From contig CACHCY010000003.1 of assembly GCA_902578495.1 (NCBI GenBank), positions 32,337 through 96,336 of the forward strand: a DNA stretch of 64,000 bases. Reading direction: 5' to 3'. The position numbers and the translations under genes are program-made. Below are positions 1 to 64,000 of this stretch, piece after piece. How positions within the stretch are numbered: position 1 is the first letter of the stretch; each line of letters opens with the position of its first letter. The stretch comes from an uncultured SAR86 cluster bacterium. GTDB lineage: Bacteria; Pseudomonadota; Gammaproteobacteria; Magnimaribacterales; AG-339-G14. The notes beneath the pieces are model-generated. The model was given only the letters and a program-made list of their open reading frames with translations, did no database searches and was not told the DNA's origin.

Positions 1-688
1 TAGATATTATCGGAACTCTAGGATCTCTGAATTCTATTTTTTCTAATTCAGAGGCTAATTTTTCTTGAGCATCTTTTAGCAAATAACAATGTGATGGCAC
101 AGACATATTTACGTATTGCGTTTTAACTCTTCTTATTTCTTTGCTTTCAAGCAAAGTTTTACACTTTTCAATATTTTCAGTTTCGCCCGCAAGAACGCCC
201 ATTCCATCAGCAGTATCAGTAGACAAATTTACTGTGCATCCATCCTCAGAAAGTTCTTTTATTAAGGATTGAATATCATTATGGTTCATTCCCATGACAA
301 CCAGCATTTTAGCTTCACCGGGTGCAACTGAATTCTGCATTAGCTTTCCTCTAATATGAACTAACTTTATTGCATCCAAAAAATCTAAGCATCCTGAATA
401 AACTAGTGCTGAATATTCACCGAGAGATAGACCTGCACAAAAATTATAATTGTCTTTATCTGTGAAGTGTTCAGCAAGGGCAATGCTTGAAGCCATAATA
501 ATTGGTTGAGAATATTCTGTTAAATCAATCAAATTATTTGAATCATCTGTAACTAACTCAACAAGATCAATATCAATAACATCAGAAGCTTTGATGAATA
601 AATCTTTTGCTTTTTCGCTTGAACTGAACAGGTTATCCATCATGCCTACAGTCTGAACTCCCTGACCAGGGAACAAAATTGCATTCAT
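1..688 (-). CDS. fabD: Malonyl-CoA:ACP transacylase (runs off the window edge; not in the ORF track)
   Basis: Manual translation from ATG at 688: MNAILFPGQGVQTVGM... with active-site CAGLSLGEY. ATGA overlap with the upstream stop. Confidence 0.92.
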   Translation of the reverse strand, partial: MNAILFPGQGVQTVGMMDNLFSSSEKAKDLFIKASDVIDIDLVELVTDDSNNLIDLTEYSQPIIMASSIALAEHFTDKDNYNFCAGLSLGEYSALVYSGCLDFLDAIKLVHIRGKLMQNSVAPGEAKMLVVMGMNHNDIQSLIKELSEDGCTVNLSTDTADGMGVLAGETENIEKCKTLLESKEIRRVKTQYVNMSVPSHCYLLKDAQEKLASELEKIEFRDPRVPIIS

Positions 689-1719
689 GATCCAGAAACT
701 TTAAGTTTTTCTTGCAAACCTTTATTGGAGGTTGTGTAACCGAAAGGAACTCTCTCACCGGGATTTATTCTTTTAAAGGCTTCTTGCACGGCTAGGGTAG
801 TTTCATGAAAGCCGCAGAGGATAAGGTCTAATTTTCCAGGATAAGTATTGATATCGCCAACAGCAAAGATGCCTTTTTGATTCGTTTCAAATTTTTCTGT
901 ATCTACTTGGACTTTCCTTTCGTTTAAATCAATTTCCCAATCATTTATTGGCCCAAGTTGCTTACTCAAACCAAAGAAAAATAATGCCTCATCGCAGTTA
1001 ATAACCTCTGTCTCTTTAGTTTCAAAATTCATGATTTCTACTCCCTCAAAAGACTTACCACCAACAATAGATTTTATGACAAAAGGAATTTTTAACTCTA
1101 TTTCACCACTTGCAACAAAATTTCGCATTTTGTTTTCGGTATGTTCTGCTCCTCTAAAATCATCTCTTCTGTGAACAAGTTTTATTGATTTCGCTTTATT
1201 TGCTAATTCCACCGACCAATCTAGTGCACTATCTCCTCCACCAAAAATAACAATATCTTTATCTTTGTATTTATCAACACTTCTGACTGCATAATCTATT
1301 CCTTTACCTAAAAATTTATCCGGAGATTCAACAGGCGGTTTTCTAGGTTCAAAAGACCCAGCACCAGCCGCTATAAAAATATTTAGTGTCTTAAAAGAAA
1401 TCCCATCAGTCGTTTCGGCTATCCAATAATCTCCTGACTGTTCAATTTTATCTACTCGTTGATTTAGGTGAACTTCGTAATCAAATGGCTCGATTTGTTT
1501 TAAAAGTGAATCTATATGCTCTTTACCAGTTTGGTTTGGTACACCGGGTATGTCGTAAATAGGTTTTTCTGGATAAAGTTCAATGCATTGACCGCCAATT
1601 TTATCTAGATTGTCTACAAGATGACATTTGAGACCCAGTAATCCTGCCTCGAATACTGTAAATAGACCTACCGGACCAGCTCCAATAATTAAAATATCTG
1701 TTTCAATGCTTTTAGTCAT
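685..1719 (-). CDS. TrxB-type (YumC-like) ferredoxin/flavodoxin-NADP+ reductase
   Basis: GAGPVG FAD motif, GGQC..LYPEKPIYDIPG, GGGDSALDW NADP motif, YPGKL.LI..GF.E. No redox CxxC, so not a true thioredoxin reductase. Confidence 0.88.
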   Translation of the reverse strand: MTKSIETDILIIGAGPVGLFTVFEAGLLGLKCHLVDNLDKIGGQCIELYPEKPIYDIPGVPNQTGKEHIDSLLKQIEPFDYEVHLNQRVDKIEQSGDYWIAETTDGISFKTLNIFIAAGAGSFEPRKPPVESPDKFLGKGIDYAVRSVDKYKDKDIVIFGGGDSALDWSVELANKAKSIKLVHRRDDFRGAEHTENKMRNFVASGEIELKIPFVIKSIVGGKSFEGVEIMNFETKETEVINCDEALFFFGLSKQLGPINDWEIDLNERKVQVDTEKFETNQKGIFAVGDINTYPGKLDLILCGFHETTLAVQEAFKRINPGERVPFGYTTSNKGLQEKLKVSGS

Positions 1720-2051
1720 TAACTCACTCTCATTCCTGGTTTTGCACCCTGATCAGGGTGCAGTATAAATACGCCTTCTTCATCGTTACTTGCAGCAAGA
1801 ATCATACCCTCAGATACTCCAAATCGCATCTTCCTAGGCTTTAAATTAGCTACACATATAATTTTTAGACCTATTAATTTTTCTGGGTCATAAAATTTTT
1901 TAATACCTGCAAATACTGTTCTTTCTCCTAAATCTCCCAGGTCTAGAAGTATTTTTAGGAGTTTATCTGCTTCTTCCACGTTTTCAGCGTTTTTGATCTC
2001 AGCAACTCTCAGATCTATTTTTATAAAATCTTCTATAGAAATTTCATCCAT
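1719..2051 (-). CDS. Stand-alone MetRS C-terminal tRNA-binding OB domain (MetRS beta/Trbp111-like)
   Basis: [16 protein letters not shown]...[19 protein letters not shown]; own SD-like AGAGG; 8-nt overlap with metG. Confidence 0.9.
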
Positions 2052-3696
2052 TTGAACCTCTTTGAATAAGTGCTTCTAATTTCTCATCTTCTAATCTATG
2101 AAGGATAGGAGAAAAAGAATCTAATTTATGATTTATTAAAGGAGTATCAATATCATCGATCGAGCCGATTATCTCATTTAGAAAACTTTCTCCTTTAGAG
2201 CATGTGTCTGGAATCACTATTTTGAGATAAGTGTTAATAACTCTAAATAGATTTATTGTTGTGCTCGCAATCTTGATAACCTCATCCCCATTTTTTTCAT
2301 CTTTAGCTAAAATCCAAGGTTTTTTTTCATCCACATAAGCATTTGCTGAATCAGCTAATTTCATGATTTCTTTAATTGCCTTTGAGTATTCAAGATCTGC
2401 AAAAAGATTAGTAATTTCATTTTTTGATGAAATAAAATTTTCATAAAATTCATGATCGATACTATTTCCTATCTGATTATCATTCTTTTTTAAAAATCCT
2501 GCTGATCTACTGGCAATATTTACAAATTTTCCGACCAAATCAGAGTTAACTTTTTTTTGGAAGTCATCATAGTTAAGATCAATATCATCAATGGAAGGCG
2601 ATAACTTTGAAGCCAAGTAATATCTTATATAGTCAGCATCAAGGATATCTAAGTAATCTCTCATACTTAAAAAATTACCTTTTGACTTAGACATTTTTGC
2701 CCCGTTCAAGCCTAAGAAACCATGAACAAAAACATTGGATGGTTTTTTAAATTTAGACGTCTCAAGTAAAGCTGGCCAAAATAAGGCATGGAAATTCATG
2801 ATATCTTTTCCAATAAAATGATAAATTTCTGTATTGGCAGTTTCTGACCAAATTTCTTCTGCAGACTCATCATTTTTTGCTCTTAAATGATTTTCAAGAC
2901 TGGCTATGTACCCAATAGGGGCATCAAGCCAGACATAAAAGTACTTCCCCGGCATATCAGGAATTTCAAACCCAAAATACGGCGAATCTCTACTAATATC
3001 CCAATCTTTTAAACCTTGCTGAAACCATTCTTCAAGTTTATTTTTAACTGCTTCCTGAAGAGGTGTGGCTTTCATCCAATTTGCCACATTAGTTTCTAAC
3101 TTTGATAATTTAAAAAAAACATGCTCACTAGTTTTTACTACTGGCTTTTGACCGCTGATTGTTGACACTGGATTGATTAATTCAGCGGCTTCATATTTCG
3201 CACCACAGATTTCACAATTATCACCGTACTGATCTTCAGCGGAACATTTTGGACAAGTACCTTTAACATATCTATCTGAGAGAAATAAGCCTTCACTTTC
3301 GTCAAATAGTTGTTCGATCTCCTTACTTTCAATGAACCCAGATTCTTTAGCTTTGTTATAAATCAATTCACTGAAGTATTTATTTTCTTCACTGTGAGTT
3401 ATGTGGAAATTATCATGAGAAATATTGAATGATTCTAAGTCTTTCATATGAGAGGATCTGAATTCTTCAACCATTTTTTCAGGTTCGGTCTCTAATTCCT
3501 TAGCTCTTAGCATGATAGGAGTGCCATGAGCATCGCTCGCACATACATAGTGACAAGTAATGTTGTTTGCTCTAAGCAACCTTACCCAGATATCTGTTTG
3601 TACGTGCTCTAAAAGATGCCCTATGTGCAAGTCACCATTTGCATAGGGCAAAGCGCTCGTAATAATTACACGGTTGTTTTTTTCAGGAAGAGGCAT
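2044..3696 (-). CDS. metG: Methionine-tRNA ligase core
   Basis: LPYANG.LHIGH, two CxxC Zn knuckles, WDISR, KMSKS. Confidence 0.97.
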
Positions 3697-3707
3697 ATGC
3701 TTACGAA

Positions 3708-4433
3708 ATGGTTATTCTGTACATCAAAAGATTGAGTGTTATTTTAGCATTTTTCTTTGTATTTATAGGGTGCGCCGTCTCTCCCGAGTTGAGAGATTCT
3801 CTAGATCCTTATGAAGAGCAAAATAGAAAAATTCATGAATTCAATGAGAGAGTAATAGAAAATTTAATTGAACCTGTTACAGGAGCATATGTTGAAGCAA
3901 CTCCACCTTTTGTTCGGGATCGAATTACAGATTTTTTTGAAAATATTGATGACGTCAAGTCAGGCTTAAATAATATTTTGCAAGAGAATTTCTCTAAGGC
4001 ATTAAATGATTTTGGAAGATTTATTTTCAATACAACTTTTGGAATTTTTGGTCTCTTTGATGTAGCTACCCCAATGGGATTTGATAAGAACGATGAAGAT
4101 TTTGGACAGACACTAGGAAAATGGGGTGTTGAACCCGGTCCTTACATAGTTTTACCCTTTCTAGGTCCAACTACTGTGAGGGATGGCTTATCCAGAGGAA
4201 TAGATTCTGTCATATCTCCTTTGGCTGTAGCTGATGATCATCCAACTACATCAGGTTTATTGACTGGATTAAATGTCCTTAATCAAACAACTGTTTTACT
4301 TGAGCTAGATAATTTTGTCAGCGGAGATAAATACATTTTTTTCAGAGATGCATACTTGCAGCGTAGAAAGTATGAAATCAGTGATGGAGAAATTGATGCT
4401 GATGACTTCGTTGATGAATTTGAAGATTTTTAA
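3708..4433 (+). CDS. mlaA: VacJ/MlaA family lipoprotein
   Basis: Lipobox FIGC, DPYE..NR, EDFGQTLGKWG..GPY.VLPFLGPTTVRD, RDAYLQRR. Confidence 0.92.
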   Translation: MVILYIKRLSVILAFFFVFIGCAVSPELRDSLDPYEEQNRKIHEFNERVIENLIEPVTGAYVEATPPFVRDRITDFFENIDDVKSGLNNILQENFSKALNDFGRFIFNTTFGIFGLFDVATPMGFDKNDEDFGQTLGKWGVEPGPYIVLPFLGPTTVRDGLSRGIDSVISPLAVADDHPTTSGLLTGLNVLNQTTVLLELDNFVSGDKYIFFRDAYLQRRKYEISDGEIDADDFVDEFEDF

Positions 4434-5671
4434 TCTTCGAAGGCTCCATAGACCATAGCTTGCATTTGTCCTCTGAACGGAAAAGTTGTTGAGGGCCTTA
4501 ATTGGGTCATAAAAATACCTAATAAATTCTCCTTTGGATCTATCCAGAAGAAAGTACTTGCCATTCCACCCCAATTATACGACCCTGCAGTTCCAGAGAT
4601 TTGTGTGGCAGCTTGATCGACGGTTACAGCCATACTCAAACCATAACCCATTCCTTGATAACGTACCTCAGAAAATCCTCCTCCAGCATTCATGTCTAAC
4701 AAAGTTTTATTGTCCGGGAGGTGATTCATAGTCATAAACTCAACAGTTTTTCTTGAGAGTATTCTTTTGCCATTTAATTCACCGCCATTCAAAAGCATCT
4801 GACTGAACTTAAAATAATCTTCTATGGTAGATGCGAGACCACTCCCACCACCTTTATAAACTTTATCTATTAACATGTTGCTTTCTTTTCCAGAGGGATC
4901 TTCTAAGACTAATTTTTTTTCTGGTGTTCTCCAATACAAAGCTGTCAATCTATCTGCATCCTTTTTAGGCACAATAAATCCTGTATCCTTCATACCTAAG
5001 GGATCAAATATGTTTTCATTAAAGTAAGCATCTATTTTCTCCCCTGAAATAACTTCAACAATTCTTGCGCAAACATCTATGGAAACGCTGTACAGCCAGC
5101 CTTCGCCAGGCGAAAATTGAAGGGGAAGGGTAGCTAGAGTTTCGCATACGTCTTTTAAATCCAGAGAACGTCTTTCTCTGTCTGGCAGTAATTCATCAAA
5201 TACATGTCTGTAGGCACTATCTAAGTGATTTTCAAAATTAATTGAATAGCTGAGACCAGAGGTATGAGTCAATAAATCTCGAACGGTCATTTCTCTGTTC
5301 ACTGGTCTGGTATCAAAAGCTGGATAGATTCCACTTATATAAACTGATTGATTTTTAAATTCAGGGAGAAATTTGCTAACCGGGTCTGCCAGATGAAAGT
5401 AACCTTTTTCATATAACTGCATTAAGGCAACTCCAGTTACAGGTTTCGTCATTGAATAGATTCTAAAAATCGAGTCATCTTCCATCTTAAGATTTTGTTC
5501 AATATCTCTTAAACCTTGAGAGTGACAATGAACAATTTCTCCATTCCTTGCCACCAAGGTTTGCGTTCCGGATATTTTTCCTGGTGATATATATCTATCC
5601 ATGAAAAGTTCATCCATGAATTGGAGTTTTTCCTTGGATAAATTGTGTTTGCTTGGATTAACTATCTTCAT
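4430..5671 (-). CDS. Serine hydrolase, beta-lactamase class C-like family
   Basis: FRIYSMTK (SxxK), LLTHTSGL, PG..W.YS, WGG.ASTFFWIDP. Confidence 0.88.
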   Translation of the reverse strand: MKIVNPSKHNLSKEKLQFMDELFMDRYISPGKISGTQTLVARNGEIVHCHSQGLRDIEQNLKMEDDSIFRIYSMTKPVTGVALMQLYEKGYFHLADPVSKFLPEFKNQSVYISGIYPAFDTRPVNREMTVRDLLTHTSGLSYSINFENHLDSAYRHVFDELLPDRERRSLDLKDVCETLATLPLQFSPGEGWLYSVSIDVCARIVEVISGEKIDAYFNENIFDPLGMKDTGFIVPKKDADRLTALYWRTPEKKLVLEDPSGKESNMLIDKVYKGGGSGLASTIEDYFKFSQMLLNGGELNGKRILSRKTVEFMTMNHLPDNKTLLDMNAGGGFSEVRYQGMGYGLSMAVTVDQAATQISGTAGSYNWGGMASTFFWIDPKENLLGIFMTQLRPSTTFPFRGQMQAMVYGAFED

Positions 5672-6104
5672 TAGATTCCTTTTGATTTAATTTGGCGTTT
5701 ATAAAATCTTTATGATTCAGGTACAGAAGATCAGCAATTCTTCTTATCAAATGCTCTTCATGCTTATCCATCTGCCCATCTGCAAATGCTATTGCCCAAA
5801 CAGAATTCAAGACTTCTTTTTTCTGATCGTAATCAAGTTGATCGTTAAGTATTCTCGTGTGTTCATAAAAAGAAATTAATTCTTTAGACTTAGCAAGAGT
5901 TGCATCAACAATTTCTTGTATCTCTTCTTCTTCAATATCTAATTTACTGAGGGAATTAGCCATTGCTTTCAATTCAGATTCATCCAGTTGATTATCAGCA
6001 TAAGCAACTTCTATCATTAAAGAACAGATAGATTTTTGAATACTGTTATCTTTACTTTCTTCTTTAATTTCTTTTGTTTTAAATAAATTTTTGAAAAATT
6101 TCAT
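5658..6104 (-). CDS. TerB-family protein
   Basis: Two ADG/ADN..D..E repeats; EEHLIRRIADLL. Confidence 0.8.
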   Translation of the reverse strand: MKFFKNLFKTKEIKEESKDNSIQKSICSLMIEVAYADNQLDESELKAMANSLSKLDIEEEEIQEIVDATLAKSKELISFYEHTRILNDQLDYDQKKEVLNSVWAIAFADGQMDKHEEHLIRRIADLLYLNHKDFINAKLNQKESNEDS

Positions 6105-7060
6105 GCGACTAGTAAATGTTTTTTGTTCAGTATTCTTATTATCTCATCTACGTTCAGGTTATCCGACATAATTATTTGCCTAATCTTTTTTGAATAACTA
6201 AAACCTTTAAAAAAATTTACCATATGCCTTTTGATCAAATAGCCTGAAAATCCTAAATCTTGATTTTCCATTAAATATTTTTCCATCATCATGACAAGAG
6301 TTTCAATTTTAGTTTCTTTGGTTGATTGATAAAAAATTTTATCTACTTTTGTTAATTCATAAGGTTTTTCACAGACATGTCTTCCGTACATCAAACCATC
6401 CACCATTTTTAATTTATTTTTATCTTCTAGAAAGTTAGATAGACCTCCGTTAAGTATTATTTCAATATCTGGAAAATCTTCTTTTAATCGATAGACTCTT
6501 TCATAGTTAAGCGGTGGAATATTTCTATTTTCTTTTGGATTCAATCCTTCAAGCAGTCCTTTTCTGGCATGCACATATAGAGTTCTTATTCCTGACTGTA
6601 AAATGATTTCAATAAAATTATCTAAGGTTTCTTCGATATCTTGATTATCTACTCCTAATCTAATTTTTGCAGTTATAGGTATATCAGAAGATGCAGTCAT
6701 AGCAGAAAGACAATCTTTTACTTTAGTTGGTTCGTACATGAGAAATGCTCCAAAACCACCTGATTTAACTCTTGGGCTAGGACAACCAACATTCAAATTA
6801 ATTTCATCGTATTTGTTTTCATTAATTATTTTAGTTGCTTCTGCAAGATCCTTTGGTTCACAGCCTCCAAGCTGGAAGACAACTGGATTTTCTATATCAG
6901 TTTTTTGAATGTATTTATCTATTCGTTTGTTTTTCAAAAGGGCATTGGAATGCACCATCTCTGTGAATAAAACAGCATGTTTTGAAGCGAACCTACAAAG
7001 ATTTCTAAAATGCGTATCAGTTCTTCCCATCATTGGGGCGATACAAAAGGTTCTATCCAT
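6101..7060 (-). CDS. dusA: tRNA-dihydrouridine synthase A
   Basis: APMM, QLGG, INLNVGCPSPRV, VHARK.LLEGLNPKENRNIPPLNY. Confidence 0.92.
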   Translation of the reverse strand: MDRTFCIAPMMGRTDTHFRNLCRFASKHAVLFTEMVHSNALLKNKRIDKYIQKTDIENPVVFQLGGCEPKDLAEATKIINENKYDEINLNVGCPSPRVKSGGFGAFLMYEPTKVKDCLSAMTASSDIPITAKIRLGVDNQDIEETLDNFIEIILQSGIRTLYVHARKGLLEGLNPKENRNIPPLNYERVYRLKEDFPDIEIILNGGLSNFLEDKNKLKMVDGLMYGRHVCEKPYELTKVDKIFYQSTKETKIETLVMMMEKYLMENQDLGFSGYLIKRHMVNFFKGFSYSKKIRQIIMSDNLNVDEIIRILNKKHLLVA

Positions 7061-8568
7061 TAAAAGTAATAAAAAATTGCTGTTAATCCAACAGAGCTCA
7101 ATACGATTGTATAAGGAAGAGCCAGCTTGACCATTCTTAAATAAGACAGACCAATTAGAGGAGCCACTGATGATGTTAGCAAGAAGAGAAAGGCTGCTTG
7201 TCCGTTTGGAGTAGCGACACTTGGTAAGTTTGTGCCGGTATTTATCGCAACAGCCAATGCATCAAATTGATCTCTGCTGATTTCTCCAGAATCTAATGCA
7301 GCTTTAATTTCGTTGATATAAATAGTAGCAACAAAAACATTGTCACTGATCATGGATAAAATTCCATTTGCTATAAAAAACAGAGGTGCTTGAAGTTCCA
7401 CGGCCTGAAGAAATACATAATCAATAACAGGTTTAAATAAATGTTGATCGTGTATAACTGCAACCACAGCAAAAAAAACAACAAGTAGGGCTGTGAAAGG
7501 AAGAGCTTCCTCGAAGGCTTTTCCTAAATCTTTTTCTTCAATGATCCCTGTAAATGAAGTCAAAAGTATAATGATCATCAAACCTATAAGACCAACAGCA
7601 GCAATACTAAATGCCAACGAGAACATGAGGATTAATCCAATGATTAGTTGAACGAGAAGCTTGGCTTTAACTTGATCTGTTAAGTTAGCTGTTTGATCAT
7701 CATCAAATGCTTGAAGAATATCTCTGACTCTTTCTGGAAGTTGAGCGCCATATCCAAAAACCTTAAATCTTTCTAAAAATAATGTAGTGAACAAGCCAGC
7801 GATTAAAACAGGCATTGAAATTGGAGCCATCCTGATAAAAAATTCTATAAAGTCCCATTCGGCAATGGATGCAATAAGAAGATTTTGTGGCTCTCCTACA
7901 ATAGTACAAACACCACCAAGAGCTGTTCCCACGGCTCCATGCATTAGTAGGTTGCAAAGAAAGAGTTTAAATTTTTCTAAATTAATTGATTCATTATCGT
8001 CTAGATGAGAATCATCGTTTAAATCATGTTCATCTAAATAATCTTTTCCAGATGCCGCTTGGTGGTAAACAGTATAAAAACCAACGGCGACGGATATTAA
8101 AACTGCTGTTACAGTTAAGGCATCAAGAAAAGCAGATAAAAAAGCGGCAGCGAAAACAAAAAGAAGAGATACAGTTGTCTTATTTTTTACTTTCAATAAA
8201 AGCTTAGTAAAAATAAAAAGAAGTAAATCTTTCATGAAAAATATTCCAGCAACCATGAACATAAGTAATAGAATTACTTTAAGGTTTAGAGAAATTTCGT
8301 AATAAACTTGACTGGTTGTAGTTAGACCTAAAATAACTGCCTGAAGTGCAATCAGTCCTCCTGGAGGAAGAGGATGACATTTAAAAGTCATCGCAAGTGT
8401 AAAAATAAATTCTGCAAGAATAACCCAACCTAGAATTGTCCCAGCAGGTAAGGAAGTTGCAATACAAATAAAGTAAAGAATTGGATTTATAACTAAAAAG
8501 GCTAGAATGGTCTGTTTATACCAATCAGGAGCATGACCGAGAAAGTTCTTAAAAATTGCTGAAGACAT
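7060..8568 (-). CDS. nhaB: Na+/H+ antiporter NhaB
   Basis: [44 protein letters not shown]. Confidence 0.95.
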
Positions 8569-8579
8569 AGTTTTTTTAT

Positions 8580-9401
8580 ATGAATATTTTTACGCCGGCT
8601 AATTTTATAGATGATTCGTCCAATGAGTCAAAGTACTTTCCTGTATATAATTCAAAGTTATTACACTTTTTAAAAGAATCTTCAGTTCGTCCGGCTACTG
8701 AGGATGAAATGAAATGGTCAGGTCTAGAAGAAAAAAGTAGACACTTTATTGGATATTTAGATGACGCACCCCTTTATGCTGTCTCTGTCTCAAACGAACA
8801 AACAATGATTCCAGATACAACTTTTACTGATTTAAGAGCTTTATTTCCTGTTATGAATATGCAGCTGTTCGAGGCTATCTCTAGAGCATTTCAGATAGTC
8901 AACTGGTCAGACTCCAATAGATATTGTGGTTTTTGTGGATCAGAATTACATCATGATGAAAAAGAAAGAGCTATGAAATGTCATAATTGTCATGCGCCTT
9001 TAGTTTATCCAAAAATTTCTCCATGTATTATCACTTTAATTCACAAAGACAAAAGCATTTTATTGGCTCACAACAAAAATTTTCCAATAAATCTTTACAG
9101 CACCATTGCCGGCTTTATTGAAGCTGGAGAAAGTGCCGAAGCCTGCTTAAAGAGAGAAGTTAAAGAAGAAGTTGGAATTGAAGTTCACAATATTAAATAT
9201 TTCCAAAGTCAGTCTTGGCCTTTTCCTGGCCAATTAATGCTTGGATATTTTGCTGAATATAAATTTGGAGAGATAACCCCAGATAACGATGAGATAGATG
9301 ATGCTCAATGGTTTGAAGTTGATAATTTACCTAATACTCCTCCACCAGGCGTATCAATTTCAGGGGATTTAATTCAACATTACCTGAATAGTCTTAAATA
9401 A
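8580..9401 (+). CDS. nudC: NAD+/NADH diphosphatase NudC
   Basis: YCGFCG...CHNC Zn ribbon, Nudix box AGFIEAGES...[15 protein letters not shown]. Confidence 0.93.
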
Positions 9402-9402
9402 A

Positions 9403-11460
9403 TTATTTATTTCTTGGATCGTTTGAAGCCCTAATATCGCCTTTATGTTGCGTCTGATCTACAACTGATTCCTCTTTTTCAACCTTTTTGGGCTCTTCAA
9501 CTTTCTTAGGTCTAGATAATTTAACTGGTTTAGTAGCTTTTTTATTAATTCCAGATTTCGGTTCCTTTTTATTTTCTTTAACCTTACCTACAGCTGCATC
9601 AGTTTTAAGTTTTGCTTCAGATCCTTTTTTTGCAGAAGTTGAAGTATCTTTTTTTGGCTTAGAGATTTTTTTCTTTGGTGCTTCATTTACTGAATCTTTT
9701 TTCGCTGTTGCCTTAGATTTAACCTGATCCTTTTTTTGGTTAGACGGTCTTCTCTTTTGATTAGAATTCCTTCTGACATCTTGTTTGATCGACTGCTTTT
9801 TGCCTTGAGCTTTTCTAGGATTTCGTTTTCTTATATTTTTTGGTTTTTTCTTTCCTTTAGGTTTATTACTTTTTAAGAGATTCATCAATTTAGATAACAA
9901 ACCAGTTTTAGGTCTAGATGATGGCATCAGATTAACAGCAGCTTTTTCCTCCTTCCTTGAAACAGGAGAGCTTATTGAATCTTTCTCTAATTGTTCTTGA
10001 ACATAGGAACTTGTTTCTTCTTCAATTATTTCCCCATCTTTTAATCTTACCACTTCAAATCTAGTATCTGGACGTATGGGATCAGCTATAACAGTTACTT
10101 TTAAGTTAGCTCTTGCCTCGATATCGTTAAGCCTTATTCTTCTTTCATTCAATAAAAGAGCAGACATTGATGGCGATACGATCGCTCTCACTTCTCCTGT
10201 ATTTTCCTTGCTACTTTCTTCTTCGATTAATCTTAGTACAGCGGTTGAGAGGGTATTAATATCTTGAGTCCATCTTTCTTTCAAAGAAGATCTTAGTCTT
10301 TGTCTAGAGAGTTCAAGAAGACCAAATCTTGAAATTCTGCCTATTTGTACTCTCGCTCTATCTGCTGAGAGAGAATTTCGCATTTCATCTTCTACTTTTC
10401 TTTTATTTTCAAGATTCATCATGTCAATAAAATCAATAACTACCAGGCCGCCAATATCTCTGAGTCTCAACTGCCTAGATATTTCTCTCGCCGCCTCAAG
10501 ATTTGTATGCGTTGCAGTTTCTTCAATATCTTTACCTGAGGTTGCTTTTGATGAATTTATGTCTATTGCAACTAAGGCTTCTGCATCATCAATGACTATT
10601 GACCCACCTGATTCAAGTTTTACTTCTCTTTGATAAGCAGTTTCTATTTGAGATTCAATTTGATATCGAGTGAAAAGAGGTAGGCTGTTTTCATATCTTT
10701 TTATGATATTTGATTGTTCTGGCATGACTCTATCTACAAACTCTATGGCTTGGTCATAAGCTTCCTGTGTATCTATCCAAACTTCGTCAACGTCTTCCCT
10801 AACATAATCTCGGAGAGATCTAATGATCACATCACTTTCTTTATAAATTAAGAAAGGACCATTTTTTTGAAGATTTGCTTCCAAAATTGCATCCCAAACT
10901 TTAAGTAAATAATCTAAATCCCACTCTAATTCAGCTAATTCTTTTCCTTCCCCAGCGGTCCTAACAATTATCCCCATTTCTTCAGGAATATTCAGAGCAG
11001 ATACCTTTTGTTTTAAAGTGTCTCTCTCGGAAGGATTCAATCTTCTAGAGATGCCTTGTGCTTTTGGATTGTTCGGCATTAAAACCAAAAATCTTCCAGC
11101 CAAACTAACAAAGGTGGTTATTGCTGCACCTTTGTTTCCACGCTCTTCTTTTTCAACTTGAACTATAATTTCTTGATTTTTTGACAGACAATCAGTTATG
11201 GATAATCTTCCTTTTTTATCTTTTGGATAAAACTGCGGTGCAACTTCCTTGAAGGGTAGAAAACCGTGTCTATCAGCACCAAAATTAATAAAAGCAGCCC
11301 CTAAACTTGGTTCCACTCTAGTAACAATGCCTTTGTAAATATTTCCCTTCCTCCTAACTTCGTTGATATTTTCAATATCTAAATCATAGAGGGAATCTCC
11401 TCTTGTCATGGCAACGCGAAGCTCTTCAGGTTGAGTAGCATTAATTAACATTCTTTTCAT
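9403..11460 (-). CDS. rne: Ribonuclease E (short Lys-rich C-terminal region, no Zn-link)
   Basis: MKRMLINATQPEELRVA, RHGFLPF, IDINS, VIDFIDM; amphipathic GLLSKLMNLL; terminal RASNDPR. Confidence 0.96.
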   Translation of the reverse strand: MKRMLINATQPEELRVAMTRGDSLYDLDIENINEVRRKGNIYKGIVTRVEPSLGAAFINFGADRHGFLPFKEVAPQFYPKDKKGRLSITDCLSKNQEIIVQVEKEERGNKGAAITTFVSLAGRFLVLMPNNPKAQGISRRLNPSERDTLKQKVSALNIPEEMGIIVRTAGEGKELAELEWDLDYLLKVWDAILEANLQKNGPFLIYKESDVIIRSLRDYVREDVDEVWIDTQEAYDQAIEFVDRVMPEQSNIIKRYENSLPLFTRYQIESQIETAYQREVKLESGGSIVIDDAEALVAIDINSSKATSGKDIEETATHTNLEAAREISRQLRLRDIGGLVVIDFIDMMNLENKRKVEDEMRNSLSADRARVQIGRISRFGLLELSRQRLRSSLKERWTQDINTLSTAVLRLIEEESSKENTGEVRAIVSPSMSALLLNERRIRLNDIEARANLKVTVIADPIRPDTRFEVVRLKDGEIIEEETSSYVQEQLEKDSISSPVSRKEEKAAVNLMPSSRPKTGLLSKLMNLLKSNKPKGKKKPKNIRKRNPRKAQGKKQSIKQDVRRNSNQKRRPSNQKKDQVKSKATAKKDSVNEAPKKKISKPKKDTSTSAKKGSEAKLKTDAAVGKVKENKKEPKSGINKKATKPVKLSRPKKVEEPKKVEKEESVVDQTQHKGDIRASNDPRNK

Positions 11461-11478
11461 ATGTACCTCGAAAAAAAT

Positions 11479-11684
11479 GTTTTATAAGTAATTAAAAGTC
11501 AGCAATGACTTCAAAAATGTAAGATTTTCAGGATTTACGCCTACTGACCTGAAAAAATATTAATTGTTCTTATAAAACTCTATTATTTAACATGCAAAAA
11601 AATTCTTTATCTTTGAAAAATTTATACGTTTAGGAGATTAAAAATAAAGATAAAGAGCAAAATTGCTATGTTTTATCTCCTAAA
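11479..11684 (-). promoter_or_regulatory. Structured rne 5' leader (probable autoregulatory element)
   Basis: Exact inverted repeats 11479-88/11569-78, 11496-501/11506-11, 11525-32/11548-55, 11604-14/11646-56, 11629-38/11675-84. Confidence 0.6.
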
Positions 11685-11740
11685 AAAGAAGCTAAACTAC
11701 CACATTAATAGGATATTTAAAAACAATTCCGCATAAGAAA

Positions 11741-12652
11741 TTGACAGAAGACAGCTATAAAAAGGTTTCCATCGAAGAAATTGACGCAAATTCTTTAAAC
11801 CAAAGAGTAGATAATTTTTTGATAGGAAAATTTAAAGATTTACCTAAATCAAAAATCTATTCGATTATCAGAAAAGGAGAAGTGAGAATAAATGGATCCA
11901 GAGTAAAACCTCATTTTAAACTTTCCTTAGGAGATAAAATAAGGATTCCCCCTTTGTTTTTAACTAAAAAATCTAATCAAAATTCACCAGAAAAAGGACT
12001 CATAGATGAAATTAAGGAACAAGTAATTTATGAAGATGACGAAATATTAGCTATAAATAAAAATCATAATTTAGCCGTTCATGGAGGCTCAAGAGTAAGT
12101 ATTGGTTTAATAGAAATTGTCAGAAACTTTGGAAAAGATTATAGAGAAGCTCAACTTGTTCACAGATTAGATAAAGCAACATCAGGTTGCATCATAGTAG
12201 CCAAGAATAAACAAAGCACTCGTCTTTACAATTCATTAATCAGATCAAATCAAATAATTAAAAAATATCATTGCTTAATTCATGGCTCTTGGCCAAAGAA
12301 ACTTAATAACATAAGACTGCCATTGAAAGTCAATAAGAACGAAAGTTTAAAAAAGACCATTGTTTCTGAAGATGGAAAATATTCAGCAACAAACTTTAAA
12401 ATGATTAAATCTAATCAATACTTTTCTTTACTAGAATGCTACTTAGAGACAGGTAGAACTCATCAAATTAGAGTGCATACCAGTGCCAGTGGTTTTCCAA
12501 TAGTAGGGGATTTAAAATATTCCTCAATAACCTTAAATGGTGACATGGAGAAAAGAATGTATCTACATTGTTCAAGCTTGGAGATTGTTGAGAAGGATCT
12601 GAAAATCACCAGCAAAGTACCAAATTCTTTTTTTCAACCTTTTGAAGTTTGA
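11741..12652 (+). CDS. rluC: RluA-family 23S rRNA pseudouridine synthase C
   Basis: S4 domain QRVDNFL...IRKGEVRING, HRLDKATSG, TGRTHQIRVH; divergent from rne as is usual. Confidence 0.9.
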   Translation: MTEDSYKKVSIEEIDANSLNQRVDNFLIGKFKDLPKSKIYSIIRKGEVRINGSRVKPHFKLSLGDKIRIPPLFLTKKSNQNSPEKGLIDEIKEQVIYEDDEILAINKNHNLAVHGGSRVSIGLIEIVRNFGKDYREAQLVHRLDKATSGCIIVAKNKQSTRLYNSLIRSNQIIKKYHCLIHGSWPKKLNNIRLPLKVNKNESLKKTIVSEDGKYSATNFKMIKSNQYFSLLECYLETGRTHQIRVHTSASGFPIVGDLKYSSITLNGDMEKRMYLHCSSLEIVEKDLKITSKVPNSFFQPFEV

Positions 12653-12691
12653 TGAGAAACGAAATTTCATCTAGAATCGCATCCTTTAATT

Positions 12692-12901
12692 ATGGCAGTA
12701 CAAAAAAGTAAAGTATCTAGAGCAAGAAGAGGAGCACGTAGGTCCCACAATGCTCTAAAAAACACAACCTTATCTACCGATCAGGTTTCAGGAGAACGTC
12801 ATCAGCGTCATGTCATGACTTCAGATGGTTTTTACAAAGGCAAGAAGGTAATGGAAGTAAAAATCAAAGAAGACACTGAAGAACAAAATACTCCAGAATA
12901 A
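12692..12901 (+). CDS. rpmF: 50S ribosomal protein L32 (Cys-free form)
   Basis: [19 protein letters not shown]...GERHQRH...DGFYKG. Confidence 0.95.
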
Positions 12902-12908
12902 TTAAGTT

Positions 12909-13643
12909 TTGAATTCTCAATATGTTTTTGTATCTGGTGCTTCGAGAGGCATTGGTCAAAGCATACTAAAGTTATTTTCTTCCAAAGGGTTTCCTGTGAT
13001 CGGAACGGCTACTTCTGAGGAAGGCGTTAATGTTATAGATGGATTTTTATCTGAATTATCTGGAGAAGGCTTTGGAATACAACTTGATCTCTCTGATAAG
13101 CAATCAATTGAAAAGTTATTTAATACTTTGAAGGAGAAAGAGATCAATCCAGAGATTGTCGTCAATAATGCTGGTATAACAAGAGATAATATTTTTCTGA
13201 GGATGAAAGATGCAGAGTGGGATGAGGTAATTCAGGTTCATCTTAGTTCTGTTTTCTCATTACTTAAATTTTTTTCCAAAAAAATGGTGAAAAATAAATC
13301 TGGAAGAATTATTAATATCTCATCTACATCGGCTGCCATTGGAAATAAGGGGCAAGCTAATTATGCAGCTGCAAAATCAGGTTTAGAAGCATTTTCAAGG
13401 TCTTTAGCCAGAGAGCTGGCTCCTAGAAATATAACCGTTAATTGCGTTGCTCCAGGTTTTATAAGGACAGATATGATCAAAGGTATGGATGAAGATACTT
13501 TAAAGTTTATGTCAGACCAAATTCCTCTGGGAAGGCTTGGTTCTTCTGAAGAGGTTGCTGAATTAATTTATTTTCTAGCTTCAGAAGAGGCTAATTACAT
13601 TACTGGTCAGACCATTCATATAAATGGTGGACTTTATATGTAG
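12909..13643 (+). CDS. fabG: 3-oxoacyl-ACP reductase
   Basis: GASRGIG, NNAGITRD, GQANYAAAK, INGGLYM; next to acpP. Confidence 0.93.
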   Translation: MNSQYVFVSGASRGIGQSILKLFSSKGFPVIGTATSEEGVNVIDGFLSELSGEGFGIQLDLSDKQSIEKLFNTLKEKEINPEIVVNNAGITRDNIFLRMKDAEWDEVIQVHLSSVFSLLKFFSKKMVKNKSGRIINISSTSAAIGNKGQANYAAAKSGLEAFSRSLARELAPRNITVNCVAPGFIRTDMIKGMDEDTLKFMSDQIPLGRLGSSEEVAELIYFLASEEANYITGQTIHINGGLYM

Positions 13644-13720
13644 GTTATGCATAAAAAAAATTAAAAAACTTATCTTCTAGGTATATAATTCGACAACTTT
13701 TTAACCTTAACGAGGTATTT

Positions 13721-13954
13721 ATGAGCAGCACACAAGAAAGAGTACAGAGAATTGTTTGCGAACAATTAGGCGTAAGTGAAGAAGAAGTTACTACAACAGC
13801 TTCGTTTATAGACGATTTGGGAGCAGACTCACTTGATACTGTTGAACTTGTAATGGCTTTTGAAGAGGAATTTGAAATTGAGATTCCTGATGAAGAAGCT
13901 GAGAAAATAGCAACTGTTCAAGATGCTATCAGTTACATAGAATCTGCATCTTAA
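13721..13954 (+). CDS. acpP: Acyl carrier protein
   Basis: [20 protein letters not shown]; SD GAGGT; upstream TATAAT. Confidence 0.97.
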
Positions 13955-13972
13955 CTCCATTCACATACACTC

Positions 13973-15217
13973 ATGGCCGCATCTCGTAGAGTTGTAGTTA
14001 CAGGCATGGGTATCATTTCCCCGTTGGGAAATGAATTAGAGACAACTTGGCAAAATATTTTAGCCGGTAAAAGCGGCGCCAAGACTGTTACTGCATTCGA
14101 TGTAACAGAATACCCAACCAAATTTGCTGCTCCAGTAGAAAACTTTGATGATGTAAATCATCTGGATGTAAAGACTAAACGAAGAGTTGATGAATTCATT
14201 CAATATGGACTGGTTGCTTCCAAACATGCAATTGAAAATTCTGGCTTGGAGCTAAATTCCATCGATTCTTCGAGAATAGGAGTCTCGATAGGATCTGGCA
14301 TCGGTGGTTTAGATACCATTGAAAAAAATGCTCTGACTTTAGATAAGAGAGGTCCTAGAAAGATTTCACCATTTTTTGTTCCAGGAGCAATCGTAAACAT
14401 GGTTTCTGGCTTAGTCTCCATCGAATATGGATTGCATGGCCCTAATTTATCGATTGTTACAGCTTGTTCCAGTGGAAATCACAGTATTGGATTTTCAGCT
14501 AGGTCTATTTCACACGGTGATTGCGATGTCATGATTACCGGCGGATCAGAGATGGCTATAACCCCTCTAGGTTTAGGAGGGTTTTCTGCAGTAACAGCAT
14601 TATCTACTAACAATGAAAATCCTACCAAAGCTAGCAGACCATGGGATAAAGATAGGGATGGTTTTGTTTTAGGTGATGGAGCAGGTGTTTTAGTATTGGA
14701 AGAATACGAGCATGCTAAAGCAAGATCTGCAAATATCTTTGCAGAAGTGACAGGATTTGGAATGAGTTCCGATGCTTTTCATATGACAGCGCCTGCTGAA
14801 GACGGGAAGGGTGCCAAACAGGCAATGATTTCAGCATTAAAGGATGCAGATTTAGATAGCTCTAAAATTGACTATATCAATGCTCATGGAACATCTACAC
14901 CTTTAGGAGATATCATTGAAGCAAACGCGATAGCTGACATTTTTTCTACTTCTCAAGAACATATAGCTGTTTCATCTACAAAGTCTATGACTGGTCATCT
15001 TTTAGGAGCAGCGGGTGCAATTGAATCAATTTTTTCTATTCTAAGTCTCAGAGATAATCGTCTCCCTCCAACCATAAATCTTGATAATCTTGATGGAGAT
15101 GCTCCAAAACTTAACTACGTTGCTAATGAATCTCAAGAAAAAGAAATTAATTGTGTTCTAAACAATTCATTTGGTTTTGGTGGAACGAACGCATCTTTGG
15201 TGTTCTCAAAAATCTAG
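13973..15217 (+). CDS. fabF: Beta-ketoacyl-ACP synthase II
   Basis: RRVVVTGMG, VTACSSG, NAHGTSTP, KSMTGHLLGA, NSFGFGGTN. Confidence 0.96.
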   Translation: MAASRRVVVTGMGIISPLGNELETTWQNILAGKSGAKTVTAFDVTEYPTKFAAPVENFDDVNHLDVKTKRRVDEFIQYGLVASKHAIENSGLELNSIDSSRIGVSIGSGIGGLDTIEKNALTLDKRGPRKISPFFVPGAIVNMVSGLVSIEYGLHGPNLSIVTACSSGNHSIGFSARSISHGDCDVMITGGSEMAITPLGLGGFSAVTALSTNNENPTKASRPWDKDRDGFVLGDGAGVLVLEEYEHAKARSANIFAEVTGFGMSSDAFHMTAPAEDGKGAKQAMISALKDADLDSSKIDYINAHGTSTPLGDIIEANAIADIFSTSQEHIAVSSTKSMTGHLLGAAGAIESIFSILSLRDNRLPPTINLDNLDGDAPKLNYVANESQEKEINCVLNNSFGFGGTNASLVFSKI

Positions 15218-16147
15218 GTGATAAGACTTTTACTTACAGTTTGCTTCATAAATATTTTATTCAGCCTATTTCTATTTATAAAACCGTCTGAAATCAAAGA
15301 GGATTTAATTTTTGAAATTAAAAGAGGAGATTCTTACCCTAGGATTGTTGATAAATTAGAAAATATAGATATAACCATTCCCTCATTTGTTACGGTTATC
15401 CTTCAATACACATCGTTAGACAAAAATATCACTTACGGAGATTATTTAATTAGAAAACATGAGAATCTTTTCTCTGTTTTAACAAAAATAATTTCATCAG
15501 ATACCCATTATCGAAAATATAGAATCCCTGAAGGATCCACTATTAGTTCTATACTTGATAGATCGAACTTACCAGTTTCCTTGAAAATCAATGGAATTAA
15601 ATTTGATAGAACAAATATCCATGCTCTTGAAGGGAGATTCCATCCAAATACCTACTACTACTCAAGCGTTGAAAATAGTGAAGATATCTTTTTAGAAGCA
15701 ATTCTTACTCAAGACGGTCTTCTAGAAAAATACTGGAATTCAAGAACTCCTTACGTCTCTTTGCAAGAACCTCAGGAACTTTTAGTTCTAGCATCTTTAT
15801 TAGAAAAAGAGGCATGTCCTAATGAACATAAAAAAGTAGCAGGCGTTATTTATAACAGGCTGCGTTTAAATATGCCTTTGCAAATTGATTCTTCGGTTAT
15901 TTATGGCATTGAGGACTTTGATGGAGATATTAAAAAGCATCATTTAAGAAAAGATACTCCTTTCAATACATATACAAATAAAGGATTACCTCCCATGCCA
16001 ATATCAAATCCATCTGAATCAGCTATAAGGGCAGCATCAAACCCCGATATTCATAGCTTTCTATACTTCGTTGCGAAAGATAGATGTACTCATCATTTTT
16101 CTGAAACATACGATGAGCACAAAGAAGCTATAAAAAAATATCAATAG
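15218..16147 (+). CDS. mltG: Endolytic transglycosylase MltG
   Basis: N-terminal TM, IPEG, LASLLEKEA, NRL...MPLQID, TPFNTY...GLPP.PI.NP, LYFVA. Confidence 0.9.
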   Translation: MIRLLLTVCFINILFSLFLFIKPSEIKEDLIFEIKRGDSYPRIVDKLENIDITIPSFVTVILQYTSLDKNITYGDYLIRKHENLFSVLTKIISSDTHYRKYRIPEGSTISSILDRSNLPVSLKINGIKFDRTNIHALEGRFHPNTYYYSSVENSEDIFLEAILTQDGLLEKYWNSRTPYVSLQEPQELLVLASLLEKEACPNEHKKVAGVIYNRLRLNMPLQIDSSVIYGIEDFDGDIKKHHLRKDTPFNTYTNKGLPPMPISNPSESAIRAASNPDIHSFLYFVAKDRCTHHFSETYDEHKEAIKKYQ

Positions 16148-16178
16148 AAACATCTCCTTGTTTGATAAACTTTACTGA

Positions 16179-16772
16179 ATGTTTATTAGCGTAGAAGGTA
16201 TTGAAGGATGTGGAAAATCAACTCTAGTAAATGGTCTAGGTCAGTACCTTCAAGAAAGAAATATTGACTACGTAATCACTAAGGAGCCAGGCAGTACCTC
16301 AATAGGGAAAATTCTTCGCTCAATCCTTCTAGATAAAAAGCAACAAATTAGTCCTTTAACAGAACTTTTATTAATGTTCTCTGATAGATTGGACCATCTA
16401 GATAAAGTAATAAAGCCATCTCTAGAAGAAGGAAAAATTGTCATTACAGATCGGTATATTGATTCAACTTATGCCTACCAAGGTGCTGGCAGAGGTATCT
16501 CCAAAAGCATCATTGATAATTTAGTCAGTCAAACAGAAATAATGTTACCTGACAGAACTATTCTGTTAGATCTTAGTCCGGAAGTAGGTTTGAAAAGAGC
16601 CTCCACAAGAAATGAACTTGATAGGTTTGAATCAGAGAATATAGACTTCCATGAAAGGTTAAGGAAAAGTTTCTTAGATGCGGCAGGCGCAAATCCTGAT
16701 AGGTTCCTTACCGTAGACGCTGAACAAGAGCCTGACAAAATTCTTCAATCAGTTATCAATAAACTTTTTTGA
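16179..16772 (+). CDS. tmk: Thymidylate kinase
   Basis: EGIEGCGKST, EPG, DRYIDSTYAYQG. Confidence 0.95.
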   Translation: MFISVEGIEGCGKSTLVNGLGQYLQERNIDYVITKEPGSTSIGKILRSILLDKKQQISPLTELLLMFSDRLDHLDKVIKPSLEEGKIVITDRYIDSTYAYQGAGRGISKSIIDNLVSQTEIMLPDRTILLDLSPEVGLKRASTRNELDRFESENIDFHERLRKSFLDAAGANPDRFLTVDAEQEPDKILQSVINKLF

Positions 16773-16773
16773 A

Positions 16774-17664
16774 ATGACTAAGGACTTAGAGAATCTGATT
16801 AATTTGATTTTTATGAGCAGCGCTTCCTCAGTTCTTCTTTCTGGAAATTTAATTTCACAACCAGAAAAAATTGCATTGCATATTGCTCAATCTTTTTTGT
16901 GTAAAGATATCAAAAAAAATAATTTGTTCTGCAATGATTGTCATTCTTGTAATCTATTTTCTGCTAATTCTCATCCCGATATTAAAGTAATTGAGCGTTC
17001 AAAAGACAGGACTCAAATTCAAATTAAACAGATCAGAGATGCATCAGATTTTATATATTCGACCCCATTAATTGCCGATAAAAAAATTGTATTGATCCTC
17101 AGAGCCGATGAGTTGAATTTTTTTGCGCAAGACACTTTATTGAAGTCATTAGAAGAGCCGCCGGAAAATTTAAAGTTTATTTTAACCACTTCTTTACCTT
17201 ACAGGCTTAAGCCAACAGTTTTAAGCAGATTGACGCACTACAAACTTAATCCTGAAATACATTGTCTGAATTCTGAATCAAATAATAATGGATTTATCGA
17301 CATTAATAAAAATGATTACCCAGAAGAATGCTGGAACAAAGATGAAAAAGTCATAAGATTGTTTGATGATTTAGCCTCCTTAAAAGGGAGGAAGATAATC
17401 AACTACTTAATCAAAGATAAAGACAAGGATAACCTGCTGATAAAGCTAAATTGGTTATCAAAAATAATTGAAGAAAGCATTCTCATTCATTTCACAGAAA
17501 CTTTAAGTGACACTCCATTTGCTCAACTTTCCAAAGAAATTAAAAATACTTTAGATGCAGACACATTGATCTATCTATACGATGAAATTTTGCCTGTGAT
17601 AAATTCCTTGCAGTCAAATGAAAATCTTAACTTTGATTTTCAAACTGCTGCAATTAGCTACTGA
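16774..17664 (+). CDS. holB: DNA polymerase III delta' subunit (divergent)
   Basis: C...CNDCHSC, HPD, LLKSLEEPP, PTVLSR; follows tmk. Confidence 0.85.
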   Translation: MTKDLENLINLIFMSSASSVLLSGNLISQPEKIALHIAQSFLCKDIKKNNLFCNDCHSCNLFSANSHPDIKVIERSKDRTQIQIKQIRDASDFIYSTPLIADKKIVLILRADELNFFAQDTLLKSLEEPPENLKFILTTSLPYRLKPTVLSRLTHYKLNPEIHCLNSESNNNGFIDINKNDYPEECWNKDEKVIRLFDDLASLKGRKIINYLIKDKDKDNLLIKLNWLSKIIEESILIHFTETLSDTPFAQLSKEIKNTLDADTLIYLYDEILPVINSLQSNENLNFDFQTAAISY

Positions 17665-18340
17665 TTTTTTTAAGAATTAATTGGTAAATTGAAAACACAG
17701 GGAAAGCTACTAGGATCATTTGTAAGTAGATAGTGATGCAATTACCAACAAAACTTAGGACTACTGATATTTCATCTTGAGACGATAATCCTAAAACTGC
17801 ATAAAGAATCAAAACAAAAGAAATCGTTATAAGAGTTAGTAAAACTCCTGCGTTAAATAAAGACCAATGTACTTCTTTAGATTCATTCCATAAATTGTCT
17901 AAAGACCCCAAGATAGAATTTCCTTCCAAGACTAAATAATAGACTGAGTAAGTAAATCTAAACTGGATATAAAGCCCAGGAATAATAAATAAAACTAAAC
18001 CAATGATTGTCATGATTCCAATGATTACTTGCAGAAGAAAAATCTTTAATGCTAGTTGAGCTGAGACTATTACATATCCAATTAATTTATTAAGGGACCC
18101 ATTTCTTAAATCTCTACCAATCAAAATAGCCATGCCCGTATATAAAGGAGTCAAAAAGATCACTTGGAAGGCTAATATTAGCCCAGTAATGACAAAGTAA
18201 TCTTCGCCTAAAGAAGATAGATAATCCGCTGTAGTAGACAGCAAACCAATAAATAAAATTGGAAATAAAAATATCTTAGTAAAAGCTAAAAAATTTTTAA
18301 AATATAAAGTGAAGCCTGAAGAGATAGCGTTTAAAATCAT
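17654..18340 (-). CDS. Hypothetical multi-TM membrane protein
   Basis: About six hydrophobic segments, GLVLFIIPGLY motif. Confidence 0.65.
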   Translation of the reverse strand: MILNAISSGFTLYFKNFLAFTKIFLFPILFIGLLSTTADYLSSLGEDYFVITGLILAFQVIFLTPLYTGMAILIGRDLRNGSLNKLIGYVIVSAQLALKIFLLQVIIGIMTIIGLVLFIIPGLYIQFRFTYSVYYLVLEGNSILGSLDNLWNESKEVHWSLFNAGVLLTLITISFVLILYAVLGLSSQDEISVVLSFVGNCITIYLQMILVAFPVFSIYQLILKKISS

Positions 18341-18364
18341 AGAAAAGTAAATGTAGGAGACATT

Positions 18365-18595
18365 ATGATAGAAATTTGGTCAAAACCACAATGCCCATTC
18401 TGCGATGCAGCCGTTCAAATATGTGAAACAAAGGATTTGGAATTTAAAAAATATATGCTCGATGAAGATTTTAATCGAGAAGAATTCACGGAAAAATTTC
18501 CAAATGCCAGAACCTTTCCTCAGATTATCGTCGATGGGGAGTTAGTAGGTGGCTATCAAGAATTTAATCAATACGTCCAGACTAAATCTATATAG
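18365..18595 (+). CDS. Glutaredoxin
   Basis: CPFC, RTFPQI, VGGY; SD AGGAG. Confidence 0.92.
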   Translation: MIEIWSKPQCPFCDAAVQICETKDLEFKKYMLDEDFNREEFTEKFPNARTFPQIIVDGELVGGYQEFNQYVQTKSI

Positions 18596-18597
18596 CA

Positions 18598-20241
18598 GTG
18601 GATTCGATAAATTCAGCAATTCTGCTAATAGATAGTTACTTTGGTAGCTCTCCGTGGTTTCCAGCTTTACTTTTGGGAACAGGTATTTTTTTTACTATCT
18701 ATCTTAAATTCCCACAAATCATTTTTTTTAACAGAGCTTGGAAAATTCTTTTTTCTGGAAATAAATATAAAGATAACAAAGGAGAAACCACACCTTTCCA
18801 AGCTTTAAGCACTGCTTTATCCGGAACAGTTGGAACCGGAAATATTGGAGGAGTGGCAATGGCAATCTTTATCGGTGGACCAGCGGCACTTTTTTGGATG
18901 TGGATTACCGCTTTCCTGGGAATGACAACTAAATATGTTGAAGTATCTTTAGCTCATAAATATAGGATCTCGTTAGAAGATGGATCCATTGCTGGCGGTC
19001 CAATGTATTACATGCAAAATGGCTTAAAGTCTAAATGGTTGGGAATCATCTTTGCGTTTTGTTTGTTAGTTACTACATTTGGCTCAGGGATGATGCCCCA
19101 AATAGACAATATCAGCAGTACGTTATTTTCCAGTTTTTCCATACCCAATCTTACGACGTCTATTGTCATGACTATCTTAGTTGGACTCGTGATAATTGGA
19201 GGCCTTAAAAGAATAGCTTCGGTTGCCGCTTCCATTGTGCCGACAATGGCTGCAATTTATTTTATTGGTGCGCTGAGCGTGATTTTTTACAACTATGAAA
19301 ATATCCTTCCTACTTTTCAAATGATATTTAGCGATATCTTTACGGGAACTTCGGTAGTCGGAGGATTTTTAGGTGCAAGCATAGCCACGGCTTTCAATTA
19401 TGGAGTTGCGAGAGGGCTATATTCAAACGAGGCGGGGCAAGGTTCAGCGCCAATTGCACATGCTACTTCAAAAACGAAAGAATCTATTGAGGAAGGTTTT
19501 GTATCCATACTTGAGCCTTTTATTGACACAATTGTAATCTGTACTCTCACCGGGCTGGTTATCCTTTCTTCAGGTGCATGGATAGAGAAATATGAAAACA
19601 AATTCGAAAGAACAACTTTTTTCATTCTAGAGGGAAGTTTTGATGAAACTGACTCGGAAGAACTAATAGATTTCTTTCAAGGAAATAATAATTCCATCAA
19701 CCTTCATTCAGGAGAAATAAAAATTAAGTCAGGAAGGGTTGAGGGAAATTATACTTTTATAAACAACAGATCGTTCGCAGAAGATATCCTTATCTACGAA
19801 AATGAAAATCCATTTAACGGTGAAATTATCGTAAAAGATGGCCTAGTTTCATCTAATGTGGATATCGTTGGAAAATCTTTAGTTAAATCTGCTGTGCTGA
19901 CCAGTAAAGCATTCAACAAAGGTTTCTTTGGCGATTATGGGGAATACATTGTCACTTTAGGTCTCTTATTATTTGCTTTCAGCACAGTGGTGTCATGGTC
20001 CTATTACGGAGATCGATGCACAATTTATTTGTTCGGTAAAAAATACGTTTTTCTTTATAGGATCGTCTATATGTCGGCTTTTTTTATTGTTGGTACAGGT
20101 TGGATTGATACAGAAATCATATGGAATTTTGCACTGATAACTGTAGCTGCGGCTGCATTACCAAACCTAATAGCTATTTTTCTTCTATCTAAAGAAATGA
20201 GAACTCTTCAAGATAATTACACTCAAGAAAGGGAGAATTGA
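18598..20241 (+). CDS. Alanine/glycine:cation symporter (AlsT/AgcS family)
   Basis: GTVGTGNI, GGPAALFWMW, GGPMYY, RGLYSNEAGQGSAPIAHA, PFIDTIVIC. Confidence 0.93.
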   Translation: MDSINSAILLIDSYFGSSPWFPALLLGTGIFFTIYLKFPQIIFFNRAWKILFSGNKYKDNKGETTPFQALSTALSGTVGTGNIGGVAMAIFIGGPAALFWMWITAFLGMTTKYVEVSLAHKYRISLEDGSIAGGPMYYMQNGLKSKWLGIIFAFCLLVTTFGSGMMPQIDNISSTLFSSFSIPNLTTSIVMTILVGLVIIGGLKRIASVAASIVPTMAAIYFIGALSVIFYNYENILPTFQMIFSDIFTGTSVVGGFLGASIATAFNYGVARGLYSNEAGQGSAPIAHATSKTKESIEEGFVSILEPFIDTIVICTLTGLVILSSGAWIEKYENKFERTTFFILEGSFDETDSEELIDFFQGNNNSINLHSGEIKIKSGRVEGNYTFINNRSFAEDILIYENENPFNGEIIVKDGLVSSNVDIVGKSLVKSAVLTSKAFNKGFFGDYGEYIVTLGLLLFAFSTVVSWSYYGDRCTIYLFGKKYVFLYRIVYMSAFFIVGTGWIDTEIIWNFALITVAAAALPNLIAIFLLSKEMRTLQDNYTQEREN

Positions 20242-21334
20242 GATAAAAATAGAGGCTGTTGTTATCGGCGCTGGAGTCGTTGGTTTGGCTGTTGGAAAAT
20301 CCTTAGCAGATAAAGGCATTGAAGTAGCTGTCATTGAGAAAGAAAATAGAATAGGCGAAGGTGCTAGCACAAGAAATTCTGGCGTTATCCATGCTGGTCT
20401 GTATTACTCTCCAAAATCTCTTAAAGCTAAAGTATGTTGCGACGGCCGACAAAAGCTTTATCAATATGTAGCTACAAAAAATATTCCTTTTAAAAAAACT
20501 GGGAAGCTTATAGTAGCGACTGAAAAAAATCAGCTAGATCAGCTTGAGTCATTGTATAAAAATGGAAATTCCAACGGAGTTCCATTAAAAATGCTGTCAA
20601 AAGAAGAGGTTAAATTTCTTGAAGAAGAGATAAAGTGTGAAAGAGCAATTTTTTCAAGCGAGTCAGGAATAATAAGTGTGCCAGAATATTTGACTGCCTT
20701 AGAGGAGGACATAAAAAAAACCGGATATGTAGTTTTAGCTTCAGAGTTAAAACATGCTAAAAAAGTCAATGGACATTTTGAATTAACACTTAATTCAAGC
20801 GATAAAATTCAATGTAATTTTTTGATTAATGCCTCAGGTCTTCATACCAAAGACGTCGCCAATAGAATCGAAGAAATAAACTTACCAAAAATTAAAACAG
20901 TGATGTATGCGAAAGGTCATTACTATTTCTATAAAAAGAAAAATCCTTTTAAGCACCTAATCTATCCGCTTCCTAATTCAAATGGACACGGTATCCATGC
21001 TGGAATGGATATTGAAAATAATCTTCGCTTTGGACCAAATGCAAAATGGGTGGATTCCATCGAGTATTCTTTTGATGAAAATACTTTGGAGGAGTTTTGT
21101 AATTCAATTAAATCTTATTGGGTAAATTTCGATCCCTATTGTTTATCACCAGACTACACAGGAATCCGATCAAAGATAGTAGCTGAAGGCGAGGGCAGTC
21201 AGGATTTTGAAATTCTTGATGCAAGTGACCACGGACTTGAGAATTTAATTCATTTACAAGGTATCGATAGTCCTGGTTTAACTAGCTCTCTTTCTATCGC
21301 TGCTGAGGTGATTAGTAAATTAGGAATCCACTAA
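20237..21334 (+). CDS. FAD-dependent oxidoreductase, L-2-hydroxyglutarate oxidase family (start uncertain)
   Basis: VVIGAGVVGLA lies upstream of the track start at 20285; STRNSGVIHAGLYY, KGHY, GIDSPGLTSSL. Confidence 0.85.
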   Translation: MEIKIEAVVIGAGVVGLAVGKSLADKGIEVAVIEKENRIGEGASTRNSGVIHAGLYYSPKSLKAKVCCDGRQKLYQYVATKNIPFKKTGKLIVATEKNQLDQLESLYKNGNSNGVPLKMLSKEEVKFLEEEIKCERAIFSSESGIISVPEYLTALEEDIKKTGYVVLASELKHAKKVNGHFELTLNSSDKIQCNFLINASGLHTKDVANRIEEINLPKIKTVMYAKGHYYFYKKKNPFKHLIYPLPNSNGHGIHAGMDIENNLRFGPNAKWVDSIEYSFDENTLEEFCNSIKSYWVNFDPYCLSPDYTGIRSKIVAEGEGSQDFEILDASDHGLENLIHLQGIDSPGLTSSLSIAAEVISKLGIH

Positions 21335-23359
21335 ACTAATAAAAAAGGTAAAGTCTTCAGAAGTCTCCTTCAATACCGCAGTCTTTCCGCTTAAACCTCC
21401 ATGTCCGCCAATTAAGTTTATTCTAAAGAGAATTTTATTATTTGAAGTTGAAAGATCTCTTAATTTAGCAACGTATTTCGCAGGCTCATAGTATTGAACT
21501 TGTGAATCGAATAGCGAAGAAGTTACCAACATGTTCGGATATGGAAGATTGGATAAATTATCGTAGGGTGAATAACTCTTCATATAGTCGTAATCTTTTT
21601 TATTATTAGGATTGCCCCATTCATCGTATTCGAAAGTTGTTAATGGAATAGATTCATCAAGCATAGTTGTCACAACATCCATAAAGGGGACTGCTGCTAA
21701 AATACCTTTGTATAACTCTGGTGCTTCGTTTGCTATAGCACCCATTAATAAACCGCCGGCACTTCCTCCCATAGCGAAAACATTATCTTTATCTCCAACA
21801 CCTTTTTTTAAACATCCTTGAGTTACATCGATAAAGTCATAAAAGGTATTCTTCTTCTTGTACATACGTCCGTTCTCATACCAATGTTTACCCATTTCTG
21901 ATCCGCCACGAATATGCGCCAAAACAAATATAAAGTTTTCTTCTAATAAGGGCACAATACTGGAACGAAAATTTGCATCAATAATATGGCCGTAAGAACC
22001 ATATCCGTAAAAGAGTATGGGTTTTTTATGTAAGGGGGTCCCGTTATCCTTGTAAACAAGAGACGCTGGTATTTTTATGTTATTTCTAGATTTTAATGAA
22101 AGCCTTTCGACTTTTAAGCCTTTTGTGTCGCATTTAATTTTTGATTTCCAAATAACGGATCTTTTACCAGAAATTAAAGACTCCTTATAAACAGTCTCAG
22201 GTTTATTTAGCGATGAATACGCAAAACAAAAATAGTCAGCTTTTGGATCATGATTGCCTGCTAGAGAAACGTCATAACAAGGTTCATCAAATTTAATGTA
22301 TTCATGAGCCCCGTTTTTGGAATTAATTTTTAATATCCTAGGAAGACCATTTTCTCTTACATCAAGAAGGATATGATTTTTGAATATTTCAAAATCCAAT
22401 AGATATCTTTTTTTACTTTCTTTGAGGATGGGTTTCCATTTTTTAAATTGATGACAAACGGATAAATCAGAATATTTAAGAGAAAAGTTGTCCTGACCGC
22501 CCATGTTTGTCATGACATAAAACGCATTATTAAAAATATCTACGTAGTATTTATGTTTTTTCTTTCTCTTATGAATTAATTTCAATTTGATTGGATTATT
22601 TAATGAGAAGAATCGAACTTCATTTGCATTAGTCTGGCTGGAGTAAATAAAGCCATATTCTTTATCTCTTGAAATTCCTAAACTGCAATGAAATTGTGGG
22701 TCGGTTTCTTCAAATAAAAGTATGTCGTTTTTCTGAGAGGTTCCAATTGTATGAAGAAAAACTTGATTGCTCGTTAATGTCGTTTCATCTCTTTTGATGT
22801 AAATAATATTCTTTGAGTTTTTAGACCATATAAATTGTCCGTCCGTTCCGGAAATTTTATCTGACAGGTTTTCTCCTGCTTTTATATCTTTAACTTTGAT
22901 TGTGTATTCTCTGCGCCCATTGATATCTTCAGCGTATGCCAAAAATTGATTATCTTTGCAAGGTGAGACTCCTGAAACTTGATAAAATTTTTTATTTTTA
23001 GCTAATTTATTGATATCTAAAATCAATTCTTTCTTTGAATTTTTTTTCTTTGATCGATAGTATTTTCTATACTCATTTTTTTTTAGAGATTCCGAAAAAT
23101 AAAAAAATCCATTTCTTTTTATCTTTAAAGACTCATCTTTAGCAGGAATGTAACCATTTAGTTTTTTGAAATAATTTTCAGTAATATTTGATTGGGTTTT
23201 GATCCAATCATCATGATAAGCACGTTCAGTTTTTAAATAGTCAAGAACTGTCTTATTTTTTCTAGTGTCATCTCTTAGCCAATAATAGTTATCAATTCTT
23301 GAATCATTATGTTTTTTTAAAACCTTCTTGACTTTTTTAGCTTTAGGTAATGCCTTCAT
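21320..23359 (-). CDS. ptrB: Oligopeptidase B (S9A)
   Basis: RIDNYYWLR, YGYGSYG, HIRGG.EMG..WY, GGSAGG, VPFMDV, EWGNP. Confidence 0.93.
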   Translation of the reverse strand: MKALPKAKKVKKVLKKHNDSRIDNYYWLRDDTRKNKTVLDYLKTERAYHDDWIKTQSNITENYFKKLNGYIPAKDESLKIKRNGFFYFSESLKKNEYRKYYRSKKKNSKKELILDINKLAKNKKFYQVSGVSPCKDNQFLAYAEDINGRREYTIKVKDIKAGENLSDKISGTDGQFIWSKNSKNIIYIKRDETTLTSNQVFLHTIGTSQKNDILLFEETDPQFHCSLGISRDKEYGFIYSSQTNANEVRFFSLNNPIKLKLIHKRKKKHKYYVDIFNNAFYVMTNMGGQDNFSLKYSDLSVCHQFKKWKPILKESKKRYLLDFEIFKNHILLDVRENGLPRILKINSKNGAHEYIKFDEPCYDVSLAGNHDPKADYFCFAYSSLNKPETVYKESLISGKRSVIWKSKIKCDTKGLKVERLSLKSRNNIKIPASLVYKDNGTPLHKKPILFYGYGSYGHIIDANFRSSIVPLLEENFIFVLAHIRGGSEMGKHWYENGRMYKKKNTFYDFIDVTQGCLKKGVGDKDNVFAMGGSAGGLLMGAIANEAPELYKGILAAVPFMDVVTTMLDESIPLTTFEYDEWGNPNNKKDYDYMKSYSPYDNLSNLPYPNMLVTSSLFDSQVQYYEPAKYVAKLRDLSTSNNKILFRINLIGGHGGLSGKTAVLKETSEDFTFFISLVDS

Positions 23360-23451
23360 AATATTTAATTGTCTTTTATTCTTTGATCTTTATAATCCGC
23401 AACCATTAAGGATGATTACTTTAAAACTTTCACTTTACTAAGGAGATAAAT

Positions 23452-26400
23452 ATGAAATTTTTCCATCACCTCTTAATTGCATTATTCTTATTTTCCTCAA
23501 ACTTTTTCGCTCAATCTGATAACGAAGATTATACGCTTGAGGAGATAATTGTAACCGCGCAAAAAACAGAAAAATCATTACAAGATGTTCCTATTGCTGT
23601 TTCTGCTTTATCAGCTGATGATTTGGCTTTAAGACAAGCAGTGAGATTTACTGATTTGCAACTTAACGTTCCTAACCTAAGTTACTCAGAGACTAACTTC
23701 GGTGGTAGCTCGGTGTCTATCAGAGGTATTGGAAGACTTGCCACAGGAATTTCTTTTGACCAATCAGTAACCACACATATTAATGAATCTCCTTGGGGAG
23801 AAAATACAAACGTAGCAACCATGTTTGATATGGACAGAGTGGAAGTACTCAGAGGGCCACAAGGAACATTATTTGGAAGAGGGACTACCGCGGGATTAGT
23901 TAATCTAGTTACCAAAAGACCTTCTATAGATTCTGGTGTTGAGGGCTATGCCGGTTTTACAGCTGGAGACTACGATCTTCAAGTTTTTGAAGGTGCGGTA
24001 AATATTCCTTTAGATGATAATTTTGCAGTTAGAGCTGCTTATACCCAAACCGAACGAGATGGTTTTACAGAAAATTTATATGCTCCTGTAGGCGGCACCT
24101 TTGACGGAAGAGAACACTACGTTGGAAGAATTTCTTTACGATACGACACAGGAAATACTGTGATTGACTATATGTATCAAGAACATGAAGAGGAAAGCAC
24201 CAGAACTTTGAGAACTAATTATGTTTGTACACCAAGTACTAATATTGCTAGAGGTTGTACCTTAGATGGAGAGGGTATTGGAATTGCCAATCCTGCTGCT
24301 ACTTACAACGGAATTCTAGCTGCGGTCTTTCTAGAATCTGCTCCGTTAGGAGCCAATACGGCTGCTTATACAGCTTTTGGATTGAACGATGCACCAAGGC
24401 CTGACAACATGACTTTGCGACAGACGCACAGTGATTTTGTTCCAATCTTTGATCGCCAATCTGGAACTCATCAATTAACTATTTCTCATGACCTTGATAA
24501 AGGAAGGTTATCTTTAAATATGATGAATAGAGAATCTTCTTCTTACACAAGAATGGATACAACTCTGGCTGTTGAACCTTTGCTTGGAGTGAAGGTATCT
24601 GATAATCCTCTCACTTACGTTGGAGGTCTGATAAGTGTAGACATGCTAGATCATTGTGTAGCAGATCAGTGTGGAACAAAAGGACCAACTCAAGCAGAAA
24701 GATTAAGCGGTCAATCAGGTAAATACGTTTTACAAACTACCAACAGAAATTCTTTCATTGATGGATCCAGTAACGAACAACTTACCGAGTATTTAGAGCT
24801 TAAATACAGTTCTGATCTAGATGGAATTTTTAACTACATCGTGGGTATAAATCATTACGGGCACTACGAAGACGATAGTTACTTAACCACTTCTTCGCCT
24901 CTAACATTGTTAGGAGATGCTCAATTCTTTGTACCAACCACATTTGGTAATACAAATGAGTATGCATTAGAAGCAAACGGTTTATTTGGAGAGCTTTATT
25001 TCGACGTTCAAGATAACTTAAGAATTACTCTTGGATTACGTTACGGAGAAGAAAAGAAAATCAATGATATCGTTACCACGACCTACGGACAAGCAAGAAA
25101 TGTTGGAGCATTTGCTGGAGTTCCCTGGTTATTGGTGGATGGTGATTTGTATAACTGTTTTGAAGGCATTGCTGGTGCATTTGGGCAAGCTCCAGATCAA
25201 GCAGTCATTGGTCAAATATTAACTGGTCAAGCAAGTAACGGTTGTGGGGTAGGTGACCAGGAAACTGTAGATCTATATGGAGTATCTGCGCAAGTAAATG
25301 CTGCTTCAGCAGCATTAGCTGGCGGTATTGCTGCAGCTGGGCAAATTGCTGATCCTCAACAACAAGCTATTGCTACTGGAACAGCTTATGCAACTTATTT
25401 CATGTCAGTAAAAGACTTAGTTCCAGCTCTTTACGATAGAAGTGAAGATTACAACAAGCCTGGATGGGAGTCGTATCAAAAAAATAAACTTGATTACACA
25501 ACAACTGCAGGAAGATTAATCGTTGATTACGCATTCGGTGATGACTCCCTTTTGTATGCATCTTATTCGAGAGGTACTAAACCAGCTGGTATCAATCCTC
25601 CAATTAATCCAAGGATTTATGAAAAAGGTTTAATTCCCGCTAACACAGTTGAAGAGAAAGTTGATTCGTACGAAATTGGTATCAAGTCAATTTTGCTTGG
25701 CGGTCAAATGAGGCTAAATACTTCTCTGTTCTATAACAAATACACCGATATGCAAATATCAAGGATTCTAGCGACTACAACTTTTAACTTTAATATCGAT
25801 TCAGAAAACTACGGTGCAGAAATTGAAATGGATTACGTTCCAGCTGCAGCTCCTAATTTAAGATTAGATTTTATGTTTGCATACATTAAAACTAAGATCA
25901 TGGATGATGCGTTAACGATCGATCCATTTAATATTTCTGCCGAAGGCACCAAATATTTTGATGCTAAAAATACTGTCTACAAATGTATCGATTTGTTCTA
26001 CGAAGGTGAAGGTTGTGTTGCAAACACATTCATCGCCGATAAAGATCTTGTAAACGCAGCTCAAGCAGTTTTAGCTAGTTTGGATGCCTGGTTGCCGGTT
26101 CCTGGAACTACTCAAGCTGATGGTCATCCGATCTACATGTCTAGGGTAGCATTATCAGCTCTCGGCATACCTACTACGACTGGAGTTAAACAAAGTATTG
26201 ATGGCAATAGACTTCCTAACACTCCTGAATTAACTACCTCTCTAGGTCTTTCTTATAACTTTGAGGTAGGCAACGGCATTTCTGTCGTCCCAAACATTTA
26301 TTACTATTACCAAAGTGATATGTATGTAAATGAATTCAATAATGCTCTTTACGGAAAAGTTGATGCTTGGGATGAACTTAATATTGGTTTAACTGTTGGA

Positions 26401-26562
26401 GATATTGAAAACCAATGGTATTTCAGATTTTTCTCAAGAAATGCGCTCGATGAAGATAACATTACTTGGAAATATAACTCTACTGATGTGACAGGAAATT
26501 TCCAAAGTTACTTCTTGAGAGACCCAAGAGTAACTGGAATAGAGTACAGATATAGATTCTAA
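23452..26562 (+). CDS. TonB-dependent receptor 1
   Basis: Signal peptide, TonB-box region LEEIIVTAQK, RVEVLRGPQGTLFG, C-terminal YRYRF. Confidence 0.95.
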   Translation: MKFFHHLLIALFLFSSNFFAQSDNEDYTLEEIIVTAQKTEKSLQDVPIAVSALSADDLALRQAVRFTDLQLNVPNLSYSETNFGGSSVSIRGIGRLATGISFDQSVTTHINESPWGENTNVATMFDMDRVEVLRGPQGTLFGRGTTAGLVNLVTKRPSIDSGVEGYAGFTAGDYDLQVFEGAVNIPLDDNFAVRAAYTQTERDGFTENLYAPVGGTFDGREHYVGRISLRYDTGNTVIDYMYQEHEEESTRTLRTNYVCTPSTNIARGCTLDGEGIGIANPAATYNGILAAVFLESAPLGANTAAYTAFGLNDAPRPDNMTLRQTHSDFVPIFDRQSGTHQLTISHDLDKGRLSLNMMNRESSSYTRMDTTLAVEPLLGVKVSDNPLTYVGGLISVDMLDHCVADQCGTKGPTQAERLSGQSGKYVLQTTNRNSFIDGSSNEQLTEYLELKYSSDLDGIFNYIVGINHYGHYEDDSYLTTSSPLTLLGDAQFFVPTTFGNTNEYALEANGLFGELYFDVQDNLRITLGLRYGEEKKINDIVTTTYGQARNVGAFAGVPWLLVDGDLYNCFEGIAGAFGQAPDQAVIGQILTGQASNGCGVGDQETVDLYGVSAQVNAASAALAGGIAAAGQIADPQQQAIATGTAYATYFMSVKDLVPALYDRSEDYNKPGWESYQKNKLDYTTTAGRLIVDYAFGDDSLLYASYSRGTKPAGINPPINPRIYEKGLIPANTVEEKVDSYEIGIKSILLGGQMRLNTSLFYNKYTDMQISRILATTTFNFNIDSENYGAEIEMDYVPAAAPNLRLDFMFAYIKTKIMDDALTIDPFNISAEGTKYFDAKNTVYKCIDLFYEGEGCVANTFIADKDLVNAAQAVLASLDAWLPVPGTTQADGHPIYMSRVALSALGIPTTTGVKQSIDGNRLPNTPELTTSLGLSYNFEVGNGISVVPNIYYYYQSDMYVNEFNNALYGKVDAWDELNIGLTVGDIENQWYFRFFSRNALDEDNITWKYNSTDVTGNFQSYFLRDPRVTGIEYRYRF

Positions 26563-26577
26563 AATTATATTTAGATT

Positions 26578-26613
26578 AAAAAGCCTCTTTTAAATACAAA
26601 GGGGCTTTTTTTT
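26578..26613 (+). terminator. Intrinsic terminator after TBDR1
   Basis: AAAAAGCCTCTTT-loop-AAAGGGGCTTTTTTTT. Confidence 0.8.
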
Positions 26614-26758
26614 ATAAAAACACTAAATTTCAAAAATGAATAAAATCGTTTAATTTTTGCTAAATTTAAGATAGATTAGATGTTAAATACCTAAAAAAGG
26701 GAGTTTTTTAGGTTATTTCTACATGGAAGTTTAACTCAAAACAAAAAAGGGGAATGTT

Positions 26759-29700
26759 ATGAGTATAAAGAATTTATCTTCGTCGTTTCTTGTCCTGACG
26801 CTAATTTTTACTGGTATAGCTTTTTCTCAAGACAGTGGTCTTGAAGAAGTAACGGTAACTGCACAAAGACAAGAGCAAAGTCTTCAGGACATACCGTTGG
26901 CGGTATCAGCTCTTACAGAAGACGATTTATTTGAACAACAAATTGAGGGTCCAAGTGATCTTCAATTAACTGTACCTAGTTTGAGGTTTGGATCTGACCA
27001 ATTCTCTGGCGGTGGTGGTTTTGAAATTAGGGGTGTTACCAACCTTGCTGTTTCTGCGACTGCCGATGCTGGTGTAGCTACGCACGTTAACGATTTAGCT
27101 ATCGGATCGACTACTTTGCAGGATGGTAACTTCTTTGATATGCAAAGAATTGAGGTCATTAGAGGTCCTGCTGGAACTTTATTCGGTCAAAACTCTGTTG
27201 GTGGTGCTTTAAACTTCATCACAGCTAAAGGTGATACTTCAGGTTTCTACGGTAATGTTAGAGCAGATGTTGGCGATTACGGCAGATTAGGAACTACAGC
27301 GGTTTTTAACATTCCTTTAGATGACAAAGTTGCTTTGAGAATTGCAACGAATACTTTAGTTCAGGACGGCTTAATAGAAAATACTTATAAAGGTTCTGGT
27401 GGATTTCAAAATACAGACAATAGAAATCAATCAGCATATCGAATGACTTTAACCGTTGAAGCTACTGACAACACTACTATTAATGTTGTTCATCAAGGAT
27501 CTATAGAAGATTCAAACAGAAACTTATTTGCTGGTACATGGTGTGATCGAGATCCATCGCTCGTTGTCGGTTGTACCCCAGTTGAAGTCCAGAATCAAAA
27601 ATTTGAAATTACTCATCCAATGGGTACTTTTGTTGAAAACCTTCTTGTTGCTATGGGAGTGCTTGATTTTACTCCTGTGACAGATATGAGTGGTGCTCCA
27701 CAAGAATTCTGGCAAGTTAATCAAAGAGGAGCTCCTCTTTATCAAGTTGATGAGTACCTCACTCAGCTTATTATTGAGCATCAAATTAATGATGACTTAA
27801 GCTTAACTGCAGCTGCATCAAGAAAAGATAGAAAATTTTTAAGACAAAGTTCTTATGCATCCCCAACTCTGCAAGCTTTAAGATTTAAAGACACTCCTGC
27901 ATCTCCTGGCGGGTTAGTTGTGATGTCTGGTTACAGTCCTGGCAGAGATGGAGGTTTTGCTTCAAATCCTGCAGGATGTGACGATGTCACCGCTGGTTTA
28001 TATGGTCAATACGGTGGATGTGTTCTAGATACTTTGAGTTATCCAACTGGATTTGACCATTCAAACGCACTTTCAGACACAGATAGCGTCGAAATGAAAA
28101 TTTCATCTGACTACGATGGCAATCACAATTTCTTAATTGGTTTAAATCACACTGATACTTTTTCTGATAACCATTACGATGTTGGAGCTACAGGTCTGGA
28201 TGCATTAGCATTTAAACCTCCTGCGCTTTATGTTGGACCTACCAATGCTGCTTTAGGCATTCAACTTTATCCTTCTCTTTACAGGACGGACTCATTGAAC
28301 ACAATAACTTCTTCATCAGTGTTTGGAGAGTACTATTTCCAAGCTAGAGATGACCTTAGATTAACTTTTGGTCTTAGGTACAACGAAGACTATAAAGAAA
28401 GTTTATCTAGACAAGCTTTTGTAAACGTTGCTGGATATGCTCCAGGAGTAGTATCTGATGGTGCAGCGGCTGCAATAGTAGGCACCTTGCCTTCTTCAGC
28501 GCAAACAGATCCTCTTATTGCTGGAATGGCAGATACAGTTGCAGCTCAACAAGCGGGATTACTTCCTGCTGGTGCTGCTGCTGCTCTATGGGAAAGCGTA
28601 TTTTGTCCTTCTAACGGTGGATTCTGCGCATTAGCTGGTTCTATACCTGACTACGGTGAAGTTTATAGAACTACAACAGGATTTGATCCTGAAATGGAAT
28701 TTAGCTCAACTACCGGTAGATTTGTAGTTGATTATTTCATAAACGATGATTCCATGATGTATGCCTCTATTTCTAAAGGATTTAAAGGTGGGGGTATTAA
28801 CCCTGCAGTTGATCCTATAGTTTTCCCTAACGTTCCTCTTGCATTCCCTGAAACAAATGTCTGGAACGTTGAAATTGGATTCAAAAACGAATTTCCTGAT
28901 GCTGGCGTAAGATTTAACGCAGCTGTATTTGCATCTCAATTCGATGGATATCACGTAACAAAAATTATTAAGAAAACATCTCTTAACGAAGGTGTTGACG
29001 TAGATATTATGGGTGCTGAGTTTGATTTACTGTACGTACCACCTTCAGTTCCTGGTTTAAGCGTAAATGCTAGTTTAAGTTTTACTCAATCAACTATTGC
29101 TGATGGCGAATCTGCTCTTGACCCGCATAACCACGATCTTCAACTTACAGGTGGTGGCAAAGATTGGCATTTAATGAAAGATGTTGAATCTGAGTTCTTT
29201 ATTGTCAAGAAAGAGGCTCTAGCAGCTATATGGAATTCTTGGTTAACAGAAACTGTAACTGGTGGTGCCGCTACTACTCCTTTAGATGGAATTGTTGCAG
29301 CTTCTGCTGGAACTGTTTCAACTGAAGATCTTATGGCCGGATTAATTCCAGCTGAATTTCACGGTGACAGAACATTAGGTCAACCGACTCCAGTGAGTTA
29401 CTTAGTTCCTGCTTTAGGACTTACTCCTGCAGAAGGACACTTACCATCATTAGCGGATAGAAGTGCACTTGGAACGATGGCTCAACTTCATGGATTTAAT
29501 TTGAATCCAGCTGCGCCAGATATACAAGATGGTCTTGATTCTGATTTGTCTGGAAACCAATTAGTTCACCCAGACGTAATGGCAAATGTTGGACTTGGTT
29601 ATGAACTTGATGCTGGGCCTGTAATGGTTAACTTTAGATTGGACTATTATTATCAAGGTTCTAGATACGTTCGTATCTTCAATCTTCCAAGTGATAAGTT

Positions 29701-29902
29701 AGATCCATGGAACGAACTTTCAGCTCAGATCACAGTTACTCCATCTGATAAAGCTTGGTTTGTTTCATTCTATGGTCAAAATATTACCGATGAAGAAAAC
29801 ATTGACTTTATGGGTCTAGGAAGTTCAGCTGTTGGTAATACAAGAGGAATTGCTGCAAGAGAAAGAGCTAGATACGGAGTTAGAGCTGGATATAATTTCT
29901 AA
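26759..29902 (+). CDS. TonB-dependent receptor 2
   Basis: GLEEVTVTAQRQEQSLQ, RIEVIRGPAGTLFG, C-terminal GYNF. Confidence 0.95.
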   Translation: MSIKNLSSSFLVLTLIFTGIAFSQDSGLEEVTVTAQRQEQSLQDIPLAVSALTEDDLFEQQIEGPSDLQLTVPSLRFGSDQFSGGGGFEIRGVTNLAVSATADAGVATHVNDLAIGSTTLQDGNFFDMQRIEVIRGPAGTLFGQNSVGGALNFITAKGDTSGFYGNVRADVGDYGRLGTTAVFNIPLDDKVALRIATNTLVQDGLIENTYKGSGGFQNTDNRNQSAYRMTLTVEATDNTTINVVHQGSIEDSNRNLFAGTWCDRDPSLVVGCTPVEVQNQKFEITHPMGTFVENLLVAMGVLDFTPVTDMSGAPQEFWQVNQRGAPLYQVDEYLTQLIIEHQINDDLSLTAAASRKDRKFLRQSSYASPTLQALRFKDTPASPGGLVVMSGYSPGRDGGFASNPAGCDDVTAGLYGQYGGCVLDTLSYPTGFDHSNALSDTDSVEMKISSDYDGNHNFLIGLNHTDTFSDNHYDVGATGLDALAFKPPALYVGPTNAALGIQLYPSLYRTDSLNTITSSSVFGEYYFQARDDLRLTFGLRYNEDYKESLSRQAFVNVAGYAPGVVSDGAAAAIVGTLPSSAQTDPLIAGMADTVAAQQAGLLPAGAAAALWESVFCPSNGGFCALAGSIPDYGEVYRTTTGFDPEMEFSSTTGRFVVDYFINDDSMMYASISKGFKGGGINPAVDPIVFPNVPLAFPETNVWNVEIGFKNEFPDAGVRFNAAVFASQFDGYHVTKIIKKTSLNEGVDVDIMGAEFDLLYVPPSVPGLSVNASLSFTQSTIADGESALDPHNHDLQLTGGGKDWHLMKDVESEFFIVKKEALAAIWNSWLTETVTGGAATTPLDGIVAASAGTVSTEDLMAGLIPAEFHGDRTLGQPTPVSYLVPALGLTPAEGHLPSLADRSALGTMAQLHGFNLNPAAPDIQDGLDSDLSGNQLVHPDVMANVGLGYELDAGPVMVNFRLDYYYQGSRYVRIFNLPSDKLDPWNELSAQITVTPSDKAWFVSFYGQNITDEENIDFMGLGSSAVGNTRGIAARERARYGVRAGYNF

Positions 29903-31604
29903 AGTAAAGCTTAATCTACAAAAAACCCTGCTTTTATGTGGGGTTTTTTGTCTTGTCTTGTCTTGTAGTGATAATTTACATTTAAACATTGAAATAGAAT
30001 CTGGATTAATTGAAGGTTACGAGTCAGAAGACGGAACTATAAAATTTTTGGGTATTCCATATGCAGAACCTCCATTGGAAAATTTAAGATGGAAGCCACC
30101 TGTAAAAAAATTACCTTGGTCTGGGACTCTCAAAACTGTTGAACCAGAAAAAGCTTGTAGTCAACCAACAAATGATAGGACTGGAAATAATGCATTCTAT
30201 AAGTTGATACTTCAGGAATCAGGATTAGATCTATCGTCGTTAGAAGAAGTATCAGGATTTGATGAAGTTTCTGAGCTAAACACATCAGAAGATTGTTTAT
30301 ATCTTAATGTTGTAGTTCCTAAAGGTGGAGTTAAGAAGAAACCAGTTATGTTTTGGATTCACGGTGGGGCAGGTAGATGGGGCTCAGGACATGAAGGTAA
30401 TTATACTAGTTCATATCTTCCAAATCAGGGAGATGTGATTATTGTCACAATTCAATATAGGTTAGGTATTTTTGGCTGGTTAGCACATCCCGAACTCTCT
30501 AATGAATCAATACATGGTGTATCAGGAAATTATGGTACTTTAGATCAAATTCTTGCGTTGGAGTGGGTTCAGGAAAATATTTCAAGCTTTGGTGGAGATC
30601 CTAATAACGTCACTATTTTTGGTGAGTCTGCTGGAGGACAAGCAGTATCTTCTTTACTCATGTCACCACTTACAAAAGGTCTATTTCATAAAGCTATTTC
30701 TCAAAGTGGCTCAGCCATACCCAATATATCAATTCCATTGAAGGCTTCAGATTCTGGCGTCTCAGCAGAGAACTTTGGTATAAATGCAGTAAATTTTTTT
30801 CTTGGTCAAAGTGGATCGATTGAAGATTTTAGAAAGCTTCCAGCAAGAGAAATTGTTGAAATTAATGATCCTATGCTTGATAACACCATAATGGCTAACA
30901 TAAGCGGTCAAATTGTAGACGGTTACGTATTTCCAATTAACAGTTTGCAATCTTTTAAAAAAGGGAAAAATCATAAAGTTCCATATTTAATTGGATTCAA
31001 TGCAAACGAAGGAACGAGTCTCTTACCTTTAATTATAGATAAACAAATGTTTTCTTATTTTGGAGATACTTGGCCGTATGTTATTTGGTCATTCATTGAC
31101 CCAGAAGCAGCTCTTATGGCTTTTACTGATCCCTCTAAATTATCACCACCACCTGATCAATATTTAAACCTTATTGATACCAATGTAGATCCTTATAAAA
31201 CTGCAATTGATCTCTGGGGTGAAATGTTTTTTGGTGCTCCTGCATTTCATGCAGCTTTAAACCATAGTGAGCTAGCAAATACCTATTTATATTATTTTGA
31301 TGTTGATTTAAACGTTCCAAGTGATTATCTCGGTGCCACACATGCTCTTGAGCTAGGCTATCTATTTAATGAAGGTGGACTCTTCGGAATTGAAGAAACC
31401 ATAACTGATACGGATAGGATGATTGCAAAAGAGATTCGTAATGATTGGATTGAGTTTGCTAAACATGGGCGTATTGAGAGTTATATACCGTTTAGCTCTA
31501 AAAACCCTACTGCAAAAATTTATTCAACCAATATCAAAAATTCTCGTTTATGGAATGAAAATTTCTATAAATTTATGAGTGATTACTGGGATTCAACTAA
31601 TTAA
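29832..31604 (+). CDS. Type-B carboxylesterase/lipase, probable lipoprotein (start uncertain)
   Basis: FLGIPYAEPP..LRWKPP, SEDCLYLNV, WIHGG, FGESAGG, GATHALEL; lipobox VLSC. Confidence 0.9.
   Translation: MVIQEELLQEKELDTELELDIISKVKLNLQKTLLLCGVFCLVLSCSDNLHLNIEIESGLIEGYESEDGTIKFLGIPYAEPPLENLRWKPPVKKLPWSGTLKTVEPEKACSQPTNDRTGNNAFYKLILQESGLDLSSLEEVSGFDEVSELNTSEDCLYLNVVVPKGGVKKKPVMFWIHGGAGRWGSGHEGNYTSSYLPNQGDVIIVTIQYRLGIFGWLAHPELSNESIHGVSGNYGTLDQILALEWVQENISSFGGDPNNVTIFGESAGGQAVSSLLMSPLTKGLFHKAISQSGSAIPNISIPLKASDSGVSAENFGINAVNFFLGQSGSIEDFRKLPAREIVEINDPMLDNTIMANISGQIVDGYVFPINSLQSFKKGKNHKVPYLIGFNANEGTSLLPLIIDKQMFSYFGDTWPYVIWSFIDPEAALMAFTDPSKLSPPPDQYLNLIDTNVDPYKTAIDLWGEMFFGAPAFHAALNHSELANTYLYYFDVDLNVPSDYLGATHALELGYLFNEGGLFGIEETITDTDRMIAKEIRNDWIEFAKHGRIESYIPFSSKNPTAKIYSTNIKNSRLWNENFYKFMSDYWDSTN
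29920..29949 (+). terminator. Intrinsic terminator/attenuator after TBDR2, inside the esterase 5' coding region
   Basis: AAAAAACCCTGC-TTTTAT-GTGGGGTTTTTT (two G-U pairs). Confidence 0.65.
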
Positions 31605-31763
31605 TAAATAAGTAGGTATTTATATTATTTATACTTAACTATAAAAGTTGAGGTTGACTCAAAACAAAATTATAAAATTCAAAAAATAAAAATATTTAAA
31701 TTTTTACTGAATTAAGTTAGATTACTCATTAATTCAAGGAAGAAAACTTAAACAGGGAGTGTT

Positions 31764-34700
31764 ATGAAATTTTCATCTAAATTATTTTTAATTTTTTCTT
31801 TTCTTCTATCATCTTTTTCTTTTGTGCAAGAAAGTGATGGATTAGAAGAAGTAACAGTTACTGCTCAAAGACAAGAGCAAAGTCTTCAGTCAGTTCCTTT
31901 GGCAGTTAGTTCTTTAGACACTGATGATTTAGCAGTTAGGCAAATTGAAGAAGCTAAAGATCTTCAAATGTTTATTCCAGGCCTAAGATTTGGCGGAAAC
32001 ATTGGTGAGGGTTCCGGTTCTTTTGAAATAAGAGGAATGACAAACGGAGCTACTTCTGGAACTTCTGATCCCGGTGTGGCTGTTCATATTAATGATATGG
32101 CGGTAGGAGTTGTGGATGTCGCTTCCGGTGGTATTTACGATATGCAAAGAGTTGAGGTCATTAGAGGACCAGCAGGAACTCTATATGGAAGAAATGCGAT
32201 TGGTGGATCCATAAACTTTATTACAGCAAAAGCAGATACTTCAGGCTTTTACGGTTCATCTAAAGTTGATTTAGGTGACTACGGAAGATTTGGGACTGAA
32301 TCAGTATTTAATGTACCTTTAGACGATACAGTTGCATTAAGAATTGCAACTTACACTCTCAGACAGGATCCTCTTATTGAGAATATATATTCACAAGGTC
32401 AAGATATTGATAACAGAAATCAATCTGCTTACAGATTGACTCTTACTTTTGATGCTTCGGATAAAACAACAGTTAATGTCATTCATTCTGCATCGTTAGA
32501 GGACTCAACTAGAAATGTATCTGCTGGATCGTGGTGTGATAGAGACCCATCCCTTGTGGTTGGTTGTACTCAAGTTGCTCCAGAAAATCAAAAATTTGAA
32601 ATAGCTAATCCTATGTCTACATTTGTTGAGAATCTACTTGTTGCGCAAGGAGTATTAGATTTCACTCCTGTTACAGACATGTCTGGTGCACCGCAACAAT
32701 TCTGGCAAGTTAATCTTAGAGGAGCTCCTATGTACACGGTTGATGAATACCTCACTCAGGTGTTGATTGATCACGATATTTCTGATGAATTATTTCTTTC
32801 CGTTGCGGCAAGCAGAAAAGATAGAGATTTCAATAGAAGAGAGGCTTGGGAATCTCCTGAACTGGATACTCTTAGATTTTTAGATTCTCCAGCAACTCCT
32901 GGCGGGATAGGAACTATGTCAGACACATTTAATCCGGCATGTTCAGTTGAAAGTTATACTGCGGGTTGGTTTGGCGGCTGTATTCTTGATACCGTAAATA
33001 ATCCTGTTGGTGCTTTTGGATATATGAGTGAACAAATCACTGATTCAGTTGAAATGAAGTTGGTTTCAAGTTTTGATGGAGCTCACAACTTCCTTTTTGG
33101 TATGAACTATTATAAAAACGTAGGTGATACTAATACTGATGTTGTTGCTTCTGGTTTAGATGCTTTAACGAAAGCTCCTGCAGCGGCTTTAGTTGGCGCA
33201 CAATTAAATGCATTGGGTATTCAGCTATATGCACCTCACTTTAGAACAGGCAATATTGATACTATCGAATCTTCTGCGGTATTTGGAGAATACTACTATC
33301 AAGCTAATGATGATGTGAAAATTACCATAGGTCTTCGATACACAGATGATTTCAAAGAAGCTTTACCGAGCAATCCTTTCATTAACGTATTTGGATATCA
33401 AAAAGGTTTTATGACTGATGTTTTAGCCGGAATGCTTACAAGCGGTCAAGTCCCCAGCGCTGCTGCATGGGAGGCTCTTTTCTGTCCTCCAGGCGGCGCA
33501 TTTTGTCCAGCTGGTATTCCAGGTAGAGAAGGTTTAAGCGGTCCTGGTGAAGCTTATAAAGCAGCTGGTTTTGATACTACACTTGAGACAAGTAAGTTTA
33601 CTGGTAGATTCGTTGTTGATTACTTTATTAACTCTGATTCTATGATGTATGTCTCGCTTTCTAAAGGTTTTAAAGGTGGTGGAATTAATCCTGGATTTGA
33701 TCCAGGAGCTTTTGCTGGTGTTCCTACAGGTTTTCCAGATTCTGAAGTATGGAATGTAGAAGTTGGATTTAAGAATGAGTTTCCTGATCAAGGAATTAGA
33801 TTCAATGTTTCTGCTTATGCTTCGCAGGTTGAAAATTATCATATTGGTAAAATCATCAACAGAACTACAATTAATGAAGGAATTGATGTTGATATTACGG
33901 GTCTAGAAGCTGAGCTTTTAGTTGTCCCGCCTGAAGTACCTGGACTATCATTTAATGCTTCAATTAGTCTGACTAATTCTTCTATCGGTGACGGTGAAAA
34001 AGCTATTGATGTCATCAATAGAGACCTTCAGTTATCTGGTGGCGGAGCAGAGTGGCACCTGATGAAAGACGAGCAATCAGAGACTTATATTGTTAAGAAA
34101 ACTGCTTTGGCGGCTATGTGGCAAACAACTTTGCAAGAGGCCATTACTAATGGTGCAGCTACCACTCCTGCAGACGGTATTACTGCATTGAATCCTTCCT
34201 TGGATGGTCTAGGTCTAGTTTCAACAGTTTTCTTTAACCCAATAGAACATCATGGCGATAGAGCTTTTGGTGAACCTACTCCCGTGAGCTATTTCAATCC
34301 ATTTACTTTCGCAATGCCAGCAGATGGACACTTGCCATCTTTAGGTAATAGGTTAAGAAATAATGCTGATTTTGATCCATTAAGAGTATTAGCTCAGCTT
34401 CATGGATTTGATTTAGTAGCAGGAACTGATATCAGCGAAGGTCTGGAAACTGATTTATCAGGAAACAGTCTATACCATCCTGAAAGTCAAATTTCACTTG
34501 GTTTAGGGTATCTACAAGACGTTGGCGAAATTAAAATTAACTATCGTCTTGATTATTATATACAAGGCCAAAGATATAACAGGGTTTACAACTTAGCTAG
34601 TGATTATCTTGAAGGATGGGATGAATTAGGAGCACAAATCACTGTCTCAGACAGTGATGATTCTTGGTTCGTTCAATTCTACGGTCAAAACATTACTGAT

Positions 34701-34811
34701 AATGAAAGTATCTATTACAGAAATTTAGAAAGTACTGCAGTAGGTAATTATCAAAGAATCATGGCTAGAGAAAGAGCTAGATACGGTGTAAGAGCTGGAT
34801 GGAATTTTTAA
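31764..34811 (+). CDS. TonB-dependent receptor 3 (close paralogue of TBDR2)
   Basis: GLEEVTVTAQRQEQSLQ, WCDRDPSLVVGC, RERARYGVRAGWNF. Confidence 0.95.
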   Translation: MKFSSKLFLIFSFLLSSFSFVQESDGLEEVTVTAQRQEQSLQSVPLAVSSLDTDDLAVRQIEEAKDLQMFIPGLRFGGNIGEGSGSFEIRGMTNGATSGTSDPGVAVHINDMAVGVVDVASGGIYDMQRVEVIRGPAGTLYGRNAIGGSINFITAKADTSGFYGSSKVDLGDYGRFGTESVFNVPLDDTVALRIATYTLRQDPLIENIYSQGQDIDNRNQSAYRLTLTFDASDKTTVNVIHSASLEDSTRNVSAGSWCDRDPSLVVGCTQVAPENQKFEIANPMSTFVENLLVAQGVLDFTPVTDMSGAPQQFWQVNLRGAPMYTVDEYLTQVLIDHDISDELFLSVAASRKDRDFNRREAWESPELDTLRFLDSPATPGGIGTMSDTFNPACSVESYTAGWFGGCILDTVNNPVGAFGYMSEQITDSVEMKLVSSFDGAHNFLFGMNYYKNVGDTNTDVVASGLDALTKAPAAALVGAQLNALGIQLYAPHFRTGNIDTIESSAVFGEYYYQANDDVKITIGLRYTDDFKEALPSNPFINVFGYQKGFMTDVLAGMLTSGQVPSAAAWEALFCPPGGAFCPAGIPGREGLSGPGEAYKAAGFDTTLETSKFTGRFVVDYFINSDSMMYVSLSKGFKGGGINPGFDPGAFAGVPTGFPDSEVWNVEVGFKNEFPDQGIRFNVSAYASQVENYHIGKIINRTTINEGIDVDITGLEAELLVVPPEVPGLSFNASISLTNSSIGDGEKAIDVINRDLQLSGGGAEWHLMKDEQSETYIVKKTALAAMWQTTLQEAITNGAATTPADGITALNPSLDGLGLVSTVFFNPIEHHGDRAFGEPTPVSYFNPFTFAMPADGHLPSLGNRLRNNADFDPLRVLAQLHGFDLVAGTDISEGLETDLSGNSLYHPESQISLGLGYLQDVGEIKINYRLDYYIQGQRYNRVYNLASDYLEGWDELGAQITVSDSDDSWFVQFYGQNITDNESIYYRNLESTAVGNYQRIMARERARYGVRAGWNF

Positions 34812-34825
34812 TTAAATTCTTTACC

Positions 34826-34857
34826 AAAAAAACCCTGCTAATGCAGGGTTTTTTTTT
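34826..34857 (+). terminator. Intrinsic terminator after TBDR3
   Basis: AAAAAAACCCTGC-TAAT-GCAGGGTTTTTTTTT. Confidence 0.88.
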
Positions 34858-34903
34858 GATTAAGACATTATTGTTATAAAATACAAACTAAGGTTTTACC
34901 CAA

Positions 34904-35917
34904 ATGATCAAATATATTAATAATATTGCTGGTATTTTAATTTTATTAAATATTTTTGATCAAATTTTTTCTTCAAGCAAAATCATTCCAGAAAACATTT
35001 ATTTTGATATTTTTGTTATAACTTCGTATATTTTTTTTGGGGCAGAGTTTATTTTTAGGATTCTTATTGAAAGAAGATTTTCTTTCTTGTTAGTTTTTGA
35101 TTTTGTTGTTTTGGCTAATTATGTTTTCTTTGGTTTTTACGATTTAAGAATATTAAGAATTTTTAGAGCTTATTCAATTTATAGTAATCATAAGATGTTA
35201 CTACCAACAAACACCTTATTAAGAACAGTGTATAACCAACGTTTAGCGCTATTAGGCTCTCAGATAATGGTTTTTTCAGTTCTGTTGATTTTTTCTACTT
35301 TAATTCACTTTATTGAGAGGGATATTAATCCTGAATATTTTGGATCTATTCTTAACTCAATGTGGTTTGGAATAGCTACCTTAACAACAGTAGGATACGG
35401 GGATGTAACTCCTTCATCTCCTTTAGGTCAAGTTTTAACTTCTTTAACGATGTTTTTAGGTATCGGAATGTTTGCATTGCCTGCAGCAATTTTAGCTTCA
35501 GCTTATTATGAGGAAATTCAAAAAAGAAATTTTCTTATCACGATGGAAACAATTTCGAGTATTCCACTATTCTCAATGTTGCCAATAGGCGCTTTAAGTA
35601 AAATTAACGATAAGTTGGTTGCAGAGATTTATCCTGCTAAAAGAAAGATCATCGAAAAAGGTGATGAGGCAGACTGCATGTACATTATTGAATTTGGATC
35701 TGTTCAGGTTGAAATTGAATCTCCAGTTACTTTGGGGCAGGGTGACTATTTCGGAGAAAAAGGAATCCTTTCTAAGGAGTTGCGTAATGCATCAATTAGT
35801 TCTCTGGAAGAAGTTAAACTACTTTCTTTGTCAAAAGAAGATCTTGAAGAATTAATGGAAGAGTATCCCCATCTCTTTGAAGAGCTTGAAAAAGTTAGTT
35901 TAGATAGAACCGGTTAA
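34904..35917 (+). CDS. Cyclic-nucleotide-regulated K+ channel (MloK1-like 6TM + CNBD)
   Basis: S4 LRILRIFR, filter TTVGYGD, CNBD with GD.ADCMY, YFGE...RNAS. Confidence 0.9.
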   Translation: MIKYINNIAGILILLNIFDQIFSSSKIIPENIYFDIFVITSYIFFGAEFIFRILIERRFSFLLVFDFVVLANYVFFGFYDLRILRIFRAYSIYSNHKMLLPTNTLLRTVYNQRLALLGSQIMVFSVLLIFSTLIHFIERDINPEYFGSILNSMWFGIATLTTVGYGDVTPSSPLGQVLTSLTMFLGIGMFALPAAILASAYYEEIQKRNFLITMETISSIPLFSMLPIGALSKINDKLVAEIYPAKRKIIEKGDEADCMYIIEFGSVQVEIESPVTLGQGDYFGEKGILSKELRNASISSLEEVKLLSLSKEDLEELMEEYPHLFEELEKVSLDRTG

Positions 35918-36657
35918 TTAAACGAATAAGAGAATTTCGTACTTAATCCTTGATCATCCTCAACGGCATTGAGTATAGGTACTGAATCATATGCAATATC
36001 GTACTGCAGGCTGATACTAAATTTTTCATTAACTTTAAAATTAAAAGCCATCAAGAGGCTTGTTTTGTAATCGTTAAAATCTAATATATCGGGTTGATAA
36101 TAAATAGTCGTATTGAAGTTAACGTTTTCAGCGATTTCAAAATTATCATGGAAATATAGAGAGAATCTTGTTGTATCAGTGACCGAATCTTCTAAATCAG
36201 TTTCTTCTTCATAGATAACTCCTGCTCCAAATCTCATTTGATCATCTATGATCATTCTAAGACCTGTCCCAAAAAGATTCCTTTCTCTGAATAATCTAAA
36301 TGGATTCTTGGCCGATTGAATAAAAAATTCCGTATTGTATTGATTGTATGTTTCGAAAACAGATCGTATGTGAATGAGTTGAGAGATATCGGTAACGTTT
36401 TGATTTATTTTCCTCTCAGATTTTCTGAGAATCATGAAATTCTCGACGTCATCAAGATTGTAATCAAACCTTAGGTCAAATGAATAGAAATCTCTGTCTC
36501 TATTTCCTCTAGATGCATTTAAAGAAAAACCTAATCCAGCAAAAAAACCTTCTTTACCTTCGTTTCTTAACTCTTCTATATTCACAATAGTTTGAGACAT
36601 AGCCAAGGAGGGCAAGAACAATGTAATGAAGAGGAGTTTATTTAGTTGTTGCAACAT
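35914..36657 (-). CDS. DUF481-like outer-membrane beta-barrel protein
   Basis: Signal peptide, IVNIE.LR, alternating beta-strand pattern, C-terminal FSYSF. ATG at 36657 preferred over the track start. Confidence 0.72.
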   Translation of the reverse strand: MLQQLNKLLFITLFLPSLAMSQTIVNIEELRNEGKEGFFAGLGFSLNASRGNRDRDFYSFDLRFDYNLDDVENFMILRKSERKINQNVTDISQLIHIRSVFETYNQYNTEFFIQSAKNPFRLFRERNLFGTGLRMIIDDQMRFGAGVIYEEETDLEDSVTDTTRFSLYFHDNFEIAENVNFNTTIYYQPDILDFNDYKTSLLMAFNFKVNEKFSISLQYDIAYDSVPILNAVEDDQGLSTKFSYSFN

Positions 36658-38821
36658 ACGCTCCATTCCAATTTGGATCAGCTAAATTCCGCTTCATGTC
36701 TTTAATTCTGTCTTTAAAAATAGCGTAGTATAGATCAAACTCAATGACTTGTTGTTTCCATTTTTCAATAAAGTTTAAAGCTATATCCCATTGTTGATTT
36801 CTATAATTTTGAAGAAATTCTTCATGATCTTTAATAAACTCTGTTAATTTTCTATCTTTTAATGAGAATTCATCGAAAGAAGTATAGATTTTTACGGGTT
36901 CATTTTTCCCTTTTACTTGAATCAGATCTAATTCGAAAAGATTTACATTTGATTTAAGAGCATTCACTGTTTCGTGGCCTAGAATCCTCTGAAAACCATA
37001 AGTTCCAGATTGACCCTCTAATCTTGAAGCAAGGTTAACAGGATCACCTAAGACCGTATAATCAAACCTTTTTTCAGAACCCATATTCCCAACAATACAT
37101 TCACCGGTATTGATTCCAATACCAATTTTTAGTTCCATGCCTTTCTGTTTTTGGAATTCAATATTAAATTCCTCTAATGCTTTTTCCATATCAAAAGACG
37201 CTTTTAATGCTAAATCAGTATGATTATCTTGATCAGTGGGTGCATTCCAAAAAGCCATAATGCAATCTCCCATATATTTATCAATAGTACCGTCATTATC
37301 TAAAATTTCATTAGACAAAACAGTGAGTAGGTTGTTTATCAATTCGGTTAATTCTTCAGGATTAGATTTATAACTTTCTGATATGGCTGTAAATCCTCTA
37401 ATATCAGAAAATAGGAAGGTCATATTTTTCTTCTCTCCACCAAGCTTTAGCGATTCACTTGATTCAGCAAGTCTAGAAACCATTTCTGGAGCTAAATATT
37501 GAGAGAATGCTGTCCTAACCTTGCTTCTTTCTAGCTCAGTAAAAAGAAAATTAAAGAAAGTAATTATTAAGTAACTTGTTAAGCATATTATTAAAGGAGA
37601 AATAGGATCTATTAAATAATCTAATTCGTTGAAGCCATAGAAAGAACCGTAAAGACTGCTTAAATTTGCTACTAAAAATGTTATCAAGCCCCCGATAGGA
37701 CCAAAATATTGAATGATTAAGCAAATCAAAATAGAAAAAAGTAAGCCAAATAAAAACTCTGCTCCTTCCATCCAATCTGGTCTAACTAAAAACTCTCCAT
37801 TTATAATTTGTTGAATTCCTTGGGCAATGATCGTGACACCAGGTATATCTTTCTCAAGAGACGTATTTCTAATATCTAGCAGTCCTGACGCACTTGTACC
37901 TACAAGGACAATCTTTCCAGCAAAGAATTCTTTATCAAAAGTATTATTTATGACTTCAAAGGCTGAAATTATGTTCAAATTTTCTTTAAATGTTGAATGT
38001 AGCCAGAGGTAACCGTTTGAATTAGTAGGAATTATTACGTTTCCAAGTTTTACGTTGTTGATACCAGTACTTTCACCAAAAGCTAACTCTCCTGAAGCAT
38101 TAGATGACTTGATTTGATACGTGCTTGCTCCTATCGCAACCCTTAAGGTTTCCAGCATCAAAGATGGTACTATCTGTCCATTCACCACTTCAAATGTTGG
38201 CAAGCTTCTGACAATACTTGAATCTCCTCCAATACTCATAGACCCAACTCCAGCAGAAGAATCTATTAAAGCGGGTAAATTATTTTGCATACCTGTGTAA
38301 TTAGGAAGAAATTCTTTTGGTGAGTCACCTTGAATTATTAGGCCGTATTTAGGTGCTGTGTCCTCAGTTATTAATGTATTATTTGGTGCACTTCCCAGAA
38401 CAACAGTAGAGTGTGATTGCATAGACTCAGCAAAAACTCTGTCATTTGGTTTTATTTTTTTTAACTCATTAATAAGATCAGAATTTGTTGAATATTGCTC
38501 AGAAAGAACGTCACTTCCAGTTCTATCTCTTTCAGCAAAAACAATATCAAATGATGTAGTAAGAGCCTGCTCTGTATTACTAACTAATCTAGATAATAGA
38601 TCTCTAGACCATGGCCATTGACCTAGATTATTTAGCGACTGATCATCAATATCAATTATTACAACGGGATCATCTTCTAACTGATCCCTTGGGCTTATTT
38701 GCTGCAAAGTATCAAAAGCAAACAATCTTAAATCATTAAAAATATTTAATGGATTCGCTAAAGGAATTAATCCTATTAAAATAGCTAAAGGTAGAAGTAA
38801 TTTTTTTTGAATGTTCTTCAT
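36638..38821 (-). CDS. CHASE2-domain class III adenylate cyclase
   Basis: IIDIDD.SL...GQWPWSR (CHASE2), three TMs, FSDIRGFT, DKYMGDC, RFDYTVLGDPVNLASRLEG. Confidence 0.94.
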   Translation of the reverse strand: MKNIQKKLLLPLAILIGLIPLANPLNIFNDLRLFAFDTLQQISPRDQLEDDPVVIIDIDDQSLNNLGQWPWSRDLLSRLVSNTEQALTTSFDIVFAERDRTGSDVLSEQYSTNSDLINELKKIKPNDRVFAESMQSHSTVVLGSAPNNTLITEDTAPKYGLIIQGDSPKEFLPNYTGMQNNLPALIDSSAGVGSMSIGGDSSIVRSLPTFEVVNGQIVPSLMLETLRVAIGASTYQIKSSNASGELAFGESTGINNVKLGNVIIPTNSNGYLWLHSTFKENLNIISAFEVINNTFDKEFFAGKIVLVGTSASGLLDIRNTSLEKDIPGVTIIAQGIQQIINGEFLVRPDWMEGAEFLFGLLFSILICLIIQYFGPIGGLITFLVANLSSLYGSFYGFNELDYLIDPISPLIICLTSYLIITFFNFLFTELERSKVRTAFSQYLAPEMVSRLAESSESLKLGGEKKNMTFLFSDIRGFTAISESYKSNPEELTELINNLLTVLSNEILDNDGTIDKYMGDCIMAFWNAPTDQDNHTDLALKASFDMEKALEEFNIEFQKQKGMELKIGIGINTGECIVGNMGSEKRFDYTVLGDPVNLASRLEGQSGTYGFQRILGHETVNALKSNVNLFELDLIQVKGKNEPVKIYTSFDEFSLKDRKLTEFIKDHEEFLQNYRNQQWDIALNFIEKWKQQVIEFDLYYAIFKDRIKDMKRNLADPNWNGAYVATTK

Positions 38822-38858
38822 TTTCTTTTTATAAAACCTTTATAATTGACGCCTTGTC

Positions 38859-40181
38859 ATGTCTATTAAATATATTTTATTACTATTTATCTTTTGTTTC
38901 GGTGTTTTTGCATTAGCACAAAACGTACCACCGACTATATCGGATCCTGAGCAATTAGAAACCATTAGAAAAGAAAGGCAAGCTATTTTTGATGAATTAA
39001 TAGAAGACCCAACTAATCAAGGTAATTTATTTAAATACGCTAACTTATCAATTATTTTAGGAGATTTAGAGGCTGCGATAGGAGTCTTTGAACAAATGTT
39101 AATTTACGATCCTACTCTGGCAAGAATCAGGCTAGAACTAGGAGTGCTTTATTTCAGGCTAGAAGCCTACGCTCCAGCAAAACTATACCTTGATAGTGTT
39201 AAAGACTATGATCCACCTCAGGAGGTTATTACTAAAGTTGATTCCTTTTTAGCAGCTATTGAAGAACAGGAAAAACCACTGACGGTTAATCAATTGATGA
39301 CTTTTGGACTTGCTAGCTCTACAAACGCCAACGCTGGTATAGATGCCGATATTATAGAAATTGCTGGTTTTCCTCTTGAAGTTTCTCCTGATTCAAAACC
39401 TCAATCTGATTCAAAATTCTCTGTAAATTACAATTTATCTTTGACTCAAAATTTGAATAATCCTCGCGGTGATGCAATTAATTATTTTCTTGCGGTTGCA
39501 ACCACCTATCAATCTAGATTTACACAATTTGATCAAAGAAGTTTTGTTTTTGGTTTAAATAGTAGTTTAGATGTAGAAGAGGGTAGTCTAGGGGTGCTAA
39601 AAAATCCATCAGTAACTCCAAGTTTTACGAGAATTCAAGTTTACTTGCAAGGAAAGCCTCTGCTTGAATCTAATGCTTTCACCGTGAGTCACTCTGGATC
39701 TTTATCGAATGGTTCTGTTTTTGAATATGGTTTTAACGTAGATAAAAGAAATTTTATTGGGTTAGAGGCAAAGAGCGGTTATCGATACGGAACTTTTGTA
39801 AATAATACTTTTAATCTTCCGAATAATAATTCTAGTTGGACTATGAATATCTTCTCCGATAAATACGAAGCCAATCAAAAATTCGAGTCTTTTAGGCAAT
39901 GGGGTTTTGGTTTTAATTATAGAATGCCTCTCCCAGATGCATGGGTCATGGCCGCGAATTATGATTGGTCTACTAAAAACTATCTTGCTCCTAACGGTCC
40001 TCTTGGAACAAGAAAAGATATTAATGAATCATCAGATTTAACCTTTTCAAGACTCTATATAAATTGTTTATCTATGAATATTTTTCTAAAACCGTTCGAT
40101 AATAGAAGTAGCATTGATATATTTTCAAGAAGTAACACTGATGTAGGTGTAAACCTTTCTTATCTTTGTTTAAATAACTAA
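38859..40181 (+). CDS. Secreted TPR plus probable outer-membrane beta-barrel protein (DUF560/Slam-like)
   Basis: Signal peptide, TPR helices (AAIGVFEQML...RIRLELGVLYF), beta-strand-rich C-terminal region. Confidence 0.65.
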   Translation: MSIKYILLLFIFCFGVFALAQNVPPTISDPEQLETIRKERQAIFDELIEDPTNQGNLFKYANLSIILGDLEAAIGVFEQMLIYDPTLARIRLELGVLYFRLEAYAPAKLYLDSVKDYDPPQEVITKVDSFLAAIEEQEKPLTVNQLMTFGLASSTNANAGIDADIIEIAGFPLEVSPDSKPQSDSKFSVNYNLSLTQNLNNPRGDAINYFLAVATTYQSRFTQFDQRSFVFGLNSSLDVEEGSLGVLKNPSVTPSFTRIQVYLQGKPLLESNAFTVSHSGSLSNGSVFEYGFNVDKRNFIGLEAKSGYRYGTFVNNTFNLPNNNSSWTMNIFSDKYEANQKFESFRQWGFGFNYRMPLPDAWVMAANYDWSTKNYLAPNGPLGTRKDINESSDLTFSRLYINCLSMNIFLKPFDNRSSIDIFSRSNTDVGVNLSYLCLNN

Positions 40182-40213
40182 CCTTAAATTTTACTTGAGT
40201 ATATAATCCGCAG

Positions 40214-40939
40214 ATGAATCAAATAGTTCAATTTTTCTTAAAGATTAGAAATAGTCGTTTTTTTAATGGAATAGTAATTTTTGTAATCATCGGCTCTGCT
40301 ATTTATGCAGGAGTTAGTTCTTATGATCTCTCAGAGAATTACGTCGAATTATTGAACTTTTTAGATACCGCAATAACAGTTTTCTTCTTAATAGAGATTC
40401 TTATCAGAATAGTCGCTGAACGATCTCTAATTAAATTCTTTAAAGGCGGTTGGAACGTCTTTGATTTTATCATCGTAACTGTCAGTTTAATTCCAATCAC
40501 TGGAGGAGAGACGGCATTTGTTGCAAGATTACTCAGGATTGTCAGGGTATTGAGAATTATCACTGTTGTACCTGCCTTGAAAAAAATTGTAGATGCGCTG
40601 TTTGAAACGCTTCCAAGAGTTGGTTTTGTAGCTCTTTTAATGTTTATTTTCATCTATATATGGGCAGCTATAGGTACTTTAGTCTTTGGTCCAACGGATC
40701 CAGAACACTGGGGCAATATTGGTCTTGCTATGCTTACTCTTGCACAAGTTGCAACATACGATGACTGGGCTGCTGTTATGAAAGATATTATTGAGGTATT
40801 CCCTTGGGTGTGGATCTACTTTATTAGTTTCATTCTGCTTAATGCAGTCATCATGTTGAACATGGTAATTGGAATCATTGTCGACGTTATGTCCAAGAAA
40901 TCAAGCAGCGGCCAGTTAAGTGCTGATGAGAATCAATAA
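40214..40939 (+). CDS. Voltage-gated cation channel (BacNav/NaChBac family) with TYDDW filter
   Basis: S2 E...RI, GWNVFDFII, S4 RLLRIVRVLR, pore QVATYDDW, S6 LNMVIGIIVD. Confidence 0.9.
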   Translation: MNQIVQFFLKIRNSRFFNGIVIFVIIGSAIYAGVSSYDLSENYVELLNFLDTAITVFFLIEILIRIVAERSLIKFFKGGWNVFDFIIVTVSLIPITGGETAFVARLLRIVRVLRIITVVPALKKIVDALFETLPRVGFVALLMFIFIYIWAAIGTLVFGPTDPEHWGNIGLAMLTLAQVATYDDWAAVMKDIIEVFPWVWIYFISFILLNAVIMLNMVIGIIVDVMSKKSSSGQLSADENQ

Positions 40940-41168
40940 TTTTCTGATTCTTATTTTCTTATTATCTTTATTTTCTTGCTCCTATCAAAAGGTAGTGAAA
41001 AATTCTATGTATGATTTAGATGAATTTGATGCATGTTATTTAGATCATAAATCTACTCTAGACACCGAGAAACAGAAGTATCTAGATATGCTTATAGAGT
41101 TAAGAAATTATAATTGTTCTCGGTATTATGAACTTTTTGTGAGAGGAACAATTATTCAGGGATATTAA
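40926..41168 (+). CDS. Small hypothetical lipoprotein
   Basis: Hydrophobic leader with LFSC lipobox and two more Cys; overlaps the 3' end of the channel gene. Confidence 0.55.
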   Translation: MRINNFLILIFLLSLFSCSYQKVVKNSMYDLDEFDACYLDHKSTLDTEKQKYLDMLIELRNYNCSRYYELFVRGTIIQGY

Positions 41169-42937
41169 AACCAAAATATCAGAAGCAGTGGGGTTGAGAT
41201 AGCTATTATGAGTAATTCTAAAGGCAGACCTAATTTCCAGTAATCTCCAAACTTATAATTACCTGGTCCCATTACTAAAGTATTGCATTGGTGTCCAATG
41301 GGAGACAAGAAAGCGCAACTTGCACCTATAGCAACACACATCAAAAATGGTTCAGAGGGATAACCAAGCTGATCTGCAATAGTAACTGATATGGGCCCCA
41401 TAATAACTGCAGTAGCTGCATTGTTAATAACATCTGATAAACACATTGTTGCTACCATTAAAATGACTAGGGTCCCGACTAGACCAAATTGAATTGATTG
41501 GGCCGCTATTGCTGTAGCTAATATATTTGTTAGACCGCTTTCATATAAAGCATCTCCTATAGGAATCATGGCGCCAAGCAACACAATAACAGGCCACTCA
41601 ATATGACGATAAAGCATGTTTGGTTTTAGTAGTTTAGATGCTACAAATGCTAATACACATAATAAGAATGCTATGACTACATTTAAAAAGTTTGTGATAA
41701 CTAGAAGAAGACTAAAAGAAAATAATCCAAGAGAAAGTAAGACTTTAGAATCATCCTTTATTACATCTAACTCTCTTTGCCAGAGAGGCATTAAACCAAG
41801 ATCTTGCATTTTCTCACTAGTATCTTTTTGCTCTTCTCTTGAAGCAATTAACAATACATCTCCAGCTTTAAAATGCTCGTTTGAAAGACTTCCTTGAAAA
41901 TTTGTACCTTTTCTCCACAGACCAAGAACTGCCATTTGTCTACCAACCATATTTGAAAAATAGCTTATAGTTCTTCCAATTAATCTTGAACCCGGAGAAA
42001 TCATAGTTTCAATTTCACCGAAACTACCCGAATCAAGATCTTTAATTTCAGTTCTTAGGGATAGACCGTACTTATCCTGAAGTCCAGATACTTCCTCAGG
42101 ATTGATTTTTAAAAGTAAAATTTGAGATTCTTTTAATTCCTCAAAATTACTTAAAATCTCTCTGGCATCAGAGGTTTCATTTACCGATCCTATTAGTACT
42201 ATATCTGAACCTAACTCTTTCCTAAATTCTTGAGTTCTTTTACCTATAAGATCGCTATTCTTATTAATGACAAGTTCAACTAAATATTCATTAATATCAA
42301 CTAAAGATGACGAATCAATTTCTCCAGATCTATTTTTTACAAGAATGAAACCTAGCAGCGCAATGAAAATCACGCCTCCAATGCTCACAGGCAGCCCAGC
42401 ATAAGCAAAGTCAAAGAATTCAAATCCCTGATCTGAATATTGGTCTCTAAATTCAGAAATAATAATATTTGGTGGAGTTCCTATTTTTGTATTCATTCCC
42501 CCAAGAATTGATGCAAAAGCTAAGGGCATCAGAAATTTGGAAGGGGACCAGCTCATTTTTTGGCATATACCTAAAGTTACAGGTAACAACATGGCCATAG
42601 CACCAATATTATTCATAAAAGAAGATAAAATAACCGCAATACCCATCAAAATAACCAAGAACTGAAATTCGGTGTTAGCAATCTTTTGCAACAGATTACC
42701 AATTTTTCCAATCAATCCTGATGCTTCTAGACCTTTACTAATAAGTAAAACAAGCGCAACTGTAATAACTGCGGGATGACCAAAACCCACAAATGCCTCT
42801 TTGGCTGGAACAAAACCAAGAACAACTAAAATTGCAAGACTTGTCAATGCTACTGCATCGTAGCGAAATCTGCCCCAAATAAACATAGCAACCATAACTA
42901 AGAGTATGGCTGATAGGATGATTTGATTGGTTTCCAT
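41165..42937 (-). CDS. SLC13/CitMHS-family permease with TrkA-C domains
   Basis: GFGHPAVITV, SFMNNIG, TKIGTPPN, INNAATA, FLSPIGHQCNTLVMGPGNYKFGDY. Confidence 0.88.
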   Translation of the reverse strand: METNQIILSAILLVMVAMFIWGRFRYDAVALTSLAILVVLGFVPAKEAFVGFGHPAVITVALVLLISKGLEASGLIGKIGNLLQKIANTEFQFLVILMGIAVILSSFMNNIGAMAMLLPVTLGICQKMSWSPSKFLMPLAFASILGGMNTKIGTPPNIIISEFRDQYSDQGFEFFDFAYAGLPVSIGGVIFIALLGFILVKNRSGEIDSSSLVDINEYLVELVINKNSDLIGKRTQEFRKELGSDIVLIGSVNETSDAREILSNFEELKESQILLLKINPEEVSGLQDKYGLSLRTEIKDLDSGSFGEIETMISPGSRLIGRTISYFSNMVGRQMAVLGLWRKGTNFQGSLSNEHFKAGDVLLIASREEQKDTSEKMQDLGLMPLWQRELDVIKDDSKVLLSLGLFSFSLLLVITNFLNVVIAFLLCVLAFVASKLLKPNMLYRHIEWPVIVLLGAMIPIGDALYESGLTNILATAIAAQSIQFGLVGTLVILMVATMCLSDVINNAATAVIMGPISVTIADQLGYPSEPFLMCVAIGASCAFLSPIGHQCNTLVMGPGNYKFGDYWKLGLPLELLIIAISTPLLLIFWF

Positions 42938-43085
42938 AAAAAAAGAGCTGTTACTTTACATTAAGTTATTTCAATTGACATAGTAGATTTCTTTTTTTTT
43001 AAAAAAACTAATCAATCGTATATAAATTAAGGCTTTTTAACCGCAAATATAGTAAAATCAAATAACAAAATAAGTTTTTCTTAGT

Positions 43086-43114
43086 TTGACTAAGTGTCAT
43101 TTTGACAATAAAAT
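43086..43114 (+). promoter_or_regulatory. Sigma70-type promoter with a palindrome in the spacer
   Basis: TTGACT-N17-TAAAAT; TGTCA-TTT-TGACA at 43095-43107. Confidence 0.55.
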
Positions 43115-43171
43115 TCTTCTTTTTCTTAATTATGAGAAAAAATATGGGAAAAAACTTCATGGAGTGGGTTT

Positions 43172-43648
43172 ATGAAGAGAATAAACATGAAAAAATTTAA
43201 CAAAGTATTGATCCTTCCTTTGTTAGTTCTTGTTCTAGCAAATTGTGCTGGAACTAACGTTACAACTTATTCATCTGCATCAATTATGCTTGATGACTTT
43301 ATTGATCAAAACGGCGGTAAAGGTGAAGTTAATGATGAAACATTGCACTATGCTTTAGACATTCAAACTTTGTCTTGTTCTGAGATGCAAGCTAATAGAA
43401 TAAGAATCTCTAATTTAATCAATAATTTATCTGAAAAAGTAGTAGAAAATGCGAATAGAAGTACAAGTTATTCAACTTATGGATTAACAAAGCACGATCC
43501 TTTAATTGGTACTAGTTTTATCGGCATAAGCTCTGTAGGTTTAAATCCAGAAGTAACGGAATATAGAAAACTTAAATTAGTCTTAGAAGAACTTAACACT
43601 ACTTCTATCCTCAAGTGTACTCCACCTGAGGTAATGAGAACTCCGTAA
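43172..43648 (+). CDS. Hypothetical lipoprotein
   Basis: SD GGAG, LANC lipobox, two further Cys. Confidence 0.65.
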   Translation: MKRINMKKFNKVLILPLLVLVLANCAGTNVTTYSSASIMLDDFIDQNGGKGEVNDETLHYALDIQTLSCSEMQANRIRISNLINNLSEKVVENANRSTSYSTYGLTKHDPLIGTSFIGISSVGLNPEVTEYRKLKLVLEELNTTSILKCTPPEVMRTP

Positions 43649-43690
43649 ATATTTTCTAATTAACAAGACTTTATGGCTATATAATTAATT

Positions 43691-44632
43691 ATGGTCATTC
43701 GTCTTGCTTATTTTTTTAGTTTCTTATTTCTCTTTTTTTACGGAATTTTCGCTTTTCTAGGTATTAGTATTTCTCTTGAACCAGGAATGGAGGTTGGAGG
43801 AGTGTCTAGGTGGTGCGAAAGAGTAAGCGATAGTATTTTTAGAGAGCCTGTAAATACTCTTACAAACCTAGCTTTTATGGTAACTGGCTTGATTATGTTC
43901 CACGTTCTTAATAGAGATGAAGAACATATAAATACCTTTCATACTCTTACTCCTATTGCAATCCTATATGCCTCTGCTGCTATTTTTTTGGGTCCTGGAT
44001 CGTTTCTCATGCATGGAACACATACTGAATGGGGCGGTTGGGCAGATAACTTAAGTATGGTTATGTATATTGTCATCCCTTGGCTTTACAACTTCAAAGT
44101 TATGGCTAAATGGAGCGTTAGTACTTTTTTCAAAGTCTATTTAAGCATTATTGTTGCCTATGGATTTGGTAGATGGTTTTTAGGAGATGGAATGGGAATA
44201 GGCTTTAGTGTTTATGGTGTTTCTATAGGTGTATGGATAGTATCTGAATTCTTATTTAAATATTGGAGCCAAAGAATGAGGTTTTTATCTGGTTTTATGG
44301 GGTTCCTTGTTGCTGCAATATTTGGAATTTATCCACAAGAAATTTTTAGTAATCTTGATCAATATTGGTGGATTATATTTTTCTGGCTACCTGGGCTTGT
44401 TTGTAACACTAAACCTGATTACGAACGAAAGCATTTCCCATGGTTTTTTGTTGGAATGTCTTTATATATTTCAGCTTTTGTAATTTGGTTACAAGGCTAT
44501 CCAAATCAACCTTTATGTAACCCAGATTCCTTAATCCAGCCACATGGTATTTGGCATATATTATGTTCGTTAGCGACGTTAAGTTTCTTTGTTTTTTTGA
44601 GAACCGAACAAACAAAAAAAAGAGAGGCATAG
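43691..44632 (+). CDS. CREST-superfamily (alkaline ceramidase-like) membrane hydrolase
   Basis: WCE...REPVNTLTN, GSFLMH, DNLSM, HGIWH motifs; multiple TMs. Confidence 0.8.
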   Translation: MVIRLAYFFSFLFLFFYGIFAFLGISISLEPGMEVGGVSRWCERVSDSIFREPVNTLTNLAFMVTGLIMFHVLNRDEEHINTFHTLTPIAILYASAAIFLGPGSFLMHGTHTEWGGWADNLSMVMYIVIPWLYNFKVMAKWSVSTFFKVYLSIIVAYGFGRWFLGDGMGIGFSVYGVSIGVWIVSEFLFKYWSQRMRFLSGFMGFLVAAIFGIYPQEIFSNLDQYWWIIFFWLPGLVCNTKPDYERKHFPWFFVGMSLYISAFVIWLQGYPNQPLCNPDSLIQPHGIWHILCSLATLSFFVFLRTEQTKKREA

Positions 44633-44646
44633 ACCTCTCTTTTTTT
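44614..44646. terminator. Bidirectional terminator overlapping the ceramidase-like 3' end
   Basis: AAAAAAAAGAGAGG-CATAGA-CCTCTCTTTTTTT between convergent genes. Confidence 0.8.
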
Positions 44647-44653
44647 AATGAAA

Positions 44654-45364
44654 TTATCTTCTAGGCCAGGCTTTAACCGGAATTACCAAAGAAGTATTTA
44701 ATACTTCTCTCATTCCTTTTACTTTCCTTGAAAATTTTTCAAAAGCTTTTGAAGATGTTAGTTCCGTAGCTCCATCAGTTAAAGTTACAAAATCAGATGC
44801 TCCGATATAAACAAAATGAGTAAATTCATCGTTACCATATAGAACTCTGTTTAGTCCATAAGAGCTTGTAACAGATCCTGATTCAACATTGGATTCCATT
44901 AGTTCTGACCAAGCCTCAGCGTACTCTTCTTCGTTTTCTAGGCTCATTCTCATATCATATTTAGTGAAAGCACTATCAACAGTCCAATCATTGGCTTCAA
45001 TGATAGGGACAATTGCTAGGTCTGATACTGGGCTAGCCGAATTCATCAACGATCCAAGCATTGTGGCAGCTTCTGGACAGCTTTGAGTTAGTGCGCCTGC
45101 GTTTTGAAAATCTTCTCTAGTCATGTAAGAGGCAATAATAAAGTGCGTTGAATCACTTGCTCCATTTAGAGTTTCAGACATTAATCCTAAGTCGCCTGGA
45201 AATTTCTTACCGCAATCAGAAGCATGAAACTTATCCAAAGCTGAAATTACACCGGCTGGATTCGTTACATTCATATGATAGAAAACATGCATCACATGCC
45301 TTTCAGTTTGTGCAAAAATAAATCCAGATGAAATAAAAGTAATTAATATAAATAATTTTTTCAT
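44654..45364 (-). CDS. Unknown secreted protein, paralogue A
   Basis: Signal peptide, SD AAGGAG, motifs shared with 45384-46082 and 51346-52071. Confidence 0.8.
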   Translation of the reverse strand: MKKLFILITFISSGFIFAQTERHVMHVFYHMNVTNPAGVISALDKFHASDCGKKFPGDLGLMSETLNGASDSTHFIIASYMTREDFQNAGALTQSCPEAATMLGSLMNSASPVSDLAIVPIIEANDWTVDSAFTKYDMRMSLENEEEYAEAWSELMESNVESGSVTSSYGLNRVLYGNDEFTHFVYIGASDFVTLTDGATELTSSKAFEKFSRKVKGMREVLNTSLVIPVKAWPRR

Positions 45365-45383
45365 ATTTTCTCCTTAAAAATGA

Positions 45384-46082
45384 TTATTGTTGTGGCGCCC
45401 AATCTTTAACAACGCCAGACATATTTACTGCTTTAAGTTCTCTGATATTTGAAACTTTCTTTATAAAGTCGGTATATTCTTTAGTAGGAGTAACGTTACT
45501 CATGTATCCATCTAAATAAACATCTATATCTTTAAATCCACAATAAGCAAAATGAGTACCGTATCTTTCAACATTCATTCCAGGACCCATGGCAACCAAA
45601 GCCCAAGATCCAGCACATTGTTCGCCTGAACTCATCAGGCTTGAATAAGCCTTTGCATAGTTTGCAGGATCTTTTACATCCATTAAAAATACTTGAAATA
45701 CTTGATCAGCATTAGGATCTCCGTCACCCATTAAAGGCATTCCCATAAACTGATACGTTTGTTCAGATATCTCATTCATAGTATTGAGGAATTTTCCTGC
45801 TGCAGGGCAATTAGTCCAATTATTTGCCCACATTAAATAAGACATTTTATTAGGAAATGTAACAATAATTGTATGAGTAGTCTCCTCTGGTCCATTGAAA
45901 AGCTCCTGCATTAATCTGACAGAAGATGTTCCTGGACAGTTAGCATTTGAAAGACTATCCAAAGCAGAAACAACAGCCAGTGGATTGTCAGTTTTAATTC
46001 CAAAAAATGCTTGGAATGGTCTTTCTTGAGCTGCAACAAATGTTGAACCCATTAAAGCCACTATTAATAATATTTTTTTCAT
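45384..46082 (-). CDS. Unknown secreted protein, paralogue B
   Basis: Start moved to ATG 46082 (MKKILL, SD AGGAGA); signal peptide; paralogous motifs. Confidence 0.8.
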   Translation of the reverse strand: MKKILLIVALMGSTFVAAQERPFQAFFGIKTDNPLAVVSALDSLSNANCPGTSSVRLMQELFNGPEETTHTIIVTFPNKMSYLMWANNWTNCPAAGKFLNTMNEISEQTYQFMGMPLMGDGDPNADQVFQVFLMDVKDPANYAKAYSSLMSSGEQCAGSWALVAMGPGMNVERYGTHFAYCGFKDIDVYLDGYMSNVTPTKEYTDFIKKVSNIRELKAVNMSGVVKDWAPQQ

Positions 46083-46189
46083 AATATCTCCTATATTAGA
46101 ACTTTTAATATATATCATTAATAGAGCTAATGTAACGGAAAAAACACCAAAAATAGCGTAAATTGATTAATGTATGAGTTAGAAATCCA

Positions 46190-47215
46190 ATGAAAAATTT
46201 AATTTATTTAATTCCTTTATTTTTTTTATTTTCTATTTCTCTTTCTATACAATCAGGACAAATATCAAAGGTTAATGATATTGACATCTGGTGGGATTCA
46301 TTTGGAAAAGAATCTGATCCACCATTGCTTATGATCATGGGATTAAATGCTAATAGTCAACATTGGCCAAAAGAATTCATACAAGAATTAGTAGATAAGG
46401 ATCTATATGTCGTTATATATGACAACAGAGATACAGGTAAATCAACTTGGATAAATAATGAAAATTTTTTTGTAAAGTTAGTAAAAATTTCTCCAAATTT
46501 TATAAAAAAATGGTTCGTAGATTTAATTTTTGGATCAATGATTGATGAAAAGGGTAGATTTAATATTGAGGGATTGCCATCTTCCTATGATATTGAGGAT
46601 ATGTCTTCTGATGCTATAAATCTCATGAGAAGATTAGGTATTGATAAATTCCATATTCTTGGTGTGTCAATGGGCGGCATGATTGCTCAGCAAACTGCGA
46701 TTGATTATCCAGATAATATTATTTCTTTGACTTCTTGGATGTCATCGCCAGGTTTCAATGTTGAAGGTCTCAAAGGTCCAGAACCATTTTTTGTGGAAGC
46801 TATAAAACAATCAGCTTTATTAAACTTTCAAAATAAGCAAAGTGAGTCTATTTTGTATATTTACGAAAAACAAACCGGATCTAAATATAATTTTAATCAA
46901 GCAGAATATCAAAAAAGAGTGAACATGATCTTAAGTCATGGAGAGAATTCAAATTCAGGACATATGCTGGCAGTTGGTGCTTCTGAAAATAGATTAAATA
47001 CATTGCCTAAGATTAATATACCTACACTTGTAATTCACGGAACGGAAGATCCATTGATTCCTTTCGACCACGGTAAAAAAACTCATTTTTTAATTAATAA
47101 TTCAAAGTTTATACCTCTAGAGGGAGTTGGGCATGAATTTGTAAAAGATCAATATGGATTTATTACAACTGAGATTTATAATCACATAAGAAACGCAATA
47201 GGAGAAAAAAAATGA
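46190..47215 (+). CDS. Alpha/beta-fold hydrolase with signal peptide
   Basis: LMIMGL, YDNRDTGKS, GVSMGG, HGTEDPL, GVGH. Confidence 0.88.
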   Translation: MKNLIYLIPLFFLFSISLSIQSGQISKVNDIDIWWDSFGKESDPPLLMIMGLNANSQHWPKEFIQELVDKDLYVVIYDNRDTGKSTWINNENFFVKLVKISPNFIKKWFVDLIFGSMIDEKGRFNIEGLPSSYDIEDMSSDAINLMRRLGIDKFHILGVSMGGMIAQQTAIDYPDNIISLTSWMSSPGFNVEGLKGPEPFFVEAIKQSALLNFQNKQSESILYIYEKQTGSKYNFNQAEYQKRVNMILSHGENSNSGHMLAVGASENRLNTLPKINIPTLVIHGTEDPLIPFDHGKKTHFLINNSKFIPLEGVGHEFVKDQYGFITTEIYNHIRNAIGEKK

Positions 47216-48018
47216 GTGATGTACTGAAGGTAGATAATTTAAAGGAGGGTGTATCAATACTTACGCTAAATAGACCAGAGGTTCTTAATAGTTTAAACAA
47301 AGATCTCATAGATTCTTTGTTGGAAGCATTTGATGAAATCTATAAAGATAACTCTATAAGATCTGTAATAATTACTGGCGAAGGTAGAGGTTTTTGTAGT
47401 GGGGCAGATCTAGCTGGAGGAGGTTGGCCTAGTGATCCAAAATGGTCTCCAGGAGAGTCTACTGCTAATGCAATGGAGATAGGATTTAATCCTTTGGTAA
47501 GAAAAATTGTTAATTGCCCAAAACCTGTTGTAAATGCAATTAATGGTATTTCTGCTGGAGGGGGAGTTGGATTAGCTCTTTGTGGTGATTTGATAATTGC
47601 ATCAGAGTCCGCAAAATTCAAACTTGTTTTTGGGCCACAATTGGGAATTATTTCTGATGTTGGCGCTTCATGGCTAATTCCAAATTTACTTGGCAGAGCT
47701 AGAGCAAATGGAATGGCGCTATTAGGCGAAGATATAGATTCTAGTCAAGCATTAAACTGGGGTTTGGTCTGGGAGGTTGTCCCTGATAATGATTTAAAAG
47801 ATAAAGCAATTGAATATGCCAATAAACTTGCAGATGGATCAATTACTGGTTTAAAAGCTATTGTAAAAGCACATGATAATGCTCTAATAAGCACTCTTAA
47901 TGAGCAATTAGATTATGAAAGAGACACCCAAAGAGTTCTTTGTGACGGTGAAGTATTCAAAGAAGGGGTAACTGCATTCATTCAGAAAAGGAAACCAAAT
48001 TTTCGAGATATTGAATAA
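47212..48018 (+). CDS. Enoyl-CoA hydratase/isomerase (crotonase) family
   Basis: TLNRPEVLNSL, GRGFCSGADL, KPVVNAING.SAGGG, EGVTAF.QKRKPNF. Confidence 0.92.
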   Translation: MSDVLKVDNLKEGVSILTLNRPEVLNSLNKDLIDSLLEAFDEIYKDNSIRSVIITGEGRGFCSGADLAGGGWPSDPKWSPGESTANAMEIGFNPLVRKIVNCPKPVVNAINGISAGGGVGLALCGDLIIASESAKFKLVFGPQLGIISDVGASWLIPNLLGRARANGMALLGEDIDSSQALNWGLVWEVVPDNDLKDKAIEYANKLADGSITGLKAIVKAHDNALISTLNEQLDYERDTQRVLCDGEVFKEGVTAFIQKRKPNFRDIE

Positions 48019-48038
48019 TCCTCCTATAAAAATTTTCA

Positions 48039-48149
48039 ATGAAAGTAGTTTTTGATGTTCAGCATTTATACTATCTGCCTCAATATTTACCTGTTATAGA
48101 TGCTCTTAAAGAATTCACGAATGAGATAAAAAAAATTCAATTTATCTAA
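48039..48149 (+). pseudogene. 36-codon ORF, possible 5' remnant of a glycerophosphotransferase-like gene
   Basis: MKVVFDVQHLYYLPQYLPVIDALKEFTNEIKKIQFI* fills the gap and its stop overlaps the Anbu stop. Family resemblance is from memory only. Confidence 0.4.
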
Positions 48150-48883
48150 TCAGATTCTTCCCAATGGAACTTTGGTAATTTTCTCACACCCTTATCTATC
48201 TGTTCAGCCCAAATATCAGATAATTCTTTGAAAAAAGGGGAATCAAGTTTTAGTTGTTCTTGAAAATCTAAATTAATTTCATCTTTCTTGAAAACAACTA
48301 AATCTATAGGAGGACCTACTGTCAAATCTGATCTCATCGTAGAGTCTAAAGAAAGAAGTGCTACCCGTGCTGCATCGCCCAGTGAAATATTTTGATAAAT
48401 CATTCTATCGAGGATGGGTTTACCGTATTTTATCTCTCCAATTTGTAAATAAGGTTGATCATCTGACATATAAATAAAATTTCCTTCAGGATAGACAAGT
48501 AACAGGTTTGGATCCTGCCCTTTAATTTGTCCTCCAACTATAAAATAAGAACCAAGCAAGGCAGACCCTTGATTCAAGTTTTCTTGGGCCTTAGATTGAT
48601 ATTCAACGTTTAGTTCGCCGATATAAGTAGCAACTTCCTCTATATCTGCGCATGTATTTAAGCTTCTTTCTGCATTTTTGGATTCTAAATCTTTCTCAAT
48701 TCTGTGATAAACAGCTTGTGAGGTAGAAAGATTTCCAGATGTTAAGATTACAAAAGCTCTGTCGCCCACATTAAATGTAAACATTTTTGAGTATGTGCTT
48801 ATGTTATCAAGCCCTGCATTAGTTCTTGAATCTGAAGCAAATACTAATCCATCATTTATTTTTATTGCTAAACAATAGGTCAT
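48146..48883 (-). CDS. Anbu proteasome-type Ntn protease
   Basis: MTYC N-terminal Thr, SDSRTNAGLDNI, GNLSTSQ, QIGE.KYGKPILDR, STMRSDLTVG.P. Confidence 0.93.
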   Translation of the reverse strand: MTYCLAIKINDGLVFASDSRTNAGLDNISTYSKMFTFNVGDRAFVILTSGNLSTSQAVYHRIEKDLESKNAERSLNTCADIEEVATYIGELNVEYQSKAQENLNQGSALLGSYFIVGGQIKGQDPNLLLVYPEGNFIYMSDDQPYLQIGEIKYGKPILDRMIYQNISLGDAARVALLSLDSTMRSDLTVGPPIDLVVFKKDEINLDFQEQLKLDSPFFKELSDIWAEQIDKGVRKLPKFHWEESD

Positions 48884-48937
48884 TTTTAATCTAAATGGAT
48901 GATATATTCAAAAAATAGGAGATAAGTAAATAACAAG

Positions 48938-50377
48938 ATGAAACTTTCATGGTCTAAGTATGAGCTATCTAAATCGTACGATGAGTATATTACACCAAAG
49001 CGCACCGTTAGAGGTCACTTAAGAAAAATTGGAAATTTTTTTGAATCTCTTTCATTTAATGATCTGCAAGAACTTGATAGTGCAACAAAATCTGCCATTA
49101 AATCAATGGGTATTAATTTTCGAGTTTATTCAGATGAAGGTTCTGAAGAACGAACATGGCCTTTAGATTTTATTCCTAGAATTATAAAAAAGAGTGAGTG
49201 GAGTATTGTCGAAAAGGGACTAAAACAAAGAACTAAAGCACTCAATTATTTTATTGAGGATTGTTATAACGAACAAAGTTTTCTTAATTCTGGAGTCATC
49301 AATAAATCTTTAATAACAAAATCAAAATATTTTTTGAAATTTTGTAAAGGAATTAAATTACCTAATAAGTCTTGGGCTCATATATCTGGAAGCGATCTTA
49401 TAAAAGATATAAAAGGGGACTTTCATGTTCTAGAAGATAACTTGAGAGTTCCATCAGGAGTATCTTATATGCTTGAAAATAGATACGTCATGAAAAGAGT
49501 TTTTCCTGATTTATTTTCACATTATGGCGTTTCTAAGATAGACGAATATCCCACTAAACTATATGAATGCTTACAGGATGCATCATTATCCAAATTAAAA
49601 AGACCTGAAATTGTTCTACTTACACCTGGAATTTATAACTCGGCTTATTATGAACATTCATATCTCGCACAACAAATGGGGATAGACCTAGTCGAAGGTT
49701 CTGATTTAATCGTTAAGAAAAATATAGTTTATAAAAAAACAATTGAGGGGCTTCAAAAGGTTGATGTAATTTATAGAAGAATTGATGACGACTATCTTGA
49801 TCCAGAGGTAGGTAATCCATTTAGCGTTATTGGAGTAAAAGGATTGATTAGAGCTTGGAAAAGCAAAAATGTTTCCATTGTTAACGCACCAGGATGCGGA
49901 ATTGCAGACGATAAGGCTGTTTATTCCTATGTTCCAGAAATGATCAATTTCTTTCTGAAAGAAGAACCTATTCTTCCAAATATAAAAACTTTCATACTTT
50001 CAAATATAGAAGAAAGAGATTATGTTTTTGAAAATATTAAAAAAATGGTTACTAAACCTGTTGCTGAGTCAGGAGGGTATGGAATATCAATAGGTAAAAA
50101 CTTAAATGACAAAGAAATACTCAAATTAAAAAAATTACTAATGAAGGATCCTAAAAATTATGTTGCTCAACCACTTATAGATTTATCAACATCACCAACA
50201 TTTAGAAGAGATTCTTTATTTCCAAGACATTTGGATTTAAGACCGTTTATTCTGTCTGGGAAGCAAACCTACGTAACAGTTGGCGGCCTTACTAGAGTTG
50301 CACTTAAAAGAGGCTCAACTGTTGTAAATTCCTCTCAAGGCGGGGGAAGCAAAGATACTTGGATAGTAGATGCTTAA
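48938..50377 (+). CDS. Circularly permuted type 2 ATP-grasp protein
   Basis: PLDFIPR, VLEDNLRVPSGVSY, VIYRRIDDDYLDP, GGYG, VVNSSQGGGSKDTW. Confidence 0.93.
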   Translation: MKLSWSKYELSKSYDEYITPKRTVRGHLRKIGNFFESLSFNDLQELDSATKSAIKSMGINFRVYSDEGSEERTWPLDFIPRIIKKSEWSIVEKGLKQRTKALNYFIEDCYNEQSFLNSGVINKSLITKSKYFLKFCKGIKLPNKSWAHISGSDLIKDIKGDFHVLEDNLRVPSGVSYMLENRYVMKRVFPDLFSHYGVSKIDEYPTKLYECLQDASLSKLKRPEIVLLTPGIYNSAYYEHSYLAQQMGIDLVEGSDLIVKKNIVYKKTIEGLQKVDVIYRRIDDDYLDPEVGNPFSVIGVKGLIRAWKSKNVSIVNAPGCGIADDKAVYSYVPEMINFFLKEEPILPNIKTFILSNIEERDYVFENIKKMVTKPVAESGGYGISIGKNLNDKEILKLKKLLMKDPKNYVAQPLIDLSTSPTFRRDSLFPRHLDLRPFILSGKQTYVTVGGLTRVALKRGSTVVNSSQGGGSKDTWIVDA

Positions 50378-51288
50378 TGTTAAGTAGAAGCGCAAAACAT
50401 TTGTATTACCTTGCCCGATATGTAGAAAGAGCTGAAAATATTGCAAGAATGATTGATGTAAATCTTGAGTTAATTTTAGATTTTCCTGACGATCATTCTT
50501 TAAACTGGAAACCTCTTATCGATACTTTAGAAATTAATGAATTATTTGAAAGCAAATATAAAAATTATAATGAAAACAATGTTTTAAATTTTTTGTTTGA
50601 AGATAAGAAAAATCTAAGTTCTCTTAATAATTGCCTGGAGATGTCTAAATATAATATAGAAACCATAAAAGATGATTTACCTAAAACTGCCAATATAAGT
50701 CTTAATCATCTATATGATCATGTTCTTGGTCAGAAAATTTCTAAAGTTCATCAACGAAGGAAACTTCAACATATAACAAATATTGTTTCGATGACTCAAA
50801 ATTTTTTTGGCGCTATAAATGATAATCTCTCTAGAGGTTATGAGTTTGAATTTATCAGACTAGGCAGATTCGTTGAGAGAACAGACATGATATCCAGAAT
50901 TATTGATTGTTTATGTATTTCAAAAAGTTCTAAACAAACTCATGATTTTTCTACGATGGAATGGATTAGCATGCTTTCAACATTGTCAGCACAAGATGCA
51001 TTTAGAAAGGAATCTAAAGGCGAAGCGAATAGGGGAGAAGTGATAACTTTTTTACTTAAGAATGACAGTTTTCCCAGATCAGTATTTCGTAGTCTAATCA
51101 CTATTGAAGCATGTTTGAAAAATCTTCCTAAAAATACAAAGTTACTACAAATGATAAATAGGATTATCAATATTTCTGAGAGATCCAAACTACATAACTT
51201 TGATGATAGAAGACTACATTTATTTCTAGATAACCTTCAAAAAAATGTATCTAAAATTGATTCTAAGATTCACAGTACTTATTTTTAA
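50377..51288 (+). CDS. Alpha-E domain protein
   Basis: MLSR.A..LY.LARYVERAENIAR, LGRFVER.D, FPRSV; TAATG coupling to the ATP-grasp gene. Confidence 0.92.
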   Translation: MLSRSAKHLYYLARYVERAENIARMIDVNLELILDFPDDHSLNWKPLIDTLEINELFESKYKNYNENNVLNFLFEDKKNLSSLNNCLEMSKYNIETIKDDLPKTANISLNHLYDHVLGQKISKVHQRRKLQHITNIVSMTQNFFGAINDNLSRGYEFEFIRLGRFVERTDMISRIIDCLCISKSSKQTHDFSTMEWISMLSTLSAQDAFRKESKGEANRGEVITFLLKNDSFPRSVFRSLITIEACLKNLPKNTKLLQMINRIINISERSKLHNFDDRRLHLFLDNLQKNVSKIDSKIHSTYF

Positions 51289-51345
51289 AAAGTATTAGAA
51301 AAAAGATTTATTTTCGTCATAATTCAATTACTAAAGGAGAAAAAA

Positions 51346-52071
51346 ATGAGAAAAATTTTATTTTCAATATTGATTACTATTTTTTCAGTAAATATATTTT
51401 CAGATGATCATGGAATTAAACCAGGAAATGTCGTTGCTGAATTTCACTATTTTGATGTAACCGATCCAATGTCTTTTGTGGCAACAGTTGATAAATTTGA
51501 TGCATCTTCTTGTGCGCAAAACTGGAGAGAAAAATCAGGCGTAAATATTGGTCTTTATGCGCTCGCTGGCGGAAGTCATTCCCATTTAATACTGGTCGTA
51601 TACGATGATTTTGATCAAATGCAGATAGGATCCTCTATTTTTGGATCATGTCAAGAATCTGCTCAGATGATTAAAAGCATGGATGATTCTTCCAACTCTC
51701 ATATGTATTATAATTTTGTAACAGAATTAGCTCTTGAGTCAGGGGATTGGAGAACTGATACAGTTTTTGCTAACGTGGATATAAAGGTTGAATCGGGTGA
51801 AGAGGCTAAATATTTGAAAGCTTGGGTAGATTTCATGGAATCACAAGAAAGTGTGGGTTCGTTTGGAATTAACCGAATCCTCTTTGGAAACAAATACTAC
51901 ACTCATATGATCTATTTAGGTTCTAATTCCTTGAGTGAACTTACAAATTCCATGAAAACTGCATTTAGTTCGAGAGACTATCAAACTTATTTAAATAAAG
52001 TGGAAGATATTCGAACGAATGTTCAAACAAGGATGGCTCAATTTGTAAAAGCATATCCTAACGAAAGATAA
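51346..52071 (+). CDS. Unknown secreted protein, paralogue C
   Basis: SD AAGGAG, signal peptide ending ...FS-DDH, paralogous motifs. Confidence 0.8.
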   Translation: MRKILFSILITIFSVNIFSDDHGIKPGNVVAEFHYFDVTDPMSFVATVDKFDASSCAQNWREKSGVNIGLYALAGGSHSHLILVVYDDFDQMQIGSSIFGSCQESAQMIKSMDDSSNSHMYYNFVTELALESGDWRTDTVFANVDIKVESGEEAKYLKAWVDFMESQESVGSFGINRILFGNKYYTHMIYLGSNSLSELTNSMKTAFSSRDYQTYLNKVEDIRTNVQTRMAQFVKAYPNER

Positions 52072-52084
52072 GGATGATATTGAT

Positions 52085-52116
52085 AAAAAATACCCGATTT
52101 ACTCGGGTATTTTTTT
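52085..52116. terminator. Bidirectional intrinsic terminator
   Basis: AAAAAATACCCGA-TTTAC-TCGGGTATTTTTTT between convergent genes. Confidence 0.88.
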
Positions 52117-52127
52117 AAATAAAATAC

Positions 52128-53045
52128 TTAGAAAGATTCACTGAAAAGTGATTTTAGATTTTGATCTTCTTTTATCTTTGACTTTAAAATTGTTTTACCT
52201 TTATCCAATATTTCATGATCATAGTTGATGATTGAATTTTTAAAACTTTTTTTAGCTTTCACCCTTTTGTAATAATCTTCAAGAAAAGGTTTATCTCTAA
52301 ATAATATTTCGTCCCAGCCGACTTCTTCAATTCTATGAAGAATAACCGCCCAACTAATGTCTGCTAAGGTAAATGAATTATTTATAATCCAATCTTCTTC
52401 TTTTATCTTTAAATGATTATTTAGTTCAAGTAGGTGATTGTTAATATTCTTTAATGATCTTTTAATTAACCTTCTGATAGGAGAACTACTCGAGAAAGCT
52501 TTATATCCAAACATCTTAAGAATAATAAAAAGGAAAACTCTTATTTTTAACGGATGATTTATTAAACCAAAAACTATTTTGTTGAAATTTATATACTTAA
52601 TCATTGAAGCAAAAAGTGGGAAGGTCAAAGCACCTATACAGTTTCCTGCATAGATATCCTGATTTTCCATTGGATCTCCTACCATGGATGATTTTTTTAC
52701 CCAATAATCCATTGTTTTTTTATCATTTTCTACAGAAGGAATGATAAAACTTGAAGAAGACTCTTTAGTTAAATAGTAAATTTGCTCATGCGATTCATAA
52801 ATTGGATAACCTTCATGAAGTAAAACTGGGACAGTCGCACCAGGATTAATTCTTAAAAAATTTTTTGATGCTACTTCATATTTACCGGTTTCTATTAAGT
52901 CTATATGCTCCTGTTTATATTCTATTTCTAATTCTTCAAGACATAATCGAACTTTACGAGAACAAAGCGAGAAGCAATTATGATAGAGAATCCATTTTTC
53001 ATCTGTATCAATAACTTTAAAACTTTGTTTTCCTTCTTTATCCAC
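52128..53045 (-). CDS. Glutathione S-transferase family protein
   Basis: LYH..FSLCSRKVRL.L.E, INP.ATVPVL...IYES, FTLADI. Confidence 0.87.
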   Translation of the reverse strand: MDKEGKQSFKVIDTDEKWILYHNCFSLCSRKVRLCLEELEIEYKQEHIDLIETGKYEVASKNFLRINPGATVPVLLHEGYPIYESHEQIYYLTKESSSSFIIPSVENDKKTMDYWVKKSSMVGDPMENQDIYAGNCIGALTFPLFASMIKYINFNKIVFGLINHPLKIRVFLFIILKMFGYKAFSSSSPIRRLIKRSLKNINNHLLELNNHLKIKEEDWIINNSFTLADISWAVILHRIEEVGWDEILFRDKPFLEDYYKRVKAKKSFKNSIINYDHEILDKGKTILKSKIKEDQNLKSLFSESF

Positions 53046-54609
53046 GTTTTATTTTTTTCCTGGATAAATAAATTAGGAAAATCACCAACAAGATAAACAA
53101 GATTGCATAGGTTTTATTTGCTAACAATAAAATCCATATAAATATAAGAGTTCCGATAATAGGGGAGGGCTTTTCTACCAATTCAAAATCATAATTTAAC
53201 CAAGGAGTTCCACTCTCTTCAAATAACATTCTATCCCCGTGAAGATAAAGATAACTTGCATCAGGATATCCTTGGAGATTTCTTTTGGGAATTTTATTGA
53301 GAGTTTCCTTCATTCGATCAAAAATATCAGGATAATCTTTTGATAAATCATACTCTTCAAGTGGGTCCTCTATGATATTAAATAATTCATAGTAATTAAC
53401 CGAGTTACTTCCAGCTGGACCTTTTTTAAAGTAAAGCTTCCAATCTTCATTGAATAAGGCAATTTCTTCAAAAGCTACACTGGCAGCTAAAACTGAATTT
53501 TGTGGTTTATCAATAGTTCGTTTAAGCAAAGAGTCCCATCTACTGGTACCTTCAAAAAAACTAATTTCATAATCGATTTCAGCTGCACTCAATAAAGTTG
53601 GTAAGACATCCTGTATGAAAAAAAACTGATTAGAAGATTCATTTTTAAATTTACCTTCCCACATCATAAATGCTGGAACCCTTATACCTCCTTCATATGC
53701 TGATCCTTTACTACCTTTTAATCCTCCACTGCTTCCTTTAGCATTCAATAATTCTGGAACAACTACTGCTCCAATTGGATCAATGTCAAAGACAGGACCA
53801 TTGTCACTAAAAAAAAGTATCAGGGTATTTGACGAAAGCTTTTCATCTTTTATGCTATCGATGATTCTCCCAATTTGTTTATCAAGAATACTAATATTTG
53901 CTGCATAAATTCTTTCTTTTGGATCATCAATATATCCAAACCTTTCTATGTTCTCATAAGGAGCTTGAATAGGGGTGTGAGGAGCATTGAAAGCTACATA
54001 TAAGAGTAAAGGTTTGTTATTTTGTTTATTTTGTATGACTTTTATTGCTTCGTTCGCAATTAAGTCTGTTGAATAACCTTCTTCTCTTAAAGGCACACCA
54101 TTCTTATGCCAATCAAGTCTTCCTGACATTGTATGGTTAAAATAATCGATCCCTCCATTCATAAAACCATAGGTTGTATCAAAACCTCTTTGACCTGGTA
54201 AATATTCTTTAGAGTTCATTCCTAAGTGCCATTTTCCAACTAAAGCTGTTTGGTATCCCGCTTCTTTGAAATACTCAGGTAGTATTTTGTACTCAAGTGG
54301 AAGCCCCGTGGGACTTGTAGAAGGATTACTAATTGGTCTTAGAATTCCTACAGAATATGCTTCAAGCCCTGTCATTAAGGACGCTCTTGTAGGACTACAA
54401 ATTGGATTTGAATAAAATCGATTTAACTCCAAACCCTCATTCACGAACCTATCTATGTTCGGGGTTGGAATAATGCTTTCATGGTATGAAACGTCGCCCC
54501 AACCCAAATCATCAGAAACAATAATGACAATATTTGGCTTTTCGTATGGAAAAATAGAATTAGAAAAAAAAAGGAAACAGAAAAGTGTAAACCCTAAATT
54601 TTTAACCAA
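53038..54609 (-). CDS. Formylglycine-type arylsulfatase with C-terminal TM region
   Basis: PNIV.IVSDDLG, CSPTRASLMTG, GKWHLG, APHTP, SDNG, YEGG.RVP. Confidence 0.92.
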   Translation of the reverse strand: MVKNLGFTLFCFLFFSNSIFPYEKPNIVIIVSDDLGWGDVSYHESIIPTPNIDRFVNEGLELNRFYSNPICSPTRASLMTGLEAYSVGILRPISNPSTSPTGLPLEYKILPEYFKEAGYQTALVGKWHLGMNSKEYLPGQRGFDTTYGFMNGGIDYFNHTMSGRLDWHKNGVPLREEGYSTDLIANEAIKVIQNKQNNKPLLLYVAFNAPHTPIQAPYENIERFGYIDDPKERIYAANISILDKQIGRIIDSIKDEKLSSNTLILFFSDNGPVFDIDPIGAVVVPELLNAKGSSGGLKGSKGSAYEGGIRVPAFMMWEGKFKNESSNQFFFIQDVLPTLLSAAEIDYEISFFEGTSRWDSLLKRTIDKPQNSVLAASVAFEEIALFNEDWKLYFKKGPAGSNSVNYYELFNIIEDPLEEYDLSKDYPDIFDRMKETLNKIPKRNLQGYPDASYLYLHGDRMLFEESGTPWLNYDFELVEKPSPIIGTLIFIWILLLANKTYAILFILLVIFLIYLSRKKIKRG

Positions 54610-55462
54610 TTGACTCTAAAAAGTTAGCTAAATTTTTTCCTATTTGATCGGGAGAGGTTTCTTGAATAAAGTGATTTCCTTTAACCGTGACTTCTGAAAG
54701 ATTTTTCCAAGTTCGTACAAATTCCCTTTGATCACCAATAAGTATTGATCCAGGATCAGCATTAATAAAAAGTTTAGGAATATCAGAATCTTTGTGAAAA
54801 TCAGCATTTTTTTGTACCTCATCAACAACCTCAGGAGGTTCTCCCTCTAGAGGAATTTGTCTTGGCCAAGTAAGAGTAGGGCGCCTACTTTCTCCACTCT
54901 CAATAAAGGGCCTTCTATATTCATTTTTATCATCTTCAGAAAGACTTGGTGCGTCCAAAAATAAAATCTTCTCAACAAAATAATTCTTTTCAAGAATTAA
55001 CTCTTCACCTGCTTCAGATCTATAGAGACCAAAGATTTTTCTTGCCATTTCGGGCCATTGATCCCAAACCATAGGCATTACAATTGCTTCCATGAAGGTT
55101 ATGGATTTTATTCTCTCAGAATTTTCTCTTGCAAATTGAAAACCCATAGCAGATCCCCAATCATGTATGACTAAATGAATATTATTTCCAAGATTTATTT
55201 CTTCTAATAAAGAAGTTAAATAATCATATTGACCATGGTATTTGTAATCAGGATCATCTGCGTTGTTTAGTTTTTCTGAGTCTCCCATACCAATAAGATC
55301 GGGTATTACTATTCTTCCTAATCCTTCTACATGCGGAGCTATATTTCTCCACAAATAGGAAGATGTAGGATTTCCATGTAAAAAAACTATTGGGTCTCCT
55401 TGACCTTGGTCAACATAGGCCATTTCTTTACCTTTAATATTAATATATTTTTTAGGATACAT
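54602..55462 (-). CDS. Haloalkane dehalogenase, LinB/DhaA-like (HLD-II)
   Basis: HGNPTSSYLWRN, IHDWGS, FMEA, RRPTLTWPRQIP, G.HFIQE. Start set at ATG 55462. Confidence 0.9.
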   Translation of the reverse strand: MYPKKYINIKGKEMAYVDQGQGDPIVFLHGNPTSSYLWRNIAPHVEGLGRIVIPDLIGMGDSEKLNNADDPDYKYHGQYDYLTSLLEEINLGNNIHLVIHDWGSAMGFQFARENSERIKSITFMEAIVMPMVWDQWPEMARKIFGLYRSEAGEELILEKNYFVEKILFLDAPSLSEDDKNEYRRPFIESGESRRPTLTWPRQIPLEGEPPEVVDEVQKNADFHKDSDIPKLFINADPGSILIGDQREFVRTWKNLSEVTVKGNHFIQETSPDQIGKNLANFLESIG

Positions 55463-55464
55463 TT

Positions 55465-55836
55465 TTAAACTAACGCTACTGCCATCATAATAAGAATAAT
55501 TGTCGCAGGAAGCCAAACTAGCGTTCTTATGATGCCTATTCCGGCCATATATAAAGCTCCATGGGCTACTCTTAGTATTAACCACCACATTGCTAAACCG
55601 CTAATATCTACTTCAGCAGCAATAGACCAAACTGCCAAGGCAAGAAAAATTGGAAGTGTTTCTTTCAAGTTATCTTTTGCCTTCGTAGCCCTGGAAAGCA
55701 TTAAAGAGGGCGGATGTTCAGGTTCATTATCTCTATTAGAAATTTGCCAATTTACATTTTTTGAATTCAACATCATTGGTATAAGCCAAATTTGAAATAA
55801 GGCCAACAGTAAAGTAAATCCTATTATCATTTCCAT
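55465..55836 (-). CDS. MAPEG family membrane protein
   Basis: RA.KA..NL.ETLPIF, R.AH..LY.AG....RT. Confidence 0.82.
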   Translation of the reverse strand: MEMIIGFTLLLALFQIWLIPMMLNSKNVNWQISNRDNEPEHPPSLMLSRATKAKDNLKETLPIFLALAVWSIAAEVDISGLAMWWLILRVAHGALYMAGIGIIRTLVWLPATIILIMMAVALV

Positions 55837-55934
55837 AATTTTCTCCTTCTTATGACTTAAGTATAAGTTATTTTTTTTAATAAATTAAAGCAGTTTTCAA
55901 TTTACTATTTTTCCTTATAGTCTATGATCATTTA

Positions 55935-56936
55935 ATGAAAATTATTCATTTTCTATTCCTTTTTCTTCTTTCTATTAATTTATATTCAAGCCAAGAGATA
56001 CTTACCTTAGGTTTTGGCTCTTGTCTTCATCAAGACCGTAGCATGGCTATTCTAAAGACTATAGAAAAGAAAGAATTGGATCTATTTATGTTTATTGGAG
56101 ATAACGTCTATGGAGATCAAAAGGATGGAGAATTAGATAAACTTATTAGAACTTACAAGCAACAACGCTCTAATTTAGAAGATTTTTTAATAAATGTAAA
56201 AACAGAGTTTGTTTGGGATGATCATGATTTTGGATTAAATGATGGTGGTTCTAATTATCGTTACAAAGATAAAGCAAAAGATCTTTTCTTAGAAACTTGG
56301 CAAATTCCTTCTAACGATCCCCGCAGACTAAGAGATGGTCTCTATTTCGATAAAATGATCAAAAAAAATGGTCTTAAGGTTCATTTGATCTTCTTAGATA
56401 ACAGATCGTTTAAATCCGAATGGAAATTAACAGATGAATTCAACAAAGAAGGAAAAGAGAGATATATCGAAGATTTCAATCCTGAAAAGTCATTGTTAGG
56501 GAAAGATCAGTGGAAATGGCTCAAGGACAAATTAATAGTTGATAGCGATATAAAAATTATCTTATCTAGTTTGCAGATTTTGAGTTTAGGGCATGGATGG
56601 GAATCATGGGATAAATTTCCCTTAGAAAGACAGAGATTATTTAATTTAATAGACGAATCTAATTTTTCTAATCTTTTCATACTTTCTGGAGATAGACATA
56701 GAGGAGGTTTTTATCAGTTTAAGACAGTTGGTAATAACAATATTTATGAATTCACATCCAGTTCATTGAATTTACCAATACCATTCAATACAGAGGAAGA
56801 AGGCCCACTGAGGATTGGTCCAACCTACAGAAAAGCTAATTTTGGTGTTATTCGTATTTTTGAAGACAAAGTAATTATGGAACTCACTTCAAACAAGGGA
56901 AAGGTAGTAAATTCTTTAAACGTTAAAATTTATTAA
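55935..56936 (+). CDS. PhoD-family metallophosphatase
   Basis: FGSC, GDNVYGD, WDDHDFG.ND, LD.R.F, LG..QW.WL, LSGDRH. Confidence 0.9.
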   Translation: MKIIHFLFLFLLSINLYSSQEILTLGFGSCLHQDRSMAILKTIEKKELDLFMFIGDNVYGDQKDGELDKLIRTYKQQRSNLEDFLINVKTEFVWDDHDFGLNDGGSNYRYKDKAKDLFLETWQIPSNDPRRLRDGLYFDKMIKKNGLKVHLIFLDNRSFKSEWKLTDEFNKEGKERYIEDFNPEKSLLGKDQWKWLKDKLIVDSDIKIILSSLQILSLGHGWESWDKFPLERQRLFNLIDESNFSNLFILSGDRHRGGFYQFKTVGNNNIYEFTSSSLNLPIPFNTEEEGPLRIGPTYRKANFGVIRIFEDKVIMELTSNKGKVVNSLNVKIY

Positions 56937-56981
56937 TATTATATATATTCGTATAATATATATTATGTAAAGTAATAAATA

Positions 56982-57470
56982 TTAATCAATCTCCATATAA
57001 ACGACCGAATACCCTTCTTTTATAGTGCTTTCAATGATTTCAGAAAATCCATGTTTTTTATGAAAGTTAATAGATAGCTCATTAGGTGGATCAATATTTA
57101 CCTCTGCACATATTGGTATATTGAAAAAATCTCTAAATGATAATAATTTCTTATAGAGAGTGCTTCCGATGCCTGAAGACTGATATTCATTAACTACTGC
57201 AATTCGATCAATATAGAAAAATCTCTTATGTCTTTTTTGAAAAAATTTATAATTGATGGAATGATATTTAGTATTTTCTCTAAGACAAATAACAAAACCC
57301 AAACATATACCCTTCTTTATAATTCCATAAGAAATATCTGATATTTTTATTAAATTTATAAATTCCTCTAAAGATACAGATCCAACTTTAGGAACTTGTT
57401 GTTGATTGATTTCGTAGAATGATGAAAAGATTTCTACGTCTTGATTAATTTTTAAATTAATTAACTCCAA
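56982..57470 (-). CDS. GNAT-family acetyltransferase
   Basis: Y.S.NY.FF, YIDRIAV...Q..GIG, EVN.DPPN..S..FH...GF. Confidence 0.82.
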   Translation of the reverse strand: MELINLKINQDVEIFSSFYEINQQQVPKVGSVSLEEFINLIKISDISYGIIKKGICLGFVICLRENTKYHSINYKFFQKRHKRFFYIDRIAVVNEYQSSGIGSTLYKKLLSFRDFFNIPICAEVNIDPPNELSINFHKKHGFSEIIESTIKEGYSVVYMEID

Positions 57471-57472
57471 AT

Positions 57473-58438
57473 TTAAGATCTTGGAAATAAACTAAGCAAA
57501 AATTCTGAAGTAGGATTTTTCAATATTTCTTTCACCGTTTCTTCATACAATGCATGAGACAAGGGTAAAAGGGATTGCATTTCTGATTCACTATTAATAG
57601 TCCATTCAGGTGCAGAATTTGGAAGAAGATCTTTCTTAATATCCCATCCAGTAATAATCATCCAGTAAGCAAATTCTTGAACAATTATTCTTCCATAAAT
57701 CTCTGAATCATTTTTAATGTCATCATACGAAGAAACATCATAATAGCCTTCAGAAATTGCTTCTTGCATAGCTAAATAAACATCTGAACAGGCATCTGTA
57801 TAAGAATACTTCTCTGGAAATATGTAATTAAATCCAAGGACAGTAATCGTATGAAGAATATGTTCTATTACTTCATTAACTTGGCCTGATTTATCAATAG
57901 GTTTACTCTCCCCTATTACATCAACATTAGGATTATTGTCGTGGGTATTGTCAAATCCTGGATAATTTCTTTCATCAAAAGCACGATCTCCAGAATAATC
58001 ATCATATTCGCCATAGATGATCCTTTGAAGAACACTTTTATCATCCATTTTGTTAATAAGATCTGCGGTCCAAGATGATTTCATGCCATCGTCTCCACCC
58101 AGAAGCTCTCTGTATGTTTGAGCAACTTTATATACAAAATCATTACTTACATCATCCATTCCAGCAAAGATTATTCCTTCATAATCAATAATTTTGTCAT
58201 AAGGAGGATATTGATTACTTGATATAGGCTGAGTTAATGGGTCAAGAGATCTTGAAAAGGAAATATTTGGAGCAGTTATATTATTAGCAGTACAGGTTGA
58301 AGAATTTGATGAACCTGAATTGCTGATTGGATTTCCTCCATCAGACGGTGGTTCAATACCTCCATCACCTCCTCCTCCGCATGAGAATAGAATAATTACT
58401 AATGAGATAAACAGGTATGATTTTTTTAACTTAGACAT
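57473..58438 (-). CDS. Hypothetical lipoprotein with zincin-like motif
   Basis: LFSC-GGGG lipobox, Ser/Gly linker, EVIEHILH and downstream QEFAYW. Start set at ATG 58438. Confidence 0.65.
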   Translation of the reverse strand: MSKLKKSYLFISLVIILFSCGGGGDGGIEPPSDGGNPISNSGSSNSSTCTANNITAPNISFSRSLDPLTQPISSNQYPPYDKIIDYEGIIFAGMDDVSNDFVYKVAQTYRELLGGDDGMKSSWTADLINKMDDKSVLQRIIYGEYDDYSGDRAFDERNYPGFDNTHDNNPNVDVIGESKPIDKSGQVNEVIEHILHTITVLGFNYIFPEKYSYTDACSDVYLAMQEAISEGYYDVSSYDDIKNDSEIYGRIIVQEFAYWMIITGWDIKKDLLPNSAPEWTINSESEMQSLLPLSHALYEETVKEILKNPTSEFLLSLFPRS

Positions 58439-58850
58439 TCTTTGAGGGAATAACTGTTTCAATATTTAATTGCCCTTTTAATCCAGCAACTCTGTGTTGT
58501 GCACTTTTTATATAATCTGGATCAGAAATCATATCTAACATTGCTTTCCTGTTTGGATAAGTAGCTATCGCAACAGAATCCCAAAGTTCTTCCACTTCGC
58601 CCAACATTAATCTTTTTACATCAGCTCCAAATATAGCCTTTGCCCCTACTTTAGCTAGATGATGTTGTACCTCTTCAGAATAAATAGCATAAGCCTCTCT
58701 TCCCGATAAATCTGTTTCTCTTTTATCTGGATATTCAGCTTTATCTTTAAACTTGAGAAGATTCACCATATAGATTGGCTCATCATTCCCTGTTTCAAGA
58801 AATTCTGCCATTTGATCATCGTTTGGCATTACTTTATTTTCAAATTTCAT
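58431..58850 (-). CDS. DUF1330 family protein
   Basis: PIYMVNLLKF, SGREAY..Y, WD.VAI..YP, HR.AGL. Confidence 0.82.
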   Translation of the reverse strand: MKFENKVMPNDDQMAEFLETGNDEPIYMVNLLKFKDKAEYPDKRETDLSGREAYAIYSEEVQHHLAKVGAKAIFGADVKRLMLGEVEELWDSVAIATYPNRKAMLDMISDPDYIKSAQHRVAGLKGQLNIETVIPSKNV

Positions 58851-59821
58851 CAGACAGCTTGCTTAAGTTTTGATTGAATAATTTCTTCAGCTTCATTTAC
58901 TATCCTGTCAATAAGTTCTTTTACACTAGGGATGTCATAGACCAAACCTGCAACCATGCCGCACGACCAAGCTCCAGCATCCATATCACCGTCCATCATG
59001 ATTGTTGGATAGACTCCTGCAACTTCATCAACAATATCTGAGAATGTTAGCTTATCTCCAAGAGCTTTTTCTTTTTCCATCAATCTATCAACTGCAGGAT
59101 TTGCTAATACTCTCTCGGTGTTAGTAAGAGACCTCATAATTAACCTTGTATCTAATTCAGAAGCATTTACGATAGCTTTTTTAACGTTTTCATGAACAGG
59201 AGCTTCTTCAGTTGCTATGAATCTTGTTCCCATATTCATTCCCTCTGCTCCTAGAGCCATAGCTGCAACTAAACTTCTCGCGTCAGCCATTCCTCCAGAG
59301 GCTACAAAAGGAATTTCTAGTTCGTCTGCTGCTCTAGGCAACAAAATAAAATTAGGAATATCGTCTTCGCCTGGATGGCCTCCGCATTCAAATCCATCAA
59401 CAGATATAGCATCACACCCAACGCTTTGGGCTTTCAAAGAATGTCTTACAGATGTGCACTTATGAATAACTTTAATCCCAGCGTCTTTTAAGGCAGGCAT
59501 ATATTCAGCAGGACTCCTTCCAGCTGTTTCTACTATTTTAACTCCACCTTCAATAATAACTTTAATAAGGCCTGGATAGTCTGGTGGTGTTAACGAAGGT
59601 AAAAAAGTTAGATTCACACCAAAAGGTTTATCGGTCATATCCTTACATTTTGCTATTTCATTTGCTAACTTTTCTGGAGTACCTTGAGTAAGACCAGTGA
59701 TTATTCCTAAGCCACCAGCATTCGATACAGCAGCTGCCAATTCAGCAAATCCAACATAGTGCATACCACCTTGAATAATGGGATGCTCTATATCAAAAAG
59801 TTCAGTAATTTTTGTTTTCAT
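58850..59821 (-). CDS. Nitronate monooxygenase/FabK-family flavoprotein 1
   Basis: PIIQGGM, AVSNAGGLG, PFGVN, ECGGHPG, ASGG.AD, MGTRF. Confidence 0.9.
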   Translation of the reverse strand: MKTKITELFDIEHPIIQGGMHYVGFAELAAAVSNAGGLGIITGLTQGTPEKLANEIAKCKDMTDKPFGVNLTFLPSLTPPDYPGLIKVIIEGGVKIVETAGRSPAEYMPALKDAGIKVIHKCTSVRHSLKAQSVGCDAISVDGFECGGHPGEDDIPNFILLPRAADELEIPFVASGGMADARSLVAAMALGAEGMNMGTRFIATEEAPVHENVKKAIVNASELDTRLIMRSLTNTERVLANPAVDRLMEKEKALGDKLTFSDIVDEVAGVYPTIMMDGDMDAGAWSCGMVAGLVYDIPSVKELIDRIVNEAEEIIQSKLKQAV

Positions 59822-59828
59822 AACTCTC

Positions 59829-60890
59829 CTAGTTAATTGACGTAATAATAATTTCTTTCGAATCTACAGGTAATATAACCATTGTTCCGTCGTCAGATAA
59901 AGTCCAATTTGAAAGAATATCATCTATTCCTCTAGTAAAAATATCTGCAACTAAATCAGTTCTTGGTGCGGGAATTAAATGGTAATAAACAAGATGGCCA
60001 ACGTTTGCTTTTTTCGCTAGATTCGCAACTTCAATAGTGTTGGTATGGTAATTTTGTATATCTACAATAGCAATCCTGGAAGAGGAATTCTCTGGAAGAG
60101 CGTTATACATCATATCTAAAGTTCCTTTATGAAAAGCCTCGTGGAATAAGACATCAACATTCTTTGAATTATTTAAGATTGCTTCAGAGTAAATAGTATC
60201 CCCGCTTAAAACTATAGATCTTCCTTTGTATTCAATCTTAAAGGCTAATGAAGGATCGATTGGTTTGTGGTCAACCAAGAAAGCTGTAATTATAATTCCG
60301 TTAGATTGGTATACAGGAACGCTAAAGTCACTAATTTCGTATCCATCAAAACCTGCCGTCTCTAGAGGAGCAAATTTATCACCATGATGGTCATTACGAT
60401 ATTTCCAATCTAATGAATAAGCTTCAGTAAATCCTTTAAGAACCTGATTTATCCCCTCAGGACCGTACACTTTTAATTTAGACTTTCGACTATTTCCTAC
60501 CCAATTCCACATATGTATTTCAGGAAGTTCAGCGATATGATCAGAGTGCAGATGAGAAATGAAAATACCATTTAATTGGTTCAAGGGAACACGCCAATTT
60601 CTTAAATTATCTATACTTTTATTTCCAACATCAAAAATGAAGGTTTCCTCCCCGGCTTTAATCATTACGCAAGTTTCTGCCCTAGTTGGATGAGGTAGAG
60701 GAGATTTTGAACCGCATACCAAAGCACTTAAAGAATCTTCTTCTGGAAAAATATTTGGTGCGGTGCTTATTAAACTTTGAGCAAGCCGTTGAAACAAAGC
60801 ATCTTGTACGGCTGGCACTCTAGTTAGGAAAAATAGTATTCCAGCGATTATAAAAATAACCAAAATTAAATAGGTAATAATTTTTTTCAT
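59829..60890 (-). CDS. MBL-fold metallo-hydrolase (RNase Z/AtsA-like) with N-terminal anchor
   Basis: SHLHSDH, VDH, SGDT, LFHEA, YHT, YHL.P. Confidence 0.85.
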   Translation of the reverse strand: MKKIITYLILVIFIIAGILFFLTRVPAVQDALFQRLAQSLISTAPNIFPEEDSLSALVCGSKSPLPHPTRAETCVMIKAGEETFIFDVGNKSIDNLRNWRVPLNQLNGIFISHLHSDHIAELPEIHMWNWVGNSRKSKLKVYGPEGINQVLKGFTEAYSLDWKYRNDHHGDKFAPLETAGFDGYEISDFSVPVYQSNGIIITAFLVDHKPIDPSLAFKIEYKGRSIVLSGDTIYSEAILNNSKNVDVLFHEAFHKGTLDMMYNALPENSSSRIAIVDIQNYHTNTIEVANLAKKANVGHLVYYHLIPAPRTDLVADIFTRGIDDILSNWTLSDDGTMVILPVDSKEIIITSIN

Positions 60891-60891
60891 A

Positions 60892-61353
60892 TCAGGATTT
60901 CCTTTTTAAAAGTGAAATAATAAATAAAATTAATAAGAAAGCAGCGACAAAAGGAGCAGATTCAATTCCTGGAGTTGTGCCGGTTTTATATTCAGCTAAA
61001 TTGAGAGGAGAATTTGAAGCATTTATAACTCTAACTGACCACTCAATTAAAAAAACTAAAATAGTTAAAGGTAAGAGGGACTTGTATCTAAAAAGGATTA
61101 CCCAAGCAAAAGCACAAAATAATAATTGAATTAATCCCCATAGCGAAAAAAACGCATAGATAACTGGCATTGGATCAGGTGAGCCATCTATCACTATCAT
61201 ATTTGCTATACCGTGCAGACCAAATTCTACGTAGAAGAGATGAATAATTGATCTCCAGGTCATTAATAAAAGAAAAGGAATAAAAATGTAAACCACCAAT
61301 CTAGAACCAAGATAATTATTATCAGCAATCTTGGGAAACAACATAGCAAACAT
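60892..61353 (-). CDS. Hypothetical 4-TM membrane protein
   Basis: Four hydrophobic segments, RS.IH motif; inside the operon-like run. Confidence 0.65.
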   Translation of the reverse strand: MFAMLFPKIADNNYLGSRLVVYIFIPFLLLMTWRSIIHLFYVEFGLHGIANMIVIDGSPDPMPVIYAFFSLWGLIQLLFCAFAWVILFRYKSLLPLTILVFLIEWSVRVINASNSPLNLAEYKTGTTPGIESAPFVAAFLLILFIISLLKRKS

Positions 61354-61356
61354 GAG

Positions 61357-62442
61357 TTATCCCTCTTTTATGAAATCAATAAGAATATTTGATAGTTTTT
61401 TTGCCTTAGTCCACTGAAAAAAATGCCCTCCTCCTATATTCGGTGCACTTTTTGCATTAGGACACATTTTCAAGACGTCTTTTTCGGCTCCATTTGTAAC
61501 TGGATCATCGCCCGCAAAGACACTTAAAAAAGGTTTCTGCCAACTTTTATAAAATTCTCTTGCTTTCTTTTGCGCATCTAATGATTGATCAGGAATCATC
61601 GGTACATGACTAGGCATAGCTCTTGGACCCATTTTATAGGATGGATCAGGGAATGGTGCTTCGTAGGCTTTATCAAGATTTGATTTAAAAGGAAATAGTT
61701 TTCTTAAGCCAAGTCTAAGAAATATAAAATAAATTAAAAATTTGATGCGTGAGTTTCTTTCCATCATGCTCGTCATCATAAATCCAATGGGAAGATCTTC
61801 GGTATCCCAGCAAAGTTTCTGCCAATACATAAAACTTAAAGCTGGATGATGTGATGAATCGCTACCCGAAATATTTTTACCATCCATTTTTCTTATTTCT
61901 CTTTGCATAGATATTGGATTAAGTTTTATATCACTATTTCTAAAAGCTTTGATTTTATCTATTACGTCTTGAGGTACATCAGGGTTATATGGTAAACCTG
62001 TATTCCCCATGGCTACTTTAAGAAATCTATCTGGTTGGTTAGCAACAACCCTTAGTCCGATAAGGCCTCCCCAATCCTGACCAAAAAAAGTGAGATTATT
62101 TAAATCATTAGCTTTTATCCAATCGGTCATCCAATCCACTTGTCGTTGATAAGAATAGTCTTCTCTTGATGCAGGTTTATCGGATTTACCGTAGCCAGGT
62201 AAATCAGGAGCAACGACTCTTATTCCAGCATCAGTTAGATAAGGAATCATTCTTGAGTACAAATAACTCCATACAGGTTGACCGTGCATCACTAAAAGAG
62301 TTGGACCATCATTTGGACCCTCATCTATATGATGTATTCTCAGATCAGAACCGTCATGAGTTTTTATGACGGTGTAATTAGGTTCATATGGGAAATCTTT
62401 TATGTTTTTAAATCTACTATCCGGAGTCCTTAAAATTTTCAT
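61357..62442 (-). CDS. Haloalkane dehalogenase, DhlA/DhmA-like (HLD-I)
   Basis: LRTPD.RF, HGQPVWSYLY, PDLPG.GKSDKP, QDWGGLIG, YEAPFPD, GHFFQ. Confidence 0.87.
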   Translation of the reverse strand: MKILRTPDSRFKNIKDFPYEPNYTVIKTHDGSDLRIHHIDEGPNDGPTLLVMHGQPVWSYLYSRMIPYLTDAGIRVVAPDLPGYGKSDKPASREDYSYQRQVDWMTDWIKANDLNNLTFFGQDWGGLIGLRVVANQPDRFLKVAMGNTGLPYNPDVPQDVIDKIKAFRNSDIKLNPISMQREIRKMDGKNISGSDSSHHPALSFMYWQKLCWDTEDLPIGFMMTSMMERNSRIKFLIYFIFLRLGLRKLFPFKSNLDKAYEAPFPDPSYKMGPRAMPSHVPMIPDQSLDAQKKAREFYKSWQKPFLSVFAGDDPVTNGAEKDVLKMCPNAKSAPNIGGGHFFQWTKAKKLSNILIDFIKEG

Positions 62443-62445
62443 CTT

Positions 62446-63369
62446 TTAGAACTTTATAGAAGCCATAGAATCACAAATTTCATTAAACTCTGTAATCGTT
62501 TCATTAATAATTATTTCTACTGGTTTTATTTCTTCTATTAATCCTATTGATTGACCTGCCAATGCAGGTGCTGCATTCATATCGCCATCAAAGTATAGAT
62601 TCTTAATTCCAGACATCGCACTCATGTCCATCAGACCATCGTCGTAAATTTTATCTGTAAAATCAGTTTTCAATGCTCTTATGCAAGGTTTAGCTTTTTT
62701 GTTGAGAATATAAGTGCCTTGTTCATTACCATTTACGATCGCGTTTTTAAAATTATCATGAACTGGACTTTCTAAGGATGATACAAATCTTGTACCCATT
62801 TGAATGCCTTCTGCTCCAGCAGCAAATGCAGCTGCCATTCCTCTACCATCTACAATGCCTCCAGCTGCAACAATAGGAAGATCAGTGTGTTTCTTAATTG
62901 ATTGAATTAATACATGAAGTCCAACTTCCTCGGGATTTTTAAATCCGCCCCCTTCTGTCCCCTCTACAACTAAACCATCAACTCTTGCATCAACTGCTTT
63001 CATGGCGCCAGCAAGGCTTGGTACAGCATGAAATACTTTGATATCCGCCTCCTTTAATTTATGTATATATTTGGCTGGATCTCCTGCAGAGGTTGTAACA
63101 AATTTAACATTTTCACCTATAACAACATCAAGCATGCTCTCGTCAGATAAAAATAATATTGGCAAATTAACTCCAAAAGGACTGTTGGTTAATGTAGCCA
63201 TTTTTTTAATTTCTTCTTTGCATTGATCTACCTCACCAGATGAAGTTTCAATAATGCCAAATGCACCAGCATTGGATACTGCTGAAGCAAGGTTGCTTCT
63301 TGCTATCCATCCCATAGGGGCTTGTATTATTGGGTATTTACAACCCAACATTTCAGTAATTCTATTCAT
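62446..63369 (-). CDS. Nitronate monooxygenase/FabK-family flavoprotein 2
   Basis: PIIQAPM, AVSNAG, PFGVN, EGGGFKN, AAGGI.DG, QMGTRF. Confidence 0.88.
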   Translation of the reverse strand: MNRITEMLGCKYPIIQAPMGWIARSNLASAVSNAGAFGIIETSSGEVDQCKEEIKKMATLTNSPFGVNLPILFLSDESMLDVVIGENVKFVTTSAGDPAKYIHKLKEADIKVFHAVPSLAGAMKAVDARVDGLVVEGTEGGGFKNPEEVGLHVLIQSIKKHTDLPIVAAGGIVDGRGMAAAFAAGAEGIQMGTRFVSSLESPVHDNFKNAIVNGNEQGTYILNKKAKPCIRALKTDFTDKIYDDGLMDMSAMSGIKNLYFDGDMNAAPALAGQSIGLIEEIKPVEIIINETITEFNEICDSMASIKF

Positions 63370-64000
63370 TTGATGTCACCAATGATTCGCAATGATTTAA
63401 TTGTAAAAAAGAAAAAACTTCATCTTTTTTATCAGTATCTAGTTTCTCATATTCTTCTTTAATCCATGCTAAACATTTTGCTTGATACGGAAAAGATTTT
63501 TGTTTCCATTTACCTTTATCTAAATCAATTTCCCACTCATCACTGCCTTCTTCAATTGCTTTTTTATTTGCAATCATCGTTGGTACATAGGAAGTACTCA
63601 TCTCTTTGAATAAGTCATGAATTGTCTGAGGAAGATCTGAAAGTGTTAACTTATTTTCTTTAACTTCTAGTCCGCTTCTATCTTCAAGAGATCTAACCCA
63701 TCCAATTACCCTTGGAGCTAATTCATGAGCAATTTTACGAGGCGTTGGATCAAACCCTATAAGTTGAGTGAGCTGTCCATATACAGAAAAATCACATGAG
63801 GATGGAGATGATCCAAGTAAATACGGTTGGATTTTTAAATGATTTTCTAAAATCTCAAGAAAAGATTTATAACTTTGATCAATAAAGGGGGCAGTTTCGT
63901 CGTTAGATCCAACAACCCATAATCTATCTATTTGTCTTTTTGCAAAGTTGTCTTTAAAAAATGCTAGCTCATCATCAGAAATATTATTCATAATTCCTAA
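63362..64000 (-). CDS. Glutathione S-transferase family protein, C-terminal part (starts beyond the window)
   Basis: LE.HL...PYLLG..PS.CDF..YGQL motif of the GST C-domain; frame open to the window edge. Confidence 0.7.
   Translation of the reverse strand, partial: LGIMNNISDDELAFFKDNFAKRQIDRLWVVGSNDETAPFIDQSYKSFLEILENHLKIQPYLLGSSPSSCDFSVYGQLTQLIGFDPTPRKIAHELAPRVIGWVRSLEDRSGLEVKENKLTLSDLPQTIHDLFKEMSTSYVPTMIANKKAIEEGSDEWEIDLDKGKWKQKSFPYQAKCLAWIKEEYEKLDTDKKDEVFSFLQLNHCESLVTSNE

Follow-up and report, generated by a model that had tools for sequence, protein, structure and literature searches.

The locus raises the question of whether a receptor cyclase, a cyclic-nucleotide-binding K+ channel and a voltage-gated channel encoded within about 8 kb form one signalling unit, and what would feed it. 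The window, that is, the whole 64-kb stretch of DNA analysed, comes from an uncultured SAR86 cluster bacterium (genome G000, 88% complete). Seven genes were confirmed as real by an ORF check, with the positions, identities and domains that the original prediction had given them. They are listed here with a neighbouring hairpin.

34826..34858, + strand: terminator-like hairpin and U run, between a TBDR gene and the K+ channel gene
34904..35917, + strand: MloK1-type K+ channel with a C-terminal CNBD (Ion_trans and cNMP_binding in Pfam); core, likely module output
35914..36666, - strand: DUF481 outer-membrane barrel (PF04338), translationally coupled behind the cyclase; near-core
36638..38821, - strand: class III receptor cyclase with a CHASE2 domain and residues typical of ATP specificity (PF05226 and PF00211); core
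38859..40181, + strand: outer-membrane protein resembling Slam (type 11 secretion), with TPR helices and a 14-strand barrel in an AlphaFold model; core
40214..40939, + strand: NavRh-like 6TM voltage-gated cation channel (PF00520), the second channel below; conserved neighbour, not obligate
40920..41168, + strand: lipoprotein-like ORF, 80-82 aa; genus-specific passenger
41165..42937, - strand: SLC13/DASS permease with TrkA-C domains (Pfam); peripheral neighbour

Organization of the locus

The DUF481 and cyclase ORFs overlap by 29 bp, in line with the overlap originally described, and 37 bp separate the cyclase start from that of the TPR/barrel gene. The K+ channel gene converges on the DUF481/cyclase unit and therefore lies outside that operon. 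For six genes, dN/dS values of 0.004-0.072 were obtained against four same-genus relatives (two of the 24 comparisons were saturated). A promoter scan stayed at chance level (35 found, 37.9 expected). Contigs from RNA libraries of four studies covered pieces of the module genes in small shares (the K+ channel in three of the four), and a single contig of 2,121 nt covered positions 38943-41053; such contigs show neither transcription nor its level and were left out of the evidence.

The hairpin at 34826..34858 gave a fold z of -4.93, none of 200 shuffles being equally stable, and was absent from the listing of the consensus scan. The place of the cluster right after a TBDR array had been regarded as meaningful. 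That adjacency was found in 10/10 same-genus and 0/10 sister-genus loci (one cut by a contig end); a TBDR link to the module was rejected, since it is confined to one genus. The hairpin and U run part the TBDR from the K+ channel.

The lipoprotein-like ORF had no match in Pfam or in a further family search and, among the loci compared, was confined to those of the same genus. Two lipoprotein ORFs are unrelated to each other. The SLC13 permease lies near the module, on varying sides, in genera g1, g4, g8, g10 and g18, is not beside the g20 loci, and is retained after module loss.

The cyclase and the K+ channel

Class III adenylate cyclases carry two metal Asp residues, a Lys and a Thr or Asp for ATP, and catalytic Asn and Arg. 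In the cyclase of the window, a CHASE2 domain is joined to the class III catalytic domain, in which the DKY Lys and Thr, the two metal Asp and the catalytic N/R are all present, as first reported. The three catalytic motifs are complete in 41 of 42 distinct orthologues; the residues of the window cyclase thus mark it as a predicted adenylate cyclase. The source genome yielded no other class III cyclase.

The K+ channel has the filter TVGYGD, a CNBD directly after the pore and a phosphate-binding cassette (FGE...RNA). Its best solved relative in a PDB search was MloK1 (E 9e-44), to which it aligns without gaps over residues 105-337; the intact CNBD claimed for it was confirmed. TVGYGD and the cassette Arg (FGE...R) were kept in 42/42 distinct orthologues. 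It shares with MloK1 of Mesorhizobium loti (PDB 2zd9) a GYGD pore joined directly to the CNBD and the FGE...R cassette, and differs in reading R-N-A where MloK1 has R-S-A, in a shorter S1-S4 region, and in being the sole CNBD protein found in its genome, inherited with one cyclase. Prokaryotic channels gated by cyclic nucleotides serve as standard models for structure, and to our knowledge no account has settled which signal opens them inside the cell.

The channel is the only PF00027 match in the source genome (88% complete), in which no Crp HTH (PF13545), no second CNBD and no class I cyclase were found. The absence of a CRP-like regulator, originally remarked for the window, therefore extends to the genome as sequenced, and the proposed search for further CNBD proteins returned only this channel. 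With TrkH also present, K+ uptake does not depend on this channel alone. A search for a cAMP phosphodiesterase recognised none of the CpdA type or class II; it matched ApaH and LpxH, a further protein resembling LpxH, and a member of the YfcE family. Shut-off of the signal is thus a gap in the proposed module.

Co-inheritance across genomes

The survey comprised 196 genomes of the order, which are related, so that the counts are not independent. The cyclase occurred in 40 of them, in 6/21 genera. In 39 of the 40, the sole CNBD was that of the K+ channel beside the cyclase, the 40th locus being cut by a contig end; 150 of the 156 genomes lacking the cyclase had no CNBD at all, and one of the remaining six carried a K+ channel at a contig end (L253).

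Losses are coupled as well. In G073, G082 and G083, MscS is kept between two gaps: the K+ channel is missing on its one flank, and the cyclase-barrel-giant block on its other ("giant" denotes the large gene that follows the barrel in many loci, described below). Of the giant, G178 and G179 retain the last 29 codons, a scar ahead of the second channel, and their second channel is almost identical to that of the intact G180.

The order of K+ channel, converging DUF481-cyclase pair and divergent barrel-giant-channel block is intact in two other families. In another family, only 4/121 genomes, all small, share the module. In Woeseiaceae-titled genomes the module is rearranged yet complete, and linkage of cyclase, K+ channel, barrel and giant persists through this rearrangement and 55-60% divergence. 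DUF481 adjoins the cyclase in 20/20 loci of one set and 18/18 of another, is separated from it in the Woeseiaceae-titled loci, and in L247 and L249, which have no cyclase, stands next to the second channel. Trees of cyclase, K+ channel and barrel recovered the same genus groups; three quick trees had the Woeseiaceae-titled genomes nested with family f3, and a single clade for the order was not rejected in an AU test (p 0.217).

The pairing of cyclase and K+ channel is thus strongly supported. The tie between the two that had been proposed holds in distribution and in loss, and the neighbourhood comparison then suggested found their linkage kept across three families.

Chance clustering of unrelated membrane genes, compatible with the divergent and convergent orientations and with the variation of several peripheral genes, is very improbable and was rejected: for cyclase, K+ channel, barrel and giant it is largely refuted by linkage that outlasts rearrangement and divergence, and by K+ channel loss that tracks the cyclase and not the flanking genes.

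A Slam-like barrel and its giant neighbour

The 440-aa TPR/barrel protein was modelled (pLDDT 86) with helices up to residue 137 followed by 14 long strands, and TPR_19 was found in 54/54 family members. Its fold matches in Foldseek were CymA, OmpG and BcsC, with no solved Slam structure among the matches listed; look-alikes in the Atlas include SlipAM clusters. A TPR domain of about 140 aa before a 14-strand barrel is also the architecture of type 11 secretion (Slam, DUF560) proteins (PMC8406197, PMC12282271). Unlike these, the window protein has no PF04575 (DUF560) match; weak matches occurred in five of the 54 family members (best E 0.0017), and a paralogue in L152 passed the cut-off (23.8, cut-off 22). 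The modelled protein was accordingly filed as Slam-like, not as a Slam member.

Directly downstream of the barrel, in 15/18 loci of the two other families, lies the giant, with a FecR head, an acidic linker (about 200-250 residues), cadherin repeats and a C-terminal 8-strand barrel (2,200 residues; 2,050-2,700 in intact loci). The source genome has it as two tandem copies on another contig (C2:147243-153950 and C2:154032-160757); giant and TPR/barrel gene are not linked in the source genus. The FecR head occurred in 34/196 genomes of the order, 33 of which have the cyclase. Seven of the 40 cyclase genomes gave no giant match, these assemblies being incomplete, and in G091 (92% complete; locus L168) cyclase and K+ channel have neither barrel nor giant beside them. 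Between the tandem copies, identity is 91% at the head and 21-29% in the middle, for which no family was found in the Atlas.

The modelled tail has eight strands (residues 187-329), and its top fold matches were NHBA, TbpB, HpuA, LbpB and fHbp, with low TM-scores; Pfam TbpB or TbpB_B_D matched 0/29 tails, with a weak match in the distant homologue L220. The model thus gives the giant the C-terminal 8-strand barrel of type 11 cargo, a fold that the type 11 literature assigns to TbpB, LbpB, HpuA, fHbp, NHBA and hemophilin; in those systems too the secreted protein is encoded adjacently, whereas the putative cargo here has 2,000-2,700 aa with FecR head, acidic linker and cadherin repeats. The TPR/barrel protein is likely the exporter of the giant, as predicted from fold and adjacency. 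The word "cyclase" is absent from the main texts of PMC8406197 and PMC12282271, as are "FecR", "CHASE" and "cadherin" from that of PMC12282271. The literature searched, limited to main texts, contained no description of the module; T11SS co-occurrence tables could list these proteins.

A precedent for the envelope side is found in Sinorhizobium (S.) meliloti, in which activation of CHASE2 cyclases runs by way of a barrel protein in the outer membrane (PMC13001267, PMC7529298). The NsrA-CyaK/CyaD1/CyaD2-Clr system resembles the present one in its CHASE2 receptor cyclase, outer-membrane barrel protein and cAMP output, and in a FecR-domain gene near the cyclase; that gene, smc02177, is dispensable for signal perception (PMC5498481). 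The systems differ in effector, predicted here to be a K+ channel, no Crp-type regulator having been found (88% complete genome; single CNBD in 39/40). Compared by size, NsrA comprises about 1,200 aa, of which residues 600-1200 form the barrel, and the window has a 440-aa TPR/14-strand protein, with a separate giant encoded elsewhere. An outer-membrane partner for the cyclase had been anticipated and is supported; in place of the small periplasmic ligand proposed alongside, the likely input is the giant cargo-like protein encoded outside the window.

The second channel

The 6TM channel has four S4 Arg, the filter TYDDWAA and no long C-terminal tail. Its best bacterial structure match was 4dxw (E 3e-63), which we take to be NavRh. 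TYDDW or TFDDW was present in 35/40 distinct homologues. The channel is predicted to be of the 6TM homotetramer type, like NavRh, CavAb/CaChBac, CavMr and NavPp. At the CavAb/CaChBac positions 3, 4 and 7 it has Asp, Asp and Ala, two Asp being placed as in engineered Ca2+-selective mutants, whereas the third is lacking from this natural filter. In CavMr the residue that sets selectivity is a Gly at filter position 4, which the present channel does not have. How selective a filter is depends on its scaffold, and in NavPp an Asp-rich filter gives Ca2+ block and not selectivity (PMC8677417). An Asp-rich filter is therefore insufficient to assign Ca2+ selectivity to this channel.

It was present in 35/40 cyclase genomes and also in 27 genomes without the cyclase, near-complete ones included (G154, 96%; G142, 91%), usually directly behind the giant, and module deletions leave it intact. 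It thus travels with the module and has a role of its own: a conserved neighbour, not an obligate part. The core first envisaged accordingly keeps the cyclase and K+ channel and loses the second channel.

These data bear on the relay originally proposed, in which a small periplasmic ligand, perhaps TBDR-imported, would activate the cyclase, cAMP the K+ channel and the voltage change a dedicated Ca2+ channel. The frequent company of the cyclase, the conserved filter and a position directly behind giant or barrel in every lineage examined, the rearranged Woeseiaceae-titled loci included, are in its favour. It is an unlikely reading, given the channel's occurrence without the cyclase, its survival of deletions, the single-genus TBDR adjacency and the NavPp filter, and it leaves the giant out of account.

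A proposed mechanism

The explanation that fits best, to which we give about an even chance, is an envelope-to-ion-channel module whose parts are inherited together: a surface antenna would act on the CHASE2 cyclase, and cAMP would drive a K+ current. The C-terminal 8-strand barrel of the giant would direct its export through the TPR/barrel protein, as fold and adjacency suggest. The FecR-like head might stay periplasmic on the acidic linker while the cadherin repeats hold the variable region outward, a speculative arrangement. By analogy with NsrA-CyaK, binding or tension at that region would alter cyclase activity through CHASE2. The cAMP formed would bind and open the K+ channel, whose place as sole CNBD and coupled loss are observed, and the current could, without any transcription factor, alter turgor or the membrane potential in a matter of seconds. 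The second channel may respond to that change.

In favour of this explanation were counted the sole CNBD, coupled loss, FecR-head distribution, gene order, giant-tail fold and S. meliloti precedent; against it, the lack of a PF04575 match for the window barrel and of Pfam TbpB matches for the tails, the low TM-scores, missing giants, G091, unlinked giants, the lack of a phosphodiesterase and the dispensable smc02177. A complex prediction of CHASE2 with the giant FecR head gave no verdict (score 0.00) and was counted neither way.

A defence-like role is improbable. Following Pycsar logic, the giant would detect or bind phage or predator, and cAMP-gated K+ flux would collapse the membrane potential, causing dormancy or death. 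It would suit the patchy presence (genera of the order and the 4/121 small genomes), the very recent loss in G178/G179, the variable giant middle, and the TPR-CHAT proteases that come next in related barrel-FecR loci. With Pycsar the module has in common a class III cyclase next to an effector of its own that carries a CNBD. PADLOC matched PycC and PycTIR at domain level, but over single shared domains only: catalytic-domain and CNBD stretches, where Pycsar calls for a soluble pyrimidine cyclase with a full-length PycC match and a PycTM or PycTIR effector. Here the cyclase is a membrane receptor with purine-type (ATP) residues, accompanied by a K+-filter channel and envelope partners. Gene order stable in three families and concordant genus groups in the trees are unlike a fast-turnover island, and loss is equally explicable if the giant is costly because phage use it as a receptor.

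Of similarly low probability is envelope and ion homeostasis, in which the cyclase would monitor giant export or folding, or envelope stress, and trim K+ and turgor with MscS, the permease and DUF481, with no external sensing. MscS, the SLC13 permease and DUF481 recur nearby, and DUF481 proteins are annotated as salt-induced. However, MscS and permease remain when cyclase and K+ channel are lost and are unlinked in some lineages, and a distal region that varies is more in keeping with the binding of a ligand than with quality control.

The envelope-to-ion-channel module can be extended to a bolder form, which we consider doubtful: the exported cadherin giant as a touch or ligand sensor, signalling by its FecR head through cyclase, cAMP, K+ channel and voltage to an Asp-Asp-filter Ca2+ channel, the unit having moved between orders. 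If true, it would be a sensory-neuron-like excitation cascade without transcription, in ocean bacteria that are among the smallest free-living ones.

Implications

Where a genome has a single cyclase and a single CNBD protein, and the two are lost together, the native opening signal of such channels becomes directly testable. The module offers a candidate input and output for the Slam/FecR/CHASE2 trio and would extend the range of type 11 cargo beyond 2,000 residues. It suggests that abundant streamlined marine bacteria would sense surface contact, which would become cAMP and then ion current instead of gene regulation.

Gene content of the cluster

All seven ORFs of the cluster were confirmed, with the domains and coordinates given for them in the original prediction. 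Six of them are referred to below:

34904-35917 (+), K+ channel with a cyclic-nucleotide-binding domain (CNBD)
35914-36666 (-), DUF481 barrel
36638-38821 (-), CHASE2 class III cyclase
38859-40181 (+), TPR/14-strand barrel protein ("barrel")
40214-40939 (+), 6TM voltage-gated channel ("second channel")
41165-42937 (-), SLC13/TrkA-C permease

The K+ channel was aligned with MloK1 without gaps over residues 105-337. The full set of catalytic and ATP-type residues is retained in the cyclase and in 41 of its 42 distinct orthologues, and dN/dS values of 0.004-0.072 point to purifying selection on the six cluster genes for which they were calculated. A hairpin and U run lie between the K+ channel gene and that of the neighbouring TonB-dependent receptor (TBDR).

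Three TBDRs (~1,015-1,050 aa; 23452-34811), with a carboxylesterase gene between the second and third, form an array that differs within the genus (52-98% identity). Behind the permease, a lipoprotein-like ORF of 158 aa without a family (43172-43648) has a paralogue immediately behind MscS (contig C4, 99888-100304) and a homologue behind the giant gene (described below) in locus L166; this family may be part of the module periphery. Two tandem secreted ORFs without a family (236 and 244 aa; 44654-46118) differ in orientation and copy number between close relatives.

One cyclase and one candidate cyclic-nucleotide receptor

The K+ channel had been proposed as the only visible cyclic-nucleotide receptor, and a genome-wide search bore this out: it holds the only CNBD in the source genome (1.18 Mb, 88% complete), in which searches for a Crp HTH, a class I cyclase and a further class III cyclase gave no match. 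A census was taken of 196 genomes of the order (completeness at least 75%). The cyclase query matched 41, reduced to 40 by leaving out a weak match (30%) in G186. By coordinates, a single CNBD locus lies 1-2 kb from the cyclase in 39 of the 40, the locus of the last (G047) being cut by a contig end. A CNBD was absent from 150 of the 156 genomes without cyclase and present in six, in one case as the K+ channel of the module at a contig end (L253); as the genomes are related and incomplete, these counts are non-independent tests. We regard the pairing of cAMP with the K+ channel as probable.

No phosphodiesterase for cAMP was recognised in searches of the source genome. A metallo-beta-lactamase-fold hydrolase with RNase Z-like matches (59829-60890) and a YfcE-family protein on contig C7 are candidate cAMP turnover enzymes.

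Gene order across lineages

Cyclase-centred loci from two other families were compared (n = 18). The K+ channel, DUF481 and cyclase genes are together in all 18. The barrel is present in 17, the exception being L168 (G091), where the cyclase has no adjoining barrel. Immediately behind the barrel in 15/18 loci is a giant FecR/acidic/cadherin protein, itself followed immediately by the second channel in eight; most others are cut by the locus edge. In the sister genus the second channel is missing from 10/10 cyclase loci and stands immediately behind the giant in 10/10 loci that extend past the giant's end; the linkage break is between barrel and giant. In the window's genus the barrel adjoins the second channel in nine of ten loci (one is cut), the giant having been relocated so that the two are now neighbours.

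Between cyclase and barrel, L161-L177 often carry an inserted TetR-family gene, which is variable and accompanies the giant in the sister genus. An MscS gene and a YegP-like gene recur there as well. In L249 (G101) and L247 (G079; cut by a contig end) DUF481 has a voltage-gated channel as its neighbour, and a cyclase lies neither between the two nor in the vicinity.

Coupled loss of the module

Sixteen second-channel loci were taken from genomes without a cyclase match and 12 were searched for remnants; no K+ channel, cyclase or barrel sequence was found in any of the 12. In G178 and G179 the final 29 codons of the giant persist as a scar, joined to the gene that preceded the K+ channel before its loss. 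In G073, G082 and G083 (81-87% complete; no CNBD match) 28-56 bp separate the permease from MscS at the place where intact relatives carry the K+ channel, and 103-111 bp separate MscS from the second channel at the place where they carry DUF481, cyclase, barrel and giant. Since the K+ channel is missing on one side of MscS and the cyclase block on the other, channel presence tracks the cyclase and not the flanking genes. G073 is separate from G082 and G083 in the second-channel tree, so there may have been two loss events; one allele spread by recombination is a possible alternative.

The second channel

The closest bacterial structure is 4dxw; the filter is TYDDWAA and S4 has four Arg. The second channel was found in 62/196 genomes, comprising 35 of the 40 with cyclase and 27 without, ten of the latter being distant homologues (40-47% identity). 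Its proposed membership of the cluster stands as conserved neighbourhood, but the gene also occurs independently of the cyclase. The two filter Asp liken it to engineered CavAb and CaChBac, and a rival reading of the module as a dedicated Ca2+ relay would draw on them; passages of PMC8677417 describe NavPp, with an Asp-rich filter, as blocked by Ca2+, and CavMr as relying on a Gly. The "Ca-type" label is tentative. More distant homologues in L236 (G610) and L251 (G118) have the filter TLEGWPD, which contains the Gly marking the Ca2+-selective CavMr type.

The giant protein and the Slam-like barrel

The only FecR-domain proteins of the source genome are two tandem ORFs of ~2,240 aa (contig C2, 147243-153950 and 154032-160757). 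Each has a signal-peptide-like start, FecR head, Asp/Glu-rich stretch (40-78%), cadherin repeats, variable middle and conserved tail; between the two, the head is 91% identical, the middle 21-29% and the tail ~70%. The tail was modelled with a C-terminal 8-strand barrel, best matched in fold by NHBA, TbpB, HpuA, LbpB and fHbp (E 9e-6 to 4e-3; low TM-scores). Passages of PMC8406197 give such a barrel as common to type 11 cargo, and TPR helices with 14 strands, as in the model of the window barrel, as the Slam layout. Because the PF04575 profile did not match the window protein, it is termed Slam-like. The giant is probably exported by this barrel. Its head was detected in 34/196 genomes, 33 of them with the cyclase.

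A second barrel, paired with a 1,222-aa FecR cargo, occurs elsewhere in two sister-genus genomes (L151 and L152, in G043 and G044), and that of L152 exceeds the PF04575 cut-off. A secreted 1,078-aa ORF without label lies near the giants (C2, 140046-143279), and a 26% homologue lies behind the 1,222-aa cargo in L152.

Copies in Woeseiaceae-titled genomes and more distant loci

Genomes titled Woeseiaceae carry the same module genes in a different arrangement, with the second channel behind the giant; a single CNBD was found in three of four and none in the fourth. A close CHASE2 orthologue was present in only four small genomes of the 121 sampled from that family, which suggests transfer of the entire module, in either direction, between them and the order. 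More distant loci (L193, L194, L223, L229) have barrel, FecR protein and CHASE2 cyclase without the K+ channel, and L219, L222 and L226 have partial sets; in one case, L219, a Crp-type gene is nearby.

In L203, L205, L206, L212 and L214 (~9900-18700 in each) the place of the cyclase, behind a Slam-like barrel and a FecR protein, is taken by a protein of 1,040-1,110 aa. The three scanned were TPR-CHAT (caspase-like), and the input pair may there be wired to a protease output.

Proposed signalling route

The component families, and the logic leading from outer membrane through CHASE2 to cAMP, are already known. In Sinorhizobium meliloti, according to passages of PMC13001267 and PMC7529298, the outer-membrane protein NsrA activates CHASE2 cyclases that act via Clr, a precedent for outer-membrane control of the cyclase here. 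The FecR step is weakened by the S. meliloti FecR-domain gene smc02177, reported in PMC5498481 as dispensable for signal perception. With TrkH present in the genome, housekeeping import of K+ need not fall to the K+ channel. Rival readings, besides the dedicated Ca2+ relay, are envelope or ion homeostasis and a Pycsar-like defence role.

In the literature searched, no description was found of a cargo-type giant antenna as input with an ion channel as sole output. The module itself, with its gene content, motifs, single CNBD, linkage and coupled loss, is real. In the route proposed, the giant, exported via the barrel, would have its head held in the periplasm and control the cyclase; cAMP would gate the K+ channel, whose opening would alter membrane potential or turgor. 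We put the complete chain at about even chances.
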